A stretch of DNA of 64,000 bases from Eledone cirrhosa (taxonomy: Eukaryota): contig OZ024764.1 in NCBI GenBank assembly GCA_964016885.1, forward strand, positions 19,654,001 to 19,718,000, in the 5' to 3' direction. The notes below the pieces were generated by a model. The model saw only the letters and a list, made by a program, of their open reading frames with translations. It was not told the origin of the DNA and made no database searches. The position numbers and the translations under genes are program-made. Positions within the stretch are counted from its first letter, which is position 1, and the number at the start of each line of letters is the position of its first letter. This document shows, one piece after another, positions 1 through 64,000 of this stretch.

Positions 1-242
1 TTTTTTCCTTGGTTGGTGTTGTGACTATTGCTGTTATTGTCGTTGTTGTTTTTGTCTGCGTTTATGTGACTTTCTGGGTTTTCACCCATGTTTACAAATT
101 TTTCTTTTAATTCCGTGTTCCATGTTTCTTTTGCAGAAGTGAGGAGGGAAGACTTAGAGCCTTGTGCTTCTAGCTTCTCTGTATCACCTTTCTTAGGGGG
201 CGTGGCTTTCACGTTAGGATGAGATGTGAAAATTCCGTCCAT
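1..242 (-). CDS. N-terminal part of an unknown protein-coding exon, truncated by the window edge (MDGIFTSHPNVKATPPKKGDTEKLEAQGSK...NNNDNNSNSHNTNQGK)
   Basis: ATG at 242-240 and 80 stop-free codons to position 1 (my translation; not in the ORF track). Preceded on the minus strand by an acceptor-like TTTTCCAG at 280-273. Confidence 0.55.
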   Translation of the reverse strand, partial: MDGIFTSHPNVKATPPKKGDTEKLEAQGSKSSLLTSAKETWNTELKEKFVNMGENPESHINADKNNNDNNSNSHNTNQGK

Positions 243-444
243 TTCTATTAGTTTGCCGTAATAAATTTTTAACTGGAAAATTCGCCCCAAAAAGGGGCGA
301 AAATAAATAAACTCAAAGTTTGACGACCAGGGCAAGGGGTTAACGTATATTACAGTATAAAAAATTAATCAAAACTCACTTTTTGAGTAAGTAAATCCGA
401 CTCGGTAGCCGAGCTTGTTCACACACGTCAACACACGTCTCTCG

Positions 445-935
445 TATACGAGATGTTATGTGAGGTAAAGCCTTTACTGTGACAATACAATAGTATATGT
501 AGAGTAATGTAAATGTTATGTAAGGTATTATGTGAGGTAAAGCCTTTACTGTGACAATACAATAGTATATATAGAGTAATGTAAATGTTATGTGAGATAT
601 TATGTGAGGTAAAGCCTTTACTGTGAAAGTACAATAGTATATATAGAGTAATGTAAATGTTATGTGAGGTAAAGCCTTTACTGTGAAAATACAATAGTGA
701 ATATAGAGTAATGTAAATGTTATGTGAGATATTATGTGAGGTAAAGCCTTTACTGTGAAAGTACAATAGTATATATAGAGTAATGTAAATGTTATGTGAG
801 GTAAAGCCTTTACTGTGAAAATACAATAGTATATATAGAGTAATGTAAATGTTATGTGAGATATTATGTAAGGTAAAGCCTTTACTGTGACAATACAATA
901 GTATATATAGAGTAATGTAAATGGTAAAGGGTTAA
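445..935. repeat. 60/72-bp minisatellite (~7 copies) derived from the right part of a TTAA/CCC MITE
   Basis: Unit TATGTGAGGTAAAGCCTTTACTGTGAAAATACAATAGTATATATAGAGTAATGTAAATGT resembles 19040-19116, and the array ends in AAAGGGTTAA like that MITE. Confidence 0.85.
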
Positions 936-1274
936 GGAATGCCATGTACCTCTTTAGGATGCAGATTTCAAACATCAAATTTGTTTTTCTCTTGGACACA
1001 CAATTTTGCAGCCTTTACATAGACATTCTCAAATATATAGTAGATATTTTGTTAAATAATGGCATTATTATTTTTCTTTTGTGCCCCAAACCCTTCGTTT
1101 TTCTCTAGAACTTAACATTCCAGAGCTTTTCACTGACACACACACATAAAGATAAAGGTCCCATAACTCCTAGTGGAGTCTTAGAGGCACCACCAAATGG
1201 GGTGTCTAGGGCACTTTTAAACCTGGGAAGCCCAGCCCTCTCTAGGTCTGAACACAGCAAATTTTTTCTATAGA

Positions 1275-1415
1275 AGAAGAATCAAGCCCAGTATTGGACT
1301 GGTACTTTTTATTTTATCGATCATGGCGGGATTTGAACTCAGAGCGCGTATTGAGGTGGGACAAATACCATAAAGCATTCTATCCGTCTTAACGACTCTG
1401 GCAATTAGCGCCTTA
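1275..1415 (-). mobile_element. tRNA-derived SINE fragment (same family as 7855-8470)
   Basis: Reverse strand has CTGAGTTCAAATCCCGCC (B-box-like) and GATAAAATAAAAAGTACCAG, as in 7855-8470. Confidence 0.7.
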
Positions 1416-1431
1416 CACTCACACAGTAGAT

Positions 1432-1770
1432 CATCATCATTTCATTTTACGTCCGCTTTTTCCCTGCTTGCAAGGGTGGGACGGGAACTGATTCTGGCTT
1501 GATTTCTACAGCTGGATGCCCTTCCTAACACCAACCTCATTTACAGTGAGTGCTGGGTGCTTTTTTGCCGTGGCACCTCCACAACCACTTTGCAGTGGAA
1601 TGATAGGGACCCCAGTCCTATCATCTCATTTCTACAGCTGAGTAAACTGGAGCAATGTGAAATAAAGTGCCTTGCTCAAGGAAACAACACATCACCCGGT
1701 CTGAGAATTAAACTCACAACCTTTCGATTGCAAGGCCAATGCTCTAACCACTAAGCCATGTGCCTCCATC
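1432..1770 (-). mobile_element. Composite tRNA-headed SINE with (ATG)n tail
   Basis: Minus strand: A box TGGCTTAGTGG, degenerate B box GAGTTTAATTC, TCCTTGAGCAAGGCACTTTA core and (ATG)n tail. Near-identical copy at 15255-15580. Confidence 0.85.
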
Positions 1771-4700
1771 CTTTCAATTGCAAGGCCAATGCTCTAACCA
1801 CTAAGCCATGTGCCTCCATCCTTTCCATTGCAAGGCCAATGCTCTAACCAGTAAGCCATGTGCCTCCATCCTTTTGATTGCAAGGCCAATGCTCTAACCA
1901 CTAAGCCATGTGCCTCCATCCTTTCCATTGCAAGGCCAATGCTCTAACCACTAAGCCATGTGCCTCCATCCTTTCCATTGCAAGGCCAATGCTCTAACCA
2001 CTAAACCATGTGCCTCCAACCTTTCCATTGCAAGGCCAATGCTCTAACCACTAAGCCATGTGCCTCCATCCTTTCCATTGCAAGGCCAATGCTCTAACGA
2101 CTAAGCCATGTGCCTCCATTGCAAGGCCAATGCTCTAACCACTAAGCCATGTGCCTCCAACCTTTCCATTGCAAGGCCAATGCTCTAACCACTAAGCCAT
2201 GTGCCTCCATCCTTTCCATTGCAAGGCCAATGCTCTAACCACTAAGCCATGTGCCTCCATCCTTTCCATTGCAAGGCCAATGCTCTAACCACTAAGCCAT
2301 GTGCCTCCAACCTTTCGATTGCAAGGCCAAAGCTCTAACCACTAAGCCATGTGCCTCCATCCTTTCCATTGCAAGGCCAATGCTCTAACCAGTAAGCCAT
2401 GTGCCTCCATCCTTTCCATTGCAAGGCCAATGCTCTAACCACTAAGCCATGTGCCTCCAACCTTTCCATTGCAAGGCCAATGCTCTAACCACTAAGCCAT
2501 GTGCCTCCATCCTTTCCATTGCAAGGCCAATGCTCTAACCACTAAGCCATGTGCCTCCAACCTTTCGATTGCAAGGCCAATGCTCTAACCACTAAGCCAT
2601 GTGCCTCCATCCTTTCCATTGCAAGGCCAATGCTCTAACCAGAAAGCCATGTGCCTCCATCCTTTCCATTGCAAGGCCAATGCTCTAACCAGTAAGCCAT
2701 GTGCCTCCATCCTTTCCATTGCAAAGCCAATGCTCTAACCACTAAGCCATGTGCCTCCATCCTTTCCATTGCAAGGCCAATGCTCTAACCACTAAGCCAT
2801 GTGCCTCCATCCTTTCCATTGCAAGGCCAATGCTCTAACCACTAAGCCATGTGCCTCCATCCTTTCCATTGCAAGGCCAATGCTCTAACCACTAAGCCAT
2901 GTGCCTCCATCCTTTCCATTGCAAGGCCAATGCTCTAACCACTAAGCCATGTGCCTCCATCCTTTCCATTGCAAGGCCAATGCTCTAACCAGTAAGCCAT
3001 GTGCCTCCATCCTTTCAATTGCAAGGCCAATGCTCTAACCACTAAGCCATGTGCCTCCAACCTTTCCATTGCAAGGCCAATGCTCTAACCACTAAGCCAT
3101 GTGCCTCCATCCTTTCCATTGCAAGGCCAATGCTCTAACCACTAAGCCATGTGCCTCCAACCTTTCGATTGCAAAGCCAATGCTCTAACCACTAAGCCAT
3201 GTGCCTCCATCCTTTCCATTGCAAGGCCAATGCTCTAACCAGTAAGCCATGTGCCTCCATCCTTTCCATTGCAAGGCCAATGCTCTAACCAGTAAGCCAT
3301 GTGCCTCCATCCTTTCCATTGCAAGGCCAATGCTCTAACCAGTAAGCCATGTGCCTCCATCCTTTCCATTGCAAGGCCAATGCTCTAACCACTAAGCCAT
3401 GTGCCTCCATCCTTTCCATTGCAAGGCCAATGCTCTAACCAGTAAGCCATGTGCCTCAAACCTTTCGATTGCAAGGCCAATGCTCTAACCAGTAAGCCAT
3501 GTGCCTCCATCCTTTCAATTGCAAGGCCAATGCTCTAACCACTAAGCCATGTGCCACCATTGCAAGGCCAATGCTCTAACCACTAAGCCATGTGCCTCCA
3601 TTGCAAGGCCAATGCTCTAACCACTAAGCCATGTGCCTCCAACCTTTCCATTGCAAGGCCAATGCTCTAACCACTAAGCCATGTGCCTCCATCCTTTCCA
3701 TTGCAAGGCCAATGCTCTAACCACTAAGCCATGTGCCTCCATCCTTTCCATTGCAAGGCCAATGCTCTAACCACTAAGCCATGTGCCTCCATCCTTTCCA
3801 TTGCAAGGCCAATGCTCTAACCACTAAGCCATGTGCCTCCATCCTTTCCATTGCAAGGCCAATGCTCTAACCACTAAGCCATGTGCCTCCATCCTTTCCA
3901 TTGCAAGGCCAATGCTCTAACCACTAAGCCATGTGCCTCCATCCTTTCCATTGCAAGGCCAATGCTCTAACCACTAAGCCATGTGCCTCCATCCTTTCCA
4001 TTGCAAGGCCAATGCTCTAACCACTAAGCCATGTGCCTCCATCCTTTCCATTGCAAGGCCAATGCTCTAACCACTAAGCCATGTGCCTCCAACCTTTCGA
4101 TTGCAAGGCCAAAGCTCTAACCACTAAGCCATGTGCCTCCATCCTTTCCATTGCAAGGCCAATGCTCTAACCAGTAAGCCATGTGCCTCCATCCTTTCCA
4201 TTGCAAGGCCAATGCTCTAACCACTAAGCCATGTGCCTCCAACCTTTCCATTGCAAGGCCAATGCTCTAACCACTAAGCCATGTGCCTCCATCCTTTCCA
4301 TTGCAAGGCCAATGCTCTAACCACTAAGCCATGTGCCTCCAACCTTTCGATTGCAAGGCCAATGCTCTAACCACTAAGCCATGTGCCTCCATCCTTTCCA
4401 TTGCAAGGCCAATGCTCTAACCAGTAAGCCATGTGCCTCCATCCTTTCCATTGCAAGGCCAATGCTCTAACCAGTAAGCCATGTGCCTCCATCCTTTCCA
4501 TTGCAAGGCCAATGCTCTAACCAGTAAGCCATGTGCCTCCATCCTTTCCATTGCAATGCCAATGCTCTAACCACTAAGCCATGTGCCTCCATCCTTTCCA
4601 TTGCAAGGCCAATGCTCTAACCAGTAAGCCATGTGCCTCCAACCTTTCGATTGCAAGGCCAATGCTCTAACCAGTAAGCCATGTGCCTCCATCCTTTCAA

Positions 4701-7700
4701 TTGCAAGGCCAATGCTCTAACCACTAAGCCATGTGCCTCCATCCTTTCCATTGCAAGGCCAATGCTCTAACCACTAAGCCATGTGCCTCCATCCTTTCGA
4801 TTGCAAGGCCAATGCTCTAACCACTAAGCCATGTGCCTCCATCCTTTCCATTGCAAGGCCAATGCTCTAACCACTAAGCCATGTGCCTCCATGCTTTCCA
4901 TTGCAAGGCCAATGCTCTAACCACTAAGCCATGTGCCTCCATCCTTTCCATTGCAAGGCCAATGCTCTAACCACTAAGCCATGTGCCTCCATCCTTTCCA
5001 TTGCAAGGCCAATGCTCTAACCACTAAGCCATGTGCCTCCATCCTTTCCATTGCAAGGCCAATGCTCTAACCAGTAAGCCATGTGCCTCCATCCTTTCAA
5101 TTGCAAGGCCAATGCTCTAACCACTAAGCCATGTGCCTCCATCCTTTCCATTGCAAGGCCAATGCTCTAACCAATAAGCCATGTGCCTCCATCCTTTCCA
5201 TTGCAAGGCCAATGCTCTAACCACTAAGCCATGTGCCTCCATCCTTTCCATTGCAAGGCCAATGCTCTAACCACTAAGCCATGTGCCTCCATCCTTTCCA
5301 TTGCAAGGCCAATGCTCTAACCACTAAGCCATGTGCCTCCATCCTTTCATTTGCAAGGCCAATGCTCTAACCACTAAGCCATGTGCCTCCATCCTTTCCA
5401 TTGCAAAGCCAATGCTCTAACCACTAAGCTATGTGCCTCCATCCTTTCCATTGCAAGGCCAATGCTCTAACCACTAAGCCATGTGCCTCCATCCTTTCCA
5501 TTGCAAGGCCAATGCTCTAACCACTAAGCCATGTGCCTCCATCCTTTCCATTGCAAGGCCAATGCTCTAACCACTAAGCCATGTGCCTCCAACCTTTCAA
5601 TTGCAAGGCCAATGCTCTAACCACTAAGCCATGTGCCTCCATCCTTTCAATTGCAAGGCCAATGCTCTAACCACTAAGCCATGTGCCTCCATCCTTTCCA
5701 TTGCAAGGCCAATGCTCTAACCACTAAGCCATGTGCCTCCAACCTTTCAATTGCAAGGCCAATGCTCTAACCACTAAGCCATGTGCCTCCATCCTTTCAA
5801 TTGCAAGGCCAATGCTCTAACCACTAAGCCATGTGCCTCCATCCTTTCCATTGCAAGGCCAATGCTCTAACCACTAAGCCATGTGCCTCCAACCTTTCAA
5901 TTGCAAGGCCAATGCTCTAACCACTAAGCCATGTGCCTCCATCCTTTCCATTGCAAGGCCAATGCTCTAACCACTAAGCCATGTGCCTCCATCCTTTCCA
6001 TTGCAAGGCCAATGCTCTAACCACTAAGCCATGTGCCTCCATTGCAAGGCCAATGCTCTAACCACTAAGCCATGTGCCTCCATCCTTTCATTTGCAAGGC
6101 CAATGCTCTAACCACTAAGCCATGTGCCTCCATCCTTTCCATTGCAAGGCCAATGCTCTAACCACTAAGCCATGTGCCTCCATTGCAAGGCCAATGCTCT
6201 AACCACTAAGCCATGTGCCTCCATCCTTTCCATTGCAAGGCCAATGCTCTAACCACTAAGCCATGTGCCTCCAACCTTTCCATTGCAAGGCCAATGCTCT
6301 AACCACTAAGCCATGTGCCTCCATCCTTTCCATTGCAAGGCCAATGCTCTAACCACTAAGCCATGTGCCTCCATCCTTTCCATTGCAAGGCCAATGCTCT
6401 AACCACTAAGCCATGTGCCTCCATTGCAAGGCCAATGCTCTAACCACTAAGCCATGTGCCTCCAACCTTTCAATTGCAAGGCCAATGCTCTAACCACTAA
6501 GCCATGTGCCTCCATCCTTTCCATTGCAAGGCCAATGCTCTAACCACTAAGCCATGTGCCTCCATCCTTTCCATTGCAAGGCCAATGCTCTAACCACTAA
6601 GCCATGTGCCTCCATTGCAAGGCCAATGCTCTAACCACTAAGCCATGTGCCTCCATCCTTTCATTTGCAAGGCCAATGCTCTAACCACTAAGCCATGTGC
6701 CTCCATCCTTTCCATTGCAAGGCCAATGCTCTAACCACTAAGCCATGTGCCTCCATTGCAAGGCCAATGCTCTAACCACTAAGCCATGTGCCTCCATCCT
6801 TTCCATTGCAAGGCCAATGCTCTAACCACTAAGCCATGTGCCTCCATCCTTTCCATTGCAAGGCCAATGCTCTAACCACTAAGCCATGTGCCTCCAACCT
6901 TTCAATTGCAAGGCCAATGCTCTAACCACTAAGCCATGTGCCTCCATCCTTTCAATTGCAAGGCCAATGCTCTAACCACTAAGCCATGTGCCTCCATCCT
7001 TTCCATTGCAAGGCCAATGCTCTAACCACTAAGCCATGTGCCTCCAACCTTTCAATTGCAAGGCCAATGCTCTAACCACTAAGCCATGTGCCTCCATCCT
7101 TTCAATTGCAAGGCCAATGCTCTAACCACTAAGCCATGTGCCTCCATCCTTTCCATTGCAAGGCCAATGCTCTAACCACTAAGCCATGTGCCTCCAACCT
7201 TTCAATTGCAAGGCCAATGCTCTAACCACTAAGCCATGTGCCTCCATCCTTTCCATTGCAAGGCCAATGCTCTAACCACTAAGCCATGTGCCTCCATCCT
7301 TTCCATTGCAAGGCCAATGCTCTAACCACTAAGCCATGTGCCTCCAACCTTTCAATTGCAAGGCCAATGCTCTAACCACTAAGCCATGTGCCTCCATCCT
7401 TTCAATTGCAAGGCCAATGCTCTAACCACTAAGCCATGTGCCTCCATCCTTTCCATTGCAAGGCCAATGCTCTAACCACTAAGCCATGTGCCTCCATTGC
7501 AAGGCCAATGCTCTAACCACTAAGCCATGTGCCTCCATCCTTTCCATTGCAAGGCCAATGCTCTAACCACTAAGCCATGTGCCTCCAACCTTTCCATTGC
7601 AAGGCCAATGCTCTAACCACTAAGCCATGTGCCTCCATCCTTTCCATTGCAAGGCCAATGCTCTAACCACTAAGCCATGTGCCTCCATCCTTTCCATTGC

Positions 7701-7787
7701 AAGGCCAATGCTCTAACCACTAAGCCATGTGCCTCCATCCTTTCCATTGCAAGGCCAATGCTCTAACCACTAAGCCATGTGCCTCCA
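1718..7787 (-). repeat. ~6-kb satellite of 50-bp units (~120 copies, some 41-bp variants) made from the SINE tRNA-like 5' head
   Basis: Unit CCTTTCCATTGCAAGGCCAATGCTCTAACCACTAAGCCATGTGCCTCCAT is continuous with the SINE at 1432-1770. Confidence 0.97.
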
Positions 7788-7854
7788 GTAGATATATTGT
7801 TATAATCTTTGTTGTAATGTACCTCACTACCGTACACAATAATTATGTTATTAG

Positions 7855-8470
7855 CATCAGACGCCATGCTTTGCAGCACAGAGTTATGGCCCTTTACGTT
7901 CTGAGTTCAAATCCCGGCGAAGTTAACTTTGCCTTTCATCCTTACGGGGGGGGGGGGGGGGGGTCAATAAAATAGAGTACCAGTAATACACTGGGATAAT
8001 TGCTGGCCTTGTGCCAAAAGTAGAAACAATTATTATTATTATTATTATGATAGTGGATTGACAGAATCGGTAGTGTCAGATGCTCTGCAGCATAGAGTTA
8101 CGGCCCTTTATTTTCTGAGTTCAAATCCCGCCGGATTGGCAGTATCGATAAAGTGAGACACACCATGCTTTGCAGCATAGAGTTACGGCCCTTTACGATC
8201 TATGTTCTGCCGAGCTTAACTTGGTCTTTCATCCTTACAGGGTTGATAAAATAAAGTACCAGTAATACACTGGGGTATTTGCTAGCCTTGTGCCATCGGT
8301 AGAGGGTCGGTCGCCATGCTTTGCAGCACAGTTACGTCCCTTTACGGACTGAGTTCAAATCCCGCCGAGGTTAACTTTGCCTTTCATCCTTACGGGGTCG
8401 ATAAAATAAAGTACCAGTAATGCACTGGGTAATTGCTGGCCTTGTGTCAAAAGTAGAAATATTATTATAA
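7855..8470 (+). mobile_element. Cluster of ~4 partial tRNA-SINE copies
   Basis: Repeated GGCCCTTTACGTTCTGAGTTCAAATCCCG...TTAACTTTGCCTTTCATCCTTACGGGGTCGATAAAATAAAGTACCAG. Confidence 0.8.
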
Positions 8471-8904
8471 TTATGGTGAATCGATTTATAAAAAAAGAAA
8501 ATTTCAACTGCTCATAAAACAATATAGAACAGTTATTATAATTATGAGATTTTTTATTCTAAATTTATGAAATAATTTATTTTAATTTACATATAAAAGT
8601 GAATGTTTTGTCAGACATTGGTGAGCTGAAAAGTTCAATTTACTGACCCAAGATACATGGAATGACCAAATGAGGTTTATTTTTCAACTCAGTCTCTGGA
8701 AAGAAATTATTTCATGCGGCACCTACACTACTACTACCTTGATGGCACCTACACTATTACTACCACTACTACCTTGATGGCACCTACACTAACTACTACT
8801 ACCTTGATGGTACTCAGCGCATTCAGAACATAAGCTGGTGACATCTGACTTAGAGAGAGATATGGCGGCCTCCCACCCATATCTGTTGTAAAAGGGGAGT
8901 AAGA

Positions 8905-9414
8905 CTTGCTGGTCACTGCCATGGTGTCACTATTAGTGTCACTAATAACAGGGGACACAAGCTCTCCTATCCTGATGTACTGGTCACTGCCATAGTTTCA
9001 CCTCTGAGGCTGTGTCACCATTAGTGTCACTAATAACAGGGGACACAAGCTCTCCTATCCTGATGTACTGGCCACTGCCATGGTGTCACCTCTGAGGCTG
9101 TGTCACCATTAGTGTCACTAATAACAGGGGACACAAGCTCTCCTATCCTGATGTACTGGCCACTGCCATGGTGTCACCTCTGAGGCTGTGTCACCATTAG
9201 TGTCACAAATAACAGGGGACACAAGCTCTCCTATCCTGATGTACTGGTTACTGCCATGGTGCCACCTCTGAGGCTGTGTCACCACTAGTGTCACTAATAA
9301 CAGGGGACACAAGCTCTCCTATCCTGATGTACTGGCCACTGCCATGGTGTCACCTCTGAGGCTGTGTCACCATTAGTGTCACTAATAACAGGGGACACAA
9401 GCTCTCCTATCCCG
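8905..9414. repeat. 88-bp minisatellite, ~6 copies
   Basis: ACTAATAACAGGGGACACAAGCTCTCC recurs at 8941, 9029, 9117 and onward. Confidence 0.95.
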
Positions 9415-9526
9415 ATGTCATCTCCAGAGATTCTGCTATTGAAATCCAGGACTTGGCAATGGCAACGAACGACAGACCCACGTGGAGATCAATTGTTGAG
9501 TGAATTTCAGCTGAGACTGCAGGATG

Positions 9527-9640
9527 ATGATGAAATGTCTTCAAAATAGTTTGAAACTTGCTGCAGCTCGTCTGGGAAAATTTCAGTTAGTTCGTCAAAT
9601 GTATTAAGTACACCGTCATCAGGTAAGAATGTTAATATTT
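9527..9640 (-). mobile_element. Possible MULE/Mutator transposase relic
   Basis: Minus-frame peptide ILTFLPDDGVLNTFDELTEIFPDELQQVSNYFED resembles the (A)FLP..V...F..L...P.EL.....YFE segment of MULE transposases; recognised by eye only. Confidence 0.4.
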
Positions 9641-9712
9641 TGTCGAGCTATTTTTAGAGAGTTGTGCTGAAGTACATCGCTCCAAAGTAGGTCATTTATT
9701 TGCATTTAGAGC

Positions 9713-11659
9713 TCAAATAAGGGACCCAATGAAAGATTTCTCTGGAGTGTGTGTGCGTCTGTGTTTGTTTAAGACACTGTTAGAGACAAACGATTTCCCA
9801 CATATTTCACAGTAAAAGGGTTTCTCTCCAGTGTGACTACGTTTGTGGACAACTAATGTGGATTTCTGAGTGAAAACATTCCCACATATTTCACAGTGGA
9901 AGGGTTTTTCTCCTGTGTGTATTCGTTGGTGAATAACAAAACTAGAATTTAGAGAAAAAGATTTCCCACATATTTCACAATGATAAGGTTTTTCTCCAGT
10001 GTGTTTTCTTCTGTGATTTATTAAATAGGTTTTAATGGCAAATGACTGCCCACATATTTCACAGTGGTAGGGTTTTTCTCCAGTGTGTGTTCTTTTGTGA
10101 ACTACAAGATGAGAATTAAAAGAGAATGACTTCCCACATATTTCACAATGATAGGGTTTTTCTCCAGTGTGTGTTCTTTTATGTTTTGTTAAATCACTAT
10201 TTTTGAGACAAGATTTCCCACATATTTCACAGTGGAAAGGTTTCTCTCCAGTGTGTGTTCTTTTGTGATTTGTTAAATAGGTGTTAAAAGCAAATGATTT
10301 CCCACATATTTCACAATGAAAGGGTTTTTCTCCACTGTGTGTTCTTTTATGATGTTTTAAGATACTGGTAGAGGAAAAAGATTTCCCACATATCTCACAG
10401 TGGAAAGGTTTCTCTCCAGTGTGAACTCTTCTGTGTTTTGTTAAATCACTGTTATAACCAAAGGGTTTCCCACATATTTCACAGTGGAATAATCCTTCTC
10501 CAGTGTGTATAGTTTTGTGTCTGTTTAAATCTCTATTATTTACAAAAGATTTCCCACATATTTCACAGTGGTAGGGTTTTTCTCCAGTGTGTGTATGTTT
10601 GTGGTTTATAAGATTTGAATTAAGAGAGAAAGCTTTCCCACATATGTCACAATGATAAGGTTTTTCCCCAGTGTGTGTTCTTTTGTGATTTGCTAAACAA
10701 CTGTTACTGGCAAAAGATTTCCCACATATTTCACAATGATAGGGTTTCTCTCCAGTGTGTGTTCTTTCATGTTTTGTTAGATAGTTATTAATGGCAAATG
10801 ACTTCCCACATATTTCACAATGGTAGGGTTTTTCTCCAGTGTGTGTTCTTTTGTGTTTTGTTAAGTCACTATTTTTGCTAAAAGATTTTCCACATATTTC
10901 ACAGTGATAGGGTTTTTCTCCAGTATGACTTCGTTTGTGAACTAGGAAATGAGAATTCTGAGTGAAAGGTCTCCCACATATTTCACAACGATAAGGTTTT
11001 TCTCCAGTGTGTATTCTTTTGTGTTCTTTTAAAATACAGTTAGAGGAAAAAGATTTCCCACATATTTCACAATGATAGGGTTTTTCTCCAGTGTGTGTTC
11101 TGTTGTGTTGCTTTAAGACACTGTTGGAGGAAAAATATTTCCCACATATTTCACAATAAAACACCTTTTCTCCATTGTGAATCTGTTTGTGTGCCAAAAT
11201 TTCAAGTTCTGAAGAGAAAGTTTTCTTACAAATCTCACAGCAATATTCAAGAATATTTCTGTTTAAAGATCCTTGTTTAGTACATGTTTCATTAGGTAAA
11301 GGTTTCTCACCCCTGTATGTCTGTGTAACTGTATCTATATTGGTAGGTTTCTCACCCCTGTATGTCTGTGTAACTGTATCTATATTGGTAGGGTTCTCAC
11401 CCCTGTATGTCTGTGTAACTGTATCTATATTGGTAGGTTTCTCACCCCTGTATGTCTGTGTAACTGTATCTATATTGGTAGGGTTCTCACCCCTGTATGT
11501 CTGTGTAACTGTATCTATATTGGTAGGTTTCTCACCCCTGTATGTCTGTGTAACTGTATCTATATTGGTAGGTTTCTCATCCCTGTATGTTTGTGTAACT
11601 GTATCTATATTGGTAAAAACAGGTGTGGTAGAAATGTCCAAGTGTTTAACATCCTCCAT
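9713..11659 (-). CDS. C2H2 zinc-finger protein, 648 aa, 18 tandem fingers plus N-terminal 7x15-aa repeat
   Basis: Intact ORF with 18 CxxC...HxxxH units and TGEKP linkers. Confidence 0.95.
   Translation of the reverse strand: MEDVKHLDISTTPVFTNIDTVTQTYRDEKPTNIDTVTQTYRGEKPTNIDTVTQTYRGENPTNIDTVTQTYRGEKPTNIDTVTQTYRGENPTNIDTVTQTYRGEKPTNIDTVTQTYRGEKPLPNETCTKQGSLNRNILEYCCEICKKTFSSELEILAHKQIHNGEKVFYCEICGKYFSSNSVLKQHNRTHTGEKPYHCEICGKSFSSNCILKEHKRIHTGEKPYRCEICGRPFTQNSHFLVHKRSHTGEKPYHCEICGKSFSKNSDLTKHKRTHTGEKPYHCEICGKSFAINNYLTKHERTHTGEKPYHCEICGKSFASNSCLANHKRTHTGEKPYHCDICGKAFSLNSNLINHKHTHTGEKPYHCEICGKSFVNNRDLNRHKTIHTGEGLFHCEICGKPFGYNSDLTKHRRVHTGEKPFHCEICGKSFSSTSILKHHKRTHSGEKPFHCEICGKSFAFNTYLTNHKRTHTGEKPFHCEICGKSCLKNSDLTKHKRTHTGEKPYHCEICGKSFSFNSHLVVHKRTHTGEKPYHCEICGQSFAIKTYLINHRRKHTGEKPYHCEICGKSFSLNSSFVIHQRIHTGEKPFHCEICGNVFTQKSTLVVHKRSHTGEKPFYCEICGKSFVSNSVLNKHRRTHTPEKSFIGSLI
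11301..11615 (-). repeat. In-frame 45-bp coding minisatellite, 7 copies (TNIDTVTQTYRGEKP)
   Basis: Unit GGTTTCTCACCCCTGTATGTCTGTGTAACTGTATCTATATTGGTA. Confidence 0.95.
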
Positions 11660-11865
11660 AGTTATTCTTAAAAGTTGAGAAATATCTGTGATTATAATTT
11701 AATTTTGGTTCAGTTCCTTGTCTGTGATATCAGGGGACAATAGTTCAGTTCCTTGTCTGTGATATCAGGAGACTACGTTTACATATGTGGAATATATGTA
11801 ATGTAGATATATTATCTACATACCACTAGCAGTTTTGCTGCTGACTGGGTCCTCTTGAAGTGACA

Positions 11866-11907
<42 letters not shown>

Positions 11908-13419
11908 GACAAAAACACTTCTATATAAACGTTGAGAGATGTAGATGAAGATAATAGATGTTATGTAGTCTAAAATGTGTATATATAGTATCTATAGATG
12001 ACTGGTATCAGATTTTCTGGTGAAATCCTTGTTCTCGTATTACAGATTGTAATGGAACTCTCATTTGACACAACTGTAAAATAAGAATATATATGACAGT
12101 GTAAGACTGACGTTATGGAAGGAAAATTGTGTGTGTGTGTGTATAATCTTAATAAATAAGGATTGCTCACCACCGTATGTAGAAAAGTACACAATTTTCA
12201 TTCTGTTTACAACCAAAATATGCCAGGTGACACACTTCAGGGAACTTGTCTCTTACAGTGTCTTAGCCCCGCCATCACTTACCGTAATGCTACGGATGTG
12301 TTGACTTGCTTCAAATATGTGTGAGACATAAACAAAAAAAAAAACAATCATAAAACTTCCTTATTATGTTGGGGGGAGTAAACTGCTGATTAAATGTGAA
12401 ATAACCAGAGTCAGTATGATCTTATTCAGCTCCAAAGGACCTCATCTGAAACACAGCAATATACCACATAACATTGCTTCTGAAGTGTTTAGCTTTGTTA
12501 GTTCGGACTGTAAGTAGTATAGGGATAAAAGCTGGAGGGTTGATTAATTTCAAATAGTATCAGTCTTTCTTTGTTCTGTAAAATCAAAGACTGTAAAACT
12601 ACTTTATAAAAGCTAACACAATATTGTTAAACCTTCCTATAGATCAAATCATTTATAGTTTAAGCTGTTTCTAGACTTTCGTGGGATGTTACTCTCTCTC
12701 TCTCTCTCTCTCTGAATATCTAACACTTTAGTATCTCTCTCTGTATAACGGCCTATCTCTCTCTCTTTAAACGCGTCTGTAGTTTTCGTGTGATTCAACC
12801 AAGCAAAAAACATCTCTCTTTTATATATATAGATTGTAACGTTATTTATACAACGGGGTCGATAAAATAAAGTACCAGTAATGCACTGGCCTTGTGCCAA
12901 AAGTAGAAACAGTTATTTATACAACAGTGAATAAAATCTAATTGTACAAAATAATACGTACTTTATATTTCACGGCCAAATAAAATGTGGAACAACCAAT
13001 TCACGAAGTGAGGAAGTTTCTGGTGAAATGAAAGATTTAATCATGTAGATGATGGAACACATACTGTGAAACTTGTAGGACATTGCATCTGATCCATAAA
13101 ACATTTATATTTACCTTAACATGAGATAATTGCAACACAATATATAATTGTTTCTACTTTTGGCACAAGGCATAAAAAATGTTATAAAGATAGCAGGTAG
13201 GCGGTGTCGATGATAATGTTTCCGTCTCCTAATCAATACCGGTGTCACAAGCTAAAATCCCTGACCTAACTTGAAATATTTAGGTAATTCTGTTGTCGAG
13301 AAAATTATGTTTACCTTAACATTTTCCATCCCATTTTTTATTTTATTTTATTTGTTTCTGTTTATTACAAACTTTACATAATTAAATTGGGTAAAATTGT
13401 TCCACATTACAAAAATGTG

Positions 13420-13529
13420 ACATTGAAGCATGCGCAGTGGTCGACTTCCTGTCCACGTGTTAGTCTTCCTACAACATCATTTAGAAAACATTTCTGTAAA
13501 TACTAAACACCTGAGACTATAATGTAAGT
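13420..13529 (+). promoter_or_regulatory. Putative promoter and non-coding exon 1 of the cassette-1 ZNF
   Basis: GCATGCGCA (NRF1-like, 13428), ACTTCCTG (ETS, 13444), CACGTG (E-box, 13454), donor AAT|GTAAGT at 13524; the block recurs in all four cassettes. Confidence 0.6.
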
Positions 13530-13591
13530 ATTATGTCTATTAATATTGTAGATTTAAGCTCACTTTTCACATCACAAATATATATTTTCTT

Positions 13592-14280
13592 CGCTCAACC
13601 TTAAGTCTCACGTCAGAAATGAAATTTATTTTCATTTTCGATTCATTAAAAACTATTGTTTATCTGAATACAAAAACTGGTTGGACGACTACGGGCTGGC
13701 ACTACGTTAGTTGATGTTTTGGATGTAAATGACATCGTTAATGAGAATATTACACTTGTTACTCTTATACCTGTCATATACGGTGACAATCTATGTTAGA
13801 GTGGCTGGTAAGACGGCAGTGACTGTCAATTGTCCTGTTTGTAATGAAACCTGCACATTAAACCATTATTCTGAGGTTCACAAGATGGCGATGTAACCCC
13901 GACAATGTCTCCCAAGCAGTGCGACATAATTGTTTTTTTCAAGGAAGCCATGTGCCACTCGATCACCTTATTTTTATTTTATACATGTGGTGCTACAATT
14001 ATACACAAGCTGAGATGATTCGAGAAACGGGAGTCTCCCAACCGACAATTATTGACTGGTGCAATTTTATTCGAGAAATTTGCCAGCAATATTTGGAGGA
14101 AAATCGCCAACAGCTTGGAGGCTTCGATGACAATGGTGAGTCCATCATTGTCGAGATCGACGAGAGCCAACCTGGTACCAGAGCTGCTTTATTTCAATCT
14201 TATATTGCAGTCTTTGGCGACAGAGAGTTGGTGCCAACAAGTTTGGCGAGATGATAAACTGCATTGGAGCAATTGATATG
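13592..14280 (+). mobile_element. Merlin/IS1595(ISXO2)-like DDE transposase fragment, cassette 1 only
   Basis: ORF 13919-14254 has ETGVSQPTIIDWCNFIREIC...GG...IVEIDES. The segment is absent at the homologous junctions ~30840 and ~48100. Confidence 0.75.
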
Positions 14281-14399
14281 GTGTTTCATTACTGGAAATA
14301 TAAAATGTTATGGTAATTATCTATATTTTACCTCACACCTTAGGGGTTAACTACACACTTTGAGGCAAGCCAACACACTGGCAGCAATACCACGGGTGA

Positions 14400-14982
14400 T
14401 GGTGAGGTTAAGGTGCTTAAATAACCAGGTACCCACACGGGTATCACCTAACACCTCTGTAAGGTGAGGCTAAGATACTGAAATAACCAGGTACCCTCAC
14501 GGAAACGACTAGATTTGTAGAAAAAGTAGTGTGAAAGTATACGAAGAGATGTAGTTTCACAGATCTACTCACCTCACGTTGAGTGGGAATTAATTATTTT
14601 TCTAGACCCCTTTTCAATATTTTCTCTGGACTCCTTAGCTACTTGCAATAGACATTTTATTCCCCAGTATTAGGGTTAGGGTTTCCGTTTTCAGGAAGAA
14701 AAGTTGATTTCAAACATCTAAGAGGCTAAGGTACTGAAATAACCAGGTACCCTGACGGGTATCACCTGACACCTCAGTAAGGTGCTTAAATAACCAGGTA
14801 CCCTCACGGGTATCACCTAACAGCCCAGTAAGGTGCTGAAATAACCAGGTACCCTCACGGGTATCACCTGACACCTCAGTAAGGTGAGGCTAAGGTGCTG
14901 AAATAACCAGGTACCCTCACGGGTATCACCTCACACCTCAGTAAGGTGAGGCTAAGGTGCTGAAGTAATCAGGTACCCTCAC
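14400..14982 (+). repeat. 62-bp minisatellite interrupted by a partial TIR element (14501-14722)
   Basis: Unit GTAAGGTGAGGCTAAGGTGCTGAAATAACCAGGTACCCTCACGGGTATCACCTGACACCTCA; copies at 31310-31585 and 52865-53029. Confidence 0.9.
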
Positions 14983-15134
14983 GGAAACGACTAGATTTGT
15001 AGAAAAAGTAGGGTGAAAGTATACAAAGAGATCTAACGGGGTGGATAAATTAAAGTTCCAGTAATCTACTGGGGTCTGAGATATTAAACGTTTGAGTAGA
15101 TTCTATCTTTTGTGTGTTTGTATTTATAATCTTA

Positions 15135-15665
15135 CTAGAACACCTGTGACCTGTTGGGTCACGTTCCCTTTAAAAATAATTTTTAAACAATTAAAATATA
15201 CACAGACATGTCTATAATCTAAAATGAAATTAGTAGGCCCATGAATATATATATCATCATCATCATCATCATCATTTTACGTCCGCTTTTCCCTGCTTGC
15301 AAGGGTGGGACGGGAGCTGATTCTACAGCTGGATGCCCTTCCTAACACCAACCTCATTTACAGTGAGTGCTGGGTGCTTTTTTGCCGTGGGACCGCCACT
15401 TTGTAGTGGAATGATATGGACCCCGGTACCTATCATCTCATTTCTACAGCTGAGTAAACTGGAGCAATGTGAAATAAAGTGTCTTGCTCAAGGAAACAAC
15501 ACATCACCCAGTCTGAGAATTGAACTCACAACCTTTCGATTGGAAGGCCAATGCTCTAACCACTAAGCCATGTGCCTCCATATATATATACACACACACG
15601 TCACTTGTTATAATTTTATAACTTCGTTCAACAGCACCACCAGCTATCTCTCTCACACACACCCA
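15135..15665 (-). mobile_element. Non-autonomous Helitron 3' part, interrupted by a SINE
   Basis: Minus-strand hairpin GTGACC-CAACA-GGTCAC followed by CTAG terminus at 15135-15138. Confidence 0.75.
15255..15580 (-). mobile_element. Composite tRNA-SINE, unexpanded sibling of 1432-1770; cassette 1 only
   Basis: A box, intact B box GAGTTCAATTC and (ATG)n tail; inserted in a (TA)n tract that is uninterrupted at ~32450-32520. Confidence 0.85.
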
Positions 15666-15839
15666 TGGTTCAGTCCACCCTGGGGGGTGTTAGTGTTGGT
15701 TCAGTCCACCCAGGGGATGTTAGTGTTGGTTCAGTCCACCCAAGGGGTGTTAGTGTTGGTTCAGTCCACTCTGGGAGGTGTAAGTGTTGGTTCAGTCCAC
15801 CCTAGGGAGTGTTAGTGTTGGTCAATGATAACCTTTATA

Positions 15840-16250
15840 ACTAGAGGCCTGTTGGTGAGAACAAGCTGGAACTGGTGACATATTTCTGCTACCTGTGTGA
15901 CATGTCAGCTGGAAGTGGAGCCAAGTTCACTGCCATCATGCTGTGCCACTCCACAGGTAACAAGTTTAGGCAGCTTCTCCTAATCCTCAAGACATGCTGG
16001 CTACCATTAGACACCATGGGGCAGGTTTATAACACCTGTGGGAGAAGTGTGTTGTTTCATGCCAGCGAGACCTGGGCCATGTTATCTGACTGTCTGAATT
16101 GACTCTGAAGAAATGACAGAGCTATGATCCACTGGATGTGTAGTGTGACCATTGAGGATGATGTCAGCTCAACTGAGCTCCTAAAAAAACTGCTGATCGA
16201 CAACCTCAAGGATGTGTTTCACAGGAGACACATGCACTGGTATGGCCATG
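15840..16250 (+). mobile_element. RTE-clade LINE fragment (C-terminal RT region)
   Basis: VTYFCYL...VYNTCGRSVLFHASETW...RNDRAMIHWMC; copy at 32940-33350. Confidence 0.75.
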
Positions 16251-16254
16251 TTGT

Positions 16255-18900
16255 GCATTCTCTCTCAACTCATCTATGCTTGGTCGTTGATGCACATTGA
16301 CATTGCACATCCAACGGAGCATACTTGCTTCATTTCTCTCCAGCCATCGCATATCCTCCACAGTTGCTGTCCATGTCTCACTACCGTGCAGCATCACACA
16401 TCTCACGCAGGCATCACCAGCCATTCGTTCTTAGGGAGAAACCCTTCTTTGTCAACATAGGAAGCAGCTCCCTAAACGTCTTCCAACCCGTCCTTATTCT
16501 AGATACTATGGCCTCTGAGCACCCTCCTCCCATGCTAATTTGATCACCTAGGTACCGGAAGCTATCAACCACTTCTATAGAACCTACCTGCATTTGAAAA
16601 ATGTGTCTATCACTGCGACTTCTACTGTCAAATTTCCATGTACATCTACTGCATATGTAGTTTTCCCTACCTGTTAGTTTGCCTGCTATCCCACTACATT
16701 TCTTGTGTACCCAAAATCTGCATTGTGTACATTATAGAATTTATGCCAGTTCCTTTTCTACATATCGAACAAGGCCATTTCCCTGATGGAATGGCAGTTT
16801 TGTCCTCTTTTCTACTTATCAACACTTTTGTCTTAGCTAGGTTCACTCTCAGGCCTCTTGATTCCAACTGCTGTTGCAATAGCCAGAATTTATTCTCTAG
16901 CTCCTCTACTGATTCTGCTATAAGAACCAGATCGTCAGCCTAGAGAAGTACCCATGGGCAGCCAGTCTTAAACTCCTCTGTTATGGCTTGGAGGTCTATA
17001 ATGAACAAGAGCGGGCTGAGGACCGAAACCTGATGTACTCCTACTTGTATCTGGAATTCCTTATTAAACTCCATGCCTACCCTCACTTTACTGACTGCAC
17101 CTCTGTACATAGCTTGCACTGTCCTCACAAGCCATTCCTCAATACCTAGTTTCCTTAGGGACCACCAGATGACAGATTGGGGTACTCTATCAAAGGCCTT
17201 CTCTAGGTGAACAAAAGCTAAGTATAGTGGTTTTCTTCTCTCAGAACCTCTCTTGTAGTTGTCTCACTAAGAAGAGGGCATCTGTTTGACCCTTTCTCTA
17301 AGTTGCGCTAGTATTCTTTCTGTCACTTTCATAACCTGATCCATCAGTTTTATGCCCCTATAATTACTGCTCTCCAGAACATCCCCTTTACCTTTACCTC
17401 AATTTATGAGAATACTGCTGCACCAATCTTTGGGTATGACACCACCATATATAGCCTGATTAATGATGCATGCAACCAGTTTAATTCCTACTTCTGATGC
17501 CTTTTGCATCTCAGCAACTATCCCCAACAGTCCAGCAGACCTCCATTTTTCCTTTCCTTAATTACCTCTTGGACCCTATAGTCGTCAATCTCAATAGCTG
17601 GTCCTTCTGTCGGGTCTACTGAAGGTAGTTTCTCTCCTATTCATTCTCCACATTCATCAGTCTCTCATAATGACATTTCCAGGCCTTCTTCTTCTGATCA
17701 TTCGTGACACTAAGTACACCAGCATCATCCCGGACTCATTTATCTCCAACAACATCCTGATTTGCACTGACACACTGCCTTGCAATGTGGAACACTGCAC
17801 GCCTCTGATCTTCCCGTCGCAGAACATTGGCAAACCTTCTACTCTCAGCCTCCCTGCATGCTAAGTAGACCTGACATCTAGCTTCTCTCTTAGCGGCTGT
17901 GTATCGGTCTCTACCCCTACAATTTTTCCAAACATTCCATGCTAGTCTTTTGTCTCTAATGGCTCTATCTACCGTGCTGTTCCACCACCGGGTCACCCTC
18001 TGTCTCGTTGGAGCTCTGCTCCAGCCACAAGTTTCTTCAGTAACCTGCAGTAAGTTGTCAGGTAAGAAATTCCAGTTATCATCTATGGCATACGACGCTA
18101 AATCGTCTTCTTTTTCATCATACACATCTTGAAGGGCTTGCCTAAAGGGCTTGCCTGTGAAAGGTCTTTTAGATTCCAGACCTTCCTTTTTCACACTTTC
18201 TTGTATGTCTCATTTTGTCTCTTGCTTACTGAGATGTCACTAACGACTAACCTATGTTGGGGGGTTACATTGTTCCCTGGGATATGCCTTAGTATTTAAC
18301 ACCATCTGTCTGACTTGCTGCTTAACTAGCAAGAAGTCAATCTGTCTCATGTGCTCGCCTGATTGGTAGGTTATTAGGTGGTTGGTAGGTTTCTTGAAGT
18401 ATTGCAAAGGGTTAGTTCACTTGCATCACAAAATACAAGAAGTCTCACTCCTTCTTCGTTTCTTGAGCCATAACCATGACCACCATGTACCCCAGTGTAT
18501 CCATCCTGGAGCTGTCCAACATGACCATGGAAGTCCTCTGCTATTATAACTAGGTCTCTGTCATTGTGGTTATCTCTATTTATTCCTTTTCTACATATGG
18601 AGCAGGGCCACTTTCCTGAAGGTGTCAGGGTCTTCTCTCCTATCCATTAGCACTTTAGTTTTGGCTAAGTATATTCTCAGAAGTTACCATTTCAAATTCT
18701 ATATCTATAGTTGGTCATCTACATAGGGAAGTTTCCATAGACAGCCAGTCTTAAACCTCTCTGTTATGGCTTGGAGAACTATGATGAACAACAGTGGGCT
18801 AAGAACTAAACCATGATGAACTCCTACCTGTACCTTCAATTCCTCACTAAACACACTTTACTGACAGCTTCTCACAAGTCATTCTTCTACACCAATTTCT
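16255..18900 (-). mobile_element. Degenerate RTE-clade LINE (APE endonuclease plus RT), with a second RT fragment at 18575-18900
   Basis: Fragments GVHQVSVLSPLLF, GLRVNLAKTK, GKWPCSICRKG, LHGSETW, WWNSTVDRAI; many stops and frameshifts. Confidence 0.9.
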
Positions 18901-19116
18901 TTAACCATTTAGTATATAAACTGGCCATATCTGGCCAGAATTGTCACACATCTTTCTGTTCAAACTGGCCGTAACTGGTCACTTATACTTATGTTAAGGT
19001 ATTGTTCTCAAAATATGTAACATCAAAATCTCATAGATTTGATATTATGAGAGATAAAGCATTTACTGTGAAAATATAATAGTAAATATAGAGTAATGTG
19101 AATACTAAAGGGTTAA
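18901..19116. mobile_element. piggyBac-like MITE (TTAA TSD)
   Basis: TTAA-CC(C/A)TTTAGTAT...ATACTAAAGGG-TTAA; copies at 35972-36172 and 54029-54244. Confidence 0.8.
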
Positions 19117-19570
19117 TCTGATGTCACTAATAACTTCTTTTATCTGTCAGTATATTCTAATGTCACTAATAACTACTTTTATCAGTCAGTATAATCTAAT
19201 GTCACTAATAACTACTTTTATCAGTCAGTTTAATCTAATGTCACTAATAACTACTTTTATCAGTCAGTATAATCTAATGTCACTAATAACTACTTTTATC
19301 AGTCAGTATAATCTAATGTCACTAATAACTATTTTTATCAGTCAGTATAATCTAATGTCACTAATAACTACTTTTATCAGTCAGTTTAATCTAATGTCAC
19401 TAATAACTACTTTTATCAGTCAGTTTAATCTAATGCCACTAATAACTACTTTTACCTGTCAGTATAATCTAATGTCACTAATAACTACTTTTATCAGTCA
19501 GTTTAATCTAATGTCACTAATAACTACTTTTATCAGTCAGTTTAATCTACTGCCACTAATAACTAACCTA
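19117..19570. repeat. 39-bp minisatellite, ~11 copies
   Basis: Unit CTAATGTCACTAATAACTACTTTTATCAGTCAGTTTAAT. Confidence 0.95.
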
Positions 19571-20510
19571 CGTTAGTCAGCACATTCTTCACCAAAGAAG
19601 GCCTTAGTATTTATTACAGTCCATTTATCAATATAGAAATATTATATGAAATTTGTACTGATGTATCTTATAATGTTCTTTTATTATTTCAGAATACCAG
19701 AGGACATTGGCATTAAAGAGCACGTTACATCAGACATATCCTCAACATTAACCATTTCTAATGAAAGACACTACCCATCATTTTCAAATAATTTTGAAAA
19801 CACTCAACACTTTGAAGGGATTTAGTAATATAACTAAATTTCTCAGTATTAAGCTGCTATTTGGAACATAACTTTGCAAAATTTCATGAAGTTATAATGG
19901 AAAGTTTTTAGATAAATATAAAGACTGATATGAAAAGGATAAAACACTTTTATATCAGTTGTTTCATCAACACCATTATTTAAAGACTAAAGGAAGCTGT
20001 TAGACAGAACAGATACAACCTTGTTTATATAAATCTATGGGAGAAATACTGTGAAATATTTCTTGTAAACTCAATAACACTTCTATTCTTCGCTGTCTGG
20101 AATATGTAGAAGATACAAAATAAAGCTGAAGAAATTTACACATGATTTTGTAAGATCTTCATATATTGACAAAGTTGATAGTTGATGGAACTACAGGAGT
20201 AGAAATATTTCCATTATTACAGGAATAACTAATCAATTGAAGACCAGAAAAATTAGATTCTTCACTGTCTGGAATATGTACAAGATGATTTTATGTGTAT
20301 ATTAAACTTGAAGGGATCTACAAAACAGTTTGTATCATCTTTAAATATAAAGAAAGACCAAAGTTGATGGAAATATATCTGGAGGAATATATTTTAGGAA
20401 TAATATTATAAACATAAACAAGAAAAATATCCATATATTGCGAGGAGAAAAATATTAAAACTGTGAATTATGTGAGAAACTGAGGTGATTGATATCTTTT
20501 AGTAGGAGAT

Positions 20511-22046
20511 ATGTCGAAAAATATAGTAAAATCACCATTCCACTGTGATATCTGTGGTAAATCATTCTCTCGTAGTAATCACCTAACTACTCACAAACGT
20601 ATTCATACAGGAGAGAAGCCATATCACTGTGATATCTGTGGTAAATCATTCATTCGCAGTAATACCTTAACTAATCACCAACGTATTCATACAGGAGAGA
20701 AGCCATATCAGTGTGATATCTGTGGTAAATCATTCTCTCGTAGTAATCACCTAACTACTCACAAACGTATTCATACAGGAGAGAACCCATATCACTGTGA
20801 TATCTGTGGTAAATCATTCAGTCAGAGTAGTACCTTAACTACTCACAAACGTATTCATACAGAAGAGAAGACATATGACTGTGATATCTGTGGTAAATCA
20901 TTCTCTAAAAATAATAAATTAACTCGACACAAACGTATTCATACAGGAGAGAAACTATATCAGTGTGATATCTGTGATAAGTCATTTTCTCAAACTTATG
21001 CCTTAACTATTCATAAGTGTATTGGTACAGGAGAGGAGCCATATCACTGTGGTATATGTAGTAAATCATTCTCTTACAGAAGTAGCTTTGTTAAACACCA
21101 ACGTATTCATACAGGAGAGAAACCATATCACTGTGATATCTGTAGTAAATCATTCTCTGACAGATGTAGGTTTGTTAAACACCAACGTATTCATACAGGA
21201 GAGAAGCCATATCACTGTGATATCTGTGATAAATCATTCTCTCAGAGTAATCACCTAACTACTCACAAACGTATTCATACAGGAGAGAAACCATATCACT
21301 GTGATATCTGTGGTAAAACGTTCTCTAAAAATAATAACCTAACTACTCACAAACGTATTCATACAGGAGAGAACCCATATCATTGTGATATCTGTGGTAA
21401 ATCATTCACTTGTAGTCATCACCTAACTACTCACAAACGTATTCATACAGGAGAGAAGCCATATCAATGTGATATCTGTGATAAATCATTCAGTGACAGT
21501 AGTAGCTTCAGAGTTCACAAACAAATTCATACAGGAGAGAAGCGACATCACTGTGACATCTGTGGTAAATCATTCAGTCACAATAATACCTTAACTAAAC
21601 ACCATCGTATTCATACAGGAGAGAAGCCATATCACTGTGATATCTGTGGTAAATCATTCTCTCAGAGTAATCACCTAACTACTCACGAACGTATTCATAC
21701 AGGAGAGAAACCATATCACTGTGATATCTGTGGTAAAACGTTCTCTAAAAATAATAACCTAACTACTCACAAACGTATTCATACAGGAGAGAGACCATAT
21801 CACTGTGATATCTGTGGTAAAACGTTCTCTAAAAACAATAACCTAACTACTCACAAACGTATTCATACAGGAGAGAACCCATATCATTGTGATATCTGTG
21901 GTAAATCATTCACTTGTAGTCATCACCTAACTACTCACAAACGTATTCATACCGGAGAAAAGCCATATCACTGTGACATCTGTGGTAAATCATTCTCTTG
22001 TAGTGGTAACTTAACCAAGCATGTGCGTATTCATACAGAAGTTTAG
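20511..22046 (+). CDS. C2H2 zinc-finger protein, 511 aa, 18 fingers (finger 6 lacks the last His)
   Basis: Intact ORF of 84-bp units; acceptor TTATTATTTCAG ending at 19692 upstream and AATAAA at 22316 downstream. Confidence 0.95.
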
Positions 22047-22696
22047 CTGTGTCAATATCAAACTCATTACATCATACTACAACAACAACAACAAATGTGT
22101 AGATCCATCATCCTTGCTAAAACTGGGGTTAACCTTGTAGGTTTTACCTATGACAGGGATCATAAACACCAGGTTTCCATTTTTGAAGCAGTGTCTCAAG
22201 ATTTTGTGTAAATTAAAGTTTTTCACATTAAACTTTCATTTATTATACTTTAACAGGTAAGATATATATTTGTATTTTTAGTAAAGGTTGGGAACTTCTG
22301 TAATTTAAACCTGCCAATAAAATGAAAACTTTTGTTGTTGTTAGTCAGACATTGATATTAATTCTATTGTCCTGTACGTTGTCTCAAATATCACAGATTA
22401 AACAGATTTTAACAATATCAACAGAAATCAATAACTTGTAAGCCTAATATCTAGCTTCCATTTTAACTATTTGATATTGTTATTCCCCTCCTGTCTCTTC
22501 AGGTCTTTTAGATTTCAACTTCTATCTACTGTACTATTCCATCACCAAGGCAACATTCATCTGGCTGGCAGTTTACATCAACTACAGATCTCATCAGTGG
22601 TTCACAACAGGCTGTCTGAAAGAAACTTGCAGCTATCTTCTATGTCATAGCTATCAATCTCCTCCTTATTATATGTATCATGTAGAACATCTCTGA

Positions 22697-23020
22697 ATTT
22701 ATATTTAACAGGGAGATCTTTTACTGTCCCTACCCTTTTCTCTAGGTTGTCTTGTACCTCTCTCACAGTCCCTCTAGATCTTATATTTAACAGGGAGATC
22801 TTTTACTGTCTCTACATCTTTCTCTAGGTCCTCTTGTACCTCTCACAGTCCCTCTAGATCTTATATTTAACAGGGAGATCCTTTACTATCCCTACCCTTT
22901 CTCTAGGTTGTCTTGTACCTCTCACAGTCCCTGTAGATCTTATATTTAACCAGGAGATCATTTACTCTCCAACCCTTCTTTCTCCAGATAGTCTTGTATC
23001 TGTCAGTCCCTCTAGATCTT
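22697..23020. repeat. ~82-bp minisatellite, ~4 copies
   Basis: TTATATTTAACAGGGAGATCTTTTACTGTCCCTACCC... units; copies at 39905-40295 and 57043-57535. Confidence 0.9.
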
Positions 23021-23311
23021 ACACCTAGTATCTAGTCTATGTTGAGTGGTATGTCCTTCTCCAGTAAAGGAGTTAATATTCCCAACCATCTGTCTATCCT
23101 GTTTTCTGATGAGAATGAAGTCAATCTAGTTTATCTCTTCACCTGATTGAAGTAACTAGATCAAGTAACTAGATGGTTTCCTGTAAGTTAGTGTTGCAGT
23201 GTTTGTGTCACCATGTAAGGTTTATATCTATTAATATAGAGATGTAGTAAAGTTTTCACTGTTGTATCTCTATTTTCTAAATATCTTAATAATGTTTCTC
23301 TACTATTTCAG

Positions 23312-23700
23312 AATATCACATGACCTTGACAGAAAAGAATCTTTTAAAGACAACAGAAAGATGTTACATACAAGTGATATAAACTTGTTTAGTCTGTGGT
23401 GAATTATGGTGAAATATTTCTTCTGAATTGAGATAAATAACAACATATTCCTTTTTCACTGTCTGGAATATTTACAAGATGATTTTACATTCTGATTAAA
23501 CTTTGGATATTTACAAAGGAGTTTTCAAAATATTTGGATATTGACAAAGATCACATTTGGTAAAATTATGAACAATAGAAATATTTACATCAACATAGGA
23601 ATATTTTCCAGAAGAGATGGGAAAATCATTATACCACTGTAATATTTGTGGTAAAGTATTCTCTCTTCTTTATATGTAGAACATCTAACTAAACACTTTA
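23312..23700 (+). pseudogene. Relic paralogous ZNF exon (acceptor, 5'UTR and a broken first finger)
   Basis: Acceptor and UTR homologous to 19670-20300. ATG 23617 gives MGKSLYHCNICGKVFSLLYM*, with HLTKH continuing out of frame. Copies start at 40587 and 57824. Confidence 0.75.
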
Positions 23701-23807
23701 ACTAACAAACTATTGTGCTATAGAATTGACAAACTTGAACAATGTTTAATAAATGTTACAGATTTCTCCAAACTGTCGTTTACTAACTTTAATTTGAAAC
23801 TATATTA

Positions 23808-24193
23808 TCTATATACTACTAAAACTCTGTGATTGTGTCTTGTCCGTAATTTAATACAGCTAAAACAGTGCATAATGGGGAAATACTTTGAAAAGAATAA
23901 AACAAGTTTTGTATAAAATGGAGCACAGGTTCCCAAGATACGGGGTTTTCTGGGTACCTTCATAAATATAGGGAGAGAAAGAGATAGTGGTTGTGAGAGT
24001 GAGGAGACAGATGGAAGAGAGAGAGAGAGCTGCTGGTGTTTAATAAAATGTGTGCATATATATATATACATATGTGTCTATAAATATATATATGTCTGTA
24101 TATTTTAACTATTTGAAAATTATTTTAAAGTGAACATGATTTTAAAATAATAGTTTTAAGGGAACGTGACCCAACAGGTCACGGGTGGTCTAG
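23808..24193 (+). mobile_element. Complete non-autonomous Helitron
   Basis: A|TCTATATACTAC 5' end, CGTGACC-CAACA-GGTCACG hairpin and CTAG|T 3' end. Confidence 0.85.
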
Positions 24194-24774
24194 TTTGTTA
24201 CTAAATACTAGATATTACAGGGTCATGTTCTAGATGGGCTGGAAGAGCCATTCCATCTCGTGAGGCTCACACCAGCAGCTAGCCACCTCAGCACCTATGG
24301 TGGTATATTTATTATATTATTTATTCTTTATCATTAACATTAATATAAAAGATAATTATATATTTTTAGAGAACCTCTAATTTCATATAGCTTAGGGCTT
24401 CAGTAGGTAAAAGTCTGGCCCTGCTTGTCCTGTATTTTTTAGGGGAGAAGTTAGGGAATACTGTTATTGTGTGAAAGTTTTCTAAATCTTCAGCCACTAA
24501 CATGGAGAAGATATTTCAGTAAGAAGGTTCACATCCTGACATCTATAGCTGTTAACAATGAGATTGGAATTCATTATAAAACAAATGTTATATCATCATC
24601 ACTGTTTAACATCAGTTTTTCCACGCTGGCATGGGTTAGACGAGTTATCCTGTTGTAAGCAAGGCCAGGTCAGGTGATCACGTGTTGCTGCTATAGAACA
24701 AATTTTGGATTGGTTTCTACAGCTGGATGCACCAACCTTATTTACATTAAGTACTGGGTGTTTTTACCATCTCA

Positions 24775-25510
24775 CCATCACGACCACTTTACAGTGTGGC
24801 TGGGTGCTTTTTGTTGTGACAGCTACATGACCACTTTAAAGTGTGCATTGGGTGCTTTTTGTTGTGACACCTACATGACCACTTTACAGTTTGGACTGGG
24901 TACTTTTTGTTGTGACACCAACATAACCATTTTAAAGTTTTGGCTGGGTACTTTTTGTTGTCACCTACATGACCACTTTACAGTTTGGGCTGGGTGCTTT
25001 TTGCCGTGACACCTACGCAACCGCTTTACAGTGTGGGCTGGTTTCTTTTTGTCATATCACCTACAAGACCAGCTTATAGTGTTGGCTGTGTGTTCTTTAC
25101 AGTGTGGGCTGGTTTCTTTTTGTCATATCACCTACATGACCACCTTATAGTGTTGGCTGTGTGTTCTTTGCAGTGTGGGCTGGTTTCTTTTTGTCATATC
25201 ACCTACATGACCACCTTATAATGTTGACTGTGTGTTCTTTGCAGTGTGGGCTGTTTCTTTTTGTCATATCACCTACATGACCACCTTATAATGTTGACTG
25301 TGTGTTATTTGCAGTGTGGGCTGGTTTCTTTTTGTCATATCACCTACATGACCACCTTATAATGTTGACTGTGTGTTCTTTACAGTGTGGGTTGGTTTTT
25401 TTTGTCATATCACCTACATGACCACCTTCTAATGTTGACTGTGTGTTCTTTACAGTGTGGGTTGGGTGCTTTTTGTCATATCTCCTACCCAACCACTTTG
25501 CAGTGTGGGC
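24775..25510. repeat. 48/70-bp minisatellite derived from SINE body
   Basis: CACTTTACAGTGTGGGCTGGGTGCTTTTTGTTGTGACACCTACATGAC matches SINE 1538-1600; copies at 42045-42735 and 58845-59135. Confidence 0.85.
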
Positions 25511-26050
25511 AGTGAAATATCAGTAATGCACCAGCTCCAATATTCAGTAATCAGAAGAAGGGAGGTAGGCATAAAAGCCAAACTTGCTGTCTTCAATTAG
25601 GTTTTTGTGCCAACCCTTACCCATGGTCACATATCTTGGGTAATGACCAAAATAATATGATTGGGAATACAAATGGCAGATATGGGATTCCTCTGAAGGG
25701 TCTTTGAAGGAACTTTTCTGAATAAAGTACATAGCTCTGGGATCAGAGAGTCACTCCAGGAGGAGCTGTTACTTCTCCTAATTGAGAGATCACAGCTGCA
25801 ATACTATGGCCATGTGGTTAGAATGTCTGAGGAAAGAATCACTGGATAGATTTTACAGGCTAAACTAACCGGCAGGAGACCCAGGGGTAGACTTGAGCAA
25901 GATGGTCACATAACATCCATGAGCTTGGCTGGTCTCTCTGGGAGATCCAGCCAGATCAGTTGGAGTGGGTTACTTCTGACAGGACCTGTTGAAGGGAGTG
26001 TTTGAGGACTCTGCCCCCAAGACCCTTTCTGGAATAAGTGGGTTAATAAG
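25510..26050 (+). mobile_element. RTE-like LINE 3' fragment
   Basis: Translates LLLIERSQLQYYGHVVRMSEERI...GRRPRGR; partial copies at 42735-43205 and ~59140-59290. Confidence 0.7.
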
Positions 26051-26253
26051 AAGAGGTTGAGGTTACATAATCAACATCAGATTTCCCTGCTAGCAAGGAT
26101 TTAATGAGTCTACTTCAACCAAGTAAGTACTGAAGTGAGGCTACTGATCTCCCAGACAGACCAAGGATCTGAGACTTATTTACATAAGGTCTCATTTGCT
26201 ACTGAGTGCACAGAAAAAGTTGTTATGTCTTTGTCATGATTGAAGGGTTCTCC

Positions 26254-27832
26254 TAAGCTAAATACAGACTCAGTATTGGCAGTGTTTTTCAGTTCTTTGC
26301 ATATAGGAAAATGAACTAAATTTTCATCTGACGACGGAGATTTCCATAAGCTTAGTTTTCTAATGAAGCACTTGATGTCATCATTCAACTGATTGATGGG
26401 TTTGTTTTTACCTTGTAATTTCAAATTAAGATCAGTTAATTATGCAGTAATATCCACAACAAAAGCCAGATGTTGGAGCCAACTTTCATCTTTTATTTCA
26501 TCTGTGTTTTAACCTTTTCTCTCCAAAAACATAATTATTTCTTGTCTCAACAAATAGAATCTTTTCAGCACTTTGTGACATGTCAACCAGCAGACTTCTG
26601 TGTAGAATGGAACATCAGTGAACTGATTATCCATATCTTCCAACAACTGGCTGAACTGACGGTGGTTGAGAGCACGGCCTCTGATTTAGTTCACTGTCTT
26701 TGTGACCAAGCTAAGCACATGATGCAATTTTAAAATCTTTGAACATAAATTTTGTTGATGAATAATAGTGAAAATGTGCAAATGATGAATCTAGATATGA
26801 GTTTTCTATTTTTGTTTGTAACTTGGCAGCAACACCATTATGTCTACCAACCATATTTGCAGCACTGTCAGTAGATAAACATGCAAGTTTACTCAGATCA
26901 AAACCATGCAGACCCTGCTTGACCTTCTCAAAGATGTCCTGGCTTGTTATAGTGTCATGCATGGGGACCAGTTCAATCAGTTCTTCATAAATATTAAATT
27001 CACAGTCACAGGCCCTGGTGAAGAATGCAAGCTGTGCTATTCCAGTGATGTCAAGAGTCTCATCAATAGCAATAGAAACATGTTCAAACCTTGATGATAC
27101 AGCCTTTAACTGTTGTTTCAGATCACCTGACATTTCATTAATCTGTTCAGCAACAGTGTTCCTGGTTAATGAAATGTCTTTGAATAACTCTGCTTTCTCT
27201 GGACAATTTCAGCTGTTTTTACAAGACATTGCTTTACAAAATCTCCTTCACTGTAAGATTTCCCACTCATGGCAATCATTTGACTGAGTTCATAGCTTGC
27301 AGTAACGGAAGTGATATCCTCTTCCTGAATTAACATAAAACAGGTCTGTTGCTGTGTCAAGTTAACCTTTAATTCCTTGAGTCTTGAAACACACATTGGG
27401 CCTTCATATTTATTGTAAGATCGAGGGTTTGTTTCATAATGTCTTTTTAAATTGTACTCTTTTGGCGTGGCGATGTAGTTGTTGCAAATTAAACAGTGTA
27501 TCTTTCTGTTCACCATTGGGCAAAAATACTGTAATTCCCACTTTTCTTGAAACACTTGCCCTTCTTCGTTCAATTTCCTTTTTCTCTTAGCTGGAGGAGC
27601 ACTAACCATTTCAAAAACGAAATCTTTTGAAATTTTGAAAGAAAGTTTTCTGTTAATGAGCTGCCCGTGATTAATGGAAGTTAAAAGTAGTTGACAAAAT
27701 TTGCAAAAAAAAAATAATTGTATCGAAAATGTTTTAAATTTTATATTACGAAAATGAAACATGCTCGCACTGTAAAAACCTTAGTGTGGGCCGCAGATTT
27801 GCTTGCCAAGGGCCGCATGTTTGACATGTCTG
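26254..27832 (-). mobile_element. hAT (Charlie/GTF2IRD2-like) transposon relic, one end deleted
   Basis: FQEKWELQYF...CLIC...KEYNLKRHY and SIAIDETLDITGIAQLAFF; terminus CAGACATGTCAAAC; frameshifted. Confidence 0.9.
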
Positions 27833-28640
27833 ATGTAGGTTACCAACACTAGGGAGGGCAGCATGTCCTTCAGTGTGTTCTGCTACATTAACTACCAGGA
27901 GGTCACCACATGAGACAAAGACTACATTTCAAAGAAGGGTCATAAAAGAACTAAATACGAAAGTACCCACAGCAACAAGCAAATAATTGAGCTTTGGGTC
28001 TAGGTCAAGGGGGCAGAAGTGCTGCGCCCTGTGGATAAGACTGCAAAAGTATTCGCCCCGGACGATGGACAGTGACACCCACTGCAACAGCCACCCCAAC
28101 CTCATGGGGCTCCCCCTTCAGAAGACCCACCAACGTTCTGATCTTACGGAGGAGCTTGGCAGTACGGGGTCCAAGTACTTCTGAGGTCTCGATGGTGACC
28201 GGTGTGAAGAGACCTACAATTGATGTCATCCCAGTTATGTTGGACTGTAATATACTGGGGTATAGAGAGGCCTTAACCTGTCACAGCCGGGCCACCCAGG
28301 GTTGTGTCATCTAGGTACTAGACAGGGGTGACTAGACCATGTTGTCAACTGTCAGCACCAATAGGAGTGAGGCGAGTGGGTCCCCTTGCTAGACACCATA
28401 TATAAAACGTATTTGCTAATTACTTTAATGAATAATTTGTTTCATACGTAATTATTACTTTTAACACAATAGGATTTTGTACACGTGTTTGTTTGAAAAC
28501 ATCTTTCAAAGAAGTATGAGACAGTCTTTTGTAGTGTTTATTATAATAAATTACTGTATGTTGAGCTGTTTTAACTTCTCCACCTTCCATTATTTCATAT
28601 TGTTTTTGTGAAAAAACGAGATCTTTTTCATATATATATA

Positions 28641-28790
28641 TGAAGGCGTGTGGCTGAATGGTTAGAGAATTGGATTCGGAATTGTGAGGTTGTGAGTTCG
28701 ATTCTCAGACTGGGCGATGCGTTATGTCCTTGAGCAAGACATTTTATTTCACGTTGCTCCTTCTACCTGGAGTTGCGACCGATAGATAGT
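28641..28790 (+). mobile_element. tRNA-SINE head (same family as the satellite seed)
   Basis: TGGCTGAATGG A box, GAGTTCGATTC B box, TCCTTGAGCAAGACA core; copy at 46320-46460, deleted in cassette 3. Confidence 0.8.
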
Positions 28791-29629
28791 ATTAGCAATT
28801 GGAAAGACCAATGGAAACATTGTTTCCTCGGTCCGATTTGACGAAAAGTCGATCATAAAAAAAATATAGAGAGAGAGAGAAACACACAAACATACACTAC
28901 TGTATTACATATGTAAGGGGAGACAACTCTCGTTACACCCCCCCCCTTCTTTTTGATATACGTCCTTTAAATACTTTGTTCAATGGAATCTACTTTATTT
29001 TGTGTCCTAAGTAGATTTCTGTTTAAGTATTTACGAGATTCACAATGATTCACGTAACCAAGTTACTTACATAGAGATATATTTCACATAGAATCACAAC
29101 AAATGAAAATATTAAGTCAACACTCTGTCAATCAGTCTCACATCACTTGGGGTGCCGGAGTCTCCCTCTAATACTTTCTGAGACAGTCTTACCTCGAGTG
29201 ATAGCAAGGCTAAGATGCTGGAACTACCAAACACCCTCATATGTATCATCTGACACCTCGGTAAGGAGAGCTGCCAACGATAACAAGAACCTCGTTGTCA
29301 GGGACCTATCTCCTCCAAACTTCTCCAACACCACAGACTAGAATATTCTACTCTTTATTCCCTATCAAATATATTTCAGTCTACTTATTTATCTTGTATA
29401 TGTATTTTCAAAACTAACTGTCACATTTGTGAGACCCCAGTTAGTGATGTTTTTCTCTCCCTCCCACATTCTACATGCTGTAGTAAAAGTGAGGGTCACT
29501 GCTTCTGTAGACGAACGAAATAAAAGTTAAACTACCAGTAATTATCGGAAAAGTATTTATTCCAGTCTGTGATGTCTGAGAAGCTGGGCTGCTGACAGTG
29601 AAGTTGTGGTCACTGTTGGCAGCTGGCTT

Positions 29630-29885
29630 TACCGAAGTACCCGATGACTCTTGTGAGGGTACTTAGCTGTTTGGGTGGTTTAGCCTCCATGACATGATTT
29701 TACTGAGATACCGGGTGATCTCTGTTAGGGTACTTAGCTGTTCTGGCGGTTTAGCCTCCATATGACCCGATCTTACCGAGATACCCGGTGATCTCTGTCA
29801 GGGTACTTAGCTGTTCTGGCAACTTAGCCCCCATATGACCCGATTTACCGAAGTACCCGGTGATCTCTGTAAGAGTACTTAGCTG
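29630..29885 (-). repeat. ~73-bp minisatellite, inverted homolog of the 62-bp repeat
   Basis: TTACCGAGATACCCGGTGATCTCTGTCAGGGTACTTAGCTGTTCTGGC units; copies at 47300-47555 and 63170-63560. Confidence 0.85.
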
Positions 29886-30562
29886 GGCATAGGTTAAGTT
29901 TAACGTCCTCGAAAATGAAACTAGGTTTTCTGACAAGTGAATGTGTTTTTTGTTTTTTTTACAATGAAATTTACGATACACTCTTTGTTTATTTACAACA
30001 GGTCTCTATAGTGATATGGTGTTAATTAGTATTGCGTGTGTGATTATTATTTCTTATATATATATGTGTGGGTGTGTATATGTGTGTATATATATGTGTG
30101 TCTGTATGTATATATATATGTGTGTTTGTATATATATATATATATATATATGTGTTTGTGTCATCATCATCGTTTAGATGTTTTTACCCAAATCCCTTAT
30201 CATTCTCTGTCCTTCCTATGACCCGGCCTTAATTTGATTTGTTTATAGTTGGTGCCAACTTTGGCAAGATATTACAAAAACATCTAAACGCTGATGATGA
30301 CACAAACACATATATATATACAAACACACATATATATATATACATACAGACACACATATATACACACATATACACACCCACACATATATATATAAGAGAA
30401 AATAATCACACACGCAATACTAATTAACACCATATCACTATAGAGACCTGTTGTAAATAAACAAAGAGTGTATCGTAAATTTCATTGTAAATAAAAAACA
30501 AACACATTCACTTGTCAGAAAACCTAGTTTCATTTTCGAGGACGTTAAACTTAACCTATGCC
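29886..30562. mobile_element. Foldback/MITE element with ~300-bp TIRs and 8-bp TSD CTTAGCTG
   Basis: GGCATAGGTTAAG...CTTAACCTATGCC; CTTAGCTG at 29878-29885 and 30563-30570; absent from the homologous region upstream of cassettes 3 and 4. Confidence 0.9.
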
Positions 30563-30669
30563 CTTAGCTGTTCTATTTTAATTACATTTACTGATTTCAA
30601 CTTTCATTTTTTATATTACAAACTTTACATAATTTAATTCCGTAAAAATTTTTACGTCACAAAAAAAAC

Positions 30670-30777
30670 ATTGAAGCATGCGCAGTGGTCGACTTCCTGT
30701 CCACGTGTTTGTCTTCCTACAACATCATTTAGAAAACATTTCTGTAAATACTAAACACCTGAGACTATAATGTAAGT
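30670..30777 (+). promoter_or_regulatory. Putative promoter/exon 1, cassette 2
   Basis: GCATGCGCA, ACTTCCTG, CACGTG and donor at 30772. Confidence 0.6.
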
Positions 30778-31585
30778 ATTATGTCTATTAATATTGTAGA
30801 TTTAAGCTCACTTTTCACATCACAAATATATATTTTCTTGTTTGTTTCATTACTGGAAATATAAAATGTTATCGTAATTATCTATATTTTACCTACCTCT
30901 AATTAATTAAGGTGAAAACTTTTGTTGTTGCTGAAAAATAAATTAACAAAACTAAATATTTAAATATTCTAAAGGTCGTTTTTATATTATGTGATGATAT
31001 AATTAATATATTTTATTACAATTGTATAAATTTACAGTAGAATAACGTAAATATGTTTTAAATATATACATAAATAACATAAGTGTGTAAATAACATTAT
31101 AAATTGCTGGCAATTCCTTGAGAAAGACATTACAAATATATTGTCTAAACTGTGTATAATAATATAATTTATTGAACAATAATGATAAAGGAAAGAAAAA
31201 CACAGTGGGAGATGGCAATTGACCACCAAGTGTGATAATAGGCCACACCTCACACCTTAGGGGTTAACTACACACTTTGAGGCAAGCCAACACACTGGCA
31301 GCATTACCAAGGTGTTGAAATAACCAGGTACCCTCACGGGTATCACCTGGTACCTCAGTAAGGTGAGGCTAAGGTGCTGAAATAACCAGGTACCCTCACG
31401 GGTATCACCTAACACCTCGGTAAGGTGAGGCTAAGGATCTGAAATAACCAGGTACCCTCACGGGTATCACCTGACACCTCGGTAAGGTGAGGCTAAGGGG
31501 CTGAAATAACCAGGTACCCTCACGGGTATCACCTGACACCTTGGTAAGGTGAGTCTAAGGGGCTGAAATAACCAGGTACCCTCAC

Positions 31586-31941
31586 GGAAACGACTAGATT
31601 TGTAGAAAAAGTAGGGTGAAAGTATACGAAGAGATGTAGTTTCACAGATCTACTCACACCTCACGTTGGGTGGGAAATAATTATTTTCTTAGATTTTTTT
31701 CTAGACCCCTTTTCAATATTTTCTCTGAACCCCTTAGATACTTGCAATAGACGTTTTATTCCCCAGTATTAGGGTTAGGGTTTCCGTTTTCAGGAAGAAA
31801 AGTCGATTGCAAACATCTAAGAGGTCGAGAAAAATAATAAGGAAAGATAATTATTTCCCAGCCAACTGGAGAAGTGTGTAGCTCTTCTAAACTCTGAAAA
31901 TCCTGTCTCCCACTTCTTCATCTACAAATCTAGTCGTTTCC
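31586..31941. mobile_element. TIR MITE (GGAAACGACTAGATTTGTAGA termini)
   Basis: Perfect 21-bp TIR plus longer imperfect arms; central TTAGGGTTAGGG; copy at 53030-53389; no TSD visible. Confidence 0.8.
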
Positions 31942-32343
31942 TGCTACTTTGAAGGCCCTATTTATTGATAACACCACTTGTAAATCTTTGTCAACTTTTC
32001 ATACGTAAATTGTGAATCAGTTAATTTTAAACAAACTATCAAAGAAGTGATCTCACAGTAACTGTGTTTGATTTAATCAACTTATTCCCCCCAAACATTG
32101 TCGACCTTGTGTCTAAATCAGAAACTATTATAAGATCTTAAATCAACCTCGTAAAGATGAAGTGCAAAGCTAACCTCGGCGGGATTTCAACCCTTTATGT
32201 TATGAGTTCAAATCCCACCAAAGTTAACTTTGTCTTTCATTCTAAAGGAGTGGATAAATTAAAGTTCCAGTAATCCACTGGGGTCTGAGATATTAAGGTT
32301 TGAGTAGATTCTATCTTTTTGTGTGTTTGTATTTATAATCTTA

Positions 32344-32492
32344 CTAGAAACCCTGTGACCTGTTGGGTCACGTTCCCTTTAAAAATAATATTTAAATAAT
32401 TAAAATGTACACAGACATGTATATAATGTAAAATGAAATTAGTAGGCCCATGTATATATATATATGCGTGTGTGTGTATATATATATATATA

Positions 32493-32524
<32 letters not shown>

Positions 32525-32819
32525 CACACACGTCACTTGTTATAATTTTATAACTTTGTTCAACAGCACCACCAGCTATCTCTCTCACACACACCCATTA
32601 TCTTTCTCTCTCTTTTTATAAAGGTACCAGAAAAACCCCATATCTTGGGAACCTGTGCATTGATTTACGTGAAACTTATTTTATCCCATCTGTATTCCCA
32701 CCATTTCAGGGTCAACTTCCTTTCAAACTATTTTCCCGTTATGCCCCGTTTTAGCTGTATTACATTACAGACAAGACACAATCACAAAGTTTTAGGTTTA
32801 TAATGTTATAGTATCATGA
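32344..32819 (-). mobile_element. Non-autonomous Helitron, same family as 23808-24193, inverted
   Basis: CTAG end and hairpin at 32344-32372; internal CCCCATATCTTGGGAACCTGTGC and GACAAGACACAATCAC are reverse complements of the plus copy. Confidence 0.8.
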
Positions 32820-33354
32820 TAGGGTAATACAGTTATTTATAGACCTGTGGTAAATGTTGGTTCAGTCCACCCTGGGGGGTGTAAGTGTTGGTTCAGTCTA
32901 CCCTGAGGGGCGTCAGTGTTGGTCAATGATAACCTTTATAACTAGAGGCCTGTTGGTGAGGACAAGCTGGAAGTGGTAACATCTTTCTGCTACCTGTGTG
33001 ACATGTCAGCTGGAAGTGGAGCCAAGTTCACTGCCATTGTGCTGTGCCACTCCACAGGTAACAAGTTTAGGCAGCTTCTCCTAATCCTCAAGACATGCTG
33101 GCTACCATTAGACACCATGGGGCAGATTTATAACACCTGTGGGAGAAGTGTGTTGTTTCATGCCAGCGAGACCTGGGCCATGTTATCTGACTGTCTGAAT
33201 TGACTCTGAAGAAATGACAGAGCTATGATCCACTGGATGTGTAGTGTGACCATTGAGGATGATGTCAGCTCAACTGAGCTCCTAAAAAAACTGCTGATCG
33301 ACAACCTCAAGGATGTGTTTCACAGGAGACACATGCACTGGTATGGCCATGTTG

Positions 33355-35971
33355 TGCATTCTCTCTCAACTCATCTATGCTTGGTCGTTGATGCACATTG
33401 ACATTGCACATCCAACGGAGCATACTTGCTTCATTTCTCTCCAGCCATCGCATATCCTCCACAGTTGCTGTCCATGTCTCACTACCGTGCAGCACCACAC
33501 ATCTCACGCAGGCATCACCAGCCATTCGTTCTTAGGGAGAAACCCTTCTTTGTCAACAGAGCAAGCAGCTCCCTAAACGTCTTCCAACCCGTCCTTATTC
33601 TAGATACTATGGCCTCTGAGCACCCTCCTCCCATGCTAATTTGATCACCTAGATACCGGAAGCTATCAACCACTTCTATAGAACCTATCTGCATTTTCAA
33701 AATGTGTCTATCAATGCGACTTCTACTGTCAAATTTCCCTGTACCTCTACTGCATATGTAGTTTTCCCTACCTGTTAGTTTGCCTGCTATCCCACTACAT
33801 TTCTTGTGTACCCAAAATCTGCATTGTGTACATTATAGAATTTATGCCAGTTCCTTTTCTACATATTAAAAAAGGCCATTTCCCTGATGGAATGACAGTT
33901 TTGTCCTCTTTTCTACTCAACACTTTTGTCTTAGCTAGGTTCACTCTCAGTCCTCTTGCTTCCAACTGCGGTTTCCATAGCCAGAATTTATGCTCTAGCT
34001 CCTCTACTGATTCTGCTATAAGAACCACATCGTCAGCCTAGAGAAGTTCCCATGGGCAGCCAGTCTTAAACTCCTCTTTTATGGCTTGGAGGTCTATAAT
34101 GAACAAGGGCGGGCTGAGGACCGACCCTGATGTACTCCTACTTGTATCTGGAATTCCTTATTAAACTCCATTCCTACCCTCACTTTACTGACACCACCTC
34201 TGTACATAGCTTGCATTGTCCTCACAAACTATTCCTCTACACCTAATTTCCTTAGGGACCACCAGATGACAGATTGGGGTACTCTATCAAAGGCCTTTTC
34301 TAGGTGAACAAAAGCTAAGTATAGTGGTTTATTCTTCTCTAAGAACCTCTCTAGTAGTTGTCTCACTAAGAAGAGGGCATCTGTTTGACCCTTTCTCTAA
34401 GTTGCGCTAGTATTCTTTCTGTCACTTTCATAACCTGATCCATCAGTTTTATACCCCTATAATTACTCCTCTCCAGAACATCCCCTTTACCTTTACCTCA
34501 ATTTATGAGAATACTGCTGCACCAGTCTTTGGGTATGACACCACCATATATAGCTTGATTAATGATGCATGCAACCAGTTTACTTCCTACATCCCCTGAT
34601 GCCTTCAGCATCTCATTAACTATCCCCAACAGTCCAGCAGACCTCCATTTTTCCTTTCCTTAATTACTCTTGGACCCTATAGTCATCAATCTCAATAGCT
34701 GGTCCTTCTGTCGGGTCTACTGAAGGTAGACCCGACATTTCCAGGCCTCTCTTTTCTGATCATTCGTGACACTAAGTACATCAGCATCATCTCGGACACA
34801 TTTATCTCCAACAACATCCTGATTTGCACTGATACACTGCCTTGCAATGTGGAACACTGCACGCCTCTGATCTTCCCGTCGCAGAACATTGGCAAACCTC
34901 CTACTCTCAGCCTCCCTGCGTGCTAAGTAGACCTGACATCTAGCTTCTCTCTTAGTGGTTGTGTATCGGTCTCTACCCCTACAATTTTTCCAAACATTCC
35001 ATGCTAGTCTTTTGTCTCTAATGGCTCTATCTACTGTGCTGGTCCACCACCAGGTCACTCTCTGTCTGGTTGGAGCTCTGCTCCAGCCACAAGTTTTATG
35101 AGTAACCTGCAGTAAGTTGTCGCGTAAGAAATTCCAGTTATCATCTATGTCATACGACTCTAAAACGTCTTCTTTTTCATCATACACATCTTGAAGGGCT
35201 TGCCTAAATTTATATTTTAGTGAAAGGTCTTTTAGTTTCTAGACCTTCCTTTTTCACACCTTCTTGTATGTGTCTCTTTGTCTCTTGCTTACTGAGATAT
35301 CACTAACGACTAACCTATGTTGGGGGGTTACATTGTTCCCTGGGGTATGCCTTAGTATTTGACACCATCTATCTGTCTTACTCCCTAACTAGCAAGAAGT
35401 AAATCTGTCTCATGTGCTCACCTGATTGGTAGGTTATTAGGTGGTTGGTAGGTTTCTTAAAGTGTTGCAAATAGTTAGTTCACTTGTATCACAAAATACA
35501 AGAAGCCTCACTCCTTCTTCATTTCTTGAGCCATAACCATGACCACCATGTACCCCAGTGTATCTATCCTGGAGCTGTCCAACATGACCATTGAAGTCCC
35601 CTGCTATTATAACTAGATCTCTGTCCTCTGTCATTGTGGTTATCTCTACTTATTCCTTTTCTACATATGGAGCAGGGCCACTTTCCTGAAGGGGTCAGGG
35701 TCTTCTCTCCTAACCTTTAGCACTTTAGTTTTGGCTAAGTATATTCTCAGAACATGCCATTTCAAATTCTATATCTATAGCTGGTCATCTACATAGAGAA
35801 GTTTCCATAGAGAGCCAGTCTTAAACCTCTCTGTTATGGCTTGGAGAACTATGATGAACAACAGTGGGCTAAGAACTAAACCATGATGAACTCCTACCTG
35901 TACCTTCAATTCCTCACTAAACACATTTTACTGACAGCTTCTCACAAGCCATTCTTCTACACCTAATTTCC
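33355..35971 (-). mobile_element. Degenerate RTE LINE, cassette 2 copy
   Basis: VVDSFRYLGD, LHGSETW and IIAGDFNGHVG (APE motif). Confidence 0.9.
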
Positions 35972-36172
35972 TTAACCCTTTAGTATATAAACTGGCCATA
36001 TCTGGCCAGAATTGTCTCATGTCTTTCTGTTCAAACTGGCCATAATTGGTCACTTATACTTATGTTAAGGTATTGTTCTCAAAATCTCATAGATTTGATA
36101 TTATGTGAGATAAAGCATTTACTGTGAAATTATAATAGTAAATATAGAGTAATGTGAATACTAAAGGGTTAA

Positions 36173-37275
36173 TCTAATGTCACTAATAACTACTTGTATC
36201 AGTCAGCATAATCTGATATCACTAATAACTACTTTAATCTAATGTCACTAATAACTACTTTTATCAGTCAGTTTAATCTAATGTCACTAATAACTACTTT
36301 TATCAGTCAGTTTAATCTAATGTCATTAATAACTACTTTTATCAGTCAGTATAATCTAATGTCACTAATAACTACTTTTATCAGTCAGTTTAATCTAATG
36401 TCACTAGTAACTACTTTTATCTGTCAGTTTAATCTAATGTCACTAGTAACTACTTTTATCAGTCAGTTTAATCTAATGTCACTAATAACTACTTTTATCA
36501 GTCAGTTTAATCTAATGTCATTAATAACTACTTTTATCAGTCAGTATAATCTAATGTCACTAATAACTACTTTTATCAGTCAGTTTAATCTAATGTCACT
36601 AATAACTACTTTTATCAGTCAGTTTAATCTAATGTCACTAATAACTACTTTTATCAGTCAGTATAATCTAATGTCACTAATAACTACTTTTATCAGTCAG
36701 TATAATCTAATGTCACTAATAACTACTTTTATCAGTCAGTATAATCTAATGTCACTAATAACTACTTTTATCAGTCAGTTTAATCTAATGTCACTAATAA
36801 CTACTTTTATCAGTCAGTTTAATCTAATGTCACTAATAACTACTTTTATCAGTCAGTATAATCTAATGTCACTAATAACTACTTTTATCAGTCAGTTTAA
36901 TCTAATGTCATTAATAACTACTTTTATCAGTCAGTTTAATCTAATGTCACTAATAACTACTTTTATCAGTCAGTTTAATCTAATGTCACTAATAACTACT
37001 TTTATCAGTCAGTTTAATCTAATGTCATTAATAACTACTTTTATCAGTCAGTTTAATCTAATGTCACTAATAACTACTTTTATCAGTCAGTTTAATCTAA
37101 TGTCACTAATAACTACTTTTATCAGTCAGTATAATCTAATGTCACTAATAACTACTTTTATCAGTCAGTATAATCTAATGTCACTAATAACTACTTTTAT
37201 CAGTCAGTATAATCTAATGTCACTAATAACTACTTTTATCAGTCAGTATAATCTACTGCCACTAATAACTAACCT
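36173..37275. repeat. 39-bp minisatellite, ~28 copies
   Basis: Same unit as 19117-19570, expanded. Confidence 0.95.
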
Positions 37276-38215
37276 ATGTTAGTCAGCACATTCTTCACCA
37301 AAGAAGGCCTTAGTATTTATTACAGTCCATTTATCAATATAGAAATATTCTATGAAATTTGTACTGACGTATTACAAGTTTCTGAGAATCTTATAATGTT
37401 CTTTTATTATTTCAGAATACCAGAGGACATTGGCATTAAAGAGCACGTTACATCAGACATATCCTCAATATTAACCATTTCTAATGAAAGACACTACCCA
37501 TCATTTTCAAATAATTTTGAAAACACTCAACACTTTGAAGGGATTTAGTAATATAACTAAATTTCTCAGTATTAAGCTGCTATTTGGAACATAACTTTGC
37601 ACAATTTCATGAAGTTATAATGGAAATTTTTTAGATAAATATAAAGACTGATATGAAAAGGATAAAACACTTTTATATCAGTTGTTTCATCAACACCATT
37701 ATTTAAAGACTAAAGGAAGCTGTTATACAGAACAGATACAACCTTGTTTATATAAATCTAGGGGAGAAATACTGGGAAATATTTCTTGTAAACTCAATAA
37801 CACTTCTATTCTTCGCTGTCTGGAATATGTAGAAGATACAAAATAAAGCTGAAGAAATTTACACATGATTTTGTAAGATCTTCATATATTGACAAAGTTG
37901 ATAGTAGATGGAACTACAGGAGTAGAAATATTTCCATTATTACAGGAATTACTAATCAAATAAAAACCAGAAAAATTAGATTCTTCACTGTCTGGAATAT
38001 GTACAAGATGATTTTATATGTATATTAAACTTGAAGAGATCTACAAAACAGTTTGTATCCTCTTTAAATATAAAGAAAGACCAAAGTTGATAGAAATATA
38101 TCTGGAGGAATATGTTTTAAGAATAATATTATAAACATAAAGAAGAAAACTATCCATATATTGCAAGGAGAAACATATTAAAACTGTGAATTATGTGAGA
38201 AACTGAGGTGATTGA

Positions 38216-39260
<1,045 letters not shown>

Positions 39261-41082
39261 TAGCTGTGTCAATATCAAACTCATTACATCATACTACTAC
39301 AACAACAACAACAACAATTGTGTAGATCCATCATCCTGGTTAAAACTGGGGTTAACCTTGTAGGTTTTACCTATGACAGGGATCATAAACACCAGGTTTC
39401 CATTTTTGAAGTAGTGTTTGAAGATTTTGTGTAAATTGAAGTTTTTCACATTAAACTTTGATTTATTATACTTTAACAGGTAAGATATATATTTGTATTT
39501 TTAGTAAAGGTTGGGAACTTCTGTAATTTAAACATGCCAATAAAATGAAACTTTTGTTGTTGCTAGTCAGACATTGATATTAATTCTATTGTCCTGTACA
39601 TTGTCTCAAATATCACAGATTAAACAGATTTTAACAATAACAACAGAAATCAATAACTTGTAAGCCCAATATCTAGCTTCCATTTTAACTATTTGATATT
39701 GTTGTTCCCCTCCTGTCTCTTCAGGTCTTTTAGATTTCAACTTCTATCTACTGTACTATTCCATCACCAAGGCAACATTCATCTGGCTGGCAGCTTACAT
39801 CAACTACAAATCTCATCAGTGGTTCACAACAGGCTGTCTGAAAGAAACTTCCAGATATCTTCTATGTCATAGCTATCAATCTCCTCCTCCTTATCATATG
39901 TATCACTCTCACAGTCCCTCTAGATCTTATATTTAACAGGGAGATCTTTTACTGTCCCTACCCTTTTCTCTAGGTTGTCTTGTACCTCTCTCACAGTCCC
40001 TCTAGATCTTATATTTAACAGGGAGATCTTTTACTGTCCCTACCCTTTTCTCTAGGTATCCCTCTAGATCTTATATTTAACAGGGAGATCTTTTACTATC
40101 CCTACCCTTTTCTCTAGGTATCCCTCTAGATCTTATATTTAACAGGGAGATCTTTTACTGTCCCTACCCTTTTCTCTAGATTGTCTTGTATCTCTTTCAC
40201 AGTATTTCTAGATCTTATATTTAACAGGGAGATCTTTTACTCTCCAACCCTTCTTTCTCCAGATAGTCTTGTATCTGTCAGTCCCTCTAGATCTTACACC
40301 TAGTATCTAGTCTATGTTGAGTGGTACGTCCTTCTCCAGTAAAGGAGTTAATATTCCCAACCATCTGTCTATCCTGTTTTCTGATGAGAATGAAGTCAAT
40401 CTAGTTTATCTCTTCACCTGATTGAAGTAACTAGATCAAGTAACTAGATCTTTTCCTGTAAGTTAGTGTTGCAGTGTTTGTGTCACCATGTAAGGTTTAT
40501 ATCTATTAATATAGAGATGTAGTAAAATTTTCACTGTTGTATCTCTATTTTATAAATATCTTAATAATGTTTCTCTACTATTTCAGAATATCACATGACC
40601 TTGACAGAAAAGAGTCTTTTAAAGACAACAGAAAGATGTTACATACAAGTGATATAAACTTGTTTAGTCTGTGGTGAATTATGGTGAAATATTTCTTCTG
40701 AATTGAGATAAATAACAACATATTCCTTTTTCACTGTTTGGAATATTTACAAGATGATTTTACATTCTGATTAAACTTTGGTTATTTACAAAGGAGTTTT
40801 CAAAGTATTTGGATATTGACAAAGATCACATTTGGTAAAATTATGAACAATAGAAATATTTACATCAACATAGGAATATTTTCCAGAAGAGATGGGAAAA
40901 TCATTATACCACTGTAATATTTGTGGTAAAGTATTCTCTATTCTTTATATGTAGAACATCTAACTAAACATTTTAATTAACAAACTATTGTGCTATAGAA
41001 TTGACAAACTTGAAGAATGTTTAATAAATGTTACAGATTTCTCCAAACTGTCGTTTACTAACTTTAATTTGAAGCTATATTA

Positions 41083-41446
41083 TCTATATACTACTAAAAC
41101 TCTGTGATTGTGTCTTGTCTGTAATTTAATACAGCTAAGACAGTGCATAATGGGGAAATACTTTGAAAAGAATAAAACAAGTTTTGTATAAATTGGAGCA
41201 CAGGTTCCCAAGATACGGGGTTTTCTGGGTACCTTGATATAGATAGGGAGAGAAAGAGATAGTGGTTGTGAGAGTGAGGAGACAGATGGAAGAGAGAGAG
41301 AGAGAGCTGGTGGTGTTGTTTAATAAAATGTGTGTGTGTGTATATATATATACGTATGTATATTTTAACTATTAAAAATCATTTTTAAATGACTTTTAAA
41401 AAATAGTTTTAAGGGAACGTGACCCAACAGGTCCCGGGTGGTCTAG
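41083..41446 (+). mobile_element. Non-autonomous Helitron, cassette 2
   Basis: A|TCTATATAC...hairpin...CTAG|T. Confidence 0.85.
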
Positions 41447-43473
41447 TTTGTTACTAAATACTAGATATTAGAGGGTTATGTTGTTCTAGATGTGCTGGAA
41501 GAGCCATTCCATCTCGTGAGGCTCACACCAGCAGCTAGCCACCTCAGCACCTATGGTGGTATATTTATTATATTATTTATTCTTTATCATTAATATTAAT
41601 ATAAAAGATAATTATATATTTTTAGAGAAGAACCTCTAATTCATATAGCTTAGGGCTTCAGTAGGTAAAAGTCTGGCCCTGCTTGTCTTGTATTTTTTAG
41701 GGGAGAAGTTAGGGAATACTGTTATTGTGTGAAAGTTTTCTAAATCTTCAGCCACTAACATGGAGAAGATATTTCAGTAAAAAGGTTCACATCCTGACAT
41801 CTATAGCTGTTAACAATGAGATTGGAATTCATTATTAAACAAATGTTATATCAGCATCACTGTTTAACAACAGTTTTTTTACGCTGGCATGGGTTAGACG
41901 AGTTATCCTGTTGTAAGCAAGGCCAGGTCAGGTGACCATGTCTGGCTCCTACAGAACAAATTTTGGACTGGTTTCTACAGCTGGATGCCCTTCCTAGCAC
42001 CAACCTTATTTACATTGAGTACTGGATGCATTTTACCATCTCACCATCACGACCACTTTATACTGTGGGCTGGGTGCTTTTTGTTGTGACACCTATATGA
42101 CCACTTTACAGTGTGGGCTGGGTGCTTTTTGTTGTGACACCTACATGATCACTTTACAGTGTGGACTGGGTACTTTTTGTTGTGACACCTACATGACCAT
42201 TTTACAGTTTTGACTGGGTGCTTTTTGTTGTGACACCTACATGACCACTTTATAGTGTGGACTGGGTGCTTTTTGTTGTGACACCTACACGACCACTTTA
42301 AAGTTTTGGCTGGGTTCTTTTTGTTGTCACCTCCATGACCACTTCACAGTGTGGGCTGGGTGCTTTTTGCCGTGACACCTACGCAACCGCTTTACAGTGT
42401 GGGCTGGTTTCTTTTTGTCATATCACCTACATGACCGCCTTATAATGTTTACTGTGTGTTCTTTGCAGTGTAGGCTGGTTTCTTTTTGTCATATCACCTA
42501 CATGACCACCTTATAATGTTTACTGTGTGTTCTTTGCAGTGTAGGCTGGTTTCTTTTTGTCATATCACCTACATGACCACCTTATAATGTTTACTGTGTG
42601 TTCTTTGCAGTGTAGGCTGGTTTCTTTTTGTCATATCACCTACATGACCACCTTATAATGTTGACTGTGTGTTCTTTACAGTATGGGTTGGGTGCTTTTT
42701 GTCATATATCCTACCCAACCACTTTGCAGAGTGGGCAGTGAAATATCAGTAATGCACCAGCTCCAATATTCAGTAATCAGAAGAAGGGAGGTAGGCATAA
42801 AAGCCAAACTTGCTGTCTTCAATTAGGTTTTTGTGCCAACCCTTACCTATGGTCACATATCTTGGGTAATGACCAAAAGAATATGATTGGGAATACAAAT
42901 GGTAGATATGGGATTCCTCTGAAGGGTCTTTGAAGGAACTTTTCTCAATAAAGTGCATAGCTCTGAGATCAGAGAGTCACTCCAGGTGGAGCTGTTACTT
43001 CTCCGAATTGAGAGATCACAGCTGCAATACTATGGCCATGTGGTTAGAATGTCTGAGGAAAGAATCACTGGATAGATTTTACAGGCAAAACTAACCGGCA
43101 GGAGACCCAGGGGTAGACCTGAGCAAGATGGTCACATAACATCCATGACCTTGGCTGGTCTCTCTGGGAGATCCAGCCAGATCAGTTGGGGTGGGTTACT
43201 TCTGACAGGATTTCCCTGCTAGCAAGGGTTTAATGAGTCTACTTCAACCAAGTAAGTACTGAAGTGAGGCTACTGATCTCTAGACAGACCAAGGATCTGA
43301 GACTTATTTACATAAGGTCTCATTTGCTACTGAGTGCACAGAAAAGGTTGTCATGCTTTTGTCATGATTGAAGGGTTCTCCAACACTATTGTCGGGCAAG
43401 CTTTCTATGGCTAGATGTCCTTCACATGACCAACCACATTACAGCCTGTGTTGGGTGTGTTTATCATGTAGGT

Positions 43474-45515
43474 GAGGCATAACAAACAGGGTTCCCTAAG
43501 GGCCACATAGGTCACATGTGTTGTCTGAGGGTTGCACAGTGCAACTAATTATGTACACAACTAATTAAAGTCATTTAATAAAATTTAATGCAGAAAGATT
43601 TGTTACTTAAATTTAGAAACATACAATGTACATACAAATGTTTTAGCAGCATTCATGAATACAAAGTAATGAAGTAGTTTGATAAAAAACTAAAATTTAA
43701 CATGTCAACATATACTTGCAGATTGTAACAGCAACAAATACATTGTACACAAATAACAACAGTTGAAAACTGAACATTTATTTGCTACTATTCAACCATC
43801 TTTAGTGTTTTGTCCTGAGGCTTGACACTTCTTTCTGTTGATTATTTTTGTTATATCTGGCTGAAATGTCTGTACAGTTTCAACTTTAAACAGAGATGAC
43901 AAGTGTTGATCTGTCAGCCTTGTTCTCTGAGAAGTTTTTGTAAGCTAAGTACAGACTCAGTATGGGCAGTGATTTTCAGCTCTTTGCACATAAGAAAATG
44001 AATTAAATTTTCATCTGACAACGGAGACTTCCATAAGCTAAGTTTTCTAATGAAGAACTTGATGTCATCATACAACTGAGTGATGGGTTTGTTTTTACCT
44101 TGTAATTTCAAATTAAGGTCAGTTAATTGTGCAGTAATATCCACAAATAAAGCCAGATGTTGGAGCCAACTTTCATCTTTTATTTCATCTGTGTTTTGAC
44201 CTTTCATCTCCAAAAACATAATTATTTCAACAAATAGAATCTTTTCACCACTTTGTGACATGTCAACCAGCAGACTTCTGTGTAGAATGGAACATCGGTG
44301 AACTGATTATCCATATCTTCCAACAACTGGCTGAACTGACGGTGGTTGAGAGCATGGCCTCTGATTTAGTTCACTGTCTTTGTGACCAAGCTAAGCACAT
44401 GATGCAATTTTAAAATCTTTGAACATAAATTTTGCTGATGAATAATGCAGTGAAAATGTGCAAATGAGGAATCTAGATATGAGTTTTCTATTTTTGTTTG
44501 TAACTTGGCAGCAACACCATTATGTCTACCAACCATATTTGCAGCACTGTCAGTAGATAAACATGCAAGTTTACTCAGATCAAAACCATGCAGACCCTGC
44601 TTGACCTTCTCAAAGATGTCCTGGCTTGTTATAGTGTCATGCATGGGGACCAGTTCAATCAGTTCTTCATAAATATTAAATTCACAGTCACAGGCCCTGA
44701 TGAAGAATGCAAGCTGTACTATTCCAGTGATGTCAACAGTCTCTTCAATAGCAATAGAAACATGTTAAAACCTTGATGATACAGCCTTTAACTGTTGTTT
44801 CAGATCACCTGACATTTCATTAATCTGTTCAGCAACAGTGTTCCTGGTTAATGAAATGTCTTTGAATAACTCTGCTTTCTCTGGACAATTTCAGCTGTTT
44901 TTACAAGACATTACTTTACAAAATCTCCTTCACTGTAAGATTTCCCACTCATGGCAATCATTCGACTGAGTTCATAGCTTGCAGTAACAGAAGTGACATT
45001 CTCTTCCTGAATTAACGTTAAAACAGGTCTGTTGCTGTGTCAAGTTAGACTTCAATTCCTTGAGTCTTGAAACACACATTGGGCCTTCATATTTATCGTA
45101 AGATTGATGGTTTGTTTCATAATGTCTTTTTAAATTGTACTCTTTTGGCGTGGAGATGTAGTTGTTGCAAATTAAACAGTGTATCTTTCTGTTCACCATT
45201 GGGCAAAAATACTGTAATTCCCACTTTTCTTGAAACACTTGCCCTTCTTCGTTCAATTTCCTTTTTCTCTTAGCTGGAGGATCACTAACCATTTCAAAAA
45301 CAAAATCTTTTGAAATTTTGAAAGAAAGTTTTCTGTTAATGAACTGCACGTGATTAATGGAAGTTAAAAGTCGTTGACAAAATTTGCACAAAAAAAATAA
45401 TTGTATCGAAAATGTTTTAAATTTTATATTACGAAAATGAAACATGCTCGCACTGTAAAAACCTTTGTGTGGGCCGCAGGTTTGCTTGCCAAGGGCCGCA
45501 TGTTTGACATGTCTG
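43474..45515 (-). mobile_element. Full-span hAT relic with 8-bp TSD ATGTAGGT
   Basis: TSD at 43466-43473 and 45516-45523; imperfect TIRs GAGGCATAACAAAC and CAGACATGTCAAAC; broken transposase ORFs. Confidence 0.9.
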
Positions 45516-47921
45516 ATGTAGGTTACCAACACTAGGCAGGGCAGCATGTCCATCAGTGTCTTCTGCTACATTAACTACCAGGAGGTCACCACATGAGACA
45601 AAGACCAAAGACTACATTTCAAAGAAGGGTCATAAAAGAACTAAATACAAAAGTCCTCGCAGCAAAAAACAAATAATTGAGCTTTGGGTCTAGGTCAAGG
45701 GGCAGAAGTGCTGTACCCTGTGGATAAGACTGCAAAAGTATTCGCCCCGGACAGTGACACCCACTGCAATAGCCACCCCAACCCCATGGGACTCCCTCTT
45801 CAGAAGGGCCACCAATGTTCTGATCTTACAGAGGAGCTCGCCCGTACAGGGTCCAAGTACTTCTGAGGTCTCGATGGTGACCGGTGTGAAGAGACCTACA
45901 ATTGATGTCATCCCAGTTATGTTGGACTGTAATATACTGGGGTATAGAGAGGCCTTACCCTGTCACAGCCGGGCCACTCAGGGTTGTGTCATCTAAATAC
46001 CGGACAGGGGTAACTAGACCATGTTGTCAACTGCCAACACCAATAGGAGTGGGTCCCCTTGCTAGAGACCATATATAAAAACGTATTTGCTAATTACTTT
46101 AATGAATAATTTGTTTCATACGTAATTATTACTTTTAACACAATAGGATTTTGTACACGTGTTTGTTTGAAAACATCTTTCAAAGAAGTATGAGACAGTC
46201 TTTTGTAGTGTTTATTATAATAAATTACTGTATGTTGAGCTGTTTTAACTTCTCCACCTTCTATTATTTCATATTGTTTTCGTAAAATACCAGATCTTTT
46301 TCATATATATATATATATATGAAGGCGTGTGGCTGAGTGGTTAGAGAATTGGATTCGGAATTGTGAGGTTGTGAGTTCGATTCTCAGACTGGGCGATGCG
46401 TTATGTCCTTGAGCAAGACATTTTATTTCACGTTGCTCCTTCTACCTGGAGTTGCGACCGATAGATAGTATTAGCAATTGGAAAGACCAATGGAAACATT
46501 GTTTCCTCGGTCCGATTTGACGAAAAGTCGATCATAAAAAAAATATAGAGAGAGAGAGAAACACACAAACATACACTACTGTATTACATATGTAAGGGGA
46601 GACAACTCTCGTTACACCCCCCCCCTTCTTTTTGATATACGTACTTTAAATACTTTGTTCAATTGAACCTGCTTTATTTTGTATCCTAAGTAGATTTCTG
46701 TTTAAGTATTTACGAGATTCACAATGATTCACGTAACCAAGTTACTTACATAGAGATATATTTCACATAGAATCACAACAAATGAAAATATTAAGTCAAC
46801 ACTCTGTCAATCAGTCTCACATCACATGGGGTGCCGGAGTCTCCCTCTAATACTTTCTGAGACAGTCTTACCTCGAGTGATAGCAAGGCTAAGATGTTGG
46901 AACTACCAAACACCATCATATGTATCATCTGACACCTCGGTAAGGAGAGCTGCCAACGATAACAAGAACCTCGTTGTCAGGGACCTATCTCCTCCAAACT
47001 TCTCCAACACCACAGACTAGAATATTCTACTCTTTATTCCCTATCAAATATATTTCAGTCTAGTCATTTATCTTGTATCTTGTATATGTATTTTCAAAAC
47101 TAACTGTCACATTAGTGATGTTTTTGTCTCTCTCCCACATCCTACATGCTGTAGTAAAAGTGAGGGTCACTGCTTCTGTAGACGAACGAAATAAAAGCTA
47201 AACTACCAGTAATTATCGGAAAAGTATTTATTCCAGTCTGTGATGTTTGAGAAGCTGGGCTGCTGACAACGAAGTTGTTGTGACTGTTGGCGGCTGGCTT
47301 TACCGAAGTACCCGATGACTCTTGTGAGGGTACTTAGCTGTTCTGGCGGTTTAGCCTCCACATGAATTGATTTTACTGAGCTACCCGGTGATCTCTGTCA
47401 GGGTACTTAGTTCTTCTGGCAACTTATCCTCCATATGACCCGATCCTACCGAGATACCCGGTGATCTCTGTCAGGGTACTTAGCTGTTCTGGCAACTTAG
47501 CCTCCATATGACCCGATCTTACCGAGATACCCGGTGATCTCTGTCAGGGTACTCGATTGATCCAGCACCCTACTATTTCTACCAACAGGTTATATCGAGG
47601 TATCAAGTGATACTCTTTTCTAGTCAAGACCTCCTCTGCTGTCCTCTGTCTTCCAACTGCCCTGTTATTCTACAGACTCACGAAAGTGGACACCACCTGA
47701 AGGAGAGAGTGGTTGGTGTAGTGGTCATCGCTGGCTATTGTCCGAGTGACACAGGTAAAATACACTACCTAGACTGAGGTGAAACGTCTACCGTCCATTC
47801 CTCACCACCAACACCTTTCTTTCTCTATTTTAATTACATTTACTGTTTTCAACTTCACTTTTTTATGACAAACTTTACATAATTTAATTCGGTAAAAATA
47901 TTTTTACGTCACAAAAAAACC

Positions 47922-48036
47922 TTGAATCATGCGCAGTGGTGCATTTGTCGACTTCCTGTCCACGTGTTAGTCTTCCTACAACATCATTTAGAAAACATTT
48001 CTGTAAATACTAAACACCTGAGACTATAATGTAAGT
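47922..48036 (+). promoter_or_regulatory. Putative promoter/exon 1, cassette 3
   Basis: CATGCGCA, ACTTCCTG, CACGTG and donor at 48031. Confidence 0.6.
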
Positions 48037-48485
48037 ATTATGTCTATTAATATTGTAGATTTAAGCTCACTTTTCACATCACAAATATATATTTTCTTGT
48101 TTGTTTCATTACTGGAAATATAAAATGTTATCGTAATTATCTATATTTTACCTACCTCTAATTAATTAAAGTGAAAACTTTTGTTGTTGCTGAAAAATAA
48201 ATTAACAAAACTAAATATTTAAATATTCTAAAGGTCGTTTTTATATTATGTGATGATATAATTAATATATTTTATTACAATTGTATAAATTTACAGTAGA
48301 ATAACGTTGTAAATATGTTTTAAATATATACATAAATAACATAAGTGTGTAAATAACATTATAAATTGCTGGCAATTCCTTGAGAAAGACATTACAAATA
48401 TATTGTCTAAACTGTGTATATTAATATAATTTATTGAACAATAATGATAAAGGAAAGATAAACACAGTGGGAGATGGCAATTCAC

Positions 48486-51400
48486 CACGAAACGAGGTAA
48501 ACATTTTCAACTTTCCCCTTTTTTTGCTTTGTCCGAGACAACTTTAAATATTCTTCAAGGAACTGGATTTTCCATTCGGTTGGATCGAACGGATTTTACC
48601 ATTTATAATCTACGGAGAGGAATAACAGATGTTCGGAGGAAAAAAGAATTGTTTGTGGCAACAACGTAGGGAACCAACCTGGAGCAATTGTATCACACAA
48701 TTATACTTTCCTCCTTAACATACACTTACAATTTTTCAAAATCAAACCCCCCAAATATAAAATATAAATAATAATAAATGGCGAGGAACCATCCCATCTC
48801 CCTCTTGAAATAACCTGAATCTATTTATAGTCAGGTGTGACTGAAAGGTCAATCCATACTTCCATTCTATTTCACAGAATTAGAAGCTTTGACCACTTGA
48901 TAGAATTCAGGTCCAGTAATGTAATCACTCCGTAATTGTAAACATCTTGTATCACTATCATTCAGGTTTTGATTTTACTTAAGTCTTGCCCATGTTTTTG
49001 TTTTTTTTTTCTTTTTTACACAAACTCACAATTTCGGTTTTTACTGCGGATTTACCCATGCGAACTATTACACAAACTCACAGCCTTAGATTTTGTATTT
49101 CTAGCGTTTTTATTTTCCTTCTCTTTGCATGTTCAGTGCTCTTTCTCTCCCACTGTATTTACCTGCCTCTCACATGACCACACTCCTCTCCACGCACTCA
49201 TCAGCTTCTCACTCCTTCTCCACCTTCCATCCCTCCCCTTGCTCAACCCTTACTTCCTCCTCGCGCACAGCCCACCTAGGTATTCGTTCAACCCGCCGGT
49301 GGCCCGATGTTTCGACCGAACTATTACCGGCGATTGCCGATTGCTAAAGTTGCCACCACTTTAACCTAGTCCACTCTAGGTGGCGGTGGCATGCGTTGAA
49401 CGACCAAGAGACCTGCGTGGTGGAACGACTAATGTGACAACCGGTCAGCCTTCGACCTCTCATTCTCCACCAACTGCAGCACGCACGAGAGGAGCTAACT
49501 TTCCCCCACCTACCCCCTCCTCTCCTTCACGGCAGATTCCGAACGAATCCAACCCGGCCAACCACACCACCCCTACAACTGTTAGCTCACTACCCAACCC
49601 CCCGCTTTAGTCCCACCGTTAGAACCACTGTTGTCTCCTTTACTGACTCACTCCCTTCACTGAATTCCAACGCTGGCCCTCTACTGCCGGCTGTTGCCAG
49701 CCCGCCACCTGATTGCGCCCTCTGTGCCCTCACTAACCAGTACTTAAAGACAATTAAGTCACCTATGCCACGCAAGCTACCACAGAAGCTGTGTCAGCAT
49801 CACCAAAGCTCAAGCCGAAAGGCTTCAACACTGGACCTGTCATCGGTGCCACTTCAGCTCCGACTATTCCGTGGGGATGACCAACACTCTACCGACGACT
49901 TTCCACAGCCCCCCCCCAGGGCTTCTCCAAATCAAAGCTCGTTAACCGGACCCTTAAGGGAGCTCGGAACAGCTTTGCAGGTGCCCTCTCTAATTTACTG
50001 AAAAACGTTTGCTCATCCAACAATAGTCTGGCAGAAATTGTTTTTGTTTCCCCTCATCTCTCTTCACGTGCACAATGCGAACTCGGGTTCCCTCAAGTCC
50101 TCTCTCAAGCGGCAGTTCCAGCTGTTTGAGTCCACCCCAACCACGTCTCATCTCAGTTCGTCTCCGAGCTCGGTGTCCACCAACAGACAACCGGTAGACC
50201 TCAAGCGAGCCGTCAATGCCAAATTCAGCGAATTTGACATTAAAGGGGCTGTCCTCCCTTGCTCCATGCAACTCTGACTCTCGTGAGCGTCTGAAAGAGA
50301 AGCACCCCCAGATGATCAGCAACACTGGCCCGAACCACCAGAATACTTGAGACCGGTTTACACCACCAATATCATCAGAAAGGCGATTACATCCTTCCCC
50401 GCTGGGTCAGGCGCGGGAATTGACGTCCTTCATCCTCAACACCTCAAGGATGGTATCTCCTTATCGGCCGGTGATGCCGGACTCGAGCTCTTGGAGAGTC
50501 TGACTCAGTTTGTGAATCAGTGAACGTTCTCCCGTTCATCCGCCCACTGTTCTTTGGTGCGAAGCTATTTGGTCTCACCAAGCCCAACGGGGACCTGCGC
50601 CGCATTGCGGTTGGCTGCACACCTCACTGCAAAGGCTTGATTGCTGTTGGACTCCAACCCACTGACGGAGGAATTTTCCCCCATCCAGCTGTGGGTGGAT
50701 ACCAGGTTGGGATGTGTGACTGCTGTCCACGCTGCCAGAGCATTTGCCAACTTGCCCTCCTCATCCCCCAAGGTCATCCTCAAACTTGACCTCAGGAATG
50801 CCTTCAACTCCGTCAGCCGTAACATCGTCCTCGGCTCAGTAAGAGAGAGGGTCCCACAACTCTACCACTTTGCTTGGCAGGCTTATCGGGAGCCCTCCTA
50901 CCTCTCTTTCAGTAACCAGATCATCACCTCTGCCTCAGGAGTCCAACAGGGTGACCCACTCGGGAACCCCCCCCCCCCCCCCCCCCCCCCGCACTGGACA
51001 TTGATGACGTCACCAAGATGGGGGTTGAGTTGGACCTCAATGTCTGGTAGCTCGATGACGCCTATTTGGGGGGAACTCCGGATATGGTTCTCGCCACTGC
51101 CAACAGGATGGTGGAGGAACTTGGCGCCGGGGTCTCCAGATCAATAGTTCCAAATGTGAGCTCTGGATCCTCAACCACCCGGCTTCTTAACACCAACAGC
51201 TGATCGACCTGTTCGCAGAGTCCTTCCCTTCCATCACGGTCCCTCCCCCGTCGGTTTGGTGCTCCTTAGGAGCCCCAATCACAGACCTGGCCTTCGAGTC
51301 AACCATCCAATCGAAGATGGTTTGCCTTGAGCAGCTGCTGAGGAATATTGAAGATATCGAACCCCATCAAGGTTTCTTCTTACTCAGGAACTACCTGTCT

Positions 51401-52780
51401 ATTCCTAAGCTTCTGTATCTGCTCAGGGTCAGCCCCTCTCACAGATTTCCATCCTGCCTCCAACGCTTTGACGACCTAATCTTCGAGAGATTCGAGTGTC
51501 TGGTCAATGTTAGTAAGTGTTCGTCCCTCTCTCTCTCCTGCTTCCTTTCCTCCACCCAAGCTTGCAGCATCCTCTCCTCTCCAACATGGACTAGTTCCAA
51601 CAGGGAGTTGTGTGAAGCTCTCCAGCAATGGAGTGAGTTGGGCTTGTCTCTTCCTGAGAAGGTGGAGGACAGTCGAAGTCAGAGAACTTGGGACAGGATA
51701 CGTTGGAATGCCACCTTCGACTCCCTCTTCGTCCTCTCAGATCAGTTTACAAGGTGCCGCTGACCATCTGCCAGCGCCAAATACTCCGGTGACTGGGTCG
51801 ATGCCTTACCCGTGGCCAACGTTGGAGGCCTACTCAGCCTGGATGAACTTCGTGTCTCCATCACCCTCAGAGTGGGAGCTGACGTCTGCATGGGTTTGAG
51901 ATGTGGCTAACTCCTCGACTCCACAGGCCTCCACGGTCTTTCTTGCCGCCTGAATGCCGGCCACTTCGCCCGTCACACGGAGCTAAACTTTATTCTGAAG
52001 AGAGCTTTGGCCCGGGCAAACATCCCCTCAGTCTTGGAACCATCTGGGTTGTCCAGAAGTGACGGCAAAAGACCTGACGGCCTTACCCTGTGCCCCTGGT
52101 CGAGAGGCAGGTGCCTAATCTGGGACGTCACTGTTAGTGACTCCTTTGCTCTTTCCCACATCCTTGATGCTGCGGTAAGGACGAGAGCCACAGCTTCGGC
52201 AGCCGAGCGGAGTAAGACCCTCAAATACTCTGATCTGTCGACCAGCTACATTTTTCAGCCTGTGGCTTTCGAGACGTTTGGGGGAGTCGGGCCGCTGACT
52301 GCGAGGTTCCTTTCCTCACTGGCGGCTCGCCTTATAGAGGTAACTGGCGAAATCGCGAGGGCGCTTGGCTGTTCCAGCACCTCAGCCTCGCCATCACCCG
52401 AGGTAACACTGCCAGTGTGCTGGCTTGCCTCAAAACTCATTAGAGAGGTTTCCCAGTACCCCTCGTTGCTGTCTTTTGCTCTGGTGTTGGCTCCGTTGTC
52501 CACCCCTTCCTTTACATTTTCTTTAATATTGCAACATTGAAGGAATTTATCTTTCATTGTATCATCCTTTATAGTGTTACCGAGGCATTTGTAATGTTAT
52601 TTATATACTTAAAACATATTTGTTATGTTATTCTACTGTAAATTTATTTATATGCTCTGTTTATATTTTCATTCTGAAGGAACTTATCCACTTGTGTTGA
52701 TATAAGTGATTTTATGACTTTCCTCTAAGCATTGTGTCATTATATATGTTATTATAAACGTGAATAAATTGAATTTACAC
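48486..52780 (+). mobile_element. CRE-like non-LTR retrotransposon (RT plus restriction-like endonuclease), degenerate
   Basis: KPNGDLRRIAVG, KLDLRNAFNSVSR, SGVQQGDPLG, W*LDD, GLHGLSC...RH, EPSGLSRSDGKRPDG...WDVT; GC-rich; AATAAA near 52763. Confidence 0.85.
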
Positions 52781-53397
52781 TGTGATAATAGGCCACACCT
52801 CACACCCTAGGGGTTAACTACACACTTTGAGGCAAGCTAACACACTGGCAGCATTACAACGGGTGATGGTGAGGCTAAGGTGCTGAAATAACCAGGTACC
52901 CTCACGGGTATCACCTGACGCCTCTGTAAGGTGAGGCTAAGGTGCTGAGATAACCAGGTACTCTTACTGATATCACCTGACACCTCAGTAAGGTGAGGCT
53001 ACGGTGCTGAAATAACCAGGTACCCTCACGGAAACGACTAGATTTGTAGAAAAAGTAGGGTGAAAGTATACAAAGAGATGTAGTTTCACAGATCTACTCA
53101 CACCTCACGTTGGGTGAGAATAATTATTTTTCTTAGAATTCTTGCTATACCCCTTTTCCAGTATTTTTTCTCTGGACCCCTTAGATACTTGCGATAGACG
53201 TTTTATATCCCAGTATTAGGATTAGGGTTTCCGTTTTCAGGAAGAAAAGTCGATTGCAAACATCTAAGAGGTCGAGCAATAAAATTAAGGAAAGATAATT
53301 ATTTCCCAGCCAACTGGAGAAGTGTGTAGCTCTTCTAAACTCCGATAATCCTGTCTCCCACTTCTTTATCTACAAATCTAGTCGTTTCCTGTTACTT

Positions 53398-54028
53398 TGT
53401 TCCCTGGGGTATGCCCTAGTATTTGACACCATCTGTCTCTCTTACTCCCTAACTAGCAAGAAGTCAATCTGTCTCATGTGTTCACCTGATTGGTAGGTTA
53501 TTAGGTGGTTGGTAGGTTTCTTGAAGTGTTGCAAATGGTTAGTTCACTTGCATCACAAAATACAAGAAGCCTCACTCCTTCTTCATTTCTTGAGCCATAA
53601 CCATGACCACCATGTACCCCAGTATATCCATCCTGGAGCTGTCCAACATGACCATTGAAGTCCCCTGCTATTATAACTCGGTCTCTGTCATTGTGGTTAT
53701 CTCTACTTATTCCTTTTCTACATATGGAGCAGGGCCACTTTCCTGAAGGTGTCAGGGTCTTCTCTCCTATCCATTACCACTTTAGTTTTGGCTAAGTATA
53801 TTCTCAGAACTTACCATTTCAAATTCTATATCTATAGCTGGTCATCTACATAGAGAAGTTTCCATAGACAGCCAGTCTTAAACCTCTCTGTTATGGCTTG
53901 GAGAACTATGATGAACAACAGTGGGCTAAGAACTAAACCATGATGAACTCCTACTTGTACCTTCAATTCCTCACTAAACACACTTTACTGACAGCTTCTC
54001 ACAAGCCATTCTTCTACACCTAATTTCC
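53398..54028 (-). mobile_element. Residual RTE fragments, cassette 3
   Basis: Homologous to 35335-35971. Confidence 0.8.
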
Positions 54029-54244
54029 TTAACCCTTTAGTATATAAACTGGCCATATCTGGCCAGAATTGTCTCATATCTTTCTGTTCAAACTGGCCGT
54101 AACTGGTCACTTATACTTATGTTACGGTATTGTTCTCCAAATAAGTAACATCAAAATCTCATAGATTTGATATTATGTGAGATAAAGCATTTACTGTGAA
54201 AATATAATAGTAAATATAGAGTAATGTGAATACTAAAGGGTTAA

Positions 54245-54660
54245 TCTGATATCACTAATAACTACTTTTATCAGTCAGTTTAATCTAATGTCACTAATAA
54301 CTACTTTTATCAGTCAGTTTAATCTAATGTCACTAATAACTACTTTTATCAGTCAGTTTAATCTACTGCCACTAATAACTACTTTTATCTGTCAGTATAA
54401 TCTACTGTCACTAATAACTACTTTTATCAGTCAGTTTAATCTAATGTCACTAATAACTACTTTTATCAGTCAGTATAATCTAATGTCACTAATAACTACT
54501 TTTATCAGTCAGTATAATCTACTGTCACTAATAACTACTTTTATCAGTCAGTTTAATCTACTGTCACTAATAACTACTTTTATCAGTCAGTATAATCTAA
54601 TGCCACTAATAACTACTTTTATCAGTCAGTATAATCTACTGTCACTAATAACTAACCTAA
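54245..54660. repeat. 39-bp minisatellite, ~10 copies
   Basis: Same unit as 19117-19570. Confidence 0.95.
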
Positions 54661-55510
54661 TTTAGTCAGCACATTCTTCACCAAAGAAGGCCTTAGTATT
54701 TATTACAGTCCATTTATCAATATAGAAATATTATATGAAATTTGTACTGATGTATTACAAGTTTCTGAGTATCTTATAATGTTCTTTTATTATTTCAGAA
54801 TACCAGAGGACATTGGCATTAAAGAGCACGTTACATCAGACATATCCTCAATATTAACTATTTCAAATGAAAGACACTATCCATCATTTTCAAATAATTT
54901 TGAAAACACTCAACACTTTGAAGGGATTTAGTAATATAACTAAAGTTCTCAGTATTAAGCTGCCATTTGGAACATAACTTTGCACAATTTCATGAAGTTA
55001 CAATGGAAAGTTTTTAGATAAATATAAAGACTGGTATGAAAAGGATAAAACACTTTTATATCAGTTGTTTCATCAACACCATTATTTAAAGACTAAAGGA
55101 AGCTGTTATACAGAACAGATACAACCTTGTTTATATAAATCTATGGGAGAAATACTGAAAAATATTCTTTGTGAGATCTTCATATATTGACAAAGATGAT
55201 AGTAGATGGAACTACAGGAGTAGAAATATTTCCATTATTACAGGAATAACTAATCAAATAAAAACCAGAAAAATTGGATTCTTCATTGTCTGGAATATGT
55301 ACAAGATGATTTTATATGTATATTAAACTTGAAGAGATCTACAAAACAGTTTGTATCATCTTAAAATATAAAGAAAGACCAAAGTTGATAGAAATATATC
55401 TGGAGGAATTTGTTTTAGGAATATTATAAACATAAAGAAGAAAAATATCCATATATTGCGAGGAGAAAAATATTAAAATTGTGAATTATGTGAAAAACTG
55501 AGGTGATTGA

Positions 55511-56392
<882 letters not shown>

Positions 56393-58319
56393 CTGTATCA
56401 ATATCAAACTCATTACATCATACTACAACAACAACAAATGTGTAGATCCATCATCCTTGCTAAAACTGGGGTCAACCTTGTAGGTTTTACCTAGGACAGG
56501 CATCATAAACACCAGGTTTCCATTTTTGAAGCCGTGTTTGAAGATTTTGTGTAAATTGAAGTTTTTCACATTAAACTTTGATTTATTATACTTTAACAGG
56601 TAAGATATATATTTGTATTTTTAGTAAAGGTTGGGAACTTCTGTAATTTAAACCTGCCAATAAAATGAAAACTTTTGTTGTTGTTAGTCAGACATTGATA
56701 TTAATTCTATTGTCCTGTACATTGTCTCAAATATCACAGATTAAACAGATTTTAACAATAACAACAGAAATCAATAACTTGTAAGCCTAATATCTAGCTT
56801 CCATTTTAACTATTTGATATTGTTATTCCCCTCCTGTCTCTTCAGGTCTTTTAGATTTCAACTTCTATCTACTGTACTATTCCATCACCAAGGCAACATT
56901 CATCTAGCTGGCAGCTTACATCAACTACAAATCTCATCAGTGGTTCACAACAGGCTGTCTGAAAGAAACTTCCAGATATCTTCTATGTCATAGCTATCAA
57001 TCTCCTCCTCCTTATCATATGTATCATGTAGAACATCTCTGAATTTATATTTAACAGGGAGCTCTTTTACTGTCCCTACCCTTTTCTTTAGGTTGTCTTG
57101 TACCTCTCTCACAGTCCCTCTATATCTAATATTTAACAGGGAGATCTTTTACTATCCCTACCCTTTTCTCTAGGTTGTTTTTACCTCTCTCACAGTCCGT
57201 CTATATCTTATATTTAACAGGGAGATCTTTTACTGTCCCTACCTTTTTCTCTAGGTTTTCTTGTACCTGTCTCACAGTGCCTGTAGATCTTATATTTAAC
57301 AGGGAGATCTTTTACTATCCCTACCCTTTTCTCTAGGTGGTGTTGTACCTCTCTCACAGTCCCTCTAGATCTTATATTTAACAGGGAGATCTTTTACTAT
57401 CCCTACCCTTTTCTCTAGGTTGTCTTTTACCTCTCACAGTCCCTCTAGATCTTATATTTAACAGGGAGATCTTTTACTCTCCAACCCTTCTATCTCCAGA
57501 TAGTCTTGTATCTGTCAGTCCCTCTAGATCTTACACCTAGTATCTAGTCTATGTTGAGTGGTACGTCCTTCTCCAGTAAAGGAGTTAATATTCCCAACCA
57601 TCTGTCTATCCTGTTTTCTGATGAGAATGAAGTCAATCTAGTTTATCTCTTCACCTGATTGAAGTAACTAGATCAAGTAACTAGATGTTTTCCTGTAAGT
57701 TAGTGTTGCAGTGTTCGTGTCACCATGTAAGGTTTATATCTATTAATATAGAGATGTAGTAAAGTTTTCACTGTTGTATCTCTACTTTCTAAATATCTTA
57801 ATAATGTTTCTCTACTATTTCAGAATATCACATGACCTTGACAGAAAAGAGTCTTTTAAAGACAACAGAAAGATGTTACATACAAGTGATATAAACTTGT
57901 TTAGTCTGTGGTGAATTATGGTGAAATATTTCTTCTGAATTGAGATAAATAACAACATTTTCCTTTTTCACTGTCTGGAATATTTACAAGATGATTTTAC
58001 ATTCTGATTAAACTTTAGATATTTACAAAGGAGTTTTCAAAATATTTGGATATTGACAAAGATCACATTTGGTATAATTATGAACATTAGAAATATTTAC
58101 ATCAACATAGGAATATTTTCCAGAAGAGATGGGAAAATCATTATACCACTGTAATATTTGTGGTAAAGTATTCTCTCTTCTTTATATGTAGAACATCTAA
58201 CTAAACACTTTAACTAACAAACTATTGTGCTATAGAATTGACAAACTTGAAGAATGTTTAATAAATGTTACAGATTTCTCCAAACTGTCGTTTACTAACT
58301 TTAATTTGAAGCTATATTA

Positions 58320-58658
58320 TCTATATACTACTAAAACTCTGTGATTGTGTCTTGTCTGTAATTTAATACAGCTAAAACAGTGCATAATGGGGAAATACTT
58401 TGAAAAGAATAAAACAAGTTTTGTATAAATTGGAGCACAGGTTCCCAAGATACGGGGTTTTCTGGGTACCTTGATAAATATAGCGAGAGAAAGAGATAGT
58501 GGTTGTGAGAGAGAGGGAGCTGGTGGTGTTGTTTAATAAAATATGTGTATAGATATATATATGTATGTGTATATTTTAACTATTTAAAAATTATTTTAAA
58601 ATGACTTTTAAAAAATAGTTTTAAGGGAACGTGACCCAACAGGTCCCGGGTGGTCTAG
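58320..58658 (+). mobile_element. Non-autonomous Helitron, cassette 3
   Basis: A|TCTATATAC...CTAG|T. Confidence 0.85.
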
Positions 58659-59570
58659 TTTGTTACTAAATACTAGATATTAGAGGGTCATGTTGTTCTA
58701 GATGTGCTGGAAGAGCCATTCCATCTCGTGAGGCTCACACCAGCAGCTAGCCACCTCAGCACCTATGGTGGTATATTTATTATATTATTTATTCTTTATC
58801 ATTAACATTAATATAAAAGATAATTATATATTTTTAGAGCAGAACCTTTTTGTTGTGACACCTACAGAACCACTTTACAATGTAGACTGGGTACTTTTTG
58901 TTGTGACAGCTACATGACCACTTTACAGTTTGCACTGGGTGCTTTTTGCTGTGACACCTACATGACCACTTTATAGTGTGGACTGGGTTCTTTTTGTTGT
59001 CACCTACATGACCACTTTACAGTGTGGGCTGGGTACTTTTTGTCGTAACATCTACATGACCACCTTATAATGTTGACTGTGTGTTCTTTACAGTGTGGGT
59101 TGGGTGCTTTTTGTCATATCTCCTATATGACCACCTCAAGATGGTCACATAACATCCATGAGCTTGGCTGGTCTCTCTGGGAGATCCAGCCAGATCAGTT
59201 GGAGTGGGTTGCTTCTGACGGGACCTTTTGGTGGGAGTGTTTGAGGTCTCTGCCCCCAAGACCCTCTCTGGAATAAGTGGGTTAATAAGAATAGGTTGAG
59301 GTTACATAATCAACATCAGATTTCCCTGCTAGCAAGGGTTTAATGAGTCTACTTCAACCAAGTAAGTACTGAAGAGAGGCTACTGATCTCCCAGACAGAC
59401 CAAGGATCTGAGACTTATTTACATAAGGTCTCATTTGCTACTGAGTGCACAGAAAAGGTTATGATTGAAGGGTTCTCCGACACTATTGTCGGGCAAGCTT
59501 TCTATGGCTAGATGTCCTTCACATGACCAACCACATTACAGCCTGTGTTGGGTGTGTTTATCATGTAGGT

Positions 59571-61616
59571 GAGACATAACAAATTGAGGGTTCCCCAAGG
59601 GCCACATAGGTTACATGTGTTGTCTGAGGGTTGCACACTACAACTAATTATGTACACGACAACTAATTTGTCATTTAATTAAATATATTGCAGAAAGATT
59701 TGTTACTTAAATTTAGAAACATACAATGTACATACAAATGTTTTAGCAGCATTCATGAATACAAAGTAATGAAGTAGTTTGATAAAAAACTAAAATTTAA
59801 CATGTCAACATATACTTGCAGATTGTAACAGCAACAAATACATTGTACACACATAACAACAGTTCAAAACTGAACATTTATTTGCTACTATTCAACCATT
59901 TTTAGTGTTTTGTCCTGAGGCTTGTCACTTCTTCCTGTTGACAATTTTTGGTCTGTCTGGCTGAAATGTCTGTACAGTTTCAACTTTAATCAGAAATGTC
60001 AAGTGTTGATCTGTCAGCCTTGTCCTCTGAGAATTTTTTGTTAAGCTAAGTACAGACTCAGTATGGGCAGTGATTTTCAGCTCTTTGCACATAAGAAAAT
60101 GAATTAAATTTTCATCTGACAACGGAGACTTCCATAAGCTAAGTTTTCTAATGAAGAACTTGATGTCATCATACAACTGAGTGATGGGTTTGTTTTTACC
60201 TTGTAATTTCAAATTAAGATCAGTTAATTGTGCAGTAATATCCACAAAAGAATCCTGATGTTGGAGCCAACTTTCATCTTTTATTTCATCTGTGTTTTGA
60301 CCTTTCATCTCCAAAAACATAATTATTTCAACAAATAGAATCTTTTCAGCACTTTGTGACATGTCAACCAGCAGACTTCTGTGTAGAATGGAACATCGGT
60401 GAACTGATTATCCATATCTTCCAACAACTGGCTGAACTGACGGTGGTTGAGAGCACGGCCTCTGATTTAGTTCACTGTCTTTGTGACCAAGCTAAGCACA
60501 TGATGCAATTTTAAAATCTTTGAACATAAATTTTGCTGATGAATAATACAGTGAAAATGTGCAAATGATGAATCTAGATATGAGTTTTCTATTTTTGTTT
60601 GTAACTTGGCAGCAACACCATTATGTCTACCAACCATATTTGCAGCACTGTCAGTAGATAAACATGCAAGTTTACTCAGATCAAAACCATGCAGACACTG
60701 TTTGACCTTCTCAAAGATGTCCTTGCTTGTTATAGTGTCATGCATGGGGACCAGTTCAATCAGTTCTTCATAAATATTAAATTCACTGTCACAGGCCCTG
60801 ATGAAGAATGCAAGCTGTACTATTCCAGTGATGTCAACAGTCTCTTCAATAGCAATAGAAACATGTTCAAACCTTGATGATACAGACTTTAACTGTTGTT
60901 TCAGATCACCTGACATTTCATTAATCTGTTCAGCAACAGTGTTCCTGGTTAATGAAATGTCTTTGAATAACTGTGCTTTCTCTGGACAATTTCAGCTGTT
61001 TTCACAAGACATTGCTTTACAAAATCTCCTTCACTGTAAGATTTCCCACTCATGGCAATCATTCGACTGAGTTCATAGCTTTCAGTAACGGAAGTGACAT
61101 TCTCTTCCTGAATTAACATAAAACAGGTCTGTTGCTGTGTCAAGTTAGACTTCAATTCCTTGAGTCTTGAAACACACATTGGGCCTTAATATTTATCGTA
61201 AGATCGAGGGTTTGTTACATAATGTCTTTTTAAATTGTACTCTTTTGGCGTGGAGATGTAGTTGTTGCAAATTAAACAGTGTATCTTTCTATTCACCATT
61301 GGGCAAAAATACTGTAATTCCCACTTTTCTTGAAACACTTGCCCTTCTTCGTTCAATTTCCTTTTTCTCTTAGCTGGAGGAGCACTAACCATTTCAAAAA
61401 CAAAATCATTTGAAATTTTGAAAGAAAGTTTTCTGTTAATGAGCTGCACGTGATTAATGGAAGTTAAAAGTAGTTGACAAAAATTGCACCAAAAAAAATA
61501 ATTGTATCGAAAATGTTTTAAATTTTATATTACGAAAATGAAACATGCTCGCACTGTAAAAACCTTTGTGTGGGCCGCAGCTTTGCTTGCAAAGGGCCGC
61601 ATGTTTGACATGTCTG
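59571..61616 (-). mobile_element. Full-span hAT relic with TSD ATGTAGGT, cassette 3
   Basis: TSD at 59563-59570 and 61617-61624; broken transposase ORFs. Confidence 0.9.
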
Positions 61617-63924
61617 ATGTAGGTTACCAACACTAGGGAGGGAAGCATGTCCATCAGTGTCTTCTGATACATTAACTACCAGGAGGTCACCACATGAGAC
61701 AAAGACTACATTTCAAAGAAGGGTCACAAAAGAACTAAATACGAAAGTCCTCACAGCAAAAAGCAGAAGTGCTGTGCCCTGTGGATAAGACTGCAAAAGT
61801 ATTCGCCCCGGACGATGGACAGTGACACCCACTGCAACAGCCACTCCAATCTCATGGGACTCCCTCTTCAGAAGGGCCACCAACGTACAGAGGAGCTTGG
61901 CAGTACGGGGTCCAAGTACTTCTGAGGTCTCGATGGTGACCGGTGTGAAGAGACCTACAATTGATGTCATCCCAGTTATGTTGGACTGTAATATACTGGG
62001 GTATAGAGAGGCCTTAACCTGTCACAGCCGAGCCACCCTGGGTTGTGTCATCTAGGTACCAGACAGGTGTAACTAGACCATGTTGTCAACTGTCACCACC
62101 AATAGGAGTGAGGCGAGTGGGTCTCCCTGCGAGACACCATATATAAAAACGTATTTGCTAATTACTTTAATGAATAATTTGTTTCATACGTAATTATTAC
62201 TTTTAACACAATAGGATTTTGTACACGGGTTTGTTTGAAAACATCTTTCAAAGAAGTATGAGACAGTCTTTTGCAGTCTTCTGGAGTTGCGACCGATAGA
62301 TAGTATTAGCAATTGGAAAGACCAATGGAAACATTGTTTCCTCGGTCCGATTTGACTAAAAGTCGATCGTAAAAAAAAAATATATATTTATATATAGAGA
62401 GAGAGATAGAGAAACACAAACGTACACTACTGTAAAACATATGTAAGGGGAGACAACTCTTGTTACATCCCCCCTTCTTTTTGATATACGTGCTTTATAT
62501 GTTTTGTACAATGAACTCTGCTTTATTTTGTGTCCTAAGTAGATTTCTGTTTAAGTATTTACGAGATTCACAATGATTCACGGAACCAAGTTACTTACAT
62601 TGAGATATATTTCACATAGAATCACAACAAATGAAAATATTAAGTCAAATGAAAATATTAAGTCAACACTCTGTCAATCAGTCTCACATCACATGGGGTG
62701 CCTCTAATACTTTCTGAGACAGTCTCACCTCGAGTGATAGCAAGGCTAAGATGTTGGAACTACCAAACACCCTCATATGTATCACCTGACACCTCGGTAA
62801 GGAGAGCTGCCAACGATAACAAGAACCTCGTTGTCAAGGACCTATCTCCTCCAAACTTCTCCAACACCACAGACTAGAAAATTCTACTCTTTATTCCCTA
62901 TCAAATATATTTCAGTCTAGTCATTTATCTTGTATCTTGTATATGTATTTTCAAAACTAACTGTCACATTTGTGAGACCCCAGTTAGGGATGTTTTTGTC
63001 TCCCTCCCACATCCTACATGCTGTAGTAAAAGTGAGGGTCACTGCTTCTGTAGACGAACGAAATAAAAGTTAAACTACCAGTAATTATCGGCAAAGTATT
63101 TATTCCAGGCTGATGTTTGAGAAGCTGGGCTGCTGACAATGAAGTTGTGGTCACTGTTGGCAGCTGGCTTTACCGAAGTACCCGATGACTCTTGTGAGGG
63201 TACTTAGCTGTTTGGGTGGTTTAGCCTCCATATGACATGATTTTACTGAGATACCCGGTGATCTCTGTCAGTGTACTTAGCTGTTCTGGCGGTTTAGCCT
63301 CCACATGACATGATTTTACCGAGATACCCGGTGATCTCTGTCAGTGTACTTAGCTGTTCTGGTAGCTTAGCTTCCTTATAACCAGATCTTACCGAGATAC
63401 CCGATGACTCTTGTGATGGTACTTAGCTGTTCTGGTAGCTTAGCCTCCATATGACCCGATCTTACCGAGATACCCGGTGATCTCTGTCAGGGTACTTAGC
63501 TGTTCTGGCAACTTAGCCTCCATATGACCCGAGATACCCGGTGATCTCTGCCAGGGTACTCGATTGATCCAGTACCCTACTATTTCTACCAACAGGTTAT
63601 ATCGAGGTATCAAGTGATACTCTTTTCAAGTCAAGACCTCCTCTGCTGTCCTCTGTCTTCCAACTGCCCTGTTATTCTACAGACTCACGAAAGTGGACAC
63701 CACCTGAAGGAGAGAGTGGTTGGTGTAGTGGTCATCGCTGGCTATTGTCCGAGTGACACTGGTAAAATACACTACCTAGACTGAGGTAAAACGTCTACCG
63801 TCCATTCCTCACCACCACCACCTTACTTTCTCTATTTTAATTACATTTACTGTTTTCAACTTCATTTTTTATTACAAACTTTACATAATTTAATTCGGTA
63901 AAAATATTTTACGTCACAAAAAAA

Positions 63925-64000
63925 CATTGAAGCATGCGCAGTGGTGCAGTTGTCGACTTCCTGTCCACGTGTTAGTCTTCCTACAACATCATTTAGAAAA
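63925..64000 (+). promoter_or_regulatory. Start of a fourth cassette (putative promoter/exon 1)
   Basis: GCATGCGCA...ACTTCCTGTCCACGTGTTAGTCTTCC as at 13428-13470. Confidence 0.6.

Follow-up and report, generated by a model that had tools for sequence, protein, structure and literature searches.

The 64000 nt stretch of the Eledone cirrhosa genome analysed here (the window) contains four C2H2 zinc-finger (ZNF) genes, three of them within a segmental duplication of 17–20 kb, and, near its left end, a long minisatellite made from the head of a tRNA-derived SINE (Table 1). The duplicated unit carries one C2H2 gene and is present in three copies (15754–64000) that are 88–96 % identical; its minisatellites (39, 62, 73 and 82 bp) vary in copy number, with 11.6, 26.6 and 10.6 copies of the 39-mer. 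The ZNF gene closest to the array matches an Octopus sinensis ZNF protein in its non-finger N-terminus (42 % over 59 residues), and a search with its fingers gave mostly generic matches, in which identity did not set octopus apart (61.9 % for a snake protein, 61.6 % for O. sinensis). Among the ten top-ranked of 120 matches, however, the finger motif of the window was found in the two O. sinensis proteins alone. We note that the N-terminal part of this gene has a 45 bp repeat (11300–11615, minus strand; seven copies, 97 % matches) which is in frame and gives a 15-residue repeat; the homologue from O. sinensis has this motif once.

Table 1. Features of the array locus and its surroundings (positions within the window; nt numbers are those of the SINE)
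Feature	Positions	Strand	Description
Target-site duplication, tail side	1424–1431		7 bp (AGTAGAT) at 1425–1431, 8 bp counting the C
T arm and body of the SINE, with (ATG)n tail	1432–1717	−	SINE nt 51–336; 90.5 % identity to sibling
Sole B box, GAGTTTAATTC	1705–1715	−	C-to-T at 1710
Array	1718–7786	−	114 units of SINE nt 1–50; nine units of SINE nt 1–41
Terminal unit 123 (original SINE head)	1718–1767	−	Ancestral 42C and 49T in common with sibling
Target-site duplication, head side	7786–7793		7 bp at 7787–7793; 7786 is also SINE nt 1
C2H2 ZNF gene	9713–11659	−	Ends 1.9 kb upstream of array; N-terminus homologous to O. sinensis ZNF
Unexpanded sibling SINE	15255–15579	−	Single head, intact B box
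Second SINE-derived array	24605–25505	−	48 and 71 bp units, SINE nt ~171–228, related subfamily

The minisatellite comprises 123 units on the minus strand (114 of 50 bp and nine of 41 bp), in good agreement with the ~6 kb and ~120 A-box units of a preliminary description, and Tandem Repeats Finder places it at 1720–7787 with a period of 50, 123.0 copies and 95 % matches. The repeat unit corresponds to nt 1–50 of a 336 nt tRNA-derived SINE, has an A box at nt 10–20 in every case, and is repeated entirely within one inserted copy of that element. On the minus strand the first unit starts at 7786, where it directly abuts a target-site duplication. The units follow one another head to tail, and at the junction of the first duplication nt 50 is linked straight to nt 1, no flanking bases lying between. 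Unit 123, which ends at 1718, alone continues into a B box (1715–1705), followed by the body of the SINE and by an (ATG)n tail that extends to 1432, so that the earlier observation of a single mutated B box, reached only by the last unit, is correct. The array is about five times the length of the next longest minisatellite in the window (~1.1 kb), a difference that speaks against the history favoured below, and contains ten CpG dinucleotides; its longest open frame is 49 codons, and a coding use was rejected.

Alignment to the Rfam tRNA model shows that the 50-mer takes in the 5′ strand of the acceptor stem, the D arm, the anticodon arm in full and the variable loop, stopping immediately 5′ of the T arm, whereas the 41-mer stops just past the anticodon loop. 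The unit was first described as a tRNA 5′-half, a label that does not fit a sequence running through the entire anticodon arm and variable loop to the edge of the T arm. True tRNA 5′ halves (tiRNAs) are cut from mature tRNA and end in the anticodon loop; the unit resembles them in beginning at tRNA nt 1 and including the D arm, but is a DNA repeat that runs through the variable loop and does not have its 3′ end in the anticodon loop. The minus strand of the array indeed lacks TTTT, as had been noted, although this is uninformative, since TTTT is also missing from 91 % of 20000 shuffled units; the absence is at chance level and was discarded as a signal.

The sequence CAGTAGAT is present at both ends of the SINE that contains the array (1424–1431 and 7786–7793). 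The duplication is 8 bp long, or 7 bp with a 1 nt overlap, since the C at 7786 is also, by comparison with the sibling, the first base of the SINE. Among 200000 random position pairs outside the array, a 7-mer match with three bases of slack at each side occurred by chance in 0.55 %. The same duplication encloses both SINE and array, which supports growth of the array inside one insertion, as was originally proposed. The target-site duplication, simple-repeat tail and tRNA-like head are those of a tRNA-derived SINE, and the Rfam tRNA score of this copy is 25.4 bits, below the threshold, against 30 bits, which reaches it, for the sibling. The sibling, previously placed near 15255–15580, was located at 15255–15579; it is 90.5 % identical to the SINE of the array over 338 columns and has a target-site duplication of its own, a 10 bp AT-repeat (ATATATATAT) at 15245–15254 and 15580–15589. 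There are three other SINE heads in the window, all of them single, and ARAGORN found no tRNA genes there; Rfam matches to HOTAIR_1 and mir-184 were taken as chance (E-values 6.6–9.1). Two 3′-truncated heads of a related SINE subfamily (28642–28760 and 46321–46439, plus strand) have an intact B box, a TCG triplet at the anticodon position and AT repeats before them, and were duplicated with the segment.

To place this copy within its family, four of 23 sequencing runs were compared, at 88 % likeness, with a reference (950–1767) consisting of the left flank, the SINE and a single array unit; three runs (X1, X4 and X21) are from one species, X21 being from a different sample and study, and the fourth (X5) is from another species; the shares of runs X6–X20 were small. 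All four runs contain the SINE in great abundance, with tens of thousands of contigs or reads per run on the reference, concentrated at the SINE (51810 contigs in X1 and 78082 reads in X21, depths that do not give an exact copy number), and it thus has the high interspersed copy number of a tRNA-derived SINE. The unique left flank (950–1145) has no depth in X21 and X4. In the tRNA model, position 1710 corresponds to the C of the T loop, and a C is found there (minus strand) in 99 % of the family depth in X1, 99.9 % in X4, 95 % in X21 and 69 % in X5, the C-to-T change being private to the SINE copy of the array. At three of the nine SINE positions included in the 40 of 374 rows shown, this copy differs from the majority of X1. 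Neither the array, in which GTTCRANNC has no match on either strand, nor its SINE has the intact B box of a type 2 Pol III promoter.

In yeast, TFIIIC is reported to have nanomolar affinity for the B box and micromolar affinity for the A box, and its binding is almost completely lost on DNA with an A box only (PMC11724288). Since the array is without a B box and the sole B box of the copy is mutated, the array would be expected neither to be transcribed by Pol III nor to form a TFIIIC boundary, extrapolating from yeast data that do not cover 123 weak A boxes in a row. There is no sign that the A boxes are protected: six of the 17 distinct substitutions are in the 11 nt A box, compared with 3.7 expected, and the A box is altered in 21 of the 123 units, 16 of which have one identical change. 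Three units together fold no better than shuffled sequences (z, −1.1), compared with a z of −3.2 for the intact 80 nt head. The suggestion that Pol III makes multimeric tRNA-half RNAs from the array is unsupported, in view of the absence of B-box matches and the private C-to-T change in the only B box.

The array was also suggested to act as a boundary at the edge of the ZNF cluster; one form of this idea is a chromatin boundary that recruits TFIIIC and insulates the zinc-finger cluster. ZNF genes do adjoin the array, and TFIIIC is described as having roles outside Pol III transcription (PMC11724288), but we find the idea barely credible and the role unsupported: TFIIIC, judging from yeast, would need a B box, of which the array has none, and the intact B-box motifs nearby (7905, 8119 and 8353 on the plus strand and 1338 on the minus strand) belong to other repeats, with the three upstream of the array facing the opposite way. 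Moreover, the insertion appears to be young, so that the ZNF cluster would predate it, and, with the window starting only 1.4 kb to the left of the array, a position at the edge of the cluster is conjectural. Satellites of octopus are reported to be somewhat more methylated than transposons (PMC9476566), but the array has only the ten CpG dinucleotides given above.

The sole route to RNA from the array would appear to be Pol II read-through from the ZNF gene, which lies on the same strand 1927 bp upstream. A transcript crossing the array could be a source of multimeric tRNA-like RNA, either cut into tRNA-fragment-like RNAs or acting as a sponge for tRNA-binding proteins, and the D-arm hairpin is retained in each unit. 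Such a source is nevertheless most improbable, since there are five AATAAA motifs between the ZNF gene and the array, the first of them 18 bases past the stop codon, and the folding of the units is not above that of shuffled ones. In addition, where nt 42 carries its commonest base, one pair is lost from an anticodon stem in which only three of five had been present, and since the units have no T arm and no 3′ acceptor strand, RNase P and RNase Z should not accept them as substrates.

The order of the units bears on how the array grew. There are 23 unit types with variants held in common, and the mean pairwise difference is 1.33 per 50 bp. Blocks of units are repeated, including one of 11 units (units 10–20 are the same as 37–47) and two of eight units, and the best repeated run includes five variant units, compared with at most four in 300 shuffles. 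Of the four common substitutions, three show polarity along the array (17C, median unit 89, P=0.005; 42C, median 94, P=0.009; 42T, median 39, P=0.002), with the ancestral 42C lying toward the SINE body; the fourth, 49T, is not polar (P=0.73). These block repeats and polar variants point to DNA-level slippage and unequal exchange, and the 41 bp unit corresponds to a 9 bp deletion between two AT-G microhomologies. From the mean pairwise difference and the comparison with the majority of X1, the array appears to be young and fast-growing.

The order of the units also bears on the accuracy of the assembly. No read or contig of the four runs spans the array and the best run contains 57 % of the sampled words, as might be seen if a short tandem had been inflated to 6 kb during assembly. 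This is very unlikely to be the case, however, because the polar, block-wise order of 23 unit types is unlike the looping of one unit, head junctions are present in raw reads of another sample, and the window is free of Ns.

In the history that we favour, a full-length SINE inserted first, generating the duplication of 7–8 bp, and its nt 1–50 would then have been doubled once at a gapped short match (5′ junction T/GGAG compared with T/GTGAG at nt 50–55). These breakpoints are evident in the sequence, and the route could have been either a DNA event or a jump by reverse transcriptase during insertion. The resulting dimer would have grown in blocks of several units, a process to which the pattern of variants attests and whose mechanism is probably that given above, with 41 bp units arising through the 9 bp deletion. 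With no working B box, TFIIIC would not be expected to load, if the yeast findings apply. We regard it as probable that the array is a SINE-derived minisatellite that originated in a single head duplication, grew by slippage or unequal exchange, would be invisible to Pol III and is likely to be neutral, the last two being predicted because the only B box of this copy is mutated. Neutral expansion had been put forward only as a fallback, and it gains support from the apparently unprotected A boxes and the mutated B box.

It is notable that the breakpoints of the first duplication coincide with RNA landmarks, namely nt 1 and the boundary between the variable loop and the T arm, and an RNA-level seed would explain this no less well than slippage in DNA. 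Non-LTR reverse transcriptases, specifically that of R2, are reported to jump in vivo from the 5′ end of one RNA to another RNA (PMC3414825). A jump of this type from the RNA 5′ end to the base of the T arm could have given rise to a subfamily of double-headed SINEs, transcribed by Pol III from the upstream A box and retrotransposing, with daughters that act as seeds for minisatellite expansion; the array locus would be one such daughter, with its B box lost later. We consider this unlikely, and it would bear on the origin and spread of the array rather than on its later DNA-level growth. It would account for units that start exactly at SINE nt 1 right after the target-site duplication and for junctions with no flanking bases, and the gap from second A box to B box, at 82 bp (73 bp for the 41-mer), is within the natural range of 31–93 bp (PMC11724288). 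However, the breakpoints are also open to explanation by gapped DNA microhomology, none of the three further SINE heads in the window is doubled, and in yeast a nearby upstream pseudo-A box is reported to have given less than 10 % of transcripts (PMC11724288).

The sequencing runs offer evidence on both sides of this question. The head joint (1767 to 1727) was found in X1 (18 contigs), X4 (one contig) and the independent X21 (121 reads with eight starts), and stands at 0 for X5, with 15 of 242 joints displayed and contigs telling presence only. As a share of head depth it amounts to 0.006 % in X4, 0.06 % in X1 and 0.9 % in X21, the low value in X4 being no measure of expression. Four of the five head-junction variants listed for X1 are missing from the window and have depths of 155–249, compared with 5.3 for the contig of the flank. 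There are accordingly further arrays, alleles or dispersed dimers; the fifth variant is a derived junction that the array has as well. Although dispersed double-headed elements would produce such variants, another allele would explain them equally well, as would paralogous arrays that arose through segmental duplication, a frequent event in this region, and contigs cannot separate dispersed dimers from long arrays. Eight of the 15 joints shown, among 242, are backward (seven in the body and one in the head); the SINE family is duplication-prone, and segments other than the head are duplicated too. The ratios of head to body depth are 1.03, 0.53, 0.54 and 0.71 in the four runs, the end of the reference lowering the head depth, and since the head is not deeper than the body the 50-mer would not seem to be a major satellite across the genome.

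The closest known kind of sequence would appear to be the SINE-derived satellites of squamate reptiles, sSat1–3 (Vassetzky et al., 2023; PMC10702118). The Eledone array shares their defining architecture: its unit is taken from a tRNA-derived SINE and is shorter than that SINE (nt 1–50 of 336), a longer terminal unit (unit 123) runs to the SINE end, and there are 121 middle units where at least four middle monomers are called for. Long squamate loci are homogeneous with alternating subvariants, comparable to the 1.33 differences per 50 bp and the repeated blocks seen here. According to the same source, sSat loci have from a few to ~1200 units, major variants use one unit at several loci, minor variants draw on the tRNA head or retain the two ends of the SINE, and a subtelomeric position is a tendency and not a rule (PMC10702118). 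The differences are that the host is a cephalopod, that the units are of 50 or 41 bp rather than ~67–290 bp, that they have the A box only whereas the snake unit contains box B, and that the array, which has SINE nt 1 as its exact start, lies within a target-site duplication that is intact. Another mollusc, Scapharca broughtonii, is described as having TSD-(SINE)n-TSD arrays, in which several SINE-derived units likewise lie in one target-site duplication, but these number 4–15 (counted as SINE hits of at least 150 bp) and not 123 units of 50 bp (PMC11481361). Two motifs looked for in eight supplementary files of that paper were not found. The amphibian repeats PolIII/TAN, OAX and Rana/polIII also consist of tandem units with tRNA-like sequence, although their units are of 200–360 bp, a matching SINE is not shown in the account cited and TAN is transcribed in vitro (PMC10702118), whereas the Eledone array has its parent SINE in place and a unit with no B box.

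The SINE itself may be related to the CORE elements, in that nt ~85–140 resemble the CORE domain; the octopus element OR2 was reportedly described by Ohshima and Okada in 1994. The CORE-SINEs listed for octopus include OR2 (PMC4758252), tRNA-Core is given as a main octopus SINE class, and SINEs as a whole are given as the main repeat class of Octopus bimaculoides and Octopus vulgaris (PMC8967140). The SINE of the array resembles the octopus tRNA-CORE SINEs in its tRNA head and great abundance, a comparison made independently of the OR2 consensus.

We found no SINE-head satellite of a cephalopod in the literature searched, which lay outside subscription papers, Repbase and Dfam. The array would extend SINE-derived satellites from squamates to a cephalopod, and those who described the squamate satellites had asked about their occurrence elsewhere. 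It may be seen as a clean, young case of the birth of a satellite from a SINE, in which one can still read both target-site copies, the parent SINE and how the variants are ordered, and it lends no support to a new Pol III RNA or insulator. If double-headed SINEs did exist, then a retroposon would be sowing promoter-derived satellites genome-wide, long arrays would survive mainly at copies whose B box had died, and head arrays seeded in this manner would provide a direct link between SINE mobility and satellite dispersal.

Tandem growth from SINE pieces is not special to the array at 1718–7786, because the second array in the window (Table 1) is also built from a SINE and is independent of the first. 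It has been copied by the segmental duplication (41954–42729 and 58846–59089) and runs into the 3′ part of the SINE. The window has 23 other minisatellite loci of ~11 families, among them this second array and the 45 bp repeat of the ZNF gene, that make up 14 % of the non-array DNA, counting loci picked by hand from the Tandem Repeats Finder output, duplicates included and ZNF finger exons and microsatellites left out. One of these sequences, the 39 bp minisatellite at 36212–37282 (plus strand), is stop-free in one frame and gives an open frame of 356 codons made of 13-residue repeats, with a ZNF exon shortly downstream; this is likely to be incidental.

Directly upstream of the array, on the opposite strand, are three to four adjoining partial copies of another repeat (7860–8465, plus strand), with B-box-like motifs at the three positions mentioned above and, in one copy, a run of 19 Gs. 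Three consecutive open frames at 50641–52540 (plus strand) resemble, on reading their translations, a broken retroelement with reverse transcriptase. On the minus strand, fragments at 26711–27780, 44972–45565 and 59925–60991 resemble what we presume to be a hAT-type DNA transposase, and these are repeated with the segmental duplication.
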